A stretch of DNA of 50,295 bases from a virus (Duplodnaviria > Caudoviricetes), in IMG/VR virus record IMGVR_UViG_3300042673_002653, positions 1-50,295 of that record, one strand, 5' to 3'. Shown piece by piece: positions 1-50,295 of the stretch (position 1 is its first letter; every line of letters begins with the position of its first letter). The position numbers and the translations under genes are program-made. A model generated the notes under the pieces. The model was not told where the DNA came from. It searched no databases and saw only the letters and a list, made by a program, of their open reading frames with translations.

Positions 1-148
1 GGACGCCGTGGCCGCGCCCTGATCGCCGGACGCCGTGGCCGCGCCCTGATAGCCGGACGCCGTGGCCGCGCCCCGATCGCCGGACGCCGTGGCCGCGCCC
101 TGATAGCCGGACGCCGTGGCCGCGCCCCGATAGCCGGACGCCGTGGCC
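1..148. repeat. 27-bp coding tandem repeat, at least 5.5 copies
   Basis: Unit GGACGCCGTGGCCGCGCCCYGATMGCC at 1, 28, 55, 82 and 109, partial at 136. Confidence 0.97.
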
Positions 149-543
149 AGACCGTTGGCATTCACAGCCACCGGCCCTTCCAGGGTCGCGCGATCCATGA
201 CCCACTTCACGGCCTCCAGCGTCAGGTCGCCGAGGCCGATTTCTTTTCCGACCTTCAGGATTTCACCCGCAACCTTGACCTGGTCGTCGGTGTCAGTGGC
301 GCCGGACAGTTCGACGCGGCAGTACCGGGAGCCAGCGGGCGGATAGTAGGTGAAGACCGAGAGCGGGTGGGCGCTGTCGATGATGGCATGGAAGCCGCCC
401 TGACAGGCTTTGACTTCGCCCTCGTGGGCGTAGGTCTCGCCGACGGCAAACTGGAAACCCCGGCATTTCAGGTTGGCGTCAAACCCCTTGATGGCGTGGG
501 TGACGGCGGGCGTACTGGTGTCAGGCTTCTTGGTGCGCGGCAT
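1..543 (-). CDS. Phage DUF7666-like protein with C-terminal 9-aa repeats (3' end outside window)
   Basis: Hand translation from ATG 543: MPRTKKPDTS...IKGFDANLKCRGFQFAVGETYAHEGEVKACQGGFHA...YYPPAGSRYCRVELSG, then (SGxxGAATA)n. GGGAGG RBS upstream. Not in the ORF track because it runs off the edge. Confidence 0.85.
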   Translation of the reverse strand, partial: MPRTKKPDTSTPAVTHAIKGFDANLKCRGFQFAVGETYAHEGEVKACQGGFHAIIDSAHPLSVFTYYPPAGSRYCRVELSGATDTDDQVKVAGEILKVGKEIGLGDLTLEAVKWVMDRATLEGPVAVNANGLATASGYRGAATASGYQGAATASGDRGAATASGYQGAATASGDQGAATAS

Positions 544-581
544 GGGCCGGGCCTCCCCTCTGATGATCCTGGTGATTGGGT

Positions 582-929
582 TCAGGCCGCGACGGCCATG
601 GGCTCGGTCGGCGGGCTCTTGTCCGTTCCCTCGGCCGCGCGGATGGCACGGACCAGATGCGCGACGTGGATCAGGTCGATGTCGACCAGGTCCGACTGCG
701 GCACGGTCAGCGCGTCTTCGAGGTAGTGGCTGAGGGCGCGGCGGGCCTGCTCCGTCGTCTGGCGCCGTCCGGTGGACAGGGTGACGATCATTCCGTCCTG
801 CACCCCATAGCGGGGCTCGAACGAGGTCAGCCGGGCGAAGACATCACCAACGACGGTCGGCAGGATCGACGACAGAGGCTTGAAACCCCCGGCCGTGATG
901 TCGGGGCGGATGGTGGTGATCGCGTTCAT
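582..929 (-). CDS. Hypothetical early phage protein
   Basis: 115 aa; start overlaps the stop of the upstream ORF; ends AVAA. Confidence 0.7.
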   Translation of the reverse strand: MNAITTIRPDITAGGFKPLSSILPTVVGDVFARLTSFEPRYGVQDGMIVTLSTGRRQTTEQARRALSHYLEDALTVPQSDLVDIDLIHVAHLVRAIRAAEGTDKSPPTEPMAVAA

Positions 930-1258
930 CAGGCAGCGGCCTTCATTTCAGGGGCGGCCAGCCGGGCCAGCGCCGCATCGCACCAGGCGATCCCGTCGCG
1001 GTGTTCGTCGGCACCCTCGCCCTGCCCTGCGGCTTCATACTCGGCCAGCATGCGGACGTGCCAAGCGCGGCGGGTCGTCATGGTCTCGGCGTCCCGCTCT
1101 TCAGCGGTGCGAAGGCGAGCCCATGCGGCCTTGGTCAGAACGTCGTGGTCGGCGTCGCGCGGATAGGTGCGGTCCAGGTGCGAGATGACTTCCCGGGCTG
1201 CAGCGATCTCGGCTTTCACCGGATCGGCGGTCGGGGTCTGGAGGTGGCGAAGCGACAT
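929..1258 (-). CDS. Hypothetical early phage protein, first gene after PL
   Basis: 109 aa; GGAG RBS; ends KAAA. Confidence 0.75.
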   Translation of the reverse strand: MSLRHLQTPTADPVKAEIAAAREVISHLDRTYPRDADHDVLTKAAWARLRTAEERDAETMTTRRAWHVRMLAEYEAAGQGEGADEHRDGIAWCDAALARLAAPEMKAAA

Positions 1259-1282
1259 GCGTTGGTCTCCGTGTGTGAGAAG

Positions 1283-1333
1283 ACCTTACGGCGGGTAAGA
1301 TTGGCACGCAAGTAAAATCTTACGCATCGTAAG
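1283..1333 (-). promoter_or_regulatory. PL promoter with two repressor operators (OL)
   Basis: Minus strand TTGCGT-17bp-TAAGGT (1311-1283); palindromes CTTAC-GGCGG-GTAAG (1285-1299) and CTTAC-GCATC-GTAAG (1319-1333). Confidence 0.8.
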
Positions 1334-1425
1334 ACATCACACGTCAGTTTCGGACGTGGGGCGGCTCGGGCGGACTCGACTCGCAGCGCGCGAGCGGGAA
1401 TCAGTCGTTAACTTTTGGAGGCAGG

Positions 1426-1770
1426 ATGCCCGTCGTACTGTATTGCGTTGAAGCCACGTGGCGCTGCGGTGAGCAGACTGTGCGGACCCACGTGGTGCAG
1501 ACGGTCGACCGCGCCGAGGCGCTTCGCGCGGGCCGGGACATGGCACGCGGCAATCAGGTTACGCGGGTCCTCGAAGCAACCGGCGACAGCCTTACAGGTG
1601 TCTGGTCGGAACGCGTGATCGCGGAGTTCGAAGAGACCGGCCCGAGCGAAGGGGGGACGGCCTACTTCAAGATCGAGTGCCGGGAGGATGGAGACGTCTG
1701 GAGCCAGGTGCACCCTGAGGAGGGATACAGCGTCACTGCGGCCGAACCATGGGACGCAGACGCCGCCTAG
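1426..1770 (+). CDS. Hypothetical protein (immunity-region moron)
   Basis: 114 aa with GGAGG RBS. Confidence 0.65.
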   Translation: MPVVLYCVEATWRCGEQTVRTHVVQTVDRAEALRAGRDMARGNQVTRVLEATGDSLTGVWSERVIAEFEETGPSEGGTAYFKIECREDGDVWSQVHPEEGYSVTAAEPWDADAA

Positions 1771-1849
1771 ACTCCCGGCGGGATTGTCGGCTAGCGTCGC
1801 CTTTCCCCGCACAATGGCGGGGGATGCCAAAAGCCTAGGGGGGCTTCCT

Positions 1850-2260
1850 ATGACCATCCGCAACACCGTGGCGCTCTGCGCCGCGTCCGCCATGCTGTTC
1901 GCCACGACCGCCTGCACCACGACCGAGAAGGTCAACGTGATGCAGCCTGGCGACCAGGCCATGACCTGCACCCAGCTCCGCGCCGAGTTCGCCAAGCTGG
2001 ATGAGATCAAGGCCGATGGTCAGAGCGACCAAGGCGTCAACGGCGCCAACGTCGCGGCCGTCCTGTTCTTCTGGCCCGCCGCCGTCGGCAACTACATGTC
2101 GGCTCGCGACGCCCTAGCGGTCGCCGAGCGCCGTCACACCCACCTGATGACGATCTACAACGGCAAGAACTGCGACAACCCGGCAAACGCCGACCTGACG
2201 GTCATGGTGCCGTCGAGCCTGCTGGGTCCCATCGAGCGCAGCGCCGCTGGCATGCACTGA
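1850..2260 (+). CDS. Putative lipoprotein
   Basis: Signal peptide with lipobox-like MTIRNTVALCAASAMLFATTA-C; high-GC codon usage; followed by a terminator. Confidence 0.8.
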   Translation: MTIRNTVALCAASAMLFATTACTTTEKVNVMQPGDQAMTCTQLRAEFAKLDEIKADGQSDQGVNGANVAAVLFFWPAAVGNYMSARDALAVAERRHTHLMTIYNGKNCDNPANADLTVMVPSSLLGPIERSAAGMH

Positions 2261-2284
2261 GCCTACGACGCCGCTGAAACGACA

Positions 2285-2312
2285 AACGCCGGCTCCTCAC
2301 GGGGCCGGCGTT
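2285..2312. terminator. Hairpin terminator between convergent genes
   Basis: AACGCCGGCTCC-TCAC-GGGGCCGGCGTT. Confidence 0.75.
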
Positions 2313-2333
2313 CTGGCGTCTGTCGTTTCGGGC

Positions 2334-2564
2334 CTAGCGGCGGAACAGTTTCTCATCCAAACCCGACTGCCGGATCATCGACTTGAGAGTTCCCGGTTTG
2401 CAGGTGTCCGAGGGCCGGTGACCGGCGACGATCACCACCCGCATGACCCCGCCGACGGACCCCCGGTAAATCTTGTGGCTCCCAGCACCTTGCCGGTCTT
2501 GGATGAAGCCGTGTGCCAGGATGATCGCGACGAACTGCTGGAACGTGCAGTTTAGGCGGGGCAA
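2334..2564 (-). CDS. hicA: HicA-family mRNA interferase toxin
   Basis: Probable TTG start; LAHGF...GAGSHKIY...IVAGH...KPGTLKSMIRQSGL matches the HicA pattern with catalytic GSH. Confidence 0.85.
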   Translation of the reverse strand: MPRLNCTFQQFVAIILAHGFIQDRQGAGSHKIYRGSVGGVMRVVIVAGHRPSDTCKPGTLKSMIRQSGLDEKLFRR

Positions 2565-2890
2565 GGAAGGTCGAAACCTGCCTGCAGGGAGACGGGACGC
2601 TCCTCCCGACCCTGAGAAACTCGCTGGTGAGTAGGCGGCAGCAGCAGGTGAACCGTGAGGCGCAGGGCCCACATGGCACGGACGTGGAACGGCGACCGAC
2701 GGCTAAGAAGCTGGCGGCACACCGCGGGCTCCTCTTGGAGCGCAGCCTCGATGTAGGCTTTTACCGCTTCCATCAGAACGGTACGAGCGTTCTCGAAGGT
2801 GTCCGCCTCGACGGCGATATCCAGATCAACGCAGATGGCTTCCCACCCACGTTCATCGCTGCGCGCAAAGCAGCGCAAGGTCTTAAACAT
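2552..2890 (-). CDS. hicB: HicB-like antitoxin
   Basis: WEAICVDLDIAVEADTFENARTVLMEAVKAYIE, partial RNase H fold of HicB; overlaps the hicA start. Confidence 0.75.
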   Translation of the reverse strand: MFKTLRCFARSDERGWEAICVDLDIAVEADTFENARTVLMEAVKAYIEAALQEEPAVCRQLLSRRSPFHVRAMWALRLTVHLLLPPTHQRVSQGREERPVSLQAGFDLPCPA

Positions 2891-3068
2891 CTGCGTCCTC
2901 CTGCCGGCGAGCAAATTTCGAGAGCCCTGCCGAACGCACTTTCACCCTGTGGGTGACACAAGAAGGTGTCAACGCTGGGGCGGTTGCAAATGGACACTGT
3001 TTGCAACGAAGCGTTTCAGTTCGTTGCGCACAAAGCGCGAACTGGTGACCTCCCCAGTATGAGAGGGG

Positions 3069-3506
3069 TCACCGTCGCAGCGGCTCGCCGCGCATCAGGC
3101 CTTCCTTCTGCGCGAACATGAGCTGGCGCAGGTTGACGTCCGCGGGGCACTGGAAGAATGCCTCGAACTGAATGGCGCCGGTGCCGAGCTGCTGTGCGGG
3201 CTGCGCACTGCAGCCGACGGGCGCGAGGAACCGGGAGACGGCAGCGTCGACGTTCCGGACGTCAGGGCGGTTGTATTCCGCCATGCCAAACGTCGCTCCC
3301 TCGACTGCCCCCTGGCCGGCGGCCGAGCCTACCGTCTGCACAATCAGCAGAGACGGGTCAGTCGGGTGCGACCAGACGTTCATCTTGCGGCCGTTGCCGA
3401 TGTCGATCTGTGCTTGGGCGTTGTTGGTGCCGTAGCTAAGCAGGCGCCCTGTCGATGCGCAGCCGGTCAACGCTACGCACAAAAGGGCGAGCGAAAGTGC
3501 TTTCAT
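3069..3506 (-). CDS. Putative lipoprotein (possible superinfection exclusion)
   Basis: MKALSLALLCVALTG-C lipobox; GAGGAG RBS; downstream in the cI operon. Confidence 0.8.
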   Translation of the reverse strand: MKALSLALLCVALTGCASTGRLLSYGTNNAQAQIDIGNGRKMNVWSHPTDPSLLIVQTVGSAAGQGAVEGATFGMAEYNRPDVRNVDAAVSRFLAPVGCSAQPAQQLGTGAIQFEAFFQCPADVNLRQLMFAQKEGLMRGEPLRR

Positions 3507-3517
3507 CGGATCGCTCC

Positions 3518-3964
3518 TCATTGGCTCAGCGGCCGGACCATGATCGCGAGCTGGGCGTCAGCGTTGCGGTCGCCCTCGTCGAGATGGCTGATCAGTCCCG
3601 AATGCTCCTGCGCCAAGCGGCGGCACCGGGCCTTCACTCTTTCGACGACGGCCGTAGCCTGGGCGACGAACTCGGCGTCGGTCGCGGCGTCCGGGATGTC
3701 CTGCAGAGCGGCCTCGGCAAGTTCTGACGCCGTGCCAGCCTGGATTGCCGACTGGACAACACTCGCCGACCATCCGCTGGCCTCGGCGTCCTCACCAAAG
3801 GTCTGGGCCCAGTGCGCCCCGGTCTGTTCGTAGACCCGGTAGCCGAAGGATTTACACATGCCCATCGCGGCGGCGGCCCGTCCGATCCGCTCGCCTTCCT
3901 CGATCACCTCGTCCTGCGTGTAGTCTTGGGCCAGTAAGGCGCCAGCGAGGATCAGGGCGATCAT
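3518..3964 (-). CDS. Putative exported protein
   Basis: N-terminal MIALILAGALLAQD signal-like segment; ATGA overlap with the cI stop. Confidence 0.75.
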   Translation of the reverse strand: MIALILAGALLAQDYTQDEVIEEGERIGRAAAAMGMCKSFGYRVYEQTGAHWAQTFGEDAEASGWSASVVQSAIQAGTASELAEAALQDIPDAATDAEFVAQATAVVERVKARCRRLAQEHSGLISHLDEGDRNADAQLAIMVRPLSQ

Positions 3965-4332
3965 GCTGCTACCGACTTGAGCAAAGCTTCGACGGCGTTG
4001 GCCAAATCGTCCTGGCGGTCTTCGGGAAACGCTGACATCGCGCGAATGACCCGCTCCTGAGGCGGATTGGCCGGCCTGTCGAAAGGCGTCCCCTCACCGG
4101 TCAGAAGCCATGACCAGCTGACCCTAAACTTACGCCCAAACTGGATCGCACGTTGCGGATCATTCAGCCGGGTGGTCTTCGACGCTGAGGGATCCCGCTC
4201 GTATGCCGAGTAGGTGTTCTCGCCCATTTTCAATGATTGGGCAGCGGCTCGCATAGTGTCAAAGCCGGCCGCCTCGCGGGCCCACTTCACCCTCTGCCAG
4301 TCTTCGGCAGCCTCTGACCATCTCGTGTCCAT
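3961..4332 (-). CDS. CI-like repressor (XRE HTH, no S24 peptidase domain)
   Basis: RVKWAREAAGF...TYSAYER...VSWSWLLTGEG; divergent from the cro-like gene; ATG 7 nt after a TAAGAT -10 box (alternative start 4341). Confidence 0.85.
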   Translation of the reverse strand: MDTRWSEAAEDWQRVKWAREAAGFDTMRAAAQSLKMGENTYSAYERDPSASKTTRLNDPQRAIQFGRKFRVSWSWLLTGEGTPFDRPANPPQERVIRAMSAFPEDRQDDLANAVEALLKSVAA

Positions 4333-4339
4333 AGCGGCC

Positions 4340-4407
4340 ATCTTACCGGCCGTAATCTTACCAAGTGTGAGATTGACGTTGCAGCGCGATCTTACTTGCG
4401 GTAAGGC
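4340..4407. promoter_or_regulatory. OR region: three operators with PR and PRM
   Basis: CTTAC-N5-GTAAT (4342-4356), CTTAC-N5-GTGAG (4357-4371), CTTAC-N5-GTAAG (4391-4405). PR is TTGCAG-17-TAAGGC (4379-4407); PRM -10 is TAAGAT (4345-4340). Confidence 0.8.
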
Positions 4408-4413
4408 TTCGCC

Positions 4414-4656
4414 ATGACTGAGACCGTTCGCACCTTCATCGACAAGCTGGATGGCAATGGAGCCGTGGCGAAGGCCACTGGGTATACCGAAGGGGCAGTC
4501 GCTCTGTGGGTTCACCGCAACCGGCTCCCCCGGAACGCTTGGCCCGAGCTGATGAAGGCGTTCTCGCACGTCACGCTGGACAGCTTGCTCGCGCTCGAAG
4601 CTTCGACCGCCGCCCCCGCCAACGACACCCTCCCCCAATCAGAGGCGGCGGCATGA
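4414..4656 (+). CDS. Cro-like HTH regulator
   Basis: FIDKLDGNGAVAKATGYTEGAVALWVHRNRLP, Cro-type; divergent from cI. Confidence 0.85.
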   Translation: MTETVRTFIDKLDGNGAVAKATGYTEGAVALWVHRNRLPRNAWPELMKAFSHVTLDSLLALEASTAAPANDTLPQSEAAA

Positions 4657-5156
4657 CCCATCGCATCGACATTGGGCGTGGCATGGCCGCTCTCATCGAC
4701 GACGCCGACGTCGCCCTGATCGGGGAGCGCCGCTGGCACGCTCGACCCGCGAAATCGAAGACGGGCGTCCAGATCGGCTGGTACGTCCAGCGGCACGATG
4801 CCGGCGGCACGACCTATCTGCACCGAGTGATCATGGGCGCTGGCCCTGGCCAACTGGTCGATCACATCGATGGCGACGGACTGAACAACACCCGCGCGAA
4901 CCTCCGCATCTGCACCCGCGCCCAGAACAACGCCAATCGCGTCTGCGCCAAGGGCTCGTCTGGCTATCGCGGCGTTCATCCTGAGCCCCGCAATGGCCGC
5001 TGGTATGCGCGGATCGAGGTCAATGGTCGCCCTCGCTCGCTCGGATGCTTCGCCACTCCCGAAGAAGCAGCACGAGCCTATGACGCCGGCGCTCTGGCCG
5101 CTCATGGCGAATTCGCACGGCTGAATTTCCCTAACGAACATCAGAGGGCGGCCTGA
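4653..5156 (+). CDS. HNH endonuclease with AP2 domain
   Basis: LHRVIM...VDHIDGDGLNNTRANLR, then SSGYRGV...WYARI...LGCFATPEEAARAYD...HGEFARLNFP. Confidence 0.92.
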   Translation: MTHRIDIGRGMAALIDDADVALIGERRWHARPAKSKTGVQIGWYVQRHDAGGTTYLHRVIMGAGPGQLVDHIDGDGLNNTRANLRICTRAQNNANRVCAKGSSGYRGVHPEPRNGRWYARIEVNGRPRSLGCFATPEEAARAYDAGALAAHGEFARLNFPNEHQRAA

Positions 5157-5158
5157 CC

Positions 5159-5494
5159 ATGTGCGACTTCGCTCCTGGGGATGAGGTGGTGTGCGTCCGG
5201 GGCGGGCTCGGCTCGTTCCCCGGCATCGGCTGGGTCTGCCTTGCCGAAGGCGCGACCTACACAATCGCCGCCGTTTGGCAGAAAGGCGAGATCGGTGAAA
5301 CTGGCCTCCCGTGCGGGACCGCCATGGTGCAACTTGTCGAGTTCGGCTCGCTCCGCGCCGGTCCGAACGACAGTCGCTGCGGGTTCGCCGCCGACCGCTT
5401 CCACAAGGTTGAGCGGCCCGCGCTCGGCGCTTGGCTCTCCACCGAGAACACCATTGAGGAGCCCAAGCGCGCCCCGGTTCGGGAGCCCGTCTGA
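5159..5494 (+). CDS. Hypothetical phage protein
   Basis: 111 aa; FAPGDEVVCV N-terminus typical of small phage proteins. Confidence 0.7.
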   Translation: MCDFAPGDEVVCVRGGLGSFPGIGWVCLAEGATYTIAAVWQKGEIGETGLPCGTAMVQLVEFGSLRAGPNDSRCGFAADRFHKVERPALGAWLSTENTIEEPKRAPVREPV

Positions 5495-5604
5495 GATGCC
5501 CCTCTCCCCTAGGCGACGCCCTCTCCCCCCCCTCCAGGGTGTCGCTCGCGCAGGCCGGGGAGCCGACGTCTCGGCCTGCGCACCTTCGATCATGGGAGGC
5601 GCCT

Positions 5605-5916
5605 GTGCTTCCCGCTGAGCGCGCTGCGATCTTCAACGCTCGCGCCGCCTTCGCCTGCATTGGTCACATCGAGAAGGCGTTCGTTGACGGCAACGAGGCG
5701 GGGGCGCGGGAAGCGCTGAGCCAACTGGCCGTCGTGGTGACCCCGGCAATCCCGGTCCTCGACGCCATCTTGGCCGCCCATTTCGAGACCGCACAGGCTC
5801 GTGATCTCACGGAGCTCACCCTGTCCCGGTTCTTCCCCCGCGTGGCCGAGCCACAACCTGACGCCGCGAACGATCACGTCTCGCCTCCTGAACAACCCAC
5901 CCCGTCTGTCGCCTGA
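5605..5916 (+). CDS. Hypothetical phage protein
   Basis: GTG start after GGGAGG; ends AANDHVSPPEQPTPSVA. Confidence 0.65.
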   Translation: MLPAERAAIFNARAAFACIGHIEKAFVDGNEAGAREALSQLAVVVTPAIPVLDAILAAHFETAQARDLTELTLSRFFPRVAEPQPDAANDHVSPPEQPTPSVA

Positions 5917-5954
5917 GCGCGGCTGCCGGTCACCCAAAGAAGGCCCGAGAACAA

Positions 5955-6416
5955 ATGGGACACGAGCACCGCACCACCATAAGCCCGCGTGAGCATGCGC
6001 GTCTGGCCGGGGATCTGATCGACGCTTGCGGAGGGCTTGCCGAAGCATCCCGAGCCTGCCGGGTCAGCGAGGGCGTCCTCTCGACCTACCAGAACCCCAA
6101 CCGGCCGGAGTGCAACATGCCGGCGGACGTGATGTCCGACCTAGAGAAGCACTGCGGGAAGCCGATCTATTCCGGTTTCATCCGTCGCAACCTCGGTCTG
6201 ACGGTCGAGCCGGGCAACCTGCGAGACCTGGGCTGCCTCCTTACCGAAGAGGGCGCCGACTTCCAGGCCTTCATCCGCCGAGCCCTCGCTGATGGCGTCC
6301 TATCAGCCAACGAGATCGACACCGCGCGCCAAGAGCTGGCCGCGGCCGAGAACGTGCTGGCTCGCTGCCGTGCGTCTCTGGACGCTGCTGAGCTGTCGCT
6401 GCCGCGCGCCGCCTGA
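5955..6416 (+). CDS. CII-like phage regulatory protein
   Basis: DLIDACGG...LSTYQNPNRPECNMPADV...ALADGVLSANE; position after cro. Confidence 0.6.
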   Translation: MGHEHRTTISPREHARLAGDLIDACGGLAEASRACRVSEGVLSTYQNPNRPECNMPADVMSDLEKHCGKPIYSGFIRRNLGLTVEPGNLRDLGCLLTEEGADFQAFIRRALADGVLSANEIDTARQELAAAENVLARCRASLDAAELSLPRAA

Positions 6417-6469
6417 CGACCACCAACGGGACCGACCGGCCCGTTGACCGGTCGAAACAGGAGGGCCAG

Positions 6470-7126
6470 ATGGCCAAGACACTGAAAGCCGTGAACGACG
6501 ACGAATACCCCGCCGAGCAGGGGACCATCGGCAGCATCCCGAACGAGCCGTCCAACGGCCTGCCCAGCCATGACGAAATCCGCATGGCGGCGCACGAACA
6601 GATCCAGTGGAACCTGAAGCGCAAGGCCCTGAACGATCAGATCAGCGCCTTCCGCAAGGGCCTGAAGGCCAAGGGCCACATCCTGGGCGCGCTCGACGAC
6701 GAGGTGAAAAAGCTCGACTGGACGCCGGAGGAATACAAGGCCGCCCGCGCCGCCACCGACCACTACGCCGAGGCGATGGCTCAGCCCGTCGGCACCCAGC
6801 TGGAGCTCTACGGCACCGAGGCCACGCCGGACCCGGTTCGCATTCAGTTGAAGTGGCGCCAGCTGGGCGTGAAGCACGGCATCGCCGGCGTCGGCTGGGC
6901 GAACGAACCGCCTAAGGACTGCCCCTTCGACTGCGCTCAGTCCTATGGCGAGGGCCACGAGGAAGGCCAGGCCACCGTCCGCCGGTCGTTCGAACTGCGG
7001 TTGGCCCAGAACGCTGCTGCGGCCGCGAATGACCCGGCCGCCGAGGAAGACGAGCAGGTCGACCTGGAGGAGGTCATCGCCAACGACGACAGCGACGACA
7101 GCGAACACCAGCAGAGCGCCGCCTGA
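6470..7126 (+). CDS. Phage protein with GapR/DUF2312-like helical domain and RMF-like C-terminal motif
   Basis: AGGAGG RBS; domain resemblance by eye only. Confidence 0.55.
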   Translation: MAKTLKAVNDDEYPAEQGTIGSIPNEPSNGLPSHDEIRMAAHEQIQWNLKRKALNDQISAFRKGLKAKGHILGALDDEVKKLDWTPEEYKAARAATDHYAEAMAQPVGTQLELYGTEATPDPVRIQLKWRQLGVKHGIAGVGWANEPPKDCPFDCAQSYGEGHEEGQATVRRSFELRLAQNAAAAANDPAAEEDEQVDLEEVIANDDSDDSEHQQSAA

Positions 7127-7581
7127 TGTCGGGGCTGGCCTTCACCATCCCCGGCGAGCCTCGCGGTAAAGGCCGGCCCCGCGCCACCGTGTTCAAGGGC
7201 GGGGGCAACGTCCCCGCCCGGGCGCGGATGTATTCGGACTCGAAGACCGTCAGCTACGAGAACCTCGTGAAGCTGGCGGCTTCGCACGCTCTGGGTGACA
7301 GAGATCCGTTGGACGTTCCGCTGACGGTCATCGTCACCGCCCGCATGGTCCCGGCCGCGTCCAGTAGCGCCAAGAAGCGCGCCGCGATGCTTGCTGGAGA
7401 GATCGCCCCGACCAAGCTCCCCGACCTCGACAACGTCGTGAAGGCCGTCCTCGACGGCTGCAACAAGGTCGCCTTCCGAGACGACGCCCTCGTGGTCAGC
7501 CTGATCGCTCGCAAGCGCTACGCCGAGGTCGCGGGCGTCGACGTCGAAATCTCCCCCACCATTCTCCCGAGGGCAGCATGA
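7126..7581 (+). CDS. rusA: RusA-family Holliday junction resolvase
   Basis: FTIPGEPRGKGRPR...PTKLPDLDNVVKAVLDGCNKVAFRDDALV. Confidence 0.92.
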   Translation: MSGLAFTIPGEPRGKGRPRATVFKGGGNVPARARMYSDSKTVSYENLVKLAASHALGDRDPLDVPLTVIVTARMVPAASSSAKKRAAMLAGEIAPTKLPDLDNVVKAVLDGCNKVAFRDDALVVSLIARKRYAEVAGVDVEISPTILPRAA

Positions 7582-8339
7582 CCCACCCCCAATCCGCCGA
7601 AATGGATGCCGAGTTCACCCGCCTCTGGAAGAAGGGGACCCCGCTCGCCACGATCCAAGCCCTCCTCGCCATTGGCCAGGATCGGGCCAAGGCTATCCGA
7701 GTCCGGCTCGACCTCCCGGCTCGGGTGCAGGGCTGGACGCCGGAACAGGACGCGCTGGCGCTGAAGCTCCGTGCCCAAGGCATGGGCGGGACGGAGATCG
7801 GTCAGGCGGTCGGCAAGTCTCGGTATTCTGTGGTCGGCCGTCTCTGGCGTCTCAGCGGTGGCAAGGAAGCGCCGCCGAAGCCGAAGGCTCCGAAGGCTCC
7901 GAAGGTGGCGCGCTCGCATGTTCGCCCCCCAAAGCCCGGCCCACAGAACAAGCCCGGCGCGGTCTTTGGCGTCCTGTCGCAGTCCAAGTCCGATGCTACG
8001 CCTGAGAGACGGGCGGAGAAAGCGGCCGAGGGTCAGAAGATCATCGCCCGCGCTGAGCAGACGGCGGTCGAGAGCCCCAACGCTCGCTCCTTCCTCAAGA
8101 CGGGTCTGCACGACTGCCGCTGGCCCATCGGGGAAGGCCTGTCGATGCTGTCCTGCTGCAATCGGGTCCAGCGCGGCTCCTACTGCGCCGGACACGCTCG
8201 CCTCGCCTACGCGACCCAGGAACCGCCGGAGCCGCGCCGCATCTTGCGCGCCGCGTCCAGCCTGACCCGGCACGACCGGGTGTCCACGCCCAAACCCAAG
8301 GCCGCCAACGATGACAGGCTCTGGGATCAGGTCGCATGA
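7578..8339 (+). CDS. gcrA: GcrA-family cell-cycle regulator homolog
   Basis: WTPEQDALALKLRAQGMGGTEIGQAVGKSRYSVVGRLWRL HTH and C-terminal CRWPIGE...CC...SYCAGHARLAY. Confidence 0.85.
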   Translation: MTHPQSAEMDAEFTRLWKKGTPLATIQALLAIGQDRAKAIRVRLDLPARVQGWTPEQDALALKLRAQGMGGTEIGQAVGKSRYSVVGRLWRLSGGKEAPPKPKAPKAPKVARSHVRPPKPGPQNKPGAVFGVLSQSKSDATPERRAEKAAEGQKIIARAEQTAVESPNARSFLKTGLHDCRWPIGEGLSMLSCCNRVQRGSYCAGHARLAYATQEPPEPRRILRAASSLTRHDRVSTPKPKAANDDRLWDQVA

Positions 8340-8671
8340 CGCCGCAACAGAACGCCTGCCTGATCGCAATCCGCACACTGACCGTCGACGGCGTCGCTCC
8401 GACGGTCCGCGAGCTGATGGCTCATCTGGGTGTCAGATCGTCCAGCCGGGTTCAGGAGATGATCGAAGCCTTGGAAGAGCAGGGCTTCATCCGCCGCCGC
8501 CCTGGTCGCTACCGCTGCATTGAGATCGTGGAGCGGTACGGTTCTGGCCTGTCTGACGCCCGCATCGCGTCCATGTCTGACGAAGCCTTGGAGAGCGCGC
8601 ACGCTCGCATCGGGGCCGCCCTGACCCATCGTCGCGCTCTGTCTCAAAGCATGGGGGAGATGGCCGCATGA
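8336..8671 (+). CDS. LexA-type winged-helix DNA-binding protein without peptidase domain
   Basis: MTPQQ...GVAPTVRELMAHLGVRSSSRVQEMIEALEEQGFIRR. Confidence 0.85.
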   Translation: MTPQQNACLIAIRTLTVDGVAPTVRELMAHLGVRSSSRVQEMIEALEEQGFIRRRPGRYRCIEIVERYGSGLSDARIASMSDEALESAHARIGAALTHRRALSQSMGEMAA

Positions 8672-9015
8672 GCCGAGCCGAGAACCGCATCATCGACCGG
8701 ATCGACCGCCAGCGGGAACGGAAGGCGTCGACCAAGGTCCGAGAAGTCCGCCGCCTCCAGATCGGCGAACATGCCCGCGCGTCCATCAACTGCACGGCGC
8801 TGGGCTACGACGACCCCGCCGAACGGCTGGAATGGCTGAAGGCGTCGGCATGGAAGATCCGCGAGTTGTTCGTCTCCGTTCAGGACGACGCCGGCGCCGT
8901 GGCCTTCTTCGGCTCCCTCGCTTCTGCCCCCGATAGCGTCTTGCCGAGAGCCATTGCGCGGGCTGAGGCCGAACGGGTCTTCACCCAGGCTGCGAATGAT
9001 CGGGAGGCGGGATGA
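8668..9015 (+). CDS. Hypothetical phage protein
   Basis: 115 aa; ATGA overlaps at both ends. Confidence 0.75.
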   Translation: MSRAENRIIDRIDRQRERKASTKVREVRRLQIGEHARASINCTALGYDDPAERLEWLKASAWKIRELFVSVQDDAGAVAFFGSLASAPDSVLPRAIARAEAERVFTQAANDREAG

Positions 9016-9617
9016 CGCCCGAGCTTCCGACTGTCGATGGCGGCTTCCGCATGATCCTCGCCGACCCGCCGTGGCATCACGCCAGCCGGTCGCCGAAGGG
9101 GCAGACGCGACGCTCGCCTTCGCACCACTACCTCACTATGCCTCTCGCCAACATCAAGGCGCTGCCAGTCGCTGAGATCGCAGCAAAGGATTGCCATCTG
9201 TTCCTCTGGACCACGGGGCCGCACCTCCAGCAGGCCTTTCAGGTCATGACCGCATGGGGCTTCCGCTATTCCAGCCTCGCCTTCGTCTGGGTGAAGCGCC
9301 GGAAGCAGCCGGACGGTGACCATGACGGCGTCTTGTTCATGGACCGCCGCGATCTCTTCACCGGCATGGGCTACACCACGCGCCAGAACGCCGAGCTGGT
9401 CCTGCTGGGCCGCCGAGGAAATCCCGCCCGTCTGGCCAAGGACGTCCATCAGGTCATCGCTGCGCCGCGTCAGGAACACAGTCGGAAGCCCCGCGAAGTC
9501 CATAGCCGGATCGAACGCTACTGCGCTGGCCCCCGCCTTGAGATGTTCGCCCGCGCCCCCCGCGAAGGCTGGACCGTCTGGGGCAACGAGACCGACAAGT
9601 TCAGGGAGGCCGCGTAG
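9012..9617 (+). CDS. MT-A70 family adenine methyltransferase
   Basis: ILADPPW, LFLWTT, WGFRY, WVK, GMGYTTRQNAE, EHSRKP and LEMFAR motifs. Confidence 0.92.
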   Translation: MTPELPTVDGGFRMILADPPWHHASRSPKGQTRRSPSHHYLTMPLANIKALPVAEIAAKDCHLFLWTTGPHLQQAFQVMTAWGFRYSSLAFVWVKRRKQPDGDHDGVLFMDRRDLFTGMGYTTRQNAELVLLGRRGNPARLAKDVHQVIAAPRQEHSRKPREVHSRIERYCAGPRLEMFARAPREGWTVWGNETDKFREAA

Positions 9618-11093
9618 ATGGACCCCCGCGACCAAGAGACCGCCCTGCCCTCAAACCTGGAGGCGGAGCAGGCCCTGCTGGGCTGCCTGATGTTCGACAA
9701 CGCCGTGATGGAGCGACTGCCCGACCGGCTGCGCGGCTCGCACTTCTTCGAGCCCTTCCACCAGCGCCTCTACGACGCGATCCAACTGACCATCGGCCAA
9801 GGCATTACAGCCGAGCCGACGATACTCATGGACCGGTTCACCGCCGATCCGGCCTTTGTCGAGTTCGGGGGGCTTCGCTACCTCGCCGATTTGATGGACC
9901 GCGCGCCCCCGGCGGCGAACGCGCCCGGCTACGCCCGATCGATCTACGACCTGGCCATGCGCCGCGACCTCATCCGGATCGGCGGCGAGATCGCGTTCCA
10001 CGCCGTGAACCCCGACCTCCCTGCGACCGATCACCTCGCCAACGCCGAGGGAGCCCTTTTCACACTCGCTGAGACCGGAGAGCAGTCCAAGGGTGTCGTC
10101 ACCTTCCGAGAGGCCATGAGCGGCGCTCTGGCGATGGCTGAGCAGGCCTTCCGCCGGGACGGCGCGCTAGCGGGGCTGGCGACGCACCTGAACGACCTGG
10201 ACCAGAAGCTGGGCGGCCTTCACCCTTCGGACCTGCTGATCCTCGCCGGGCGCCCGTCGATGGGCAAGACCGCGCTAGCGACCAACATCGGCTTCAACAT
10301 CGCCAAGCGGTATCGCTTCGAGATCGACGCCACGGCGCCCGGCGGCATCCGTCGGCTGGACGGCGGCCGGGTCCTGTTCTTCTCGCTGGAGATGAGCCCC
10401 GAACAGCTGGCCATGCGGATCATCGCCGACGCCTCGGGCGTCTCAGGTGACCGCATCCGCAAGGGCAGGATCAGCCGCGACGAGTTCGCCAAGATGAAGG
10501 AGGTCGAGGCCCTTCTCGCCGAAATCCCGCTCCTGACCGAAGCGACCGGCGGCATCCCCATCGGGAAGCTCTGCGCCATCGCCCGGCGCCAGCACCGGAA
10601 GGCCCCGCTGAACCTCATCATCGTGGACTATCTGCAGCTCGCCACGACGAACCAGAGCGCCGGCAAGGGCCGGGTGCAGGAGGTGTCCGAGATCACCGGC
10701 GGCCTGAAGGCCCTGGCCAAGGAGCTCAACGTCCCGATCATCGCCCTGTCCCAGCTCTCGCGACAGGTCGAGCAGCGGGACGATAAGCGGCCCCAGCTAT
10801 CCGACCTCAGGGACTCGGGCTCCATCGAGCAGGACGCCGACGCAGTCCTCTTCGTCTACCGCGAGAGCTACTACCTGGGCCGGGCCGAACCAAAGGAGGG
10901 ATCGTCCGAACACCTGCTCTGGCAGGCCGAGATGGCGATCAAGGAGCATGAGGCCGAGGTCATCATCGGGAAGCAGCGCCACGGCCCCATCGGCACGGTG
11001 AAACTGGCCTTCGACGCCGACACGACCCGGTTCGGTAACCTCGCGCGCGGGTCCGACTATGAGACCGCTCGCATGCCCTACGGTGACAACTGA
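9618..11093 (+). CDS. dnaB: Replicative DNA helicase DnaB (phage)
   Basis: Walker A GRPSMGKT, FSLEM, IIVDYLQL, LSQLSR, DLRDSGSIEQDAD, KQRHGP. Confidence 0.97.
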   Translation: MDPRDQETALPSNLEAEQALLGCLMFDNAVMERLPDRLRGSHFFEPFHQRLYDAIQLTIGQGITAEPTILMDRFTADPAFVEFGGLRYLADLMDRAPPAANAPGYARSIYDLAMRRDLIRIGGEIAFHAVNPDLPATDHLANAEGALFTLAETGEQSKGVVTFREAMSGALAMAEQAFRRDGALAGLATHLNDLDQKLGGLHPSDLLILAGRPSMGKTALATNIGFNIAKRYRFEIDATAPGGIRRLDGGRVLFFSLEMSPEQLAMRIIADASGVSGDRIRKGRISRDEFAKMKEVEALLAEIPLLTEATGGIPIGKLCAIARRQHRKAPLNLIIVDYLQLATTNQSAGKGRVQEVSEITGGLKALAKELNVPIIALSQLSRQVEQRDDKRPQLSDLRDSGSIEQDADAVLFVYRESYYLGRAEPKEGSSEHLLWQAEMAIKEHEAEVIIGKQRHGPIGTVKLAFDADTTRFGNLARGSDYETARMPYGDN

Positions 11094-12115
11094 TGGCGGC
11101 TCCCCCATACCAGAAGCTCTTCTGGGGCTCCTATCACAAGCATACCGCCCACCTGGGCCACGCCCGCGAGCATGGGGCCTATCTCCTCCTGATCGGAGCC
11201 CTCTGGAACAACGAGGGCAAGCTTCCGGCCGATGACGACGTTCTGGCTGGATACGCCAAGCTGACGACCAAGGAGTGGCTGGCGATCAAGCCCAAGCTCA
11301 TGCCGCTGTTCAAGGTCGTCAGAGGCAAGCTGATGCAACCGCGCGTGACCGAGGATCTGGCAAAGTACCGAGACACTTCCGGTAAGCGGAAATCGGCCGG
11401 AAAAACGGGTGGCGAGGCAAGTGCCGGAAATCGTGCATTAAATCGGCAAGCAAATGCTTCCGATTTGCCGACAAAACCAGAACCAGAACCAAAAGAAGAA
11501 AGTACCCCCAGCCCCCAAGGGGGCGAGATCGACCTCAGGCGCTTCGCGAAAGGCCTGCTGATCGCGGCTGACGCTGGGTGCAGCTTCGCACTGATGGTCG
11601 AGCGCATCCACCAGGCCCAGCCGGTCGTCGACGGCAAGCGTCGCTCGACGGCGCCGGATGTGCAGCGGGCTCTCGGCGGCGCACTAAAGCGCGGCGGAAT
11701 GCCGTCGGCGATCTGGTCGGCGGTCCGGGCCTTCTACGCCCTGCCCGCTTCGACCAAGGACGGGGGCCAGTTCGCCAACGGCGCGGCCGTGGTGCTGAAC
11801 AAGGACCGATGGAAGGAATACCTCCCGGACGGGGCGAGCGCCGCGCCGATTGCAGATGTCACCCCGGTCTACGACGGCCCCCCCGACATCCGAGCCTGGG
11901 TCGCCACCCACCACGGTGAGCCCTACGCCCGATCCTACGTCGATCCGGCCCGATGGGACGCCACGAACCGCGCCCTGCTGGCCGCCAACCCGTTCGCCGT
12001 CAGCAAGCTGGCCCGAGACCTCGCCGATATCACAGCCCGATGGAAGTTCTCCGTCACCCTGGCCACCGCCAACGACCCGAAGCCTGACCTGTTCGCCCAA
12101 GGAGCCGCAGCATGA
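11093..12115 (+). CDS. Replication initiator, DUF1376/YdaU-like
   Basis: PYQKLFWGSY...HLGHAREHGAYLLLI...W...GKLPADD N-terminal domain; KPEPEP linker. Confidence 0.8.
   Translation: MAAPPYQKLFWGSYHKHTAHLGHAREHGAYLLLIGALWNNEGKLPADDDVLAGYAKLTTKEWLAIKPKLMPLFKVVRGKLMQPRVTEDLAKYRDTSGKRKSAGKTGGEASAGNRALNRQANASDLPTKPEPEPKEESTPSPQGGEIDLRRFAKGLLIAADAGCSFALMVERIHQAQPVVDGKRRSTAPDVQRALGGALKRGGMPSAIWSAVRAFYALPASTKDGGQFANGAAVVLNKDRWKEYLPDGASAAPIADVTPVYDGPPDIRAWVATHHGEPYARSYVDPARWDATNRALLAANPFAVSKLARDLADITARWKFSVTLATANDPKPDLFAQGAAA
11385..11505. other. Candidate phage replication origin inside the initiator gene
   Basis: AT-rich patch with inverted repeat AAATCGGCAAGCA-AA-TGCTTCCGATTT and A-rich AACCAGAACCAGAACCAAAAGAAGAAAG; lambdoid origins lie within the initiator gene. 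Confidence 0.45.
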
Positions 12116-12825
12116 GCACCCGATCCCTAGTCGAGATCAACCACGACTTCACCTGGCGGATGGACGAGGGCTTTTTGCCAGCGCTCCAGCGCTACTTGGC
12201 GTCGGGCAGCCAGCACGAAGCCGATGGACTGAGGCTCCTCTACGGCCTCAACGTCCTGACCACGCGGCATCACTCCAGCGAATACCGGATCGCCGAGGGG
12301 ACCGACGGCTTTCCCGCCCCGGCGCCGCAGCCTCACGTCTTCCTCGACTGCGACGGAGTGCTGGCGGATTTCGACACCTACGCTGAGGCCTATTTCGGGA
12401 TGGAGCCCCGTCTTTACGAAGAGCTGATGGGCTCCGAACACTTCTGGGCCGAGCTGGAAGCGAAGGGCGACTTCTACCGCAACCTGCCACTGATGGCGGA
12501 TGCTCGCGAACTGGTCGATGGCGTTCGGCACCTGAACCCCACAATCCTGACCGGATGCCCGCGCGGCAACTGGGCGCAGGCACAGAAGGTGGCTTGGGCC
12601 GAAGAGCACTTCCCAGGCATCCCGATCATCACCTGCCGGTCGTCGGAAAAGCGCCTGCACGCCAAGCCGGGTGATGTCCTGATCGACGACTGGAACCAGC
12701 ACCGCGCCCGCTGGATCGAACACGGCGGAGTCTGGATCACCCACACCGACGCGAAGACGTCCCTCGCCGCCCTCTGGGCCCACTATCCCGACTTGGCTCC
12801 GAAGAAGCGAAAGGCCGCCGCATGA
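12112..12825 (+). CDS. HAD-family 5'(3')-deoxyribonucleotidase-like protein with N-terminal extension
   Basis: VFLDCDGVLADF, ILTG, QKVAW, LIDDW motifs. Confidence 0.85.
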   Translation: MSTRSLVEINHDFTWRMDEGFLPALQRYLASGSQHEADGLRLLYGLNVLTTRHHSSEYRIAEGTDGFPAPAPQPHVFLDCDGVLADFDTYAEAYFGMEPRLYEELMGSEHFWAELEAKGDFYRNLPLMADARELVDGVRHLNPTILTGCPRGNWAQAQKVAWAEEHFPGIPIITCRSSEKRLHAKPGDVLIDDWNQHRARWIEHGGVWITHTDAKTSLAALWAHYPDLAPKKRKAAA

Positions 12826-13643
12826 GCAAGCTGTCCAAATCCAAGGCTCGCGCCAACCGTCGGCGGTATGCCAAGCCCTCCCTTCCCCGCGCCATCGGGG
12901 CGAACGACAATCACCCGTCGGCGTCGAACGACAACGCGGCGCCGGTGTCGATCGGTGGGGTGACCCTGACCGAGAACCAGGCCCGCCGGTTCGCCATCGC
13001 GACGGAACAGCTCGCCTCGGAAAGCATGGACCTCCGCCGCGCCGGCCAGCGGACGATGGAGGCCCTGGAGGCTGAGACGACGGCCAAGCGCATCGCCGGG
13101 GAGGTTGAGGCCGGTCTGACCGAGCGCCGCGGACTCGAAGCCCTGCGCGGGCTGGAGATCGGAGCGTCCAAGGTCGAGGGCGCCGTCGGGGCTCCGAAGA
13201 TCACGCGGGACGGGCTTGAGACCCTGCTGACGGCCGGGTCGATCACCCGGATCCAGCACGCCGCCGGGATGCTCTACCGCCAGGAATACGAGCGCATCGA
13301 TCCGGAGAAGCTGCTGACCCCGCCCCAGTTCGATCCCGAAAAGGTCCGCTCAGTCCACGGAGGCGAAGGCTGGGACCAGAAGCGACGGGAGATCGAGGAA
13401 CGGGTCTTCGGCATCCACTGCATGATCTGCGGGGTGGAGCCGCCGAAGGGGAAGCAGCGGGCGGCCATGCCGAACCTGCCGAAGGGGCACCCGGCCATGC
13501 GGGCCATCGACGCTCTTGAGCGGATTGCGGGGCGTGGGGACAATGTTCAAGAAATCTCGGCTTCGGGTTCAGTTCGCGCTCGGTTGCGAGAGGACTTGAT
13601 CTTCGCGCTCGACGCGTGCGCTATCGTCTACGGACTGGACTGA
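12822..13643 (+). CDS. Putative late-gene regulator (Q-like position)
   Basis: Last early gene; ITRIQHAAGMLYRQEYE and C-terminal LIFALDACAIVYGL; precedes a promoter-terminator pair. Confidence 0.55.
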   Translation: MSKLSKSKARANRRRYAKPSLPRAIGANDNHPSASNDNAAPVSIGGVTLTENQARRFAIATEQLASESMDLRRAGQRTMEALEAETTAKRIAGEVEAGLTERRGLEALRGLEIGASKVEGAVGAPKITRDGLETLLTAGSITRIQHAAGMLYRQEYERIDPEKLLTPPQFDPEKVRSVHGGEGWDQKRREIEERVFGIHCMICGVEPPKGKQRAAMPNLPKGHPAMRAIDALERIAGRGDNVQEISASGSVRARLREDLIFALDACAIVYGLD

Positions 13644-13652
13644 GGGGTTCCA

Positions 13653-13922
13653 ATGAAGACGACAGCTATCGCAGCGATCCTGTTCGCACTCTCGTTGGGG
13701 GCAGCCGCGCCGGCTGTCTCCAAGCCTCCAAGCCAGTGTGACGATGCAATTGACGACTACAACCGCTCGGTTGGTGATCTTTCCTCGTACCTGTCGCGGT
13801 ACTCGAGCTGCGTGCAGAACAGCCAAGGCTATGACGACTGTTCGACCGAGTTTCGGCGCGTTCGAAACACTCAGAGCGATTTTGAGGCCGCAGTCAGCAA
13901 CTTCCAGTCTGAGTGCGACTGA
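13653..13922 (+). CDS. Small secreted Cys-containing protein (moron)
   Basis: Signal peptide MKTTAIAAILFALSLGAAAPAVS; 4 Cys; lower GC. Confidence 0.75.
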   Translation: MKTTAIAAILFALSLGAAAPAVSKPPSQCDDAIDDYNRSVGDLSSYLSRYSSCVQNSQGYDDCSTEFRRVRNTQSDFEAAVSNFQSECD

Positions 13923-13934
13923 CGAGCCCCGCGC

Positions 13935-13963
13935 TTGACAGCGGACAGGTAATCGGTGACATC
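13935..13963 (+). promoter_or_regulatory. Putative late promoter PR'
   Basis: Perfect TTGACA at 13935-13940 with a weak -10; upstream of a terminator, the tRNA and terminase. Confidence 0.55.
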
Positions 13964-13990
13964 CAGCAAATCGGGCTTTCCGCCCAGACC

Positions 13991-14020
13991 AAGGCTCCTC
14001 CCTCGCGGCGGGGCCTTTTT
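13991..14020 (+). terminator. tR'-like intrinsic terminator
   Basis: AAGGCTCC...GGGGCCTT followed by a T-run. Confidence 0.7.
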
Positions 14021-14099
14021 CGTTTCCGGCGCCGACCATGTTCTGACCTGCGGGGATGGCTGGATCGGCTGAGAGAGACGAAAGCACACCCTCTTTCTT

Positions 14100-14174
14100 A
14101 TCCGACTAGCTCAGCAGGTAGAGCGCCGGTCTCCAAAACCGGTTGGCGAGGTTCGAGTCCTCGGTCGGGTGCCA
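14100..14174 (+). tRNA. tRNA-Trp (CCA)
   Basis: Acceptor ATCCGAC/GTCGGGT, D arm GCTC/GAGC, anticodon arm CCGGT-CTCCAAA-ACCGG, T arm CGAGG-TTCGAGT-CCTCG, discriminator G plus encoded CCA. Confidence 0.93.
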
Positions 14175-14188
14175 GTCGCGGAGGCCTG

Positions 14189-14686
14189 ATGGCCCGCCCC
14201 TCCTTGTTCAACGAGGCGATTGCCGGTGAAATCTGCGAGCGCATCGCCGACGGCGACAGCCTCCGATCCATCTGCGAGGGTGCCGACTATCCCGAGCGTC
14301 GGACGGTTTTCAGGTGGCTCGCCGATCCTCAGCATGCCGAGTTCCGTCGCCAGTACGCGCTCGCGCGCGAGGCCTCGGCGGACGCAGACGACGACGACAT
14401 TCGCGACATGGCCAAGCGGGTCGAAGCTGGAAAGCTGGAACACCAGGCCGCTCGGGTCGCGATCGACGCCAAGAAGTGGTCCGCCGGCAAGCGGAAGCCG
14501 AAGGTCTACGGGGACAAGATGGCCTTGGTCGGCGGCGGCAAGGACGATGCGCCGATCAGCCATTCCCATGCCTTCGACCTGAAGGACGCCAGCGACGAGG
14601 AGCTTGAAGTCATTGAGCGCTTCGTTCGCCGTCGAGCTGCCGACGCTGGAAGAGATCAGGGCGGAGCGGGAGAGGCGGAGGGCTGA
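14189..14686 (+). CDS. Terminase small subunit
   Basis: MARPSLFNEAIAGEICERIADGDSLRSIC...KWSAGKRKPKVYGDK (Sf6 gp1-like); GGAGG RBS. Confidence 0.9.
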   Translation: MARPSLFNEAIAGEICERIADGDSLRSICEGADYPERRTVFRWLADPQHAEFRRQYALAREASADADDDDIRDMAKRVEAGKLEHQAARVAIDAKKWSAGKRKPKVYGDKMALVGGGKDDAPISHSHAFDLKDASDEELEVIERFVRRRAADAGRDQGGAGEAEG

Positions 14687-16175
14687 AGCCGAACGCGCTC
14701 GACTGGTCAAGGATCAGGGCGCGATCCGTGCACGCTGCGACGGCCTGCACGGGTTCATCGAAGAGCACTGGTCTATTCTGGAGCCCAAGCGACCGTTCGT
14801 GACGGGCTGGGCGCTTCAGGCCATGTGCCGGCATCTCGAAGCGGTCACCGACGGCAAGATCCAGTTCCTGCTGATGACCGTGCCGCCGGGGATGATGAAG
14901 TCCCTGCTGCTGGTGTTCTGGACCGCATGGGAATGGGGACCGCGCGCCCGGCCCGACCTTCAGACGCTGGCCACCTCCTACAGCCAGGCCAACGTCCTCC
15001 GCGACAACCTCAAGCTCCGGCGCCTAATCGAGAGCGATCAGTACCGGGCCCTCTGGCCTCTGAACCTGCGGGCCGATCAGAACGCCAAGGGCAAGTTCGA
15101 GAACACCGACAACGGGTTTAGCGAGGCCCGTCCATTCAGTTCCATGACCGGCGGCCGGGGTGACCGGGTCAAGGTCGATGACCCCCACTCGACCGAGAGC
15201 GCCGAGTCCGACGCCGAGCGCGAGACCGCCGTCCGCATCTTCCGCGAAGGCATCTCCGACCGGATGAACGACGTGCAGACGTCCGCCATCGTCATCATCA
15301 TGCAGCGGCTGCACGCCAAGGACGTCGCGGCGGTCGCCTTGGAACTGGACATCGGCTTCGTCCACCTGAACCTCCCGATGGAGTTCGAGGCCGAGCGCGT
15401 CGGCGACGACGGCAAGGTGAGCGGCGGACCGTGCCGGACCTACGTCGACGGCGAACTGTTCTTCGAGGATCCGCGCATTCGCGAAGGCGAACTGCTCTTC
15501 CCCGAGCGCTTCCCCCTCGCCCAGGTCGCCAAGCTCAAGAAGGCCAAGGGCTCATACGCATGGGCTGGGCAATATCAGCAGCGCCCCTCCCCTCGTGATG
15601 GCGGCATATTCCTCCGGGAGTGGTTCAAGACGGCGTCGGTCCTGCCCGCAGGGATGAAGACTACCGTCCGGGCGTGGGATATCGGCGCAACAGAGGGCGG
15701 CGGAGATCCAAGTGCTGGCGTCCGCTGCACGATGGTCGGGACCGGCGACGAGGCCTCATACTACTTCACAAACTGCCGGACAGATCAGTGGAGCCCCGCA
15801 CAGTTCGAGGCCGAGCTTAAGCTGACCGCCGCCGCTGACACTATGGCCGTGACGGTCAGATTGCCTCAAGACCCCGGCGCGGCCGGCAAGGGCTACGTCC
15901 AGACCCTGGTCAAGAAACTGCAGGGCTATTCCGTGAAGGTCGCCCAGCCGACCGGATCCAAGCTCACGCGCGCAACCGCGCTGGCCACCCAGGCTGAGGC
16001 CGGGAACGTATTCATCCTGACAACGGGGGACGCCATGCGAGACGCCTGGATTGAACCGTTCGTGGACGAGCTGTGCGTCTTCCCGTCCGGGGCCCATGAC
16101 GACCAAGTCGACGCCGCCGCCGACGCCTTCAACGAACTGGCCCTCGGCTCCGTCTACAGCCTGGACAACGTCTGA
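14604..16175 (+). CDS. Terminase large subunit
   Basis: VPPGMMKS Walker A, TGGRGD, VDDPH Walker B, IMQRLH, YQQRP, RAWD, HDDQVDA; start may be TTG 14613. Confidence 0.95.
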   Translation: MKSLSASFAVELPTLEEIRAERERRRAEAERARLVKDQGAIRARCDGLHGFIEEHWSILEPKRPFVTGWALQAMCRHLEAVTDGKIQFLLMTVPPGMMKSLLLVFWTAWEWGPRARPDLQTLATSYSQANVLRDNLKLRRLIESDQYRALWPLNLRADQNAKGKFENTDNGFSEARPFSSMTGGRGDRVKVDDPHSTESAESDAERETAVRIFREGISDRMNDVQTSAIVIIMQRLHAKDVAAVALELDIGFVHLNLPMEFEAERVGDDGKVSGGPCRTYVDGELFFEDPRIREGELLFPERFPLAQVAKLKKAKGSYAWAGQYQQRPSPRDGGIFLREWFKTASVLPAGMKTTVRAWDIGATEGGGDPSAGVRCTMVGTGDEASYYFTNCRTDQWSPAQFEAELKLTAAADTMAVTVRLPQDPGAAGKGYVQTLVKKLQGYSVKVAQPTGSKLTRATALATQAEAGNVFILTTGDAMRDAWIEPFVDELCVFPSGAHDDQVDAAADAFNELALGSVYSLDNV

Positions 16176-17539
16176 TGTGGTTCGGCGACCGCCTGGCCAA
16201 CCTCATCACGGCGATGGGCACGCAGAAGGACAAGGCCACCCGCACCCGGCACTACATGCGGGAGCTGGATCAGGGTTCGGCCCTGACCATGTATCGGTCG
16301 GACTGGATCGCCCGAAAGGTGGTGGACATACCGGCCTTCGACATGATCCGCGAGGGGCGGAACTGGCAGGCTGACGACGCTCACATCGAGGCGCTGGAGA
16401 AGGAAGAGGCCCGGCTGCAGATCTGGCCGAAGCTGGCCAAGGCGCTTGCTCTGGCCCGGCTCTACGGCGGCTCAGCCCTGGTCATGGGTGTCGGCACGGA
16501 CAACCCGGCAACCGAGCTCCGCCCCGAAAGTGTCCAGCAGGGCGGTCTGGCCTATGTCCACGTCGTCAGCCGATACGAGATCTCGGTTGGAGAAATCGAG
16601 AAGGACCCGGCCTCTCCCGGCTGGGGCGAGCCGACCTACTATTCGATGTCCGGTGCCCGGAGCGGATCGCTACGCATCCACCCCAGCCGGGTCATCCCGT
16701 TCATCGGGGCTGAACTACCCGACCTGACGTTCTCGCAGGGCTGGGGAGACTCGGTCCTGCAGGCCGTCGACGAGGCCATCGAGAACGCCGGGCTGGCTGG
16801 AACCGCTATCGCCCAGCTCCTCCAGGAAGCTAAGGTCGACGTCTTCAAGCTGAAGAACTTCATGGCCAACGTCGGTGACGAGGCCTACCGCGCCAAGGTC
16901 CTGACCCGCCTGAGCCTAGCTAACCAGGGCAAGTCTATCTCCAGCGCCCTCGTCATGGATGCCGAGGAAGAGTGGGACCAGAAGCAGATCAGTTTCGCTC
17001 AACTGCCCGAGGTGCTGCAGCTCTATCTCCAGATCGCCGCCGGCGCCGCCGACATCCCGGTAACCCGCCTGCTGGGCCAATCCCCGGCCGGCCTAAATAG
17101 CACCGGCGAGAGCGACGTCCGCAACTACTACGACCGCCTCGCCGCCGAGCAGAAGGTGAAGATCCGCCCCCGACTGGAGAAGCTGGACGCGGTTCTGATC
17201 CCCTCGGCCCTCGGCAGCCGCCCGGCCGAAATCCACTTCACCTTCGCCCCGCTGTGGCAGATCAGCGAGAAGGAGAAAGCGGACATCTTCAAGACCAAGG
17301 CGGACGGAGCGCGACAGTTGGCCGGCACCGGCGGTGCATCCCCGCCCCTCCTGCCCATCGAGGCGCTGTCGGATGCGCTCTGCAATACGTTCATTGAGGA
17401 CGGAAGTTTACCGGGCCTCGAGGCGGCGCTCGAAGAATATGGCCGGTTGTCGGAACAGGAAGACGACCCCGACGCCGACGCCGCTGCGTTGGGCGCGCGA
17501 GACCCGGAAACGCTGGAAGAGGAACCGGCCAAGGTGTAG
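16175..17539 (+). CDS. Portal protein (DUF1073 family)
   Basis: YRSDWIARKVVDIPAFDMIR, ARLYGG, IHPSRV, ADIPVTRLLGQSPAGLNSTGESDVRNYYD. Confidence 0.92.
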   Translation: MWFGDRLANLITAMGTQKDKATRTRHYMRELDQGSALTMYRSDWIARKVVDIPAFDMIREGRNWQADDAHIEALEKEEARLQIWPKLAKALALARLYGGSALVMGVGTDNPATELRPESVQQGGLAYVHVVSRYEISVGEIEKDPASPGWGEPTYYSMSGARSGSLRIHPSRVIPFIGAELPDLTFSQGWGDSVLQAVDEAIENAGLAGTAIAQLLQEAKVDVFKLKNFMANVGDEAYRAKVLTRLSLANQGKSISSALVMDAEEEWDQKQISFAQLPEVLQLYLQIAAGAADIPVTRLLGQSPAGLNSTGESDVRNYYDRLAAEQKVKIRPRLEKLDAVLIPSALGSRPAEIHFTFAPLWQISEKEKADIFKTKADGARQLAGTGGASPPLLPIEALSDALCNTFIEDGSLPGLEAALEEYGRLSEQEDDPDADAAALGARDPETLEEEPAKV

Positions 17540-17612
17540 GATTAACGGCCCCCCGGATGCGTCAACATCACGGGAGGCCTAGCCACCAACGATCGTGGAA
17601 GGATCGATAATG
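17537..17612 (+). promoter_or_regulatory. HNH-cassette promoter and two-hairpin RNA leader, copy A
   Basis: TAGGAT -10; GGCC..GATG-CGTCAA-CATC..GGCC; TAGCC; CGATC-GTGGAAG-GATCG; ATA-ATG. Confidence 0.7.
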
Positions 17613-18203
17613 GATACCGGCATCAATATGCCTGTGGACCGCCGCTGTGAAGCGTGTGGCGTCCAACTCGAACGCAAGACGGGCGAGAAGCCCGTTCACT
17701 GGAAGCGGCGTCGTTACTGCGGCCTGACATGTGGTCGGACCCACGGACGCAACCGCCAGCCCTTATCAGAACGGTTCTTCTCAAAGGTCGAGGTCACACC
17801 TGACTGCCACGAATGGCAGGGAGCCAAGGGTCGCGACGGATACGGCAGCATCGCCCTCGGAGACGGAACCACAGGTTTAGCCCACCGGGTGGCTTATGCG
17901 CTGGCCTTCGGCGAGATCGGTAACGGAGCCCAAGTACTTCACCGGTGCGACAATCCCGGTTGCGTGAACCCAGCCCACCTCTTTCTGGGCGACCACGCCG
18001 ACAACATGGCCGACATGGCCAGCAAGCAGCGCGGACGGTCAGCGATCGGAGCCGCTCACCATGCCGCGAAACTCAACGCGCCGAAGGTGAGGGCGATCCG
18101 AGCGGACACCCGAGAGCAGCGTGAGATCGCCGCCGACTACGGAGTCTCCCATGCGACAGTCGGCGCGATCCAGCGACGAGAAACTTGGAAGCACGTCGCT
18201 TAG
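17610..18203 (+). CDS. HNH homing endonuclease with N-terminal Zn finger and C-terminal HTH
   Basis: CEAC...YCGLTC; RFFSKV; AHRVAY; LHRCDNPGCVNPAHLFLG...N; KLNAPKVRAIR...IAADYGVS...WKHV. Confidence 0.9.
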   Translation: MDTGINMPVDRRCEACGVQLERKTGEKPVHWKRRRYCGLTCGRTHGRNRQPLSERFFSKVEVTPDCHEWQGAKGRDGYGSIALGDGTTGLAHRVAYALAFGEIGNGAQVLHRCDNPGCVNPAHLFLGDHADNMADMASKQRGRSAIGAAHHAAKLNAPKVRAIRADTREQREIAADYGVSHATVGAIQRRETWKHVA

Positions 18204-18372
18204 CGTCGATCAGGTCGCTCAGCTTCTCTACCGGCTGGCGCGAGACCACCTGACCCGCGAGCAGATCGAAGCCGCCATCGCGGAGACCCGCCCCGAGGTC
18301 GCCGCCTTTACTGACGCTAAGCGCGGACGCTGGGCCGTCGAGCAGTCCCGCCGCCTCTCCCGCGAGACCTGA
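18151..18372 (+). CDS. Small hypothetical ORF or gene remnant
   Basis: Phage-like codon usage from ~18204 (SVDQVAQLLYRLARDHL...); the only starts lie inside the HNH gene. Confidence 0.4.
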   Translation: MRQSARSSDEKLGSTSLSVDQVAQLLYRLARDHLTREQIEAAIAETRPEVAAFTDAKRGRWAVEQSRRLSRET

Positions 18373-18382
18373 GGACATCGCC

Positions 18383-19648
18383 ATGCAGTTCACGGACGCC
18401 GCGCCGATCGCAGGCGTGCGCCTGACCCGTGACGGTTACGCCGTCGCCGAGGTCCGCGCCGCCCGCACTGGCATTCAGCAATACGCAGGGCGTGAAGTCG
18501 GGCGGCCCGACCTAGCTGTGGTCAACGTCTACCGCCCGCCGGAAAGCGTGTTCGCGGCCGACAGCATGGCCAGCTACGGCTTCAAGCCGGTCACGATCAA
18601 TCATCCTGCCGAGGGCGTCACCGCGGACAGCTGGAAGGATCTGGCTGTCGGTGTCGTCGGTGGCGACGTGGTGCGGGATGGCGGCTTCGTGAAGGTCCCG
18701 CTGGCTCTGATGGACGCGGCGGCGATCAAGGCGGTGCAGGACGGCACCCGCGAGATCAGTATGGGCTACGTCTGCGACCTCGCCTTTGAGGACGGCGTGA
18801 CGCCCGAGGGCGAGCCGTATCAGGCCGTGCAGCGCGACATCCGCATCAATCACCTCGCGCTCGTGCCGTCAGGTCGCGCGGGGCCGCAGTGTCGTGTCGG
18901 GGACGCAAAGCCCGATCTGGCGAAGGCCAAAGGCAAGCTGAGAGCCGCTATAGCGCTCCACGAAAAGCACATGAACGGCAGCGCCCCCACGACGGGCAAG
19001 GCCGGAGAGAAGTCGCAACAAGCGATGATGGATTTGATGGAGGAGGCCCTCGCGGCCCTTTCTGGAGAGTCCGCTCGCAGCGGCATGGGGTCAATGGACG
19101 CGCACCCCTCCCAAGCGCTCTGTTCCACAGGAGACCGTCACATGACGCTCAAGACCATCGCCGTGGACGGCCTCCCGGTCGAAACCACGGACGCCGGCAT
19201 CGCAGCCATCGACAAGCTGCGCGGCCTTCTCTCCACCGCGGACGCCGCTTTGGCCACCGCCAACACCACTCACGCCCAAGCGCTCGCTGCCAAGGACGCC
19301 GATCTGGCGAAGAAGGACGCCGAGATCGCCGACCTGAAGACCAAGGTCATCGACGGCGCCGCTCTGGATGCTCTGGTCGCTGATCGCGCCGCAGTCGTCG
19401 CCAAGGCCAAGGCCCTGGACCCCAAGGTCGTGATCGACGGCAAGTCGAACGCCGAGATCAAACGGGCCGTCCTGGGTGACGCCGCCAAGGACAAGTCGGA
19501 CGCCTACGTGGACGCCGCCTTCGACCTGAAGACGGCCGATGCCCAAAGCGCCGACCCGCTGCGCAAGGTCATCTCCGACGGCGCTCCCAACGGCGGCGTC
19601 CACGTCGCTTCCATCCGCGACGCCGCGCGCGTCGCTGGCCTGAACTAA
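18383..19648 (+). CDS. DUF2213 prohead protease/scaffold protein
   Basis: RTGIQQY, YRPPESVF, KPVTINHP, EISMGY, INHLALVPSGRAG; C-terminal Ala/Lys-rich coiled coil with possible nested start at 19142. Confidence 0.9.
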   Translation: MQFTDAAPIAGVRLTRDGYAVAEVRAARTGIQQYAGREVGRPDLAVVNVYRPPESVFAADSMASYGFKPVTINHPAEGVTADSWKDLAVGVVGGDVVRDGGFVKVPLALMDAAAIKAVQDGTREISMGYVCDLAFEDGVTPEGEPYQAVQRDIRINHLALVPSGRAGPQCRVGDAKPDLAKAKGKLRAAIALHEKHMNGSAPTTGKAGEKSQQAMMDLMEEALAALSGESARSGMGSMDAHPSQALCSTGDRHMTLKTIAVDGLPVETTDAGIAAIDKLRGLLSTADAALATANTTHAQALAAKDADLAKKDAEIADLKTKVIDGAALDALVADRAAVVAKAKALDPKVVIDGKSNAEIKRAVLGDAAKDKSDAYVDAAFDLKTADAQSADPLRKVISDGAPNGGVHVASIRDAARVAGLN

Positions 19649-19660
19649 GGAGCCACGACA

Positions 19661-20134
19661 ATGGCAGTCAATCAGGACACCTACACTTCGGTCATGGCCG
19701 CGGGCTATCCCGGCATGATCGCCAACGGCGAGACCTCCAACCGCATTACGCGGACCTGTGAGGACTCGGCCGGCATTCAGTTCGGCGCTCCGGTCTATCG
19801 TGGCTCGGGCGACCACGGCTGCACGGCCACGGTCGGCACTGCGGCGACCTTCCTCGGCTTCGCCATCGCCCACGAGGCCCTCGGCCTTCTGAGCGGTCAG
19901 ACCGCCGACCGCTACCAGCAGTACGACAACGTCGCGATCCTGACCCAGGGCGTGATGTGGGTCACCGCAACCGGCGCCAACGTCGACGGCGCTGCCGTGA
20001 CGATCGGCACGGGCGGCGGCGCTGCTGACGCCATCGGAGACACCGCCGCCGACGCCACCCACATCGCCACCGGCGGCTGGGTGTTCGACGACACCACCTC
20101 TGCGACGGGCCTGGCCCGCATCGCCAAGCGCTAA
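19661..20134 (+). CDS. Head decoration/cement protein
   Basis: Between scaffold and capsid; AGYPGMIA...IQFGAPV...ILTQGVMWV. Confidence 0.8.
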   Translation: MAVNQDTYTSVMAAGYPGMIANGETSNRITRTCEDSAGIQFGAPVYRGSGDHGCTATVGTAATFLGFAIAHEALGLLSGQTADRYQQYDNVAILTQGVMWVTATGANVDGAAVTIGTGGGAADAIGDTAADATHIATGGWVFDDTTSATGLARIAKR

Positions 20135-20146
20135 GGGGATCAGACC

Positions 20147-21238
20147 ATGATCATCAATTTCGCCGATGCGACCGGTGGCCTGTTCACCGACGCCGCATCC
20201 TTCCTCGCCGCCAGCGACAGCCAACGCGAGTTGGCCTTCCAACGCTGGGCCGCCTACGACGCCGCCCTCGCCGCCACCTTCGGCGACAAGGCCTCCGAGT
20301 TCTTCGTGGACGCCCAGGTCGGCCGCGCATTCCTGACCCCGCAGCTGTATCGGATCGAAACGCAGGTCTACCTGCGCCGCTATCCGAACGCCGACCTGAC
20401 CGGCCTTCTGCCGATCAACACGGACGGCGACATGTGGGACGTCGGCACGGTGTTCTACAGCATGGACGAAGCCGGCAAGGCCGAGTTCCTGAGCGGCAAG
20501 GGCTTCGACATGCCCTACGCCTCGACGCTGATGGACCAGAAGAGCCGCGGCTTCCACCTGGCCGGCATCGGCTACGAGTGGTCGACGCAGGAGCTTCAGC
20601 GCGCCGCCAAGCTGGGTCGTTCGCTGTCCGCTGACAAGGCCGCCGCCGCCCGCAAGGCCGCGCAGTTCTTCAAGCGCTCTATCGCCATGACCGGCCGCGC
20701 GCCGGGCACTGCGGCGAGCGAGAAGGGCTGGACCGGCTTCGTGAACGATCCGAACGTCCCGACCGCCAACGTCGCGGCCGACGGCACCGGCTCGACCACG
20801 CCCTGGGCCGGCAAGACCCCGGACCAGATCAGCCGGGACATTTGGGGCGCCGTCAACGCGGTCGAGCAGCAGACCGGCGAGACCCACACCGCAACCACGG
20901 TGGCCCTGCCGACTGAGAAGCTGCGCTACATCGAGCAGACCCGCATGTCGGACACCGGCTCGACCATCCTGGCCTACATCCGCGGCAACCGGGACGGTGG
21001 CGACAACATCGTCTTCAAGCCGATCCGCGAACTGAAGGGCGCCGGCGCTTCGGGCACCGACCGCCTGGCGGCCTACGACTCCTCGGAAGAGGTCGTCCAG
21101 TTCCACCTGCCGGGCGACCACGAGTTCCTGCCCGCGTTCCAGAAGTCGTCCATGACCTACGACGTCGGCGGCATCATGAACGTCGGCGGGACCGAGGTTC
21201 GCCTGCCCAAGGCCATCACCTATCGCGACGGGATCTGA
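20147..21238 (+). CDS. Major capsid protein (DUF2184 family)
   Basis: QLYRIETQVY, GYEWSTQELQRA, GFVNDPNV, GGTEVRLPKAITYRDGI. Confidence 0.92.
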   Translation: MIINFADATGGLFTDAASFLAASDSQRELAFQRWAAYDAALAATFGDKASEFFVDAQVGRAFLTPQLYRIETQVYLRRYPNADLTGLLPINTDGDMWDVGTVFYSMDEAGKAEFLSGKGFDMPYASTLMDQKSRGFHLAGIGYEWSTQELQRAAKLGRSLSADKAAAARKAAQFFKRSIAMTGRAPGTAASEKGWTGFVNDPNVPTANVAADGTGSTTPWAGKTPDQISRDIWGAVNAVEQQTGETHTATTVALPTEKLRYIEQTRMSDTGSTILAYIRGNRDGGDNIVFKPIRELKGAGASGTDRLAAYDSSEEVVQFHLPGDHEFLPAFQKSSMTYDVGGIMNVGGTEVRLPKAITYRDGI

Positions 21239-21241
21239 GCC

Positions 21242-21487
21242 ATGACCAAGCTGACCAACTACACCCCCGGCCCCAAGGGCGTGCACACCGAGGACCAGGG
21301 TCTGATCTACATCGGCGGCGGCCAGACCAGCGAGGACCTGAACATCAGCGACGGCGAACTGAAGGCGGCCAAGGCCACCGGCTGGTTCTCCAAGCAGAAG
21401 GACCCGCTGGACCACGACGACGACGGCAAGAAGGGCGGGGCCGCTCCGGCGCCCGACGCCCCGAAGCCTGAACCGACGAAGGCCTGA
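21242..21487 (+). CDS. Small virion-associated protein
   Basis: 81 aa right after the capsid gene; DPLDHDDDGKKGG motif. Confidence 0.75.
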   Translation: MTKLTNYTPGPKGVHTEDQGLIYIGGGQTSEDLNISDGELKAAKATGWFSKQKDPLDHDDDGKKGGAAPAPDAPKPEPTKA

Positions 21488-21503
21488 CCGATGGCCGGGC
21501 ATG

Positions 21504-21528
21504 GAGGCGGGGGTTAAGCCCCCGTCTC
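21504..21528. terminator. Hairpin between convergent genes
   Basis: GAGGCGGGGG-TTAAG-CCCCCGTCTC. Confidence 0.6.
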
Positions 21529-22091
21529 TAGTCCGACCAGCTCTCACCGCGCTGTATGCGTCCAACCTGAGACTGACCAACGCCGAACTCAGCGCCAACG
21601 TCCACTTGCCGGGCCTTGCCCTTCATCGACCGGATGTATTCGACTGCCTCTGGTGACAGCTTGGCGGTTGGAGACGTCGATCCGGAATACTGAGTACCGT
21701 GAAGAATTCGGTCCGCCGCGTTCTCCTTGGCCGACGCCCATCGCAGATGTCTTGGATGGACGCAGCCGTCAGGCCCTCTGCCGCAAGAATGGGCGGCGTG
21801 ATCAGTTGCCGACGGTGCCGGGCCGTTCACCATCTCGCACATCACTCGGTGGCCGCTGGTATTCTGATACTTCGCGTAGCCAGAGGGCAGCCGGGCGAAA
21901 GGCCAGATTAGGCAGTCATCTCCTTGGTGGGATGAGTGCTCAGCGAGCCACGCGGCTGGTCCGCCGTTACCGACCTTGCCGCCTAACGGATCACCGTGGT
22001 CGCGCCACCGACGGCTGTGTATGCGGCAGAAGTTGTTGCTGTGGTGCGGCTTGCCGCAGTCCGGCACAGAACATAGACGAGCGATAGCCAT
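21528..22091 (-). CDS. His-Cys/HNH-type homing endonuclease with C-terminal HTH, in reverse orientation
   Basis: CSVPDC...CRIH; CLIWPF; HRVMC; AAHSCGRGPDGCVHPRHLRWA...EN; KLSPEAVEYIR...FGVGQSQVGRIQRGESW. Confidence 0.88.
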   Translation of the reverse strand: MAIARLCSVPDCGKPHHSNNFCRIHSRRWRDHGDPLGGKVGNGGPAAWLAEHSSHQGDDCLIWPFARLPSGYAKYQNTSGHRVMCEMVNGPAPSATDHAAHSCGRGPDGCVHPRHLRWASAKENAADRILHGTQYSGSTSPTAKLSPEAVEYIRSMKGKARQVDVGAEFGVGQSQVGRIQRGESWSD

Positions 22092-22186
22092 TTCGACCTC
22101 TCAACAGGTTGGCTTGGTTAGGACCCGTCGAGAGGTAGGATGCTCGGCGGGTCCGGCATTTTACCCCAATGGACAGGGGTATCCAA
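22089..22186 (-). promoter_or_regulatory. HNH-cassette promoter and two-hairpin RNA leader, copy C
   Basis: Minus strand TTGGAT-17-TAAAAT; GGACCCG.CGAG..CTCG.CGGGTCC; TAACC; ACCT-GTTGAG-AGGT; CGAA-ATG. Confidence 0.65.
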
Positions 22187-22599
22187 TGGCTCAACACGGA
22201 ACAGAGCAAGGCTTCACGGACTGGCTCGCAGCTCGCGGCCATGACCTGCCCGATGGCGCCCCCAGCCCGGCCATTCTTCTCCAGCGAGCGACCGACTACC
22301 TCGATGCAGTCTACGGTGCCCGGCTGGCCAATGCCGAGGCATCGGACGCTCTGGACCTCGCCCTGGAGCGCGCGACCTACGCCGCCGCCTGGCATGAGGC
22401 GCAGAACCCCGGCTCGCTGTCTGTGTCGGTCGTTGCATCGCAACAGGTGAAGCGCGAGAAGATCGACGTCATCGAGACCGAGTATTTCCAAGGGACTGGC
22501 GGGGCTCTGGCCACGGCAACGCCGCAGCTGTCGCTCGTGGATGGTATCCTCGCCCCGTTCCTCGACAAGCCCGCCCTGCCCGCCGTCTTCGTGGTCTGA
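22186..22599 (+). CDS. Head-tail adaptor (DnaT-like)
   Basis: LQRATDYLDAVY...VKREKIDVIETEY...VDGILAPFL. Confidence 0.8.
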   Translation: MAQHGTEQGFTDWLAARGHDLPDGAPSPAILLQRATDYLDAVYGARLANAEASDALDLALERATYAAAWHEAQNPGSLSVSVVASQQVKREKIDVIETEYFQGTGGALATATPQLSLVDGILAPFLDKPALPAVFVV

Positions 22600-22964
22600 T
22601 GACCGCCTTCGACTATTCCCGCCCCCTCGCCACGGCGAACCAGCTGATCGAGCGCTACGGCCAGCTCGGGGCGGTTGAGACGCCGGGCGAGCGCATGGGC
22701 CCTGCCTATGACCCCGGCGAGCCGGTCCCGACGTCCACCCCTGCCCGCTTCGTCATCGTCGGCTTCGAGGCCAAGGAGATCGACGGTTCGCGGGTCCTTG
22801 CTACCGACAAGAAGGCCCTGGTCGCGCCCGGCGTGCTGACCGCCGATCCGACCCCCGCAGACCGCCTGGTTGAAGCGAACGGCGTCTCGTGGTCCATTGT
22901 CGGCGTCGATACCCTTCGGCCGGCGGAGACGACTCTGCTGTTTACTTTGCAGGTGCGCCGATGA
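22599..22964 (+). CDS. Head closure protein
   Basis: FDYSRPLATANQLIERYG...IDGSRVLATDKK...LQVRR. Confidence 0.8.
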   Translation: MTAFDYSRPLATANQLIERYGQLGAVETPGERMGPAYDPGEPVPTSTPARFVIVGFEAKEIDGSRVLATDKKALVAPGVLTADPTPADRLVEANGVSWSIVGVDTLRPAETTLLFTLQVRR

Positions 22965-23119
22965 CCCCAGAAGATCTGGATGCCCTAAAGAGGGATGCTG
23001 CCCGGTATCGCTGGCTACGTGACGACAACGCATACGCACCGGAAGAAGGTCATGTGCGGGGCGGCGAAGAATTGGATGCCCTCTGCGATGAAGGCCTAGC
23101 CGAGGAAGCTGACCGATGA
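22961..23119 (+). CDS. Small hypothetical protein
   Basis: DAARYRWLRD motif common in phage accessory proteins; ATGA overlaps. Confidence 0.65.
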   Translation: MTPEDLDALKRDAARYRWLRDDNAYAPEEGHVRGGEELDALCDEGLAEEADR

Positions 23120-23298
23120 TCGCGACCATCGTAGCTCGTCACTCCCCGCAAGACGTCGCCCTCACCCGAGCGATGACGAAGAACCATGTCGTCCGCACCG
23201 ATAGCGACAACACCCGCGTCCACTACAGGGCGACGGAGCGCCGTTGGAACCCGCAGTCGCGCGAAGCCCGCTTCGTTCTGGAACCCATCTCGGCGTGA
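23116..23298 (+). CDS. Small hypothetical protein
   Basis: 60 aa, translationally coupled. Confidence 0.5.
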   Translation: MIATIVARHSPQDVALTRAMTKNHVVRTDSDNTRVHYRATERRWNPQSREARFVLEPISA

Positions 23299-23501
23299 CC
23301 GCCCATCGGGGCAAGGCCATCCTCGCCGCTGCGGCGTGGAAAGACCTGAACGCCAAGTCGGCGAACTATCAGGCTGCGATCCTCCGGGGCGATGACGAGA
23401 CGGCCAAGGCCATCCGTCAGGAAGCCCACGACATCCTCGACACCCACCTCGACCTGTCAGGCGAAGTCGCCCAGGCCGCGCTGGACATCCTCAAGGACTG
23501 A
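23295..23501 (+). CDS. Small hypothetical protein
   Basis: GTGA overlap; helical 68 aa. Confidence 0.6.
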   Translation: MTAHRGKAILAAAAWKDLNAKSANYQAAILRGDDETAKAIRQEAHDILDTHLDLSGEVAQAALDILKD

Positions 23502-23504
23502 CCC

Positions 23505-24539
23505 TTGGCCAGAACCCGAGTGCAACGGCAGCTCTATGCCGAGCTGCTGGAGCGCTATGGGCGCGCGGTCGCAGACGCGTTTTTCAAGGCGATCGACGAC
23601 ATCAGGAAAGCCGCATCGCTCCAGGCTGTGACCGCAGCGATCGAAGCCGGGGACATCGAAGGCGCGCTCGATGCTCTGGACATCGATCCAGCCGCCTTCA
23701 ACGACATGCTGGACCGGATCAAGGACGCCCAGACGGCCGGGGGCAACTATAGCACCGAGACGATGCCGAAGCGGCGCCCGGACGGGACAGCCTTCACGGT
23801 GCGCTGGGATGGTCGGGCGGTTGAGGCCGAAAGCTGGATGCGCCAGCACGCCGCCGATCTCGTCACCCACACGACGCAGGACATGCGCGAGGCGGCTCGG
23901 CAATCGCTCGTCGCCAGCCTCGAACGTGGCGACAACCCCAAACGCGCCGGCCTCGAACTTGTCGGACGCATCAACCGGGTGACCGGGAAAAGGACCGGTG
24001 GAACCCTGGGGCTGTCGGTGCCTCAAGAGGAATATGTGCGGAGAGCCAGAGAAGAACTGGCCTCTACGTCGCCGGACTTCATGTCCAACTACCTCGGCCG
24101 TAAACGGCGGGACAGAAGGTTCGATAGATCTGTCGCGAAGGCCATCAGGGAGGGCAAGCCGGTCCCACCGGAGATCGCCGCGAAAGCGATTACAGCCTAT
24201 TCGAACCGACTACTCCAGTTGCGGGGCGAGACGATAGGCAGGCACGAGGCCTTCGCAGCGCTCTCAGCGGGCAGGCAGCAGGCCTACGAGCAGGCGGTCG
24301 CCTCGGGAAAGATTACTGCGGCAGCAGTAACGAAGAGCTGGCGTCACTTGTCGAGTCTGGACTACCGACCCGATCATCGCCTGATGAACGGTAAGGGCGT
24401 GGGCCTGATGGAGAGCTTCGTTCTGCCGGACGGTACGACGATGCTTTACCCGCACGACTCATCGGCCCCGATCAAACACACCGTCGGATGCCGGTGCCAA
24501 GCTGATTACAAAGTCGATTTTCTGGCCGGGATCAGGTAG
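23505..24539 (+). CDS. Head morphogenesis protein (SPP1 gp7/MuF-like)
   Basis: RGETIGRHEA...KSWRH...RPDH...MLYPHD...VGCRC. Confidence 0.85.
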   Translation: MARTRVQRQLYAELLERYGRAVADAFFKAIDDIRKAASLQAVTAAIEAGDIEGALDALDIDPAAFNDMLDRIKDAQTAGGNYSTETMPKRRPDGTAFTVRWDGRAVEAESWMRQHAADLVTHTTQDMREAARQSLVASLERGDNPKRAGLELVGRINRVTGKRTGGTLGLSVPQEEYVRRAREELASTSPDFMSNYLGRKRRDRRFDRSVAKAIREGKPVPPEIAAKAITAYSNRLLQLRGETIGRHEAFAALSAGRQQAYEQAVASGKITAAAVTKSWRHLSSLDYRPDHRLMNGKGVGLMESFVLPDGTTMLYPHDSSAPIKHTVGCRCQADYKVDFLAGIR

Positions 24540-24613
24540 TCTGAAACGGGCCGAAGCGGTGCGTCAACACCGGCTCCGGCCCTAACCGAAACGACCATTG
24601 GAGGGTCGATATG
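24537..24613 (+). promoter_or_regulatory. HNH-cassette promoter and two-hairpin RNA leader, copy B
   Basis: TAGTCT -10; GGGCCG..GGTG-CGTCAA-CACC..CGGCCC; TAACC; CGACC-ATTGGAG-GGTCG; AT-ATG. Confidence 0.7.
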
Positions 24614-25435
24614 GCTGATCGAGCGATATGCTCCGTCGAGGGTTGCGGCAAGCCCTCAGAGCGCCGTGAATGGTGCAGCAAACACTATCAGCGCTGGAAG
24701 CGTCACGGCAGCGCGACCCAGACCCATAGGTATGAGGGGCAGCGATGCTCCATTGTCGACTGCGAGCGCCCGGCGCGGGCTTACGGCCTCTGCGGCACGC
24801 ACAACATGCGAATCCGCCGACATGGCGACCCACACGCCCATCCAGCGGTCCGCCGTTTCGGGTGTCTGGTGAAGGACTGTGATCGGGAGCACGCGTCGCG
24901 GGGCTACTGCAAACTCCATTACGACCGCGTCCTCACGACCGGCGATCCTCAAGCTGACGTGCCGCCAAGGATTGCGCCGGGTACTCGCGTCCAGTGGCTT
25001 CTCGACCACATTGATCATCGCGGCGAGGCCTGCCTGATCTGGCCGTTCAGCCGCGACCACAATGGGTATGGCAGGATCACGGATGAAGGAGTCCAGAGAT
25101 CGGCTTCCAGAACCATGTGCGCGCTGGTCAACGGCCCGCCCGAGGTCAGCCGCCTGCAGTCAGCGCACAACTGTGGTCAGGGCCACACCGGCTGCGTACA
25201 TCCTCAGCATCTGCGCTGGGATACTTGCGGCGGCAACCACGCCGACAAAGCCCTGCACGGCACAGAGATCAAGGGCGAGGATCAGTGGCAGGCACGGCTC
25301 ACCGAGGCCGATGTCCACTACATTCGCAGCCAGCGCGGGATCGCGAAGCAGAGCGATCTGGCGGCTCGGTTCGGAATCAATCAGACGTCCATAAGCAAGG
25401 TTCAACGCCGCGTCGCGTGGGCTTGGCTCGAGTGA
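24611..25435 (+). CDS. His-Cys/HNH-type homing endonuclease with three N-terminal Cys/His repeats and C-terminal HTH
   Basis: CSVEGC..WCSKH, CSIVDC..LCGTH, CLVKDC..YCKLH; CLIWPF; SAHNCGQGHTGCVHPQHLRW; RLTEADVHYIR...LAARFGINQ. Confidence 0.88.
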   Translation: MADRAICSVEGCGKPSERREWCSKHYQRWKRHGSATQTHRYEGQRCSIVDCERPARAYGLCGTHNMRIRRHGDPHAHPAVRRFGCLVKDCDREHASRGYCKLHYDRVLTTGDPQADVPPRIAPGTRVQWLLDHIDHRGEACLIWPFSRDHNGYGRITDEGVQRSASRTMCALVNGPPEVSRLQSAHNCGQGHTGCVHPQHLRWDTCGGNHADKALHGTEIKGEDQWQARLTEADVHYIRSQRGIAKQSDLAARFGINQTSISKVQRRVAWAWLE

Positions 25436-25441
25436 GGTCCA

Positions 25442-26029
25442 ATGGCCCAAGGCTCATTTTCCAGTCAGGTGAGCGCTTGGGTCGCTGAGACGAAAGAGCG
25501 AGCGGCGGCGGTCAAGAACGAGAGTACCCAGCGCGTGATTGAGATCATGCAGGAGCCAGGCCCATCCCGCGCGACCGTATCGAAAGCCATCGCTACTGGC
25601 GCTGGGCTGGGCAAGGTGAAGGCGGACGGAACCAGAGGGCGCAAGAAGCGAGCTTTCGGACCCGTCGCCAGAAGCGTTGGCGGCGTCGGAAATCTACCGG
25701 TCGATACAGGATTTCTCCGAGCCTCCTTGGTGGTGACGATTGGTGAGACGCTGCCGCCGCTGGTCGATAATCCGTCCGCTGATAGCTCGCACGCTTGGGA
25801 CGCGAGTGAGGTCAAGCTGACGCTATCAGGCGCGGACTTCGGTGACACGGTCATCGCCGCGTACACCGCCAAATACGCGCGGCGCATCGAATATGGCTTC
25901 ACCGGCACCGACTCCGCCGGACGCTCATACAGCCAGCGTGGAACCCGGTTTGTCGCCCTCGCGGCGCAGCAGTGGCAGCGCATCGTCAACGAAGTATGCG
26001 CGGAGGCTAAGAGCCGCGCGGGAGGATAG
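25442..26029 (+). CDS. Tail completion protein (HK97 gp10-like)
   Basis: FSSQVSAWV, LPVDTGFLRAS, YARRIEYG, AAQQW. Confidence 0.82.
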   Translation: MAQGSFSSQVSAWVAETKERAAAVKNESTQRVIEIMQEPGPSRATVSKAIATGAGLGKVKADGTRGRKKRAFGPVARSVGGVGNLPVDTGFLRASLVVTIGETLPPLVDNPSADSSHAWDASEVKLTLSGADFGDTVIAAYTAKYARRIEYGFTGTDSAGRSYSQRGTRFVALAAQQWQRIVNEVCAEAKSRAGG

Positions 26030-26032
26030 CCC

Positions 26033-26440
26033 ATGGCCGATCCCGCCGTCGTCGCCGCGCTGCTGTTCCAGCGGTGCGAGAGCATGGTCATCTCAGCGCC
26101 GACCATGCCCATAGCGTTCCCCGATGTGGCCTTCACGGCTCCGACTGACGGCAAGTATCTCAGGGTCGACTTCTTCGCCAACGCCCCGGCGTGGGAGAGC
26201 CTGTCAGGCGACGCTCTGAGCATGGGGCTTCTGCAAATCTCCGTCGTCTGGCCCAAGGGCGTCGGCGTCGTGAAGCCTCGGGAAGTCGCCCACCTCGTCG
26301 AAGCCCACTTCTCCAAGGGCCTCCAGATGTCCGGCCAAGGCGTCCGCGTGAAGGTCAGCCGCAAGCCTTGGACCGCGTCCCCGATCATCGAGGACACCCA
26401 GACCCTGACCCCGGTCACCATCCCCTGGACGGCGTCGTAG
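26033..26440 (+). CDS. Tail terminator-like protein (DUF4128-like)
   Basis: IAFPDVAFTAP, GLLQISVVWPKGVG, PVTIPW. Confidence 0.8.
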   Translation: MADPAVVAALLFQRCESMVISAPTMPIAFPDVAFTAPTDGKYLRVDFFANAPAWESLSGDALSMGLLQISVVWPKGVGVVKPREVAHLVEAHFSKGLQMSGQGVRVKVSRKPWTASPIIEDTQTLTPVTIPWTAS

Positions 26441-26492
26441 CCGACCGGTCGCCCTCTCGCCGCATGGGCAACGGCACCCCCAACAGGAGGCC

Positions 26493-26969
26493 ATGATGGC
26501 TCTTTCCGACGGCATCGGCTCGAAGGTCTTCATCGGCCCAGCCACCGCTTCTCTCGACGCCAGCACCATCACTGCGTTGACGCCCTGTGTCGAAGTGAAG
26601 GAGTGCGAATCCATTCCCGAATTCGGCGACTCCTCGGCGACGATCACCTTCACCTCCCTGAGCGCCGGCCGCGTCCGCAAGCGCAAGGGTGCGCGCGACG
26701 CCGGAGACATCACCGTCACCTTCGCCAACATCCCCGATGATCCGGGCCAACTCGCCATGATCGCCGCCGAGAAGTCGAAGTCCAACTTCGCCATCAAGGT
26801 CGTCGCGGCCGATGAGCCTGACGAGGACGGCACCCCCAGCGAATTCTACCTGATCGCCCTGGTCAACTCGGCGAAGGTCAACGTCGGCGCGTCGAACGCC
26901 GTGAACAAGCGCGCCTTCTCGCTGCTGATCCAGGACGTCCACGAAGTTCCGGCCGAAGCCGGCGCCTGA
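26493..26969 (+). CDS. Major tail tube protein
   Basis: SIPEFGDS...RVRKRKGARDAG...DDPGQ. Confidence 0.85.
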   Translation: MMALSDGIGSKVFIGPATASLDASTITALTPCVEVKECESIPEFGDSSATITFTSLSAGRVRKRKGARDAGDITVTFANIPDDPGQLAMIAAEKSKSNFAIKVVAADEPDEDGTPSEFYLIALVNSAKVNVGASNAVNKRAFSLLIQDVHEVPAEAGA

Positions 26970-27024
26970 CCCTCCCAACTTAACGTCGGGGTCGCGCCCC
27001 GGCGTCCTTTTCAAAGGACACACC

Positions 27025-27444
27025 ATGGACCTTTCCACCTTCGACACCGCCGCCGCGGCCAATGACGGCGCCGTGCTTGAACTGCGATCGCCGAACGACG
27101 GCAGCGTCATCCTCCAAGACGACGGCGAGACCCCGGTCTCGATCACTCTGCTCGGCGAGGACTCTGACCGCGTCACAAAGCACAACAACGTCATCGCCAA
27201 CCGCGCCCTTCGCTCCGGCCCCGGCGGCCCGGCCATGAGCGCCGAAGTCGCCCGCGAGAACGAGATCGCCAAGTTCGCCAAGGCGACCGTCTCGTGGTCC
27301 GGGGTTGAGGTAGACAAGCAGACCCTCGACTGCACTGAGGACAACGCGAAGGCGCTCTACCGTCGCTTCCCCTGGATCCGCGATCAGGTCCGCGTCTTCA
27401 TGGCTGACCGCGCCCATTTTACGAAGGGATCGGCCGCGCGCTGA
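27025..27444 (+). CDS. Tail assembly chaperone (G)
   Basis: Position after the tube gene; ITLLGEDS, PWIRDQV. Confidence 0.8.
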   Translation: MDLSTFDTAAAANDGAVLELRSPNDGSVILQDDGETPVSITLLGEDSDRVTKHNNVIANRALRSGPGGPAMSAEVARENEIAKFAKATVSWSGVEVDKQTLDCTEDNAKALYRRFPWIRDQVRVFMADRAHFTKGSAAR

Positions 27445-27785
27445 TCGACTACGCCGGGGCGGTGGAGGGGAAGTTGAACCCCCTCCCGCTATTCCCCGAG
27501 GGTGGCGAACACCTCTGGGGCTGCTTTGCCGATCTCTGCGCCACCCGGCAGATCGGCTTGTCGGCCAACCCGATCACCTACACCGAGATCGACGCCTACA
27601 GCCGGTCTACCCATGCCGATCTTCGGGCCGCTGACGTCCGGCTGATCCGCCAGATGGACGACCGCGTCGCCGCCGTCCGCGCGGGCGAGTTCAACCCGGC
27701 CAGCCCAACCGGCCGCAAGCCCGGCATTGGGTCATTCCTCAAACAGCAAGCGGCCGCGAGCCGGAGAAGGAAGGCGGAGCAATGA
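27420..27785 (+). CDS. Tail assembly chaperone C-terminal part (T), probably made by -1 frameshift
   Basis: The -1 frame is open from CAT TTT (27415-27420): YEGIGRALIDYA...HLWGCFADL...NPITYTEIDAY; no clear RBS. Confidence 0.7.
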   Translation, partial: YEGIGRALIDYAGAVEGKLNPLPLFPEGGEHLWGCFADLCATRQIGLSANPITYTEIDAYSRSTHADLRAADVRLIRQMDDRVAAVRAGEFNPASPTGRKPGIGSFLKQQAAASRRRKAEQ

Positions 27786-29860
27786 CCGATCTCGCCAACC
27801 TCGGCATCCGCGTCGAGAGCCAGGAAGCCGATGTCGCCGACAAGCGCCTCGACAATCTGGCTGCCTCTGCTGACCGGGCCGAGAAGAGCGTCGACGCCCT
27901 CGCCGTAGCCGCGCGCCGGGCGGACGGGGCGACCTCGACCATGAACGTCGCGGTGCAAGAGCAGAACCGCGTCCTCGGCGTCGCTCGGAACAGCCTCGGC
28001 CTGACCACGCAGGAGGGACTGAACCTCGGCCGCCAGATGTCCGACGTGGGCGTCCAACTGGCCATGGGGATGTCGCCCTTCATGATCGCGGTCCAGCAGG
28101 GCCCGCAAATCCTCGATGTCTTCCAAATGGCGGCGATCCGAACCGGCACCACGGTTCGAGCGGCCATGGCGGCGACCGGCGCGGCGATCTGGGCGGCCCT
28201 CGCCCCGCTGATGCCCTTCATCCTCGCGGTGGGCGCTGCTGTCGGCGTCATGGCTGCGGGCTGGGGGCTGGCCACCCGGTCGATGAACCAGGACATCGGC
28301 GACCTGACGAACGGCATGGGGCTGAACGAGGAGCAACTCGAGCGCCTGAAAGAGAAGAACATCTCCACCACGGCCACGGCCGGCGACGCATGGCGCGGTC
28401 TCGGAACCACGATCAAGGAGATGTTCGCGGGCGTCTTCGGCGACGAGCTCGCCTGGGTCGATAAGCAGTGGAACAGCTTCCTCGACGACCTGACTAAGAA
28501 CACGGGGGCCGAGGTCGATGCCATCGCAGGGTTCTTCGTCGGCGCCTACAACGTGGTGCGCGACACTTGGCGCCTACTGCCGGCCGCCATCGGCGACGCC
28601 GCTATATCGTCCGCAAATGCCGCGATCACCGCTGTAAACTGGTTGGTCGCCAAGTCCGTCGAGGGCGTGAACAACCTCCGGGCCCAGTACAACTCCCTTC
28701 CCGCCTGGATGCGCGGTGGGCAGGCCGCTCCGATGATGGGCACGCCGCAGTTTGGCGCTCTGGGCAATCCATACGCAGGCGGCATGTCGGCGGCGTTCGG
28801 GGTGGGCGCGGCATCGTACGGTGCCGGGTATGAGAGCCAACAAGGCATGTCCGGTCGCTTCATGGACCGCTGGCGTCAGAACACGCTGGCCTCAGCACGC
28901 AACCGCATTGGCGAGGGCGCCGGCGACGCTGGCTCTGATGCCGCAGTCCGCCGTGCGCGCGAAGCCCGAGAGGTTCTGGAGCAGCTGCCAAACATCAATC
29001 TGCAGCCGCTGAATATCCAGCTTATCGAGCTACGAAACCCCCTCCGCGATATCGCTGACGAGGCGCGGCTGGTGCACAGCCTTGCCCTCGACGCCGCTCA
29101 GGGTCTCGCTTCCGCGTTCGGCGAGAGCGGCCGTGCGCTGGGCGATCTCCTGACGACCATGTCGGGCTATCAGTCGCGGATGGCTGAGATCACCCTCGCC
29201 GAGCAGCAGAAGCAAATCACCATTGCCCAAGCTGAGCGCGACCGTGCGCATGCTCAGGTCCAGCACTACGGCGACATGCTGGGCGCGGCCAAGGGCTTCT
29301 TCGACCAGAATAGCGAGGGCTACCGCGTCCTTCAGGCAGCCGAAGCGGCGTGGCGCGTCTTCCAGTTCGCGATGTCGGTTCAGGCGATGGCCCAGAACGC
29401 GGCCGAGACCGGCACGAGCGTGGCCGGGAGCATGGCTAAAGGCGCAGCATCCACGGCGGCCGGCGCGGCGAAGATGTTCGAAGTCCTCGGCCCCTTCGCC
29501 TTCCCGGCTATCGCGGCAATGCTGGCCCTGCTGACCTCGGTCGGGCTTCGCGGCGGCGGAGGCGGTGGCTCGGGACGCAACTTCGCGGCCAACGACAACA
29601 CCGCCGAGGCCACCGCCTCCATCAGCCGGTCGTCACAGCGGGAACAGCAGGCCCGCGAGGGTCTGAGCGCCGCCATCGCCAGCAGCGTGGAAGTGCGGGT
29701 CACCGCCGACCGCGACGGTCTTGATGCCTATGTGGTTGGTCGTGCCGAAGACGTCGCCCGCCCGCTGGTGATCCAGGGCATGGCCGCCACCGCCGGCGCC
29801 ACCCGGCAGCAGGTGATGTCTGACCTCGACAAGGGCCGGACCTACGGGCGCGTGGCCTGA
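27782..29860 (+). CDS. Tape measure protein
   Basis: MTDLANLGIRV, QMSDVGVQLAMGMSPFMIAVQQGPQI; Ala/Gly-rich. Confidence 0.92.
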   Translation: MTDLANLGIRVESQEADVADKRLDNLAASADRAEKSVDALAVAARRADGATSTMNVAVQEQNRVLGVARNSLGLTTQEGLNLGRQMSDVGVQLAMGMSPFMIAVQQGPQILDVFQMAAIRTGTTVRAAMAATGAAIWAALAPLMPFILAVGAAVGVMAAGWGLATRSMNQDIGDLTNGMGLNEEQLERLKEKNISTTATAGDAWRGLGTTIKEMFAGVFGDELAWVDKQWNSFLDDLTKNTGAEVDAIAGFFVGAYNVVRDTWRLLPAAIGDAAISSANAAITAVNWLVAKSVEGVNNLRAQYNSLPAWMRGGQAAPMMGTPQFGALGNPYAGGMSAAFGVGAASYGAGYESQQGMSGRFMDRWRQNTLASARNRIGEGAGDAGSDAAVRRAREAREVLEQLPNINLQPLNIQLIELRNPLRDIADEARLVHSLALDAAQGLASAFGESGRALGDLLTTMSGYQSRMAEITLAEQQKQITIAQAERDRAHAQVQHYGDMLGAAKGFFDQNSEGYRVLQAAEAAWRVFQFAMSVQAMAQNAAETGTSVAGSMAKGAASTAAGAAKMFEVLGPFAFPAIAAMLALLTSVGLRGGGGGGSGRNFAANDNTAEATASISRSSQREQQAREGLSAAIASSVEVRVTADRDGLDAYVVGRAEDVARPLVIQGMAATAGATRQQVMSDLDKGRTYGRVA

Positions 29861-30447
29861 TGGCGAAGATCCTCCCGACCCCGCGCTTCGTCAGCGCCGA
29901 GCCGACCATCGTTTCGTCCAGCATCGACCAGCGCAGCGCCACCGGCTCAAACCGGCAGAAGGGCCTGCGGAAGGGCAGCCACTACAGCTACGAGATGGCG
30001 CTGGAGCCGATGGACCATGCCGAGGCCCTGTCCTGGCTGGACCTCCGCAACGAGGCGGACACCGTCGTCGTTGCGGTCCCTCAGATGGGGCTGGAAATCG
30101 GCACGCCGGGCACGACGCTCGTCAACGGCTCGGGACAGGCCGGGACCAACCTGTCGATCAAGGGCTTTGTGCCCGGCTATCAGGTGCGCAAGGGGCAGGC
30201 CTTCAACCACATCGGGTCCGACGGCGTCCGGCGTATCTATGTGGCCGATGCAGCGGTCACCGCGAACGGCTCCGGCATCGCGACTGTGCCGCTGGAGACG
30301 ATGCTGAACTGGCCGCCCGGCAACAACGACGTCATCAGCTTCTCCGACGTCCGCATCGAGGGCTTCGCGGCCGTTGAGCGCGGTTCCTTCCTCCAAGACG
30401 GCAACGGCCACCACCACATCCGCTTCACGGTCGAAGAACCGGGCTGA
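29860..30447 (+). CDS. Distal tail protein-like
   Basis: Position after the tape measure gene; VNGSGQAG motif. Confidence 0.75.
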   Translation: MAKILPTPRFVSAEPTIVSSSIDQRSATGSNRQKGLRKGSHYSYEMALEPMDHAEALSWLDLRNEADTVVVAVPQMGLEIGTPGTTLVNGSGQAGTNLSIKGFVPGYQVRKGQAFNHIGSDGVRRIYVADAAVTANGSGIATVPLETMLNWPPGNNDVISFSDVRIEGFAAVERGSFLQDGNGHHHIRFTVEEPG

Positions 30448-31013
30448 TGGATCCCGCCCTCTCTGCCGCCTACAGCCAGCGGGTATGGACGCGGGCCCTG
30501 TTGGTGCGTCTGGATCTGCCCGGCGGGACCTACTGCCTGACCGACGGCGGCTTCGCGGTCTTCGATGGCAACCTCTATCTCGGCAAGGAGCCGTCGCTGG
30601 GCCTGTTCGTCGGCGTCTCCGGCCTCTCCAGCGGGACCGGCAACCAGACGACCCGCGTCGATCTCCGCATCGCCCCCAAGGACAACGCCGCAGCATCCAT
30701 CCTCGGCTCACCCTCGACGCAGGGCAGCCGGGTCAGGGTCTGGCGCGGGGCTATCGATCGCGCGACCGGCCTTCTAATCGGCGAACCCGTTCTCCGCTTT
30801 GACGGTGAGGTGGATCAGCCGCGGTTCTCTGTCGGCGCCGACCGCCAGCTCGTCGTTGCCTGCGGCACCCAATCGGCCCGGCAGCTGGAAGAGAACGCCG
30901 ACTGGCGGGCCAACCACAGCTTCCACAGCACGCGCTGGCCGGGTGAGACCGGCATGGTCCGCGTCGCCGGCATTTCAAAGATCATGCAGGACCTGGGGCA
31001 GTGGCGCACATGA
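30447..31013 (+). CDS. Minor tail/baseplate hub protein (DUF2163-like)
   Basis: QGSRVRVW...TGLLIGEP...FDGEVD...WPGETG. Confidence 0.75.
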   Translation: MDPALSAAYSQRVWTRALLVRLDLPGGTYCLTDGGFAVFDGNLYLGKEPSLGLFVGVSGLSSGTGNQTTRVDLRIAPKDNAAASILGSPSTQGSRVRVWRGAIDRATGLLIGEPVLRFDGEVDQPRFSVGADRQLVVACGTQSARQLEENADWRANHSFHSTRWPGETGMVRVAGISKIMQDLGQWRT

Positions 31014-31432
31014 TGGATGATCGTATCCGCCGCGCCCAAGCGGCCGAGGCCTGCCGACAGCGCTTCTATGGGAAGGCCTATGACCCCGGCGTCCGCGACT
31101 GCGTGAAGCTGGCGACCCACGCCCTGATGAAGATGGGCCACGGCGCCGGGCCCGTGAAAGGCCTGCGCTACTCGACCGAGGCGGCAGGCTACCGGCTTCT
31201 GCTCAAGGCTGGGTTCAAGTCCCTGCCTGAAGCGCTCGACGCCATGGGCCTACCCCGCATCGCCCCTGCCGCCGCTCTGCAAGGCGATCTGATCGCGATG
31301 GACGCGGGCGAGGACAGTCCGTTCGGTGCCTCGATGATGGTCGCCATGTCCGACGGCCTGGTCCTCGGCTTCAGCGGGGGCATCTGCTCGACATGGCGTC
31401 CCCTCGCCTATCAGGCTGCCTGGCGTCTCTGA
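31010..31432 (+). CDS. Tail-associated NlpC/P60-like protein
   Basis: YDPGVRDCVKL...YST...QGDL...AWRL. Confidence 0.75.
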   Translation: MMDDRIRRAQAAEACRQRFYGKAYDPGVRDCVKLATHALMKMGHGAGPVKGLRYSTEAAGYRLLLKAGFKSLPEALDAMGLPRIAPAAALQGDLIAMDAGEDSPFGASMMVAMSDGLVLGFSGGICSTWRPLAYQAAWRL

Positions 31433-34400
31433 TGCCCCAAGCGATCCCGGCCGTCATCGCGGCCATCTCCTACGTCGGCTCGGCCGCGACTGCGGTTGTC
31501 GCGGGCACGGCCACCCTTGCCCAGATCGCGACCGTCGCCGCCGTAGGCATCGGCGCCGGCGCTGGCAGCATGACGCTCGCCAAGTCTCTGACGCCCCAGA
31601 TCGCCAGCCAGGGCGCGGCGGTCCAGTGGCACGCCGACCCTGACGAACCCCTGCGGTTCGCCTTCGGCCGCGTCGGCGTGAAGGGCAGCATCAAGGACGC
31701 GGCCATCTACGGCCCCGACCGGATGTATGTCTCGTTCGCCTGCACGGTCTCAGCGGCGGGTCCGATCCGGTCCTTCGTCAGTTTCCGGGCGGGCGACTAC
31801 TACATGGCGTTCAACGGCGCCGGGATGGCGACGACCGAGCCCTACGCCGGGGAGATGTGGCTCTCGACGCGGCTCGGAACCCAGCCGGACACCGCCCTGT
31901 CGCTGCCCTCAGGACTGAAGAACGGCGCGGCCTTCCCCGGCTGGGGCGCGGACCGAAAGATGTCCGGCTCGGCGGGCTATCTGGTGACGCTCGGCGAGAA
32001 CTCGAAACGCTCGGCTTACGACGGCAAGATCCCGGCGTTCGTCGCGACCATTGAAGGTCTCTACTGCTACGACCCTCGCCTCGACAGCACCTATCCGGGC
32101 GGTGCCGGCTCCTGCCGTCTGAACGATCCGACGACCTGGGTCTGGACGCAGAACCCGATCCTCTTCGCCCTGAAGTGGACGCTGGGCCTCTGGGAAGGCC
32201 CGACCGGCAAGGGGGCGCCTCAGGTTGACTATCAGGTCGGCGGCATCGGCGCGAAGGTCGATGGCGTCCACCTCGCGTCATTCGTCGCGGCGGCCAATAT
32301 CTCCGACGCAAACGGCTGGACCAGCGCGGGCTACCCCTCCACGGACGACGACAAGGCCCAGGTTCTCGACGGCTTCATGAAGGCGGGCGGAGCGCGATAC
32401 GCCGAGATCGCCGGCCAGATCGCCTGCATCCATCGCGCCGCCCCTCGCGCCACAGTGTTTACGGTCACCGCCCGCGACACCGCCGGGCCCGTCGAGATCG
32501 ACACCGCCTCGTCGAAGCTGAACCGGATCAACACCATTCGTCCCCGGTTCTTCTCGGAGAGCCACGAATGGGAGATGACCGCCCTTCCCGAAGTGACGGC
32601 CACGGAATGGCAGATCGAGGACGGCCAAGGCGTCGCAGTCAAGCGGACCCGGGGCGCGGACTACACCTTCGTTGATCAGGCCAAGCAGGGTCGAGAGCTC
32701 GGCAGCCTGGAGATCAGCCACAGCCGCGAGGGCATCCGGGGAAGGGTCCCGTTGCGGCCCTACATTGACCCGGAGCCGGGGAACTGCTTCGAGTTCGACG
32801 AGCCTGACTTCGCCCTCGCCAACGTCAAATGCTTCGTCCTCAACGTCGAAGACGACACCGAGAACGACACCGTCATAGTCACCTTCGAGGCCGAGACCGA
32901 CGGAAAGTACCCGTTTGCCTACGGCCAGACCGCGAGCCCGCCACCGGCCCAAGAACTCGACCCGTTCGACCCTCGATACGTCACCCCTCCAGACGCTCTG
33001 GATTGGGAAGTGGTCATCCGGCCCCCTGCCCCAGATGGAGGGGGCCAGATCCCCGGCTTCGACCTGACGGGTGTGGTGAGCAACGCTACGGCCGCGCGAG
33101 TGTTGGTCGAGACGGGCCCAACCGATGATGGCCCTTGGACGCAGGCCTATGATGGTCCGCCTACGGCCGAGCGCATTCAAATCCTGGTCGATGCCAACAC
33201 GACCTATTTCATCGCCGTCAGCTACTTCAACCGTGCGGGCAATCAGTCGGCTCGCACGGTCTATGGGCCATTCACCACGGGCGAGGTGATCGGCGGACAA
33301 CTGACGCCGACGGCCCGTGACCAGCTGATCACCGATCTGCGCGACCAGTTGTCGGACACGGCGGCGGCGGAGCGGCTGGCGGAGACGCTGATCCAGACCA
33401 TCCTGGACGAACAGGAATCGTACGAGCTGGAGGCGGAGCGCCGGCTGGACGCCGACACGGGGGTCCTGAACGAGGCGACGGTGAGGAGCGAGGCCGGGAT
33501 CGCCGAGGCGATGAACCTGGTCTACACGCGAGCGGAGACGGACGAAGGGCTGGCGTCCACGCTTCAGGTCGCCCGGGCCTATACGGACACCTACAAGTCC
33601 GAGGCCGAGCTGCTTTTCTCGACGAAGGTCGAGCGGGCGAACGGCGACGCCATCGCCGTGCTTCAGGCCAAGGCCTATACCGACGATCTGGAGAGCCGGG
33701 CCAGCCTGACCTATGTCACCCAGGCGTCGTTCGGGTCGGGCCTGGCGTCTACCCTGTCGGCGGCCCAGTCCTATACGAACGGCCAGATCTCGACGGCCCT
33801 GGCGACGACCTACACCCGCGCCCAGATCGACGGCGCGTTGGCGACGACGGTGCAGCAGGCGCAGGCCTACACCGACGCGCTGAGGTCGGACGCCAGCCTG
33901 ATCTATGCGACGACATCCGCGGTCGGCGGAGTGTCGGCGACGGCGTCGCTGGCCCTATCCACGGCGGTCACGGCGAACGGGGCGGCCAACTCGATCGTCG
34001 GCATCGCCCAAGACGTGAACGGCTATGCTTCCGGTTTTCGCTCGATCAACAACGGGACGACCTCGTCCTTCGATATTCTGACCGACGCCTTCCGCCTTCT
34101 CGCGCCGGCGGGTGGCGCGAGGTCGGAGCTTATCGGCGGGGTCACGTACGCGTATCCACCCGACAACGCTGTCCGATATATGAGCGGCAAGCCGTTCGCC
34201 GGCGACTTCGGCCTGGTCATGTGGACCGGTCCGAACAGCGTCCCCATCGGCTCCGAGACCAAGTCAAACGCCTGGGTCTATGTGTCGATGAATACGGTTG
34301 CCGGCGGTCGTTTCGGCGGGTCCGACGTACCCGGCGGAACGACGCCGCTGATGGCCATGGTCGATGACCCCGATGCCTATGGCTCGGACTACAGCGGTAC

Positions 34401-34644
34401 GATCACCACGGAGACGATCAACGTCTCGGTCGCCGGAACGGGTGCGGGGTCCGCGACCATCCGCTGGGTCCGGACGGGGGGCGACGAGATCGCCCCGACC
34501 GCGCCCAGCGCCTTCAGCACTCAGTTCACCGGCGAGATCGCCCCCGGCCAGACCAAGCGGGCCGTCTTCCTGGGCGTCGTCGTCTCCGGAACGCAAGCCG
34601 CCCCGCCCGTCGTCATCACCGCCACCCTGGCCAGCACGGCCTGA
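31432..34644 (+). CDS. Tail tip/host-specificity protein (J-like)
   Basis: FAFGRVG, YDPRLDSTYPGGAGSCR, FN3-like segment, AQAYTD coiled-coil repeats, DVNGYASG. Confidence 0.88.
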   Translation: MPQAIPAVIAAISYVGSAATAVVAGTATLAQIATVAAVGIGAGAGSMTLAKSLTPQIASQGAAVQWHADPDEPLRFAFGRVGVKGSIKDAAIYGPDRMYVSFACTVSAAGPIRSFVSFRAGDYYMAFNGAGMATTEPYAGEMWLSTRLGTQPDTALSLPSGLKNGAAFPGWGADRKMSGSAGYLVTLGENSKRSAYDGKIPAFVATIEGLYCYDPRLDSTYPGGAGSCRLNDPTTWVWTQNPILFALKWTLGLWEGPTGKGAPQVDYQVGGIGAKVDGVHLASFVAAANISDANGWTSAGYPSTDDDKAQVLDGFMKAGGARYAEIAGQIACIHRAAPRATVFTVTARDTAGPVEIDTASSKLNRINTIRPRFFSESHEWEMTALPEVTATEWQIEDGQGVAVKRTRGADYTFVDQAKQGRELGSLEISHSREGIRGRVPLRPYIDPEPGNCFEFDEPDFALANVKCFVLNVEDDTENDTVIVTFEAETDGKYPFAYGQTASPPPAQELDPFDPRYVTPPDALDWEVVIRPPAPDGGGQIPGFDLTGVVSNATAARVLVETGPTDDGPWTQAYDGPPTAERIQILVDANTTYFIAVSYFNRAGNQSARTVYGPFTTGEVIGGQLTPTARDQLITDLRDQLSDTAAAERLAETLIQTILDEQESYELEAERRLDADTGVLNEATVRSEAGIAEAMNLVYTRAETDEGLASTLQVARAYTDTYKSEAELLFSTKVERANGDAIAVLQAKAYTDDLESRASLTYVTQASFGSGLASTLSAAQSYTNGQISTALATTYTRAQIDGALATTVQQAQAYTDALRSDASLIYATTSAVGGVSATASLALSTAVTANGAANSIVGIAQDVNGYASGFRSINNGTTSSFDILTDAFRLLAPAGGARSELIGGVTYAYPPDNAVRYMSGKPFAGDFGLVMWTGPNSVPIGSETKSNAWVYVSMNTVAGGRFGGSDVPGGTTPLMAMVDDPDAYGSDYSGTITTETINVSVAGTGAGSATIRWVRTGGDEIAPTAPSAFSTQFTGEIAPGQTKRAVFLGVVVSGTQAAPPVVITATLASTA

Positions 34645-34658
34645 TCTGGAGCCTCAGC

Positions 34659-34973
34659 ATGTCCGACACCCCTGCCGAAACCGCCGCAGCCTGGCGCGCC
34701 GAAGAGGCGGCCATAGTGCGACGCCGCGAGGAAATCGAGCGGCCCTTGTTCGCGCGCGCGGAAGAACTTCTGGCGCAGATCAAGCCGCTGACCGACGAGC
34801 TGACGAATCTCGGTCCCGGCTTCGTCACCGAATATTACGCCGCGATCCTGGCCATGCCTGGAGAAAGCATCGGGCGGGCCATCCATGCCGTCGCGGCGGC
34901 TCGCCCCAAACCTGCGATCGACTTCTCCACGCCGTCGGACAGCCCGATCACGGCCCAGAAGGTCAAGGGCTGA
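34659..34973 (+). CDS. Hypothetical tail-associated protein
   Basis: 104 aa; GGAG RBS. Confidence 0.65.
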   Translation: MSDTPAETAAAWRAEEAAIVRRREEIERPLFARAEELLAQIKPLTDELTNLGPGFVTEYYAAILAMPGESIGRAIHAVAAARPKPAIDFSTPSDSPITAQKVKG

Positions 34974-34976
34974 GCC

Positions 34977-36473
34977 ATGCCCCTGACCGACAGCCAATGG
35001 GCCGACGAAGTCGCGGATATCTTCGCCCGGCTGGCGGCGGGGACGATCACGGAGGCCGAGGCCGCGAGCGAGCTGGGGGCCGCGACCGCCGACTGGCCCA
35101 CGCGGTCTCTGTCGAACGCGGGGCTGGCCGAACAGCTGTCCCGGTTCAAGGCGCGGGTGAACGGGTTGATCCTGACGGACGGACCGCCGGCGAACGATCT
35201 GGGCGGGGTCAACGCCATCGCCATCGACCTGGGCGCGCGTGTCCTCTACGGCCCCAAGGTGGTTTCGACGGAATGGCCGGACGGCGTCCCGTTCGCAGAG
35301 GGTCCGCCCGGTCAATCGATCGAGCTGGGCGTCAGCGCCACGCACATCCAGTGGCGCGTCGAGGGCGAGGACGACTGGATCGACCTCTATCCCCTTGCCG
35401 ATCTGGCGGGGGCGGACGGTCAGGAGGTCTCGCTGCGGACGTCGGGCGGGTACGTCCAGTGGCGGCTCGGCGCGGGGGGCTGGGCCAATCTGGTCGCCCT
35501 GTCCGCGCTCACGGGCGACGACGGCCGGGAGATCGAGCTAGGGGCGTCAGAGACGCATATCCAGTGGCGCTATGTCAGGGCGTCCGACTGGACCGATCTC
35601 ATCTCGCTGTCGGCGATCACTCCCGACGCCATCCCCGGTCCGGCGGCGTGGATCCCGGTCTACGCCAATGTGGCCGACGGCGCTCGGCGTGTGCAGCAGG
35701 TGGCGGACTGGTTCGGCGGCGACGGGGTCAAGCCTGCCACCGGGCAGTATCTGGGGCCGTCGGGCTTCGTCGCCACTGCGGCCGAGGCCACGGACATCCG
35801 GGGCGCGGGCGGGTCCGGTTCGGGCGACATGCTGGCGGCGAACAACCTGTCGGACCTGACCGACAAGGCCTCCGCTCGAATGACCCTGTCGGTCTACTCC
35901 AAGGCCGAGACAGACGCGGCCCTCAGCGGCAAGGCGACGCCCGCCCAGATCACGGCGGCTATCGACGCCCTGCTGGACTCCGCACCCGGCGCGCTGGACA
36001 CGCTGAACGAACTGGCCGCCGCCCTGGGCGACGATCCGAACTTCGCGGCGACCGTGACGTCTGCCTTGGCCGCGCGGTTGCAGGCCGCGACGACGGCGCA
36101 GGTTCGCACCGGGACGGCGACCGACGTGGGTGTGACGCCGGCGGCGCTGGCGGCGGCGGAGGGCTGGGTGGACCTGGGCAATGTGTCGGGGACCGTGACC
36201 CTGGACTGCAAGGCCGGGAACAAGTTCCGCATGGTGGCGACCGGGGCGATCACCTTCGCCGACCCGACCAACAAGTATGACGGCTGGTCCGGCCTGATCA
36301 GCGTGCGGCAGGACGCGACCGGAAGCCGGGTCATGGCCATGAACGCGGCGATCAGGAAGTCCGGATCGGTCCCGGTCCTGTCCACGGCGGCCAATGCCGA
36401 GGATCAGTTCACGGCGGCCGTGCAGGGGGCCACGGCCTATTTCTATCCGCTGCTGAAGGACTTCAAGCCGTGA
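34977..36473 (+). CDS. Tail fiber protein
   Basis: Three IEL..THIQWR..W repeats; NNLSDL; LDSAPGALDTLNELAAALGDDPNFAATVT fiber repeat; QDATGSR C-terminal domain. Confidence 0.85.
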   Translation: MPLTDSQWADEVADIFARLAAGTITEAEAASELGAATADWPTRSLSNAGLAEQLSRFKARVNGLILTDGPPANDLGGVNAIAIDLGARVLYGPKVVSTEWPDGVPFAEGPPGQSIELGVSATHIQWRVEGEDDWIDLYPLADLAGADGQEVSLRTSGGYVQWRLGAGGWANLVALSALTGDDGREIELGASETHIQWRYVRASDWTDLISLSAITPDAIPGPAAWIPVYANVADGARRVQQVADWFGGDGVKPATGQYLGPSGFVATAAEATDIRGAGGSGSGDMLAANNLSDLTDKASARMTLSVYSKAETDAALSGKATPAQITAAIDALLDSAPGALDTLNELAAALGDDPNFAATVTSALAARLQAATTAQVRTGTATDVGVTPAALAAAEGWVDLGNVSGTVTLDCKAGNKFRMVATGAITFADPTNKYDGWSGLISVRQDATGSRVMAMNAAIRKSGSVPVLSTAANAEDQFTAAVQGATAYFYPLLKDFKP

Positions 36474-37303
36474 GGCCGTTCGCCGCGCCCCAGCTGGGGC
36501 GAACAGGGGGCGATGCGTTGGACGCAGCAGCCGAAGCCTATATCGCCGCCGCCGGCATCACGAATGACACCCGCAAGGGTCTGGTGCGAGACTTCTTCAC
36601 GGCGACGGCCTCCATTCGGCCGAAGCTGGATCGCCTCTATCTTCTGGCCAACTCCACGAGCGTGGCGTCTCGCACCGACCTGATCCTGCCGTCTCGCGCC
36701 GTCCTGACTGTCGGCGGAGACACCGAATATTACGATGAAGACGGCGATGGGAACGACGAGGCGCACTACATCCCGGCGGAGTTCGAGGCCGACAGGGGGT
36801 GGCGGGGCAAGCGAGATACGCTGCGGTCTCTCTATGGGGATATCGACTTCGCCACCGCGAAGGCTGGAACCAACGGCATCTTCATCGGCGCGTATCTGAA
36901 CACGGCGGACCCCCAGATGGGGTCTGGTCAGTTCTTCACGTCTGTGCCCAACGCAAGGCAGATCATTCTCTACAACACCGGCGGTCAGGGCTTCTACGCC
37001 GGGCAAGCCGCCTCCAGCGGCTCGACGACCGGCGAGGTCAATCTGGGCGGTAGAACAGGCTTCATCGCGCTTCAGAACGACAAGTCGACCACGGTCCGCC
37101 TTTCCCGCAACGCGTCGACGGCAATCACGTCTACGCAGTCCGGGACGGTCACCGCCCTGACCGCGACGGCGGCGGCCTACTATTGCCGATCCTACCAGCG
37201 CCAAGCCTTCGCCGCCTTCGGGGACGCACTCACCGACACCGAGGTCGCGACTCTCTATTCGGCCGTCCAGGCCTACCTGACTGCGATAGGAGCCCAAGCC
37301 TGA
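36470..37303 (+). CDS. Putative receptor-binding/minor tail protein
   Basis: DAAAEAYIAAAGI...KLDRLYLLA...FEADRG...LYSAVQAYLTAIGA. Confidence 0.7.
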   Translation: MRPFAAPQLGRTGGDALDAAAEAYIAAAGITNDTRKGLVRDFFTATASIRPKLDRLYLLANSTSVASRTDLILPSRAVLTVGGDTEYYDEDGDGNDEAHYIPAEFEADRGWRGKRDTLRSLYGDIDFATAKAGTNGIFIGAYLNTADPQMGSGQFFTSVPNARQIILYNTGGQGFYAGQAASSGSTTGEVNLGGRTGFIALQNDKSTTVRLSRNASTAITSTQSGTVTALTATAAAYYCRSYQRQAFAAFGDALTDTEVATLYSAVQAYLTAIGAQA

Positions 37304-37683
37304 TGCCCCTGCACGACGCCAACGGCCCGATCCCCCATGGCGCGGATCACGCGCACGACGGCAACGTCATCGCCTATGCCTCGCTGCTGACCCTGTCGCC
37401 CGAGGATCGGGCGGCGTGGGGGGTGACCTGGGTGGACGAACCGGAGCCCGAACCCGTACCCGAGCCGCGTCGGCTGCTCGCCAAGTCGGCCGTTCACGAA
37501 CGGATGAACGCGCTCGGCAAGCTGGGCGCCGCCTTCGCCGCGCTACAGAGCAACCCGATCTACTTCGGCCGATGGTTCGCCCCGGACTGGCCCAACGTCT
37601 ATTTCGACGACGAAGGCCTGCTGGACGTGCTGGGAGCCATCGGCTGCACCGAGGCCGATATCGCGACCGTCACCGCGCCCTGA
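37303..37683 (+). CDS. Tail fiber chaperone-like protein
   Basis: LSPEDRAAWGV, EPEPEP linker; coupled start. Confidence 0.65.
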   Translation: MPLHDANGPIPHGADHAHDGNVIAYASLLTLSPEDRAAWGVTWVDEPEPEPVPEPRRLLAKSAVHERMNALGKLGAAFAALQSNPIYFGRWFAPDWPNVYFDDEGLLDVLGAIGCTEADIATVTAP

Positions 37684-37882
37684 TCAAAGACCGCCGCCTG
37701 ATTGGGTCGCCGACGTCTCGCCCGAAGCCGCCGACGACCCGACCCACGGTTTGGCCGTGGCCCGGGTGGTGTAGCGCCCCCGACCCGAACCGGAGCTGAC
37801 CTTTGCCGTCGGTTCCCGATCGTTCTGACACTGGCCGCGTCCGCGTCGGCTGCCTTGTAACGGCTGACATTTGGAGGGGCGG

Positions 37883-38209
37883 ATGTTCGACCCGCGTGAC
37901 TTTGCGGCCTTTTGGGGTCTGTGCGGCGGCCTGATGTGCGGGGCGACGGAGCTTCTAACGGCCTATTCGGCGCGTGTCGGCAATCCGGAGGCCAAGCGCA
38001 AGGCCTGGCTGCGGGTCGTGTTCGGCGTGACCATGGGGCCGCTGATCGCCGAGGCGCTGACCGTGCACCTGGTGCTGAAGATCATCCCCACGCTGGCCCT
38101 GCCGGCGCCCGCCCTGATCCTGGGGTGGATGATGGCCAACGATCCCCGCGACCTTTTCAACCGCCTGCAGAAGATCGTCCAGGCGGCGATCTCGAAGGAG
38201 CCGAGCTGA
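37883..38209 (+). CDS. Putative holin
   Basis: 108 aa with about 3 hydrophobic segments and a charged C-terminus; GGAGG RBS. Confidence 0.55.
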   Translation: MFDPRDFAAFWGLCGGLMCGATELLTAYSARVGNPEAKRKAWLRVVFGVTMGPLIAEALTVHLVLKIIPTLALPAPALILGWMMANDPRDLFNRLQKIVQAAISKEPS

Positions 38210-38742
38210 TGCCTTCCGCTCAAAGCCTGCTGATCATCACGACCGCCCTGGTCTTCTTCGCCTCGGCCGCCGTCGTGGCCCAGATCGGGCGATTGCTGAG
38301 CCCCGCCTATGGGACGCGGCTGTCCGCGCACTGGGTCTGGCGCGGCCTGATCTGGCTGGGGGCCGTGGCCCTGTTCGCGCGGGGGGTCACCTTGTTGTGG
38401 CCGGGCGGCCTGTTCTCGGTCGGGCGGATGACGCCCCTGGTACTGATGGGCGGGCTGGTCACCCTGGGCTTCGCCCTGTGGAAGCTGGACGACGTGATGC
38501 GCGAGAACGACCCGCCGCCCTGGAGCGTCCAGCTGATGCGGCTGGTCGCCCTGACGGGGATCAACGGCCTGGTGACGCGAACGGCGCTGACGCTGCCGCC
38601 CGCCGCCTATGGCGACCTGCCCCCGCCGGACGAGCGCGCGCCCGGTGACCTTTGGCGGCTGCTGATGATGGCCGGCGCGGCGCTGGTGATCGTCGCAGTC
38701 GTCGCGGCCATCGTCCTGAACAGCCCTGCGGCGGACATCTGA
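38209..38742 (+). CDS. Multi-pass membrane protein
   Basis: About 4 hydrophobic segments; coupled to the holin-like gene. Confidence 0.7.
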   Translation: MPSAQSLLIITTALVFFASAAVVAQIGRLLSPAYGTRLSAHWVWRGLIWLGAVALFARGVTLLWPGGLFSVGRMTPLVLMGGLVTLGFALWKLDDVMRENDPPPWSVQLMRLVALTGINGLVTRTALTLPPAAYGDLPPPDERAPGDLWRLLMMAGAALVIVAVVAAIVLNSPAADI

Positions 38743-38784
38743 CGCGAACCCGGTTCGCCCCTTCCTTCATCACGGAGACATCCC

Positions 38785-39096
38785 ATGGCCACCCTGCACG
38801 TCGCAATCGCGGCGGTGAACGACCGCGCCCTGACCGGGGTCACCCTGCCCGTCGCCCCTTCGGTGGAGCGCACGGCCAAGACCCTGGCCACGACGGCGAC
38901 GTCGGCGGCGGACGCCGAGCTGGTCGCCCAGGAGAACGAGGTCTGGATCGTCACCGCGCGTGACGCCGACCACTGGGTCAAGTTCGGTTCTGGCACGCCC
39001 GTCGCCGGGCCGAACGCAGGATATCTGATCATGGCGGGCACGACGCGAGAGTTCGGCGCCGACGCCAACCAGAAGATCGCGGCGCGGACCGTCTGA
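38785..39096 (+). CDS. Hypothetical beta-rich structural protein
   Basis: 103 aa; HWVKFG...IMAGTTREFG. Confidence 0.7.
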   Translation: MATLHVAIAAVNDRALTGVTLPVAPSVERTAKTLATTATSAADAELVAQENEVWIVTARDADHWVKFGSGTPVAGPNAGYLIMAGTTREFGADANQKIAARTV

Positions 39097-39866
39097 TGTC
39101 GGGCCTGTCTCTGGGGCTGGGTCTGGGCTTTGCCTCCCGAACCAAGGGAGTGGGGTGGTCGCCCCTGTCGCTGGGCGCATCCCTGCTGGACATGTGGGAT
39201 GCCGAGCGGTCGGGCGATCTTGTCCTTGCAGGATCCAGCGTCACCTCATGGGCCTCGGCGAAGAACGCCTATTCGGCGGTCCAGGCGTCGTCCAATGCGC
39301 GGCCCACCTATGGAGCGTCGAGTTTCAACGGGCGGCCGGGGCTCGGCTTCGACGGGGTGGATGATGAGTTGACCTTCGCTGGGGTCGGCGTGTTTTCGGT
39401 CGGGGCGACGGCGGGCGAGATCTGGGTCCTGGCCGATCAGACCGCACCGGCGTCTGACGGCCTCAGCCGGATCGGCTTCAGCTACGGAACGAACAGCGTC
39501 AGCACCCAGCGCTCCGTTCGCCGCGTCGTGGCGTCTGGAGCCAATCGGTTTCAGGCCTCAATCGGCGATGGATCGACGGCCCGTCCGGTGGGCGGATCGA
39601 CGGTGGAGGCCGGCGGCCGCCACGTCGTGCGGCTCTCGGTCGGTCCGACTGTGAGTTCCCAGGAGGTCGATGGGGTCTCGGAGGGCTCCACGTCCGTCGT
39701 GCCCGCCACGGGCAATGTCCGCGTCCGGATCGGCGCGGGCGCCAACACCATCGTCACGAACTATTTCCAGGGCGTCGTGTCGCTCATCGCTTTGACCACG
39801 CCCCTGACCAACGAAGAGGCCGCGCAGATGCTGGCCTATCTCAAAGCCCGAGGAGGTATCGCATGA
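39096..39866 (+). CDS. LamG/concanavalin-like domain protein
   Basis: MSGLSLGLGLG, WSPLSLG..LLDMWDA, VTSW, FNGRPGLGFDGVDD, YLKARGGI. Confidence 0.8.
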   Translation: MSGLSLGLGLGFASRTKGVGWSPLSLGASLLDMWDAERSGDLVLAGSSVTSWASAKNAYSAVQASSNARPTYGASSFNGRPGLGFDGVDDELTFAGVGVFSVGATAGEIWVLADQTAPASDGLSRIGFSYGTNSVSTQRSVRRVVASGANRFQASIGDGSTARPVGGSTVEAGGRHVVRLSVGPTVSSQEVDGVSEGSTSVVPATGNVRVRIGAGANTIVTNYFQGVVSLIALTTPLTNEEAAQMLAYLKARGGIA

Positions 39867-40213
39867 CCACGCTCGCCGTCGCCCTGATCGTCACGGACGC
39901 CCAAAAGGCCGCCGTCGAGGCCGCCATCGCGGTCCTGACGCCCGACTACACCATCGGCTTCGCGCGCCCTTGCTGCGCGCTCTCTGAGCCCGACCCGACC
40001 TGGGAAACCCCGCCGACCTACTGGTACGCCAACGCCAGCGCCGTCGATGCGAATGTCGCCGCCGCCTGGCAGGAGGCCGTTGCCCAGGCCGGGCCGCTCG
40101 ATCCGCTGTCAGGGCTTATCCTGTTCACCGCCCAGAACGCCGAAAACGCTTCGGGCTGGGCTGTGACCAACCTGGCCAGCCAAGGCCTCCGGTTCGTGCC
40201 GGACGAGGAATAG
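39863..40213 (+). CDS. Hypothetical protein
   Basis: ATGA overlap; 116 aa. Confidence 0.7.
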   Translation: MTTLAVALIVTDAQKAAVEAAIAVLTPDYTIGFARPCCALSEPDPTWETPPTYWYANASAVDANVAAAWQEAVAQAGPLDPLSGLILFTAQNAENASGWAVTNLASQGLRFVPDEE

Positions 40214-40250
40214 GCCACACGCCCGTCGATGCACCATCAAGGATCGAACC

Positions 40251-40466
40251 ATGACCGAAGAACAGATCAAACACATGACCGACCGCTTCCTCTCTTGGAA
40301 GCTGCCGAAAGGCTTTGCGCCGGATGGCGGCGTCAGCTTCGACCGGCTGCGGAATGTCGGCACGCCCTACGAAGCCGTCAATGAACCGTACGGAACGAAC
40401 CTTTTGGACGCCGGTCAGGCGGAGGCCATGGTGCGGCACATGCTCGAAGGCCTTCCCGAGGCCTGA
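40251..40466 (+). CDS. Conserved small phage protein
   Basis: MTDRFLSWKLPKGFAPDGGVSF...GTNLL...AEAMVRHML. Confidence 0.75.
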   Translation: MTEEQIKHMTDRFLSWKLPKGFAPDGGVSFDRLRNVGTPYEAVNEPYGTNLLDAGQAEAMVRHMLEGLPEA

Positions 40467-40499
40467 CCCCCACTCCCGTCCATCGAAGGATTGGGCCGT

Positions 40500-40688
40500 T
40501 TATTCCGGCTTCGGCCGGGCCTTGGCGGCGATAGCTTGGGCCGTTTCGACCTGGTCGAGCATCTGATCCACGGCCTTTCTGACGAACTCGGCGCGACCCT
40601 TGGGTCCGACCAGGGCGTCCAGCCGGGCCAGCGCAGACCGCTCCAGCCCGACGTGGAAGCGGTGATGGTCGAGACGGTTGCGGCCCAT
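40500..40688 (-). CDS. Ribbon-helix-helix DNA-binding protein
   Basis: RFHVGLERSALARLDALVGPKGRAEFVRKAVDQML. Confidence 0.75.
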   Translation of the reverse strand: MGRNRLDHHRFHVGLERSALARLDALVGPKGRAEFVRKAVDQMLDQVETAQAIAAKARPKPE

Positions 40689-40785
40689 GCGATCCCCCGG
40701 CGTGGACCGACAGAGTAGCGGGCAGGGGTAAATAGACGGCGCCGCGTTCTCGGCGTATAGATTGGGCCGGAAACGAGGTGTCGGA

Positions 40786-41106
40786 ATGTTCGAGATGGAC
40801 AAGGCTGATGGCGTCAGAACGGCCGCGCCGGGCTGGCTGAAGCGTAGTCTTGACGCCGCACCGGCGACGCGCCCGACCGCGGAAGCGGCGACCAGCACCG
40901 ACCGCTTGCACGCCGTCATCCAGAAGTTGCGAGACCATGTCGCGGCCATCCAAGCGGCGAAGGCGCGGGTAGACGCTGGCCGGTCGGCTCCCGAGAACAA
41001 CCCCATCCTTCAGTGCGTCAACGACCTGCCGGGCATCGTGCGCGAACTCGACATGGCGGAACTGGAAATCGAAGCCGATTTCGAAGCGCTAGGAGACGCC
41101 GCCTAA
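40786..41106 (+). CDS. Hypothetical protein
   Basis: GAGGTG RBS; helical; ends DAA. Confidence 0.65.
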   Translation: MFEMDKADGVRTAAPGWLKRSLDAAPATRPTAEAATSTDRLHAVIQKLRDHVAAIQAAKARVDAGRSAPENNPILQCVNDLPGIVRELDMAELEIEADFEALGDAA

Positions 41107-41241
41107 ACGGCCCAATCCTCCATCCGATGATCTGAGGGGGTCAGCGGCTAATCCACGGCCAGATCGTCAATCCGGCCGAGACGACCGTGGCCGCGATCAG
41201 CAGGGCGATCCAGACCCACTCCTCCCGGTCGCGGCGTGGCG

Positions 41242-41931
41242 TCATCCCTCAAGTGGCGGTTTGGGGCCGACGAAAAGTTCGAAGTGGAAGGGCGAGAGCG
41301 CCTCGTTCCAAACTGGCGCGACCGGCAAGGTCCACTGCTCAGCGGCTGCAAGGGCCGTGATCAGGGCTTCTGCTCGCCGCCCATCAGCTGCGGGGTTCCT
41401 GGATATCGTCAAGCCTACCGGCAGCCCAGCGGAGTACATCCCGCCCTGAAAGTCAGCAAGGCAGCCCGCTTCAGAAAGGGCCGCCATAAGATCATGAGCG
41501 AATAGAGTGGCCTCAGCATCGTGAGATTGGGCGAAGACGGTCAGTTCGATGCCCCGACCTCGGGCAAGGCCGTCGAACAGCCTTTGCCGCTGATCCGCCG
41601 ATAGCCGTCTTGCAGCGAGTTTTCCTTCCATTTCGAGCCTCGCGGATCGCTCGCGTTCGAGCGTCTGAGCAAGGGCGAGGTTCTGCGCTTCGATGGCGGC
41701 GGCGCGTTCTGTTGCTTGAGCGGCCTGTTCCTGTGCCCGCGCGCCTTCTGCTTTCGCCTCAGCCGTTAGCCTCTCATTCGTTTGAGATCGGATGTCAGCG
41801 TGATGTTCGCGGATCGATCCCATCCAAACCGTCCCGCAGGTGCCGACAACGGCGAGAACCGCCCCGCTAATCAGGGCGATGTTTGAGATCATGAACCAGA
41901 GGTTCGCGGTCCCTAAGCCTATCTCGCCCAT
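41242..41931 (-). CDS. Membrane-anchored coiled-coil protein (moron, opposite strand)
   Basis: N-terminal TM helix, then coiled coil, RRLSADQR and an alpha/beta domain; start could be 41964. Confidence 0.75.
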   Translation of the reverse strand: MGEIGLGTANLWFMISNIALISGAVLAVVGTCGTVWMGSIREHHADIRSQTNERLTAEAKAEGARAQEQAAQATERAAAIEAQNLALAQTLERERSARLEMEGKLAARRLSADQRQRLFDGLARGRGIELTVFAQSHDAEATLFAHDLMAALSEAGCLADFQGGMYSAGLPVGLTISRNPAADGRRAEALITALAAAEQWTLPVAPVWNEALSPFHFELFVGPKPPLEG

Positions 41932-42040
41932 CGCTCGGTCCCCTAAGCCCCGCAGCCACCGCATCGGATCGCGTCCCTGTTTTGATGACGATGCCTGAAG
42001 CGCACGCCGTGCGCATCCCCCTGAAAATCGGAGAGAGACC

Positions 42041-42727
42041 ATGAGCCGTAAGGCCCTATTCGACTTCGCGCGCCTGCTCGCTCCGGGTCAGACTTTCACG
42101 ACCGCCCAGATCGCGGCCGGTGACGCCTTTGCCGATGCCCTGGGGCTCCCGAGGGCCGAGGACGCTGCGTTCGATGGACGGATCACCGAGCGGATCGCGC
42201 TGGAGCTCTTGGCTCACGAGGCCATCGTCCTGGAAGCGTACAAGGACAGCGTCGGGGTCTGGACCTGGGGCGTCGGCGTGACATCGGCGTCGGGCCATCT
42301 GGTCGAGCGCTACAAGGACTCTCCTCAGACCGTCCAGCGGTGTCTGGAAGTCTATATCTGGCTGCTCAGAGAGCGCTACGGCCCGGCCGTCCGCGCGGCC
42401 TTCGCTGGCCATCCGCTGACGGAAGCGCAGTTCGGAGCGGCGCTTTCCTTCCACTACAACACCGGCGCCATCGGCCGGGCGACCTGGGTCCAGTCCTTCA
42501 AGGCGGCACGCCTGGACGAGGCGAAGGCGAAGTTCATGGAGTGGCGCAAGCCCGCCGCGATCATCGAGCGCCGAACGAAGGAGCGAGACCTGTTCTTCGA
42601 CGGCAAGTGGTCGTCGGACGGTACGGCCATCATCTATCCGGTCAGGAAGCCCAGCTACGCCCCGAACTTTGGCCAGGGCCGTCGGGTCATGGTCCGTGCA
42701 GATTTGGCCAAGGCGCTGGCCGCATGA
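42041..42727 (+). CDS. Endolysin (GH24/T4-like lysozyme)
   Basis: HEAIVLEAYKDSVGVWTWGVG, QFGAALSFHYNTG, RRTKERDLF. Confidence 0.92.
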   Translation: MSRKALFDFARLLAPGQTFTTAQIAAGDAFADALGLPRAEDAAFDGRITERIALELLAHEAIVLEAYKDSVGVWTWGVGVTSASGHLVERYKDSPQTVQRCLEVYIWLLRERYGPAVRAAFAGHPLTEAQFGAALSFHYNTGAIGRATWVQSFKAARLDEAKAKFMEWRKPAAIIERRTKERDLFFDGKWSSDGTAIIYPVRKPSYAPNFGQGRRVMVRADLAKALAA

Positions 42728-43044
42728 CCGCTCTCATCACCCTGTGGCGGCTGTTCCCGCCCCGCATCTGGGCCGCGCTGGGCGTGGTGGCCGTCATCAT
42801 CTCGCTGTGGGCCGCCCTCGCCTTCCAGACCTCCCGCGCCGACCGCGCTGTCGAAGACGCCCGAACCCAGCGCGCCACGACCGATGCGCTGGACCATGTC
42901 GCCACCGAAACCCCGAAGATCCGAAACGACCAAGAGGAGAAGCAACGTGAAGTCGACCAAATCCCCGGTGCTGACCAGCGCCTGCCTGACGGTTTTGGCG
43001 CTGAGCTTGAACGGGTGCGCCAGCGGGGGCGTCATCCCCGATAG
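42724..43044 (+). CDS. Rz-like inner-membrane spanin
   Basis: N-terminal TM segment followed by helix; ATGA overlap with the endolysin. Confidence 0.75.
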   Translation: MTALITLWRLFPPRIWAALGVVAVIISLWAALAFQTSRADRAVEDARTQRATTDALDHVATETPKIRNDQEEKQREVDQIPGADQRLPDGFGAELERVRQRGRHPR

Positions 43045-43225
43045 CCTGCGCGCGCCATGCGAAAGCACGGTGAACGTCTCGGGCGCCCAGACGGTCGGCG
43101 ACCTCGGCAAGGCGATCATCCAGGGCGACGCCGACCTGAGGGTTTGCGACGTTCGGCGAGAGGCCGTCGTGGCCATTGCGGACGGGCGGCGGGCGTCGTG
43201 GTTCAGTCGGCTCTGGCCGGGCTAG
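42947..43225 (+). CDS. Rz1-like outer-membrane lipoprotein spanin
   Basis: GTG after GAGGAG; lipobox LSLNG-C; overlaps the Rz-like gene in another frame. Confidence 0.75.
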   Translation: MKSTKSPVLTSACLTVLALSLNGCASGGVIPDSLRAPCESTVNVSGAQTVGDLGKAIIQGDADLRVCDVRREAVVAIADGRRASWFSRLWPG

Positions 43226-43280
43226 GGCTGGACCTGCAGATTCCACATATCCAGCGTCGAGCCTTCAGGTTCCGCTATCG

Positions 43281-43312
43281 AAGCCCGCTCCGGTTCGCCG
43301 GGGCGGGCTTCT
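43281..43312. terminator. Hairpin terminator ending the late operon and the convergent int operon
   Basis: AAGCCCGCTCCGG-TTCG-CCGGGGCGGGCTT. Confidence 0.8.
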
Positions 43313-43318
43313 GTCTGT

Positions 43319-43645
43319 TCAAGCCCCTTTTTTCAGGGCGTAGCGTCGGGCCGCATTGCCGTCCGCGAACATCCAGCGATGCCGCATCCGCTGGCGGACG
43401 CGGGCGCCTTCCGGCGTCTCCAGGGGGCGCATCGCCATCCCCTCCTGAACATAGAAGCCGAGCCAGTAGCCGCACCCGTCAACGGCGCATGGCGGGTGGC
43501 GGTCGGTCAGGTCGAAGTCGAGCCCCTTGGCCTCGGCGATCCTGTGAAGGCTGGCGTCCTTGATGAACCCGCATTCCTGACAGACCACGATTAACCGTGC
43601 CCCCCGGTCGATCAGAGCGCCAACGGTATCGAGCGGCTTCGGCAC
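43319..43645 (-). CDS. Small Zn-ribbon protein
   Basis: CQECG...CAVDGCG; third gene of the int operon. Confidence 0.7.
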   Translation of the reverse strand: MPKPLDTVGALIDRGARLIVVCQECGFIKDASLHRIAEAKGLDFDLTDRHPPCAVDGCGYWLGFYVQEGMAMRPLETPEGARVRQRMRHRWMFADGNAARRYALKKGA

Positions 43646-43647
43646 GG

Positions 43648-43917
43648 TCAGGCCTCGGCGTAGTCCAGGGCGGACAGGTCCGGCAGCGGGCCGCCTCTGA
43701 GGCCCAGTGGCGGAATGCCCAAGGCCTTGGCCACCTGACGGGCGTGCATGTGGTCGATGATGCCGGGCTCGATGGCGTCCAGCTGACGGATCAGCTCGCG
43801 CCGTCCGGCATACCCGTCAGCGCCGGGTTCGAGGCTGGCCGCCATCGCCATGAGCCAAGCCTTGCGGTCTTCGAAGGCAGGGCCTTCGCGGTTGTCGTTC
43901 GCTTCCATGTCCATCAT
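43648..43917 (-). CDS. Hypothetical protein coupled to the integrase
   Basis: ATGA overlap with the int stop; MMDMEANDNREG... Confidence 0.65.
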   Translation of the reverse strand: MMDMEANDNREGPAFEDRKAWLMAMAASLEPGADGYAGRRELIRQLDAIEPGIIDHMHARQVAKALGIPPLGLRGGPLPDLSALDYAEA

Positions 43918-45110
43918 CCATTTTCCCGAGCGTTGAAGGGCACGACCTGGCCAGCGCGTCCCATGCAGAAGTCCGCCCACGCCGTCATCAGGAGGCGGCG
44001 CTTCTCGAACGACCGGCTGCGGCGGTAGGCCTGCTCGGTCGCATCGCCGACGCGGTGCGCAAGGGCTTCCTCGATGGTCTCGCGAGCGAAGTTCGTGCAG
44101 TCGCCGGCCCAATCGCGGAAGGTCGAGCGGAAGCCGTGAACGGTCGCGTCGGAGATGCCTGCAAGGCGAATGACCTTCGTTACCGATACGTCGCTCAGCA
44201 CGGCGCCAGTCGGGCCCGGAAAGATCAGGCCGGTTCGAAGATCGCGCGGGGTCTGGTTGAGGATGTCCTCCATGTCCGGCGTGAGCGGGACGCGGTGCTC
44301 CTCCTTCGCCTTCATCCTCTGCGCTGGGATGACCCAGACGGTTCCGTTGATCTCCGACCATGCGGCCCCCCTGCCCTCGCCGGATCGCCCAGCCGCCAAG
44401 ATCGTGAACAGCAGCGCCTTGGCGGATGCGCTGGACTTGGTCTTCAATAGAGACACGAAGGCCGGAAGATCCTTGTACGGCATCGCCGCGAAGTGGCCCT
44501 TGGTCTGCTTCTCCCGTGAGAGCAGTTCGGAGAGATGATCGTCCCAGCGCGCGGGGTTTTCGCCTGACCGATGGCCCTGAACCTTCGCCGCGCTCAGCAC
44601 CCGCTCTATCCGACCCCGCAGTCGTTGCGCTGTCTCGCGCTTGGTCGACCAGATCGGCCTGAGCGCTTCGAGGACCATTTCCGTGTCGACCGCAGACACG
44701 TCAGCCTTCCATATCTTCGCCGCGTGCTGGGTGAGCGAGGCCTCCCACTGAGGGCGCTGCTTCGGCGACTTCCAGCCCTTCTCCAGCTCATCCAGCAAGC
44801 CACTGGCGACCTTCTCGAAGGTCGTTGACGTGACGGGCCTGCGGACTTCCCGACGGGCCGCTATGGGGTCGATGCCGTCCGCCACCATGGACCGCGCCTC
44901 GCCTGCTGCCCTTCGCGCGTCGGCAAGGGGCCGGCTGATGCTGCCCAGCCCCATCTCTCGACGGCGGCCATGCAGGAAGAAAATCAGCACCCAGCTCCGG
45001 CCCCCAGCCTGATCAACGCGCAGATACAGCCCGTCCCCGTCGGCGTGCATGCCGGGGGTGGTGATGGCCTGGGCCTTCAGGTGCGTGAGACGTTTGGTGA
45101 TCTTGGGCAT
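43914..45110 (-). CDS. int: Tyrosine integrase (P4-like, with arm-binding domain)
   Basis: DGDGLYLRV arm domain; R(SGE), K, HGFRSTFRDW, ALAH and Y catalytic residues. Confidence 0.95.
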   Translation of the reverse strand: MPKITKRLTHLKAQAITTPGMHADGDGLYLRVDQAGGRSWVLIFFLHGRRREMGLGSISRPLADARRAAGEARSMVADGIDPIAARREVRRPVTSTTFEKVASGLLDELEKGWKSPKQRPQWEASLTQHAAKIWKADVSAVDTEMVLEALRPIWSTKRETAQRLRGRIERVLSAAKVQGHRSGENPARWDDHLSELLSREKQTKGHFAAMPYKDLPAFVSLLKTKSSASAKALLFTILAAGRSGEGRGAAWSEINGTVWVIPAQRMKAKEEHRVPLTPDMEDILNQTPRDLRTGLIFPGPTGAVLSDVSVTKVIRLAGISDATVHGFRSTFRDWAGDCTNFARETIEEALAHRVGDATEQAYRRSRSFEKRRLLMTAWADFCMGRAGQVVPFNARENG

Positions 45111-45115
45111 GACGT

Positions 45116-45130
45116 GAACAGATGCAGAAC
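45116..45130 (-). promoter_or_regulatory. Alphaproteobacterial LexA box upstream of int
   Basis: GTTC-TGCATCT-GTTC on the minus strand, 5 nt before the int ATG, overlapping a TATGTT -10-like box. Confidence 0.75.
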
Positions 45131-45156
45131 ATACACCTACGTCATCGGCGGTCGCC

Positions 45157-45176
45157 TCCCTAAGTCATTCCCTAAG
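45157..45176. repeat. Candidate integrase arm-type sites
   Basis: TCCCTAAG direct repeat at 45157 and 45169, between int and the att core. Confidence 0.45.
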
Positions 45177-45297
45177 GACGCGATGCGGCTGGCGGCGAAG
45201 GCCAGCGAAGTTCAGCGCAGACAAGCCCCGCCACACAAGGCTTTGGCCGGGTTTCCTGTGGATGCCCGCGAAGGCCAGCGAAGGCGTGTTTGGCGGT

Positions 45298-45311
45298 CTC
45301 CGTCTCCGCCA
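45298..45311 (+). other. Putative attR core (tRNA-Ser 3' end)
   Basis: CTCCGTCTCCGCCA resembles the T-stem/acceptor/CCA end of a tRNA-Ser with a GGAGACG acceptor; lies 190 bp from int. Confidence 0.6.
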
Positions 45312-45625
45312 CCGCCTTTGCAGGTACGGCTCCTGCTCCCAAATCGCTGATTATTATCGCGACTTTCCCGCGTCTTCGCGACTCCAACCGTCCTAAACGA
45401 GCGCCTAAGTCCCGCTGAACTCGCCCGTTTCGGGCGCATTCTGATCGCCTGTCTCCAAGGCCACCGGGAACAGTACGGTTTGCCTGTTTTCCCTGATATC
45501 GCCGCAAATCCCGTGCGCGATTCTTTCGGCTCTCAGCCGCCGGCCAAGCTCAGCCCGTGTTTCAGATGGCAAACCAGCCACTTAGGCCGCCGCGACTCCT
45601 ACGGCTCTTCGGCAGATCGTGTTTT

Positions 45626-45661
45626 GCTCAGGGAACTGCTGAGGGAATAGCTCAGGGAATT
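45626..45661 (+). repeat. Three 12-bp GCTSAGGGAA repeats
   Basis: GCTCAGGGAACT GCTGAGGGAATA GCTCAGGGAATT. Confidence 0.7.
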
Positions 45662-45683
45662 GCCATCGCCAGAACAGGGATGA

Positions 45684-47303
45684 TCAGCGCGAAAACAGCG
45701 AACGCTGCGCATCCCAGCTCAGCGGCAAGTCGGTGGCGCGAAGGGTGCTCAGCGTCATGCGCGGGCCCTGTCGACCGTCGAGGATCGCGCGCTGCAGATC
45801 GGGCGCCAGGAACGCCAGGGCGAGCAGCCGGCGATCGTATTGAGTATCGTGTTTGATGCCGACGGAGGGATCGGCGCGCCAGGCTCTGAGCCGGGCATGG
45901 GCGGTCTGAAGCGCCCGGATCAGACGGGTATCGTGGCGGGCGGTCAGTTGGCCGGGTTGGCCTTCGGCGGTCAGGAACTCTGTGCGGCCTCCCGACAGCT
46001 TGGGGCTGACGGCGATGGCCAGTTTGATGCGATCGTCGCCATCCTTCCATACCCGCTCGTCGTTCGCCGCGCGCCGCAGCAGTCGTTCCACCGCGCTTTC
46101 CGGATCGAGCGTCCATCCCGGGATCTGATCCGCCGCCAGGGAGATCACCAGGTGGGTCGGGCTGGTATCGACCCTGGCGACCACACCCTGAGGGAAGGCC
46201 GGCACGCCGGGGCAGAGGCGTTCCACCCGGTCGCGGATCAGCGTCTCGAGCGGAACCGCGCTGATCCGGCGAACAGAGTTATCGTCCCGGGCTCCGACCG
46301 ACTGCCCACGCTGGACGGTGCTGCTCACATAGTAGCGATAGCTTCGACCGTGACGGTTGCTGTTGGCCACCGGGCTCATCACGTCGCCATCGGCGTCGAA
46401 CAGGATGCCCTTCAGCGGCGCCGTGGCGGTCTGGGGCTGGCGCTTCGCCCGGGCCTTGGTCCGCGACCGGGCCAGCATCGCCTGGACCGCCTCAAAGGTC
46501 TCGCGGTCGATCAGGGCGGTATGGGCGCCCGGATAGTAGGTCTCGTTGTGCGGGACCTCGCCGAGGTAGAGCCGGTTCTTCAGGAGATGGAACAGAGCGC
46601 CGCGCGTGAAGGCCACCCCGCCGCGCTCACGACCGCTCTGGAAGACCATGTGCTTGGTCACGACGCCGTCGGCCGTCAGGGCCTTCGCCAGGAGATGAAC
46701 CGAGCCGATCTCGAGATAGCGCTGGAAGATGAGACGCACCGTCTCGGCCTCCACCGCGTTGACCACCAAAGCCCGGGTCGTGGGATCGGTCGGCGGGTCG
46801 TATCCGAGCGGCAGGGTTCCCCCCATCCACATCCCCTTCTTCTTGGACGCCGCGATCTTGTCGCGGATCCGCTCGCCGGTGACCTCGCGTTCGAACTGGG
46901 CGAAGGACAGGAGCACGTTCAGCGTCAGCCGGCCCATGGACGAGGTGGTGTTGAACGCCTGGGTCACCGAGACGAAGCTGACGCCCTGGGCATCGAACTG
47001 CTCGACGATACGAGCGAAGTCGCCGAGCGATCGGGTCAGACGGTCCACCTTATAGACGACCACCACATCGATCCTCTTGGCCTTGATCGCCGCCAGCAAA
47101 CGCACCAGCGCCGGCCGCTCCATGGAGCCGCCGGAGAAGCCGCCGTCGTCATAGATCTCCGGCGAGGCGACCCAACCCTCCCCGGCCTGAGAGAGCACAT
47201 AGGCCTCGCAGGCCTCACGTTGAGCATGCAGGCTGTTGAAGGCCTGATCCAGCCCCTCTTCCGAGCTCTTTCTGGTGTAGATGGCGCAGCGGATCGCCTT
47301 CAT
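45684..47303 (-). CDS. Large serine recombinase
   Basis: RCAIYTRKSS, YDDGGFSGG, VYKVDRLTRS, SFAQFERE, recombinase domain, H.ALIDRETF. Confidence 0.95.
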   Translation of the reverse strand: MKAIRCAIYTRKSSEEGLDQAFNSLHAQREACEAYVLSQAGEGWVASPEIYDDGGFSGGSMERPALVRLLAAIKAKRIDVVVVYKVDRLTRSLGDFARIVEQFDAQGVSFVSVTQAFNTTSSMGRLTLNVLLSFAQFEREVTGERIRDKIAASKKKGMWMGGTLPLGYDPPTDPTTRALVVNAVEAETVRLIFQRYLEIGSVHLLAKALTADGVVTKHMVFQSGRERGGVAFTRGALFHLLKNRLYLGEVPHNETYYPGAHTALIDRETFEAVQAMLARSRTKARAKRQPQTATAPLKGILFDADGDVMSPVANSNRHGRSYRYYVSSTVQRGQSVGARDDNSVRRISAVPLETLIRDRVERLCPGVPAFPQGVVARVDTSPTHLVISLAADQIPGWTLDPESAVERLLRRAANDERVWKDGDDRIKLAIAVSPKLSGGRTEFLTAEGQPGQLTARHDTRLIRALQTAHARLRAWRADPSVGIKHDTQYDRRLLALAFLAPDLQRAILDGRQGPRMTLSTLRATDLPLSWDAQRSLFSR

Positions 47304-47704
47304 CGAGTGGGCGCCTCGCCGAGGCCGAAGAAGCGCCAGCCGTTCCATCTGGCGCCAGTGATCCGAGACGCCACCGTCGAGAGCGACCGGTAGGTCTGTC
47401 CCTCATGCCGATAGCCCTCGGCGACCACCTCCACCTCGTGGCGCACGCCCTTCCACTCGCGGCTCAATCGCGAGCCGATCGGCGGCTTGGCCCGGCTTCC
47501 GACCGGCTGGGATCGTCGAAGGGCGTCTCGGGTCGCCCGGTCCAGACCGCCGAAGGCGGCGGCCTGAAGTTCCCAGGCGATCAGTCGTCGCATCAACCCG
47601 ACCGAGCGTGTGCCCGGTCGGGTTCCAAAAGCGGGTCTCCAGACCTTGGCCAGGTCCTCGAGGTCCATGGCGTCCAGGGCCGAAAGCTCGGCGTCCAGGC
47701 TCAT
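47300..47704 (-). CDS. DUF2924 domain protein
   Basis: IAWELQAAAFGGL...GSRLSREWKG...YRSLSTVASRITGARWNGWRFFGL. Confidence 0.9.
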   Translation of the reverse strand: MSLDAELSALDAMDLEDLAKVWRPAFGTRPGTRSVGLMRRLIAWELQAAAFGGLDRATRDALRRSQPVGSRAKPPIGSRLSREWKGVRHEVEVVAEGYRHEGQTYRSLSTVASRITGARWNGWRFFGLGEAPTR

Positions 47705-48075
47705 GCGGCGGCCTCGATGATGCGGTAGACCCGCCCGCCCTCTTCCACTGTCGATGTAATGGACAGGCCATAGGTCTTCTTCAGCGCGCCGGCCAAAGCG
47801 CCGCGAACGGAGTGCCGTTGCCAGCCGGTGGCCTGAACCATGGCGTCGATGCTGGCGCCTTCGGGCCGGCGCAGGAGGCCGACGATGGCCGCCAGGTGCG
47901 AGCCCTCACGCGGCGCTTTTACGGTACTCGCCTCGGACTTCGGGGCGGCGGCCTCTGTCGCGTCCGCAACGACGGCCTCTTGGCCCTTCGGCGTCCGCGA
48001 CCGTCGGGACGTACGGGCGACGCGCGCCGAGCGGGCGCGGGCGGGGGGCTTGGTGAGTTCAGCGGCCTTGGTCAT
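47701..48075 (-). CDS. DUF3489 domain protein
   Basis: LLRRPEGASI...ATGWQRHSVRGALAGALKK..GL...RVYRI. Confidence 0.9.
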   Translation of the reverse strand: MTKAAELTKPPARARSARVARTSRRSRTPKGQEAVVADATEAAAPKSEASTVKAPREGSHLAAIVGLLRRPEGASIDAMVQATGWQRHSVRGALAGALKKTYGLSITSTVEEGGRVYRIIEAAA

Positions 48076-48147
48076 GATCGTCTCCGATGGTTAGCCGCCG
48101 GAATGGCGGCTGTACCGAGACGACCCGGCGACGGCCGGGCGGGATCA

Positions 48148-48387
48148 CTACCGCTCTGGTCGCGCGGGATGTCCAGTCGAATGTCGAGTGAAGGCCTCGG
48201 TGTCGCGCGCGGCGGCGATGGCGGCGCGGACAGCGGCCCTCGCGTCGTCGATCAGTATCAGGACTTCGTCCAAGCGATCGTGTGGCCCGGCTTCGGCGCT
48301 GAGCTCCAACGCGGTCCCCAAGGCCTCGCCGGTCACCTGGTAGAGGCGGATCTGCAGATTGGCGGCGGCGCGTGCGGAAAGGGTCAT
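48148..48387 (-). CDS. Hypothetical protein
   Basis: Helical 79-aa ORF in line with the operon. Confidence 0.5.
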   Translation of the reverse strand: MTLSARAAANLQIRLYQVTGEALGTALELSAEAGPHDRLDEVLILIDDARAAVRAAIAAARDTEAFTRHSTGHPARPER

Positions 48388-48475
48388 GACGCCCACACAG
48401 GCCTGAGCCGCCGGTGCAGTCCAGACGGAACAAGGGCGGCCTCGTGAGGCCGCCCTTTCCTCGTGCATCAAGCGG

Positions 48476-48961
48476 CTACGGCTCCTCCATATCGTTGTCC
48501 TTGAACAGCTGCGCTCGAAGCGCGTCCATCAAGGGCCAGGGCTGTTGGGGCTGCGGACCGCCATAGAGCCTTTCCCATTGCGCCTCGGTCAGGGGCGGAC
48601 GCGCCACCAGGACGCCCGTGCCTTCCAGCTTCGGCGCCGGTTCACGCAGGTGACCGAACTTCGCCTCAAGTGCGAAGAACAGCTTGAGCGCGGTCGGGTC
48701 CCGCCGGGCGACCGCATCGGCGAACCCTTCATAGCCGAGCTCCCTACGCGTGCGGCTGACCCGCTTGCCGTTGAGGCTCACACCCACCTTTTTGGAAAAG
48801 GCCCTTTCATAGTCTGTCACGTCCTTCCCGGGCTTGGCTGCGGATGGTCTGCCGCCGGGGTTGCCCGACTTGCCCTTCTGGAACTGGCTCTTCTTTGGCG
48901 GGTGTTTGTAGCCGACGTAGTCGAGGTCTCCGGGCCTCGGCTTCTTAGCCTCATCGGTCAT
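48476..48961 (-). CDS. DUF5681 domain protein
   Basis: VGYKHPPKKSQFQKGKSGNPGGRP. Confidence 0.88.
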   Translation of the reverse strand: MTDEAKKPRPGDLDYVGYKHPPKKSQFQKGKSGNPGGRPSAAKPGKDVTDYERAFSKKVGVSLNGKRVSRTRRELGYEGFADAVARRDPTALKLFFALEAKFGHLREPAPKLEGTGVLVARPPLTEAQWERLYGGPQPQQPWPLMDALRAQLFKDNDMEEP

Positions 48962-50295
48962 GCCGCCACCTCCGTCGGCTGGGTCTCGGCGACCATGGCT
49001 TCGGCTTCCGCCGCCTCGAATGTCAGGCCGTCCTGGCGAATGGGCTGACGCCCGGTGAGGGCAATCCAACGACGACAGATCGTGTCGCAATAGAGCGGGT
49101 CGATCTCGACCAGCCGGCTGCGCCGCCCCGCCTTGTGAGCCGCGATCAGGGTCGTGCCCGAGCCGCCGAAGGCGTCCAGCACGATCTCGCCACGCCGGCT
49201 GACGTCCAGGATGGCCTCCTTCACCAGGCTGACCGGCTTGACGGTCGGGTGCATGGCGATGGCTTCCATCCGGTCCTTGCCGAAGCCGCTGACGCCCCGG
49301 CAAGCCCAGACGTTGGTACGGCTGCGACCGGTGTCGCCCAGACCGAAGGTGTTGGTGTGGCCGGCCTCGCCCCACTTCAGCGCCAGGATCAGCTCATGCT
49401 GGGAGCGATAGAAGGTCCCCATCGCCCCCACCCCCTTGTCCCACACGATCAGGTTCTTGACCTCGAACCCCGCGGCCTTCGCCGCCGCCTCCAGCGTCGA
49501 GAGGCCTCGCCAGTCCATGCAGGAGAAGGCGATCGCGCCGTCCTTGAACTTGGCGGCCAGGTTGACGTGGACCTGGGTCAGGAAGTCGAGGAACGCCTGC
49601 GGGCTCATCTCGCCAGAGGCCATGGCGAACTCGCGCTGCTTGATCCGACCCGAGCCGCCGACGAACCCCTGGATGGGGACGTTATAGGGCGCGTCTGTGA
49701 AGACCATGTCGGCGACCTCGCCGTCGGGCATCAGGGCATAGAACGTCTCCGGCTGCAGGGCGTCGCCGCAGATCAGGCGGTGGCGGCCGTCCTCCATCGA
49801 CCAGACGTCTCCCGGTCGGCTCACCGCCGTCGCCCGCAGGTCCGGCGTCTCGTCGAGGGCGTCATCCGCGCCTTGGGTCTTCGCCTCGTCGGCCTCCAGG
49901 ACGATGCGGTCGATCTCGGCGAGCTCGAACCCGGTCGTGACCAGTTCGATCGGCTGCTCGCTCAGCACCAAGAGTTCCTCGGCCAAAACGATCGTGTCCC
50001 AGCGACCGTCCTCGGCCAGACGGTTGTCCGCCAGGCGGTAGGCGCGCAGCTGGACGTCGGACAGGTGGGTGACCCGCACCGCCGGCGCCTCGGTCAGCCC
50101 CAGCATCTTCGCCGCCTCGACGCGGGCGACGCCGACGACGATGCGGTTCTCGGCATCGATGACGATGGGGCTGATGAAGCCGTAAACCTTCAGGCTTTCG
50201 GCGATCTTGTTCAGCTGGGTCTTGGTGTGGACCCGCGCATTGCGCGCGGGCGGTATGAGCGCCGCGAGGGGCGTATAGAAGAGTTCGGGTCGCAT
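48958..50295 (-). CDS. ParB-like nuclease domain fused to N4/N6 DNA methyltransferase
   Basis: NARVH..GFISPIVID..RLADNRLAE; HRLICGDA; FTDAPYN; HPTVKP; LDAFGGSGTT. Confidence 0.92.
   Translation of the reverse strand: MRPELFYTPLAALIPPARNARVHTKTQLNKIAESLKVYGFISPIVIDAENRIVVGVARVEAAKMLGLTEAPAVRVTHLSDVQLRAYRLADNRLAEDGRWDTIVLAEELLVLSEQPIELVTTGFELAEIDRIVLEADEAKTQGADDALDETPDLRATAVSRPGDVWSMEDGRHRLICGDALQPETFYALMPDGEVADMVFTDAPYNVPIQGFVGGSGRIKQREFAMASGEMSPQAFLDFLTQVHVNLAAKFKDGAIAFSCMDWRGLSTLEAAAKAAGFEVKNLIVWDKGVGAMGTFYRSQHELILALKWGEAGHTNTFGLGDTGRSRTNVWACRGVSGFGKDRMEAIAMHPTVKPVSLVKEAILDVSRRGEIVLDAFGGSGTTLIAAHKAGRRSRLVEIDPLYCDTICRRWIALTGRQPIRQDGLTFEAAEAEAMVAETQPTEVAA

Follow-up and report, generated by a model that had tools for sequence, protein, structure and literature searches.

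AND-containing tails in the early operon

The window, i.e., the whole 50,295-nucleotide stretch of DNA analyzed here, is a 50-kb provirus, that of a temperate phage of Brevundimonas-type bacteria. A preliminary description had pointed to six of its early proteins in which the tripeptide AND lies shortly before a C-terminus of small residues. All six tails were found as written there, with AND starting 7 to 16 residues from the C-terminus, and the names given to the proteins agreed with the results of Pfam and PHROG searches. The six proteins are all encoded within the rightward early operon. The regions and tails in question are the following:

582..13643, both strands: early region, holding 13 of the 17 window proteins that end in AA
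4615..4653, plus strand: tail PANDTLPQSEAAA of the Cro-position HTH protein (gene 4414-4656; AND at -12, codons 4618-4626)
5863..5913, plus strand: tail AANDHVSPPEQPTPSVA of a 103-aa protein of unknown function (gene 5605-5916; AND at -16, codons 5866-5874)
7076..7123, plus strand: tail IANDDSDDSEHQQSAA of a 218-aa protein of unknown function (gene 6470-7126; AND at -15, codons 7079-7087)
8301..8336, plus strand: tail AANDDRLWDQVA of the GcrA-like protein (gene 7578-8339; AND at -11, codons 8304-8312)
8989..9012, plus strand: tail AANDREAG of a 115-aa protein of unknown function (gene 8668-9015; AND at -7, codons 8992-9000)
12065..12112, plus strand: tail TANDPKPDLFAQGAAA of the DUF1376/primosomal-type replication protein (gene 11093-12115; AND at -15, codons 12068-12076)
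13653..40466, plus strand: late region (terminase, portal, major capsid, tape measure, and others), the internal control, with AND tails in 0/34 and AA ends in 0/34 proteins

The C-terminal residues are AA in three of the six tails, VA in two, and AG in the remaining one. The 218-aa protein carries an additional AND at -33 (codons 7025-7033), and Pfam and PHROG searches with the 103-aa protein returned no match. The Cro-position protein, the one of the six that was modeled with AF2, consisted of helices within residues 5-65 followed by a predicted disordered tail (residues 67-80, pLDDT below 50). Among other switch and recombination proteins of the phage, the tyrosine integrase (43914-45110) is untagged and ends in ...NARENG, the serine recombinase (45684-47303) ends in ...SLFSR, and the repressor-like protein (3961-4290) ends in ...SVAA.

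Enrichment of AND and of AA ends

The check proposed in the preliminary description, a count of such tails in early, late, and host proteins against a shuffled background, revealed an enrichment stronger than had been noted. Of the 71 window proteins, 6 had AND within their last 20 residues, while 0.30 were expected from composition and 0.41 from shuffling of the tails; none of 3,000 shuffles reached six, the maximum being four. Counted anywhere in the 71 proteins, AND occurred 14 times versus 3.4 expected from composition. In 400 kb of a related Brevundimonas chromosome, with gene calls made in this analysis, only 2 of 413 genes encoded an AND tail (Fisher p=1.8e-4 versus the window). Within the phage, the tails were confined to 6 of the 37 early or accessory genes as opposed to none of the 34 late genes (p=0.026), and in the rightward early operon they were found in 6 genes out of 15. 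The codons used at 24 AND sites matched the codon usage of the genome and differed synonymously between orthologues, which places the signal in the protein rather than in the DNA. A comparison with the host tmRNA gene at the DNA level gave nothing above chance matches of 11-16 nt.

The early proteins that had been listed as ending in AA all do so, and the claim that head and tail proteins lack this end holds for every one of the late proteins. AA ends were found in 17/37 early versus 0/34 late proteins (p=1.8e-6) and in 22/413 host proteins. Those within the early region belong to the genes starting at 582, 929, 1426, 3961, 4414, 4653, 5955, 6470, 7126, 8336, 9012/9138, 11093, and 12112. The preliminary description had also cautioned that a ribosome-binding site followed by an ATGA overlap can generate such ends. 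This effect turned out to be real, but too small to account for the AA excess: among genes with a stop codon overlapping the next start, AA ends occurred in 7/72 host versus 9/12 early phage genes (p=5e-6), and among uncoupled genes they occurred in 4/19 early phage versus 8/268 host genes (p=0.005). None of the three late phage genes with an ATGA overlap had an AA end.

Part of the AA excess coincides with dual coding of a Shine-Dalgarno sequence and ATGA.

Conservation of the tails in related loci

The window was then pooled with eight related (pro)phage loci (L001, L002, L027, and L033-L037). In these nine loci AND was found in the last 20 residues of 52/295 gene products (Fisher p=5.6e-19 versus the host, pooled), while the other five orderings of A, N, and D gave a total of eight occurrences. 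The 52 tagged proteins, stripped of their last 20 residues beforehand, fell into 20 BLAST clusters, and each phage encoded between five and eight of them. Among the 50 unique tails, 26 have A directly before AND and 28 have D, N, or E directly after it; the last residue is A in 39, with AA ends accounting for 29 of these and VA ends for 7. The number of residues after AND ranges from 4 to 15 with a mode of 8, compared with 10 in the host tag. Subclasses of the tails have conserved features of their own, namely W-[IV]-[AG] ends in a 63-aa family and K/QPDLF next to AND in the replication proteins.

The extent of conservation differed between families. In the eight Cro-position proteins, which are only 21-32% identical, invariance is limited to the three AND columns and the two terminal A columns. 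In the DUF1376 family (n=120), AND was present in the last 20 residues of 47 proteins and an AA end in 78; the A, N, and D columns were conserved to 70%, 73%, and 67% and the last two A columns to 84% and 89%, compared with 53% for the family on average. The AAND of the 115-aa protein encoded at 8668-9015 was invariant in 6/6 database homologues and 7/7 cluster members; the tails of this class consist of AAND plus four or five variable residues, with G-, E-, or D-rich C-termini throughout, and an AA end is never present. The tail of the 103-aa protein recurs in L033, L034, and L036, with ANT replacing AND in L035. For the 218-aa protein, 6/7 members of its BLAST cluster were tagged, and just 3/64 distant representatives of the family were. 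The GcrA-like protein of the window is the sole tagged member among nine such proteins of related loci, and its tail therefore seems to be a recent gain. No AND tails were found among the 94 proteins of Caulobacter phage DMCA, which has a similar early region, and four less closely related loci retrieved by their initiator protein had 0/11, 0/12, 0/26, and 1/38. The tails thus appear to be a trait of this lineage and not something that phages on such hosts need.

The host tag and the reading of the tails

The tmRNA (ssrA) tag of Caulobacter is AANDNFAEEFAVAA, and the degradation of tagged proteins by ClpXP is assisted by SspB in both E. coli and Caulobacter. The tmRNA genes of two Brevundimonas hosts, those of loci L001 and L002, encode the tags ANDNFAGEVALAA and ANDNFAGEYAVAA, which gives, including the alanine from the charged tmRNA, the consensus (A)ANDNFAGE[VY]A[LV]AA. 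In both hosts the tmRNA gene has a gene for an SspB orthologue as its neighbor, some 120 nt away (E=3e-56 versus the solved Caulobacter SspB, 2QAS/2QAZ), and both encode a ClpX with the zinc N-domain. The phage tails match the host tag in the (A)AND start and the terminal A-A, that is, in three to four residues plus AA in all; the N-F-A that follows AAND in the tag is not kept, N being next in only 9/50 tails and F at +2 not being retained. True tmRNA tagging was considered and rejected: each tail is part of the reading frame of its gene, which closes with an ordinary stop codon, and a search of the window phage for a tmRNA gene found none.

As described in the sources cited, the core of SspB binds the tag's first seven residues and its tail binds the N-domain of ClpX (PMC9963277), and deletion of sspB in Caulobacter slows the degradation of ssrA-tagged protein (PMC9393093). 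The Caulobacter SspB with its own degron is reported in PMC8138137 to have been used orthogonally to the E. coli pair, which implies determinants beyond the common AAND. We predicted the complex of the host SspB (residues 7-135) with residues 46-80 of the Cro-position protein. It scored 0.51 (runs of 0.51, 0.51, and 0.48) versus 0.02 for the best of three controls, in a range (0.60 or under) that held just 5 of 78 solved complexes and all 4 passing mismatches (of 180). The mark itself was reached by 51 of these 78 complexes and by 2 of 108 mismatched pairs. The runs agreed in at least 73% of contacts, with a partner pLDDT of at least 58. The prediction lends weak support to binding, and its pass may reflect memory of the similar solved complex 2QAZ.

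We lean toward reading the tails as genetically encoded two-part mimics of the tmRNA tag, an SspB site plus a ClpX end, that would destabilize the early proteins. Speaking for this mimicry are a signal that is order-specific and resides in the protein, its position on predicted disordered tails, its retention in diverged orthologues, its recurrence on unrelated early proteins, the agreement with the tag of related hosts in its first residues and its final two, and the presence of SspB and ClpX in these hosts. According to this mechanism, the host SspB would recognize (A)AND on the disordered C-terminal tail through its substrate-binding domain, while being tethered to the N-domain of ClpX by the tail of SspB itself. 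The ClpX pore would then engage the free -A-A (or -V-A) end located 4-15 residues past AND, leading to unfolding of the protein and its degradation by ClpP. The lineage would thereby have put a portable degron on early switch, DNA-modification, and replication proteins and on no virion protein, making the early proteins short-lived, at levels dependent on SspB and ClpXP capacity. The mimicry proposed in the preliminary description is thus well supported by the comparison; its extension to every tail as a plain ClpX degron does not hold, since the family of the 115-aa protein is never AA-ended.

That same family, with its invariant AAND and no AA end, is what one would expect of a binder escaping degradation, and together with the coproduction of several tagged proteins from one operon it speaks for tails that serve mainly to occupy or redirect SspB, competing with tmRNA-tagged host proteins or shielding other tailed proteins. 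Titration, however, needs one abundant binder, not tails on up to eight different proteins per phage, and the ClpX-type AA of 29/50 unique tails, like the A end of 39/50, would be purposeless in a pure decoy; we regard this explanation as quite improbable. The tails could also be a short linear motif for ClpAP, Lon, FtsH, another adaptor, or a phage hub protein, with a partial or coincidental likeness to the tag. The shortness of the match to the tag and the additional conserved features of the tail subclasses agree with such a partner, and ClpAP, Lon, and FtsH likewise degrade ssrA-tagged proteins, as stated in PMC8138137. Yet the motif starts like the host tag, both the C-terminus and its distance from the motif resemble those of the tag, a search of the window phage for an SspB-like protein found none, and the predicted SspB-tail complex, although weakly supported, scored far above its controls. 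A partner other than SspB and ClpX seems unlikely to us.

The remaining explanation denies the peptide any function and regards the tails as a by-product of composition, of dual coding with the RBS and ATGA, or of some element in the DNA or RNA where genes end. The tails are indeed rich in A, D, E, and P, the E-A-A ends coincide with GAGG-type Shine-Dalgarno sequences before overlapping starts, and in the host AA ends are about three times more common in coupled genes (7/72 and 6/51) than in uncoupled ones (8/268). Composition-preserving shuffles, however, predict 0.41 tails instead of 6, the enrichment does not extend to the other orderings of A, N, and D, AND lies 21-48 nt before the stop codon, i.e., outside the reach of the RBS, and its codons follow genome usage with synonymous differences between orthologues. 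The AA excess, moreover, holds in uncoupled early genes (4/19 versus 8/268) and is absent from late genes, including the coupled ones. These controls largely refute a by-product, which we consider very improbable.

If the mimicry reading is true, the virus makes the persistence of all its early proteins dependent on a single quality-control pathway of the host, and the roughly 50 natural tail variants map the tolerance of the alphaproteobacterial SspB/ClpXP (spacing 4-15; ends AA, VA, IA, and G), providing a ready-made degron toolkit for Caulobacterales and a testable connection between trans-translation load and phage development. A bolder extension, which we think has only a small chance of being correct, concerns the spread of both tag halves (AAND and AA) over the whole early program, with five to eight proteins per genome from at least 12 unrelated families. 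The amounts of the Cro, replication, and methylase proteins would read out the free SspB/ClpXP capacity, such that a trans-translation or proteotoxic load on the protease would stabilize all early proteins together and act as a stress sensor for the lysis-lysogeny decision; the coencoded family of the 115-aa protein, with AAND and no ClpX end, could be a nondegradable competitor tuning this sensor.

Compared with the tmRNA tag, the tails are alike in their (A)AND start, extreme C-terminal position, mostly A-A end, and similar spacing of these elements. They differ in being encoded in the genes, whereas the tag is added by trans-translation, in having unrelated, protein-family-specific residues between AND and AA with a variable spacing (4-15), and in the lack of AA in some families. 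A full-text literature search found no description of a natural substrate with both a tmRNA-tag adaptor site and a protease site. The known phage cases are the C-terminal ssrA-like ends of two proteins, the integrase and the viral form of the repressor, of mycobacteriophages with integration-dependent immunity (Broussard et al. 2013, as described in PMC9635641), and the two-part tails are a new variant of these. Both are phage-encoded ssrA-like C-terminal tags on genetic-switch proteins, with degradation thought to be mediated by ClpXP. The mycobacteriophage tags, as described there, comprise the C-terminal end only, while the tails also contain the putative adaptor-binding AAND, are found on five to eight proteins per phage, including replication and methylase proteins, and are missing from the tyrosine integrase of the window, which ends in ...RENG. 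The engineered DAS+4-type tags, with a weak ClpX end and an SspB site, are degraded only in the presence of SspB according to PMC8138137. Like the tails, they join a site for SspB via a spacer to a ClpX end that is weakened or variable, and they are a workable model for the VA-, IA-, or G-ended ones, although DAS+4 is synthetic and the tails are natural and diverse. Unstable early proteins of other phages listed in the same source include lambda O and MuA, degraded via ClpXP, and lambda CII, which has a C-terminal degradation signal. There, too, host proteolysis controls the lifetime of switch and replication proteins; the degrons of those proteins are individual and unrelated, while here one common motif is found on many proteins.

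A-N-D tails of the early proteins

Gene calling with a codon log-likelihood model yielded 72 genes in the window, for 71 of which the C-terminus was complete, and the window proved to be a complete provirus (50,295 bp; CheckV, 100% complete; 66% G+C) and the sole contig of its record, G000. Annotation with Pfam and PHROGs agreed with the protein names used in the preliminary description.

Features of the window (proteins from Pfam/PHROGs)
3961-4290, minus strand, repressor-like protein
4414-4656, weak Cro/YdaS-type HTH protein
4653-5156, HNH-AP2 protein
5955-6416, CII-like protein
7126-7581, RusA
7578-8339, GcrA
8336-8671, LexA-type DNA-binding protein
9012-9617, MT-A70
9618-11093, DnaB
11093-12115, DUF1376/primosomal-type protein
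12112-12825, NT5C-like nucleotidase
14100-14174, tRNA-Trp (CCA), flanked by the early region and the terminase gene
14.6-40.5 kb, terminase, portal, major capsid, and tape measure
43914-45110, minus strand, tyrosine integrase
45684-47303, minus strand, serine recombinase
48958-50295, ParB-methylase

Besides the tyrosine integrase, the provirus has a large serine recombinase, and both are on the minus strand.

Six early proteins had been described as bearing A-N-D close to the C-terminus. A six-frame scan of the window found this tripeptide 17 times, 14 of them within called genes, and precisely the six proteins named (genes 4414, 5605, 6470, 7578, 8668, and 11093) had it starting 7 to 16 residues from the C-terminus. 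All of these AND tails (A-N-D within the last 20 residues) belonged to the rightward early operon, where they were encoded by 6 of the 15 genes, and they were absent from the late genes (0/34). Composition predicted 3.4 occurrences across the proteome (14 seen) and 0.30 in the last 20 residues (6 seen). The excess also held against a shuffled background: shuffling of the 20-residue tails, done per tail so that each kept its own N and D, gave a mean of 0.41 and a maximum of 4, and in none of 3,000 rounds were six or more reached. For a related host, represented by a 413-gene sample of the proteome from 400 kb of the chromosome of Brevundimonas genome G001 (G001:C1:300001-700000, L007-L026; same gene caller), we counted only two AND tails.

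Two observations lie beside these counts. The tripeptide was depleted in the sampled G001 proteins (12 occurrences, where composition predicts 21; Poisson p=0.02), one of which, at 243391-243717 of the 400-kb stretch, ends in ...VAANDTKTISKA. In the late region of the window, the product of gene 37883-38209 contains MANDPRDLF (38135-38143), starting 24 residues from its C-terminus and so just beyond the limit of 20; this protein, whose last residue is not A, was left out of the count.

Distribution and conservation among relatives

Relatives were found via the DUF1376 and 6470 proteins, namely, two Brevundimonas prophages (L001 and L002) and six IMG/VR contigs (L027 and L033 to L037), and AND tails were counted in all nine loci with a single gene caller.

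AND tails (A-N-D in the last 20 residues) per genes called in nine related loci
Window, 6/70
L001, 8/31
L002, 2/35
L027, 8/30
L033, 5/18
L034, 7/30
L035, 7/32
L036, 4/20
L037, 5/29
Total, 52/295

The remaining five orderings of A, N, and D summed to 8 occurrences across the same loci. Against the host rate, 52 of 295 gives p=5.6e-19, a value in which orthologues are counted although they are not independent events. When the last 20 residues were removed, the 52 tagged proteins fell into 20 BLASTP clusters; since some of these are surely remote homologues, a fair reading is that the tagged proteins probably span at least a dozen families. They include HTH/Cro-type proteins, four small proteins of unknown function, an 846-amino-acid DNA methylase, an HNH-like protein, DUF1376 proteins, and 320-amino-acid proteins of a leftward operon.

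Within families, the tail was conserved to differing extents. In the eight Cro-position proteins, which are only 21 to 32% identical, the sole invariant alignment columns were A, N, D, and the final two A residues. Among 120 DUF1376 homologues, 47 had an AND tail, a further 8 had ND, and 78 ended in AA, while the other orderings of the three residues occurred 0, 0, 7, 1, and 0 times; tails without D tended to keep N (ANS, ANT, ANM). When 70 near-full-length members were aligned, conservation reached 70, 73, and 67% in the A, N, and D columns and 84 and 89% in the final two, the mean being 53%. Of nine GcrA-like proteins, the window copy alone had an AND tail, AAND standing immediately upstream of its L-W-D-Q-V-A end. 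The relatives from L033 (5226-5906), L034 (11079-11750), and L036 (11106-11738) have the same end, ...W-D-x-x-R-[VA]-A, without AND. The motif in the window GcrA thus looks like a recent gain.

Outside this group, AND tails were found in 0 of 94 proteins of the Caulobacter phage DMCA, in 0/11, 0/12, 0/26, and 1/38 proteins of the more distant loci L028, L029, L030, and L031, respectively, and in 0 of the 18 DUF1376 matches outside G001 among 301 genomes of the host's family. These counts ruled out a general trait of Caulobacterales phages, and a trait of the whole 6470 family was ruled out by its occurrence in 3 of 64 representatives. By this comparison the AND tail is the trait of a single lineage. 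A search of a phage collection gave no close relative of the window, the DnaB gene being the sole match, and a scan of viral contigs gave no match to the 8668 protein. Many distant members of the 6470 family (among P0127-P0190) have H or N as the last residue, preceded by a hydrophobic one (...VH, ...LH, ...VN), which would appear to be a separate C-terminal motif specific to a lineage.

Origin of the motif and of the A-A ends

The signal is carried by the protein rather than by the DNA. The nine bases encoding A-N-D varied between sites (GCC/GCG, AAC/AAT, GAC/GAT) within unrelated flanking sequence, their codon choice at 24 sites in four related phages matched genome usage, and orthologous sites showed synonymous differences; on these grounds, we ruled out a repeat or a regulatory site acting as DNA. 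Capture from a tmRNA gene was likewise ruled out, the host tmRNA sharing with the window only chance matches of 11 to 16 nt, none of them at the tails. The motif lies 21 to 48 nt 5' of the stop codon, that is, not within the ribosome-binding site of the next gene.

The A-A ends have a more complex background. As the preliminary description had reported, they were common among early proteins and lacking in late ones (17/37 early or accessory versus 0/34 late proteins of the window); the host sample had 22/413. The caveat given there about RBS/ATGA overlaps was also justified, many E-A-A ends coinciding with a GAGG before an overlapping ATG. In the host, A-A ends were about 3-fold commoner in coupled genes (7/72 and 6/51) than in uncoupled ones (8/268). 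Of the 12 early phage genes overlapping by 4 nt, 9 had them (p=5e-6 versus the host, same classification), as did 4 of 19 uncoupled early genes (p=0.005 versus the host), while the late genes with such an overlap had none (0/3). The host and late-gene controls ruled out this dual coding as the whole cause, and it contributes in part. Early A-A ends were also frequent in other alphaproteobacterial phages whose proteins lack AND tails (11/26 in L030, 6/12 in L029, and 5/11 in L028) and were found in 17 of 94 DMCA proteins. The A-A end is a broader habit, to which a single lineage has added AND.

A composition artefact was ruled out by the tail shuffles together with permutations of the A/N/D order, and an artefact of coding or composition as the explanation of the AND tails is very improbable; as a phenomenon of sequence they are firmly established.

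Tail architecture and a putative two-part degron

We then compared the 50 unique tails. Directly before AND, 26 of them had A, 7 had P, and 8 had S or T; directly after it, 28 had D, N, or E. Between 4 and 15 residues followed AND, most often 8 (17 tails), with 12 forming a second peak (8 tails), and the tails ended in AA (29), VA (7), or any A (39). A 63-amino-acid family ends in AND-x3-4-W-[IV]-[AG]. In the 8668 family (with homologues P0122-P0126, L001 5433-5786, and others), AAND is invariant and followed by 4 or 5 G/E/D-rich residues, and an AA end never occurs.

In replication-region proteins, an element K/QPDLF adjoins AND (ANDPKPDLFAQGAAA, QPDLFAANDTPPKETAA, QADLFGSAA, QPDLFPVNDTTDRDRAA), with sites in the window (12077-12097, KPDLFAQ of the DUF1376 tail), L001 (11017-11394), L027 (11017-11391), and L028 (4068-4846); 29 of the 120 DUF1376 homologues had DLF in the last 20 residues. 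The element resembles the beta-clamp-binding motif, QL[SD]LF.

The genomes of the L001 and L002 hosts (G001 and G002) each have one alpha-type tmRNA gene, whose frame, read off the Rfam match because ARAGORN missed the permuted tmRNA, encodes ANDNFAGEVALAA or ANDNFAGEYAVAA after the Ala from charged tmRNA. These tags are that of Caulobacter with small changes (Caulobacter sequence as quoted in PMC9393093). In both genomes some 120 nt separate sspB and the tmRNA gene (G001:C1:742075-742963 and G002:C2:180538-181406), the encoded SspB is clearly orthologous to the Caulobacter protein of known structure (2QAS/2QAZ; E=3e-56), and a ClpX with a zinc N-domain is present. The window encodes neither an SspB nor a tmRNA, tRNA-Trp being the sole RNA gene found in it.

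[quoted passage not shown] Because of this behavior, the tails may be read as two-part degrons, in which (A)AND would be the handle for the adaptor SspB, a variable spacer would follow, and the C-terminal A-A or V-A would be the handle for ClpX. Such a putative mechanism is plausible. Several points speak against it. Similarity of the tails to the host tag is limited to (A)AND and the end, and half of the window's tails lack an AA end. As the adaptor-tag pair of Caulobacter and that of E. coli have been used orthogonally (PMC8138137), residues beyond AAND must matter for at least one of the two. The tails are also restricted to one lineage, which is compatible with a degron strategy but makes it an optional one.

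The tail of the Cro-position protein was predicted to be disordered (residues 67-80, pLDDT <50), following a five-helix domain. A complex of host SspB (residues 7-135) with Cro residues 46-80 was predicted with a score of 0.51, the best of three controls scoring 0.02, but since the like complex 2QAZ has been solved, this may be recall and not evidence; the runs agreed in at least 73% of contacts, with a partner pLDDT of at least 58. Of 78 solved complexes, 51 passed the mark used, as did 2 of 108 mismatches, and scores of 0.60 or less included 5 of the 78 solved complexes and all 4 passing mismatches (of 180). Both predictions fit a two-part degron, that of the complex being rated as weak support.

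The same tails could be read by a partner other than SspB and ClpX, be it ClpAP, Lon, FtsH, or a phage hub protein; the three proteases likewise take ssrA tags, and we consider this reading unlikely. That the tails act as decoys titrating SspB is doubtful, its strongest case being the 8668 family, which, with its invariant AAND and no AA end, could be an SspB binder escaping degradation. The probability left over from these explanations and the two-part degron is assigned to none of them.

A full-text literature search gave no case, in phages or cells, of a protein whose gene specifies the SspB-binding part of the tag together with the ClpX-binding part; as most subscription journals and supplements lay outside its coverage, this is not proof that none has been described. 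The nearest precedent, as described in PMC9635641, is that of the mycobacteriophages with integration-dependent immunity, which carry C-terminal ssrA-like tags on Int and Rep.

Follow-up and report, generated by a model that had tools for sequence, protein, structure and literature searches.

Three HNH endonuclease genes in a viral DNA of 50,295 nt (the window, i.e. the whole stretch analysed) were found to share an upstream architecture of ~80 nt, which most likely encodes a small SymR-related antisense RNA lying over the ribosome-binding site and start codon. Structure on the antisense strand, a promoter signature embedded in the ORFs, a match to SymR and a start at +6 of the ORF led to the reading that each gene quite probably carries a ~120-bp sense/antisense control cassette (module) of the symE/SymR type, with a predicted antisense RNA.

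The copies are named after the start codons of their genes (17610, 22091 and 24611; Table 1). Gene 17610 was inserted between the portal (16175–17539) and DUF2213 (18383–19648) genes, and gene 24611 after a MuF-like gene (23505–24539). The 22091 and 24611 proteins were mutual paralogs, both with Zn-ribbon repeats and a His-Me finger, and when the 22091 protein was compared by phmmer with cargo ORFs at further viral loci carrying the module, the best match was 8.9e-59. Every element of the common layout described in the initial annotation was present in the sequence, and its overlap with the ribosome-binding site was upheld, the Shine-Dalgarno sequence (SD) lying within hairpin 2. Two copies did share the CGTCAA loop and an upstream TAG stop as had been stated, but the lettering of the copies had to be corrected: the pair was 17610 and 24611, and the odd one 22091. 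On the sense strand, TGGATA-16-TAAAAT of copy 22091 was the sole sigma-70-like site in 17400–25600 by a consensus scan (9/12 matches). The A-rich stretch at the sense promoter-like site of 17610 corresponded to the U-rich tail of the predicted antisense RNA.

Table 1. Features of the three endonuclease cassettes in the window (R1 and R2, covariance models described in the text)
Feature	Position	Strand	Remarks
HNH_3 endonuclease, C-terminal HTH-like tail	17610..18203	+	Pfam HNH_3 3.8e-11
Sense promoter-like site TGGAAG-17-TAGGAT	17514..17542	+	Weak; TAG is portal stop; fails consensus scan
TAGGAT	17537-17542	+	Copy 17610; overlaps portal stop TAG
Hairpin 1, loop CGTCAA	17547-17579	+	Copy 17610
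TAGCC	17580-17584	+	Copy 17610
Hairpin 2 holding SD, GGAAGGA	17590-17606	+	Copy 17610
Sense 5′ leader, HNH mRNA 17610	17547..17606	+	Fold; R1 39.5 bits, E 1.8e-9
Predicted SymR-like antisense RNA of 17610	17537..17615	−	R2 46.9 bits, E 3.1e-11, full model 1-79
Candidate antisense promoter, 17610 ORF	17623..17651	−	−35 TTCACA 17651-17646, 17-bp spacer, −10 TATTGA 17628-17623
Zn-ribbon/His-Me-finger endonuclease	21528..22091	−	Opposite strand within head gene block
Sense promoter-like site TGGATA-16-TAAAAT	22158..22185	−	Divergent intergenic region; copy 22091
Hairpin 1, differing 10-nt loop	22154-22121	−	Copy 22091
TAACC	22120-22116	−	Copy 22091
Hairpin 2	22109-22096	−	Copy 22091
Predicted SymR-like antisense RNA of 22091	22086..22164	+	R2 36.3 bits, E 3.6e-8; apex loop diverged
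Candidate antisense promoter, 22091 ORF	22050..22079	+	−35 CTTGCC 22050-22055, 17-18 bp, −10 TAGACG 22074-22079
Endonuclease, four Cys/His Zn-ribbon repeats and His-Me finger	24611..25435	+	
TAGTCT	24537-24542	+	Copy 24611; overlaps MuF-like gene stop
Hairpin 1, loop CGTCAA	24548-24582	+	Copy 24611
TAACC	24583-24587	+	Copy 24611
Hairpin 2 with SD	24592-24608	+	Copy 24611
Sense 5′ leader, gene 24611	24548..24608	+	Fold; R1 67.4 bits (seed member)
Predicted SymR-like antisense RNA of 24611	24538..24616	−	Rfam RF01809; R2 86.1 bits (seed)
Candidate antisense promoter, 24611 ORF	24623..24651	−	−35 TTGCCG 24651-24646, 17-bp spacer, −10 TATCGC 24628-24623
ATG starts	17610, 24611	+	
ATG start	22091	−	

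Model R1 (hairpin 1 plus TAACC, with copy 24611 in the seed) was run over the whole window with filters off. Copy 22091 was detected with 18.8 bits (E 0.0019) besides the other two copies, and the next-best matches had E values of 0.14 and 0.26. Model R2, a full-length antisense model from 18 viral copies only, again with copy 24611 in the seed, matched all three copies, beginning at +6 of each ORF; a fourth copy was not found in the window, every other R2 match being no better than E 4.7. Neither R1 nor R2 matched near the HNH-AP2 gene (4506–5156), in agreement with the initial annotation. The element was also confirmed as conserved and structured by covariation in three alignments. In sense seed A4, 87.1% of cells were paired (68.6% in shuffles), with double changes at 9/14 pairs and zero G-U pairs, and in antisense seed A7 the long helix was 96.8% paired. 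Among 72 distinct viral copies, in an alignment itself fitted to the model, 92.4% were paired (vs 68.6%) and the covariation score was 0.603 (vs 0.189), a value equalled in 0/500 shuffles. Most related copies were gathered by a pattern fixing the apex and TARCC, so that this set exaggerates the conservation of both; model matches obtained without that bias had TGACC, TAGCC, TCACC and varied loops. With an inverted-apex pattern, ~12–13 of 25 matches were real copies with a flipped loop, and loop orientation was therefore not absolute.

The selected structure is on the strand opposite the genes. Antisense folds of the window copies reached −37.5 kcal/mol (z −5.0) for 17610, −37.2 (z −4.6) for 22091 and −38.6 for 24611, vs −29.3 (z −3.2), −30.2 and −32.1, respectively, on the sense strand. 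When 73 unique sequences from viral contigs were compared, hairpin 1 was more stable on the antisense strand in 72 (mean −25.6 vs −19.4 kcal/mol, Wilcoxon p 1.3e-13), with 160 G-U pairs there vs 6 on the sense strand. Hairpin 2 had 68 antisense vs 6 sense G-U pairs, and was more stable antisense in 33/60 and sense in 24/60 (p 0.006). Recurrent A-C mismatches were seen in the sense helices. Since DNA hairpins tolerate G-T wobble too, strand asymmetry by itself would be compatible with ssDNA as well as with RNA.

An antisense promoter signature was embedded in unrelated ORFs, with a −10 at ~+13..+19 and, after a 17-bp spacer, a −35 at ~+37..+42. In 55 non-redundant viral copies the conserved in-ORF positions were T +17, A/T +18, G37, G38, C39 and A41, and the signal remained in 39 ORFs non-homologous to the window proteins. 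The composite motif TA-N16-18-N-GNCAA at +16..+19 was present in 15/48 ORFs and 11/37 non-homologs, against a background of 0.0025 per window of sequence (p ~1e-21). T +18 (20/27), A +19 (19/27) and A +14 (19/27), i.e. antisense TAnnnT, recurred in an independent bacterial set, where the −35-like signal was weaker and the strict composite motif was found in 0/27, owing to hexamers of the TTGCG type and a register shifted by 1 nt. By the shared register, a candidate antisense promoter could be read from the sequence of each window ORF (Table 1). The 17610 candidate agreed in register with the conserved TA at +17..+19, GNCAA at ~+37..+42 and the E. coli symR −10, and the candidate −10 of 24611, in a GC-rich gene, makes use of ATA, a rare codon. 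Signals of the sense strand were also real (SD purines peaking at −9, ATGGCT or GTGGCT opening 57/74 ORFs, and a faint TTG ~32 nt upstream of the hairpin), and a sense-leader function therefore probably coexists with the antisense role.

Comparison with Rfam, which the initial annotation had proposed as a test of novelty, gave a consistent and reciprocal match, but one far below threshold and on the other strand. At three independent loci the best match was SymR (RF01809), antisense and over the full model, with 27, 30 and 22.6 bits, the gathering score being 61; at copy 24611, model positions 1–77 aligned with 24616–24545 (−) (27 bits, E 0.0012–0.0017). Reciprocally, R2 matched the annotated E. 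coli K-12 symR at 3836–3919 (29.7 bits, E 4.4e-7; next best 6.8 bits), and symR starts at +6 of symE, the register of the R2 matches in the window. SymR and the module both had an AG(U/C)CAU 5′ end, an anti-SD in the 5′ stem-loop, a (G/A)UUAG linker, a long 3′ stem-loop with the apex GUG-UUGRCG-CAC, and a promoter embedded in the ORF with its −10 around +13..+19 (predicted for the module). They differed compensatorily in the second codon and linker (ATGACT/TAATC in E. coli symE/SymR vs ATGGCT/TAACC in the module), in cargo (AbrB-fold SymE in E. coli vs HNH and other nucleases, recombinases and more) and in hosts (Enterobacteriaceae vs phages and prophages of many phyla). The module was found at 0/10 SymE-family loci of two other gammaproteobacterial genomes, so the tie to symE itself is loose. 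According to Kawano, Aravind & Storz (2007, PMC1891008), SymR is made from a promoter lying within the symE ORF and is abolished by two silent changes in CATTCT. This CATTCT occupies +13..+18 of symE. The action of SymR on symE has been demonstrated experimentally in E. coli.

The predicted antisense RNA of 17610 has its 5′ end at +6 of the ORF, an anti-SD in the loop of the 5′ stem-loop, a GGCUA linker and a long 3′ stem-loop with the apex GAUG-UUGACG-CAUC. That of 24611 has an AGCCAU 5′ end, CCUCC in the loop of the 5′ stem-loop, a GGUUA linker and the 3′ apex GGUG-UUGACG-CACC, then GUUUCAG. The U-rich tail was weak in the three GC-rich window copies, none of which was flagged by a simple terminator scan. 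As we picture the symE/SymR-type cassette, a promoter in codons 5–14 of the endonuclease ORF would fire backwards to yield an ~80-nt RNA that starts at +6 and is the full complement of the start codon, the Shine-Dalgarno hairpin and all else in the 5′ leader. Its 3′ end would be the long G-U-containing stem-loop and then a U-rich stretch, corresponding to the A-rich “−10-like” box of the sense strand. By analogy with SymR on symE, the RNA would pair with the endonuclease mRNA, probably beginning where the apical loops are complementary (UURRCG, the loop of the antisense RNA, presumably fits a YUNR U-turn), and pairing would block ribosome binding and/or trigger duplex cleavage, so that the enzyme would be made only when mRNA outnumbers antisense RNA, e.g. 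during strong late read-through. We infer that the RNA is transcribed in the provirus, ends in this way and represses translation. This cassette is separable, coming and going with the inserted gene and fused at codon 2 to many unrelated cargo genes.

The sense 5′ leader could instead be the functional RNA, without an antisense RNA, as the initial annotation had supposed: hairpin 2 would be a translational switch sequestering the ribosome site, and the 5′-terminal hairpin would stabilize the mRNA or bind the endonuclease's own HTH/Zn domain. With z of −2.4 to −4.2, both hairpins of the window copies form sense-strand folds too, almost every copy has the SD inside hairpin 2, a TAnAAn box resembling a −10 ends 4–8 nt before the hairpin base, so that the mRNA would begin at the hairpin, and in the sense fold of 22091 the 3′ arm of hairpin 1 is able to pair with the SD region. 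We nevertheless consider this unlikely: hairpin 2 is weak (mean −5.3 kcal/mol), G-U pairs and better folding lie on the opposite strand, with A-C mismatches recurring on the sense one, and the cargo proteins are too diverse for a single autoregulatory protein. No observation made here calls for binding by the C-terminal HTH or Zn repeats. A sense leader would also leave unexplained the backward promoter signature in the first ~14 codons of unrelated ORFs and the end-to-end alignment of the element with an antisense RNA, SymR. A selected sense leader was therefore not sustained.

R2 gave 79 matches in 100 viral loci, several contigs having 2–4 copies, and 2, 6 and 4 copies in the genomes of Methylobacterium, Steroidobacter and Streptomyces, respectively. 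In two cultured phages the model match started at +6 of an annotated HNH CDS. At the post-portal site, module and inserted gene occur together or are both missing: 3/8 related phages (L345, L346 and L357) had module and ORF, and 5/8 (L341, L343, L344, L347 and L348) had neither, the portal gene being directly followed by a DUF2213-type gene in these five relatives. Cargo overall comprised HNH types, GIY-YIG-like, endonuclease VII, TnpB, Bro-N, recombinases and Cas1; in bacteria the module was followed by recombinases, integrases, Cas1, ArdC-like and small unknown ORFs. Of the earlier proposal of a portable module moving with endonucleases, structure, portability and linkage to the insert thus held, but not exclusivity, given the other bacterial cargo and the finding that, where HNH_3 relatives of the 17610 protein are encoded, 0/80 loci carried the module. 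Across distant bacteria and phages, many genes of mobile elements are preceded by this portable cassette.

Its place at inserted-gene boundaries, the several copies per genome and a GC-rich hairpin with an antisense U-rich run (A at sense −9..−3 in 24–47/64 copies) would also suit a mobile promoter/terminator cassette resembling PeSLs, composite terminator/promoter motifs linked to indels (PMC4122927), in which the hairpin would terminate antisense transcription beside a promoter and serve mainly for insulation and recombinational shuffling of genes rather than for antisense control. This is more doubtful still, as PeSL motifs are described as lineage-specific and without a conserved in-ORF part (PMC4122927), whereas conservation here spans the SD, start codon and ~40 nt of coding sequence, with a backward promoter signature of canonical 17-bp spacing; a known antisense RNA can be aligned over the entire unit, and the sense hairpin is followed by UAACCAA, not by a U tract. 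A DNA-level site for cassette movement (ssDNA hairpin or recombination/target site, like IS200/IS605 ends, REP or attC) is very improbable: G-T wobble in DNA hairpins, one TnpB cargo, several recombinases or integrases and loop inversion variants would fit, but no second matching end was found downstream of the three genes (24611 ends 7 nt before the next ORF), such sites have no use for a conserved SD, start codon and promoter spacing, and in E. coli the homolog has been documented as an RNA.

Homing endonuclease genes of T4 (I-TevI and others) have a hairpin over the Shine-Dalgarno sequence that is expected to limit translation, a control which is intramolecular and dependent on which promoter makes the mRNA; in the module, by contrast, hairpin 2 is weak and the evidence favours an antisense partner acting intermolecularly. 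IS10 RNA-OUT/RNA-IN, FinP/traJ and P22 sar/ant are classical cases of genes of mobile elements under cis-antisense control. In them, a DNA-processing or regulatory protein of the element is restrained by a short, stable stem-loop RNA, which is transcribed from a promoter within or beside its target gene, is complementary to the start codon and ribosome site, and relies on an apical loop for recognition. Each of these systems is tied to one element, whereas the module is common to unrelated cargo, and in Rfam scans IS10 RNA-OUT/RNA-IN, FinP and sar had no sequence or model similarity to it. PeSLs of T4-type phages resemble the module as small, conserved, multi-copy regulatory cassettes bordering variable or inserted phage genes, for which a part in modular shuffling was proposed; unlike the module, they are described as a terminator plus early promoter specific to each phage pair, with no conserved coding part, antisense promoter or SymR-like fold in that description (PMC4122927).

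The window, a complete IMG/VR provirus record of 50,295 bp, contained a head-gene block interrupted by three HNH-type endonuclease genes, named here by their start positions (17610, 22091 and 24611).

Features of the head-gene block, the interrupting endonuclease genes and the candidate antisense promoters inside them
Feature	Position	Strand	Motif	Remark
Sf6-type small terminase, then large terminase				head-gene block
Portal (Portal_3)	16175-17539			head-gene block
HNH_3 endonuclease	17610-18203	+		interrupts head-gene block
DUF2213 protein	18383-19648			head-gene block
Major capsid protein (PF09950)	20147-21238			head-gene block
Zn-ribbon/His-Me-finger nuclease	22091-21528	-		interrupts head-gene block
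MuF-like protein	23505-24539			head-gene block
Paralog of 22091 protein (endonuclease)	24611-25435	+		interrupts head-gene block
Candidate antisense promoter, 17610 copy			TTCACA-17-TATTGA	inside ORF, expected register
Candidate antisense promoter, 22091 copy			CTTGCC-18 bp-TAGACG (TTGCCG with 17-bp spacer)	inside ORF, expected register
Candidate antisense promoter, 24611 copy			TTGCCG-17-TATCGC	inside ORF, expected register

The 5′ side of each endonuclease gene had the same order of elements: an A/T-rich TAnnnT-like box, a 12-14-bp GC-rich hairpin (hairpin 1), TAGCC or TAACC, and a short hairpin with a purine-rich ribosome site (hairpin 2), with the ATG 2-4 nt beyond. All parts of this three-copy leader described by the initial annotation were present in the sequence. 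A covariance model of hairpin 1 plus TAACC (R1, built from related sequences and the 24611 copy), run unfiltered on both strands of the window, gave E < 0.01 for the three copies only (67.4, 39.5 and 18.8 bits for 24611, 17610 and 22091, respectively). A full-length antisense-strand model (R2) scored them, in that order, at 86.1, 46.9 (E 3.1e-11) and 36.3 bits (E 3.6e-8), and no further R2 match in the window was better than E 4.7. Two copies share the loop CGTCAA and a reused TAG stop, as had been described, but the pair is 17610 and 24611, the odd loop being that of 22091. The HNH_3 + AP2 endonuclease gene (4506-5156, +), said to lack the leader, indeed had no R1 or R2 match, indicating that the cassette is not required by every free-standing endonuclease of the provirus.

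A candidate fourth copy at 48134-48087 (-), before a DUF3489 ORF (48075-47701), was rejected (R1, E 0.26; R2, none at E ≤ 5). This stretch contained look-alike parts (a hairpin, CTAACC, an SD mini-hairpin and ATG), weaker than those of the three copies. Downstream of the DUF3489 gene were DUF2924 and then a large serine recombinase (45684-47348). A tRNA gene (14100-14171, +; Rfam 57.5 bits) immediately preceded the long ORF with the Sf6-type small terminase domain, or overlapped its 5′ portion. Megablast of window positions 14000-27000 against GenBank phages gave no match.

The leader had been interpreted as a sense-strand RNA. Hairpin 1 showed strong covariation: in a gapless sense-strand seed alignment (A4), 87.1% of its cells were paired versus 68.6% in shuffles, double changes were seen in 9 of 14 pairs, and the covariation score was reached by 0 of 500 shuffles. 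On the gene strand, however, A4 held zero G-U pairs and many A-C mismatches. Since G-U on one strand is A-C on the other, this is a classical sign of selection on the opposite strand. Over 73 copies, hairpin 1 had 160 G-U pairs antisense versus 6 sense, the conserved apex supplying about one per sequence and the stems the remainder; hairpin 2 was biased likewise (68 versus 6). The antisense fold of hairpin 1 was the more stable in 72 of 73 unique copies (means -25.6 versus -19.4 kcal/mol), and the window copies folded at -37.5, -37.2 and -38.6 kcal/mol antisense versus -29.3, -30.2 and -32.1 sense. In a larger covariation set, whose alignment was fitted to the model, 92.4% were paired versus 68.6% in shuffles. 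A plain MAFFT alignment (A3) with RNAalifold gave a 4-bp apex only, with the arms out of register, and gapless seeds (A4, and A7 for the antisense strand) were used instead. The reading of the leader as portable, structured, regulatory and overlapping the ribosome site stood, while G-U pairs and stability moved it to the other strand.

A T4-type RBS-sequestering hairpin is stable and intramolecular and occludes both SD and start codon. On the sense strand here, hairpin 2 covered part of the SD with only 4-7 bp (mean -5.3 kcal/mol) and left the start codon unpaired. An alternative fold is also available to the 22091 sense RNA (22086-22164, -): CCUCUCGACGGGU, the 3′ arm of hairpin 1, is able to pair with ACCUGUUGAGAGG in the region of the SD hairpin, which would mask the ribosome site. 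As for a sense promoter, TGGATA-16-TAAAAT of the 22091 copy was the sole pass of a consensus scan over 17400-25600, and a promoter for the endonuclease mRNA is plausible besides the antisense signal. The 17610 and 24611 copies had weak sense promoter-like sites only; both are part of the late operon, whose read-through is the likely source of their mRNA. The A-rich box first taken as "-10-like" (sense -9 to -3, A in 24-47 of 64 copies) is also the U-rich tail of the predicted antisense RNA.

Conservation continued into the coding part. In 55 non-redundant viral copies anchored on the start codon, T +17, A/T +18, G37, G38, C39 and A41 were conserved, a signal kept in 39 ORFs not homologous to the window proteins. 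Read antisense, it was TTG(A/C)C, a 17-bp spacer and TAnnnn. The strict composite promoter motif was found at +16 to +19 in 15/48 ORFs and in 11/37 non-homologs, the background being 0.0025 per window. An independent bacterial set (27 non-redundant copies among the matches listed) had T +18 in 20, A +19 in 19 and A +14 in 19, which is antisense TAnnnT, a strong -10 signal. The strict motif was found in 0/27 of these copies, because the register was shifted by 1 nt and the -35 was mostly of the TTGCG type. At two of the three candidate promoters in the window, rare CTA or ATA codons were used in a GC-rich genome. By eye, the apex TTGACG was rejected as the -35 of a second antisense promoter, there being no consistent -10 at 16-18 bp.

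On a second viral contig, L002, a protein 46% identical to that of 24611 and homologous to it was encoded behind the same leader, with compensatory changes in the stems. A pattern of apex plus TARCC matched 118 stretches of IMG/VR; 87 folded as a hairpin (79 unique), and the other 31 were chance matches, mostly one coding repeat. Most copies were collected by this pattern, which fixes the apex and TARCC; model hits free of this bias showed TGACC, TAGCC, TCACC and varied loops. TAR as a conserved stop codon was rejected because its frame was inconsistent and pattern-free hits had TGACC and TCACC. An ORF lay downstream of 74 of the 79 unique copies, opening with ATGGCT or GTGGCT in 57/74, and in 48/74 the start codon was 22-26 nt past TAACC. 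Pfam families among these 74 cargo ORFs, as overlapping family totals rather than per-protein counts, were HNH (17), HNH_3 (16), HNH_5 (14), HNH_4 (5), endonuclease VII (2), GIY-YIG (1), T5orf172 (2), MUG113 (2), Bro-N (2), Rha (1), TnpB (OrfB_IS605/Cas12f-like, 1), D12 methylase (1), RadC (1) and Com (2). One cargo ORF had a LAGLIDADG-like motif (regular expression only), and 20/74 were homologs of the three window proteins.

The idea that the leader travels with the HNH_3 family was rejected: 0/80 loci of HNH_3 relatives of the 17610 protein carried the element. Given its varied cargo as well, the element is tied to no single nuclease family. Carriers found in the relative-locus check were only L002 and a further locus, L003, plus a site 1.1 kb upstream in L004. 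Insertion was directly visible after the portal stop codon. In 3/8 related phages (L345, L346 and L357) the module and an ORF followed this stop immediately; in the other five (L341, L343, L344, L347 and L348) there was no module and the next head gene began ~15-20 nt past the stop. Module and ORF were present or absent together, indicating that the module is part of the insert, and the site is an insertion hot spot. In the close relative L345 (portal 70% identical), the apex of the post-portal cassette (3855-3931) was flipped, with TTGACG on the gene strand and TAAGC and ATGCCT in place of TAGCC and ATGGAT. A search pattern with the apex inverted gave 25 matches, some 12-13 of them real copies with a flipped loop.

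R2 gave 79 matches in 100 viral loci, with a maximum of four copies on one 12.7-kb locus, and two, six and four copies in Methylobacterium, Steroidobacter and Streptomyces genomes, respectively. In bacterial genomes, 54 of at least 120 pattern matches folded as an antisense hairpin (below -18 kcal/mol). By record title, the carriers among the matches listed were Alpha-, Beta- and Gammaproteobacteria, Actinobacteria (Streptomyces, Kitasatospora), Acidobacteriota, Verrucomicrobiota, Planctomycetota and candidate-phyla MAGs, of which the MAG assignments may include mis-binned phage contigs. Bacterial cargo among the matches listed (L207-L326) included serine recombinases (4/44), tyrosine integrases (2/44), Cas1, an ArdC-like protein and one HNH_3; many ORFs were of 70-130 aa without a Pfam family, and none was SymE-like. 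The cassette was also present in two phages in culture (Rhizobium phage RHph_Y1_10 and Pseudanabaena phage Pam1), where the model match began at +6 of a gene annotated as HNH. No description of the cassette was found in the main texts of the literature searched.

Among known systems, PeSL is described in the available text (PMC4122927) as a stem-loop terminator with a sigma-70 early promoter in intergenic DNA of T4-type phages. The cassette does not belong to it: PeSL is intergenic only, whereas conservation here runs ~40 nt into ORFs, and the window, with its Sf6-type terminase, Portal_3, DUF2213 and PF09950 capsid, is not T4-type. A tRNA minihelix/RNase P substrate mimic, attC, an IS200/IS605 end and an HK022 put-like antiterminator, judged by the geometries we take them to have, were dismissed for misfitting geometry or order of parts and for lack of an Rfam match.

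The initial annotation had not assigned the leader to a named family. A gathering-threshold Rfam scan of the window gave the tRNA only and no SymR. Under E-value thresholds, however, SymR (RF01809) was the best Rfam match at three independent loci, on the strand opposite to the proposed leader: 27 bits in the window (24616-24545), 30 in L095 and 22.6 in L106, all well below the gathering score of 61. The alignment spanned model positions 1-77 of 77. Reciprocally, R2, whose seed was 18 viral copies only (helix 3 96.8% paired), matched the annotated E. coli K-12 symR (3836-3919 of an 8-kb locus) at 29.7 bits (E 4.4e-7), the runner-up there being 6.8 bits. The available text of Kawano et al. (2007, PMC1891008) describes SymR as a 77-nt RNA opposite the symE 5′ end, with a promoter embedded in the symE ORF, and abolished by two silent changes in CATTCT. 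This hexamer lies at +13 to +18 of symE, the register of the signal in the viral ORFs; the +13 to +19 signal coincides with the experimentally defined symR -10. By alignment, R2 matches began at +6 of all three window ORFs (17615, 22086 and 24616), and E. coli symR starts at +6 of symE. Both features of the symE/SymR type, a promoter embedded in the target ORF and an antisense RNA that starts a few nt inside it and covers the SD and start codon, are thus predicted here from sequence.

By analogy with symE/SymR, we infer antisense transcription and repression in the provirus. The embedded promoter would fire backwards from near the A opposite T6 of ATGGCT, and each cassette would make an ~80-nt antisense RNA. 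This RNA would pair with the endonuclease mRNA across the whole leader, SD and start codon; pairing would block translation and perhaps direct cleavage. Its apical loop, UURRCG, is consistent with the YUNR U-turn motif, a feature of the recognition loops of antisense RNAs.

To our knowledge, control of free-standing homing endonucleases outside the T4 model is largely unknown. If the proposal is true, a large class of them, and prophage recombinases, are governed by a small antisense RNA, and an RNA type until now classed among enterobacterial type I antitoxins controls mobile-element genes; a wider Rfam SymR family would then be called for, with symE/SymR recast as one of the cargoes of a portable control module. 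Silent mutation of the -10, as designed by Kawano et al., offers a direct test of the mechanism. Met-Ala starts and rare ATA/CTA codons near codon 6 in unrelated mobile genes would be explained. For annotators, the module marks inserted selfish genes as well as a putative sRNA gene, so far unannotated, on the other strand.

The cassette and SymR share, in the same order, a 5′ AG(U/C)CAU end, a stem-loop with the anti-SD in its loop, a (G/A)UUAG linker and a long 3′ stem-loop with the identical apex GUG-UUGRCG-CAC. They differ in target: SymE family (AbrB-fold, PF08845) in E. coli and HNH-type nucleases in the window. SymE_toxin was absent from the 74 viral cargo ORFs and from the 44 bacterial ones among the matches listed, and 0/10 SymE-family loci of two other gammaproteobacterial genomes had the module, indicating that the tie to symE proper is loose. 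Upstream of E. coli symE, visual inspection showed a sequence resembling a LexA box. In the predicted fold of the antisense RNA, its 5′ AGCC paired with GGUU of the linker (window 24616/24583-24587), a closing helix that would explain joint conservation of the second codon and TAACC. These positions were near-invariant in the sample, with one compensatory difference, that of E. coli: symR (3836-3875 of its locus) has AGUC and GAUU, as ATGACT/TAATC replaces ATGGCT/TAACC. The best reading of the element is that of a remote SymR relative, broadly dispersed, together with its target leader, serving inserted mobile-element genes as a control cassette. We give slightly less than an even chance to the wider view that it is an ancient, self-contained SymR-like cassette, a common plug-in "safety catch" of DNA-cutting and recombining genes of mobile elements. 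Such a cassette may begin at the U-rich tail and reach codon 14 (~120 bp in all), may recombine independently of cargo fused at codon 2 (ATGGCT), and may have spread through phages and prophages of Alpha-, Beta- and Gammaproteobacteria, Actinobacteria, Acidobacteriota and cyanobacteria. Because copies share loop and linker, those already resident might also cross-silence newcomers, as a form of anti-homing or multicopy immunity. On this view, E. coli symE/SymR would be one domesticated instance and not the founder.
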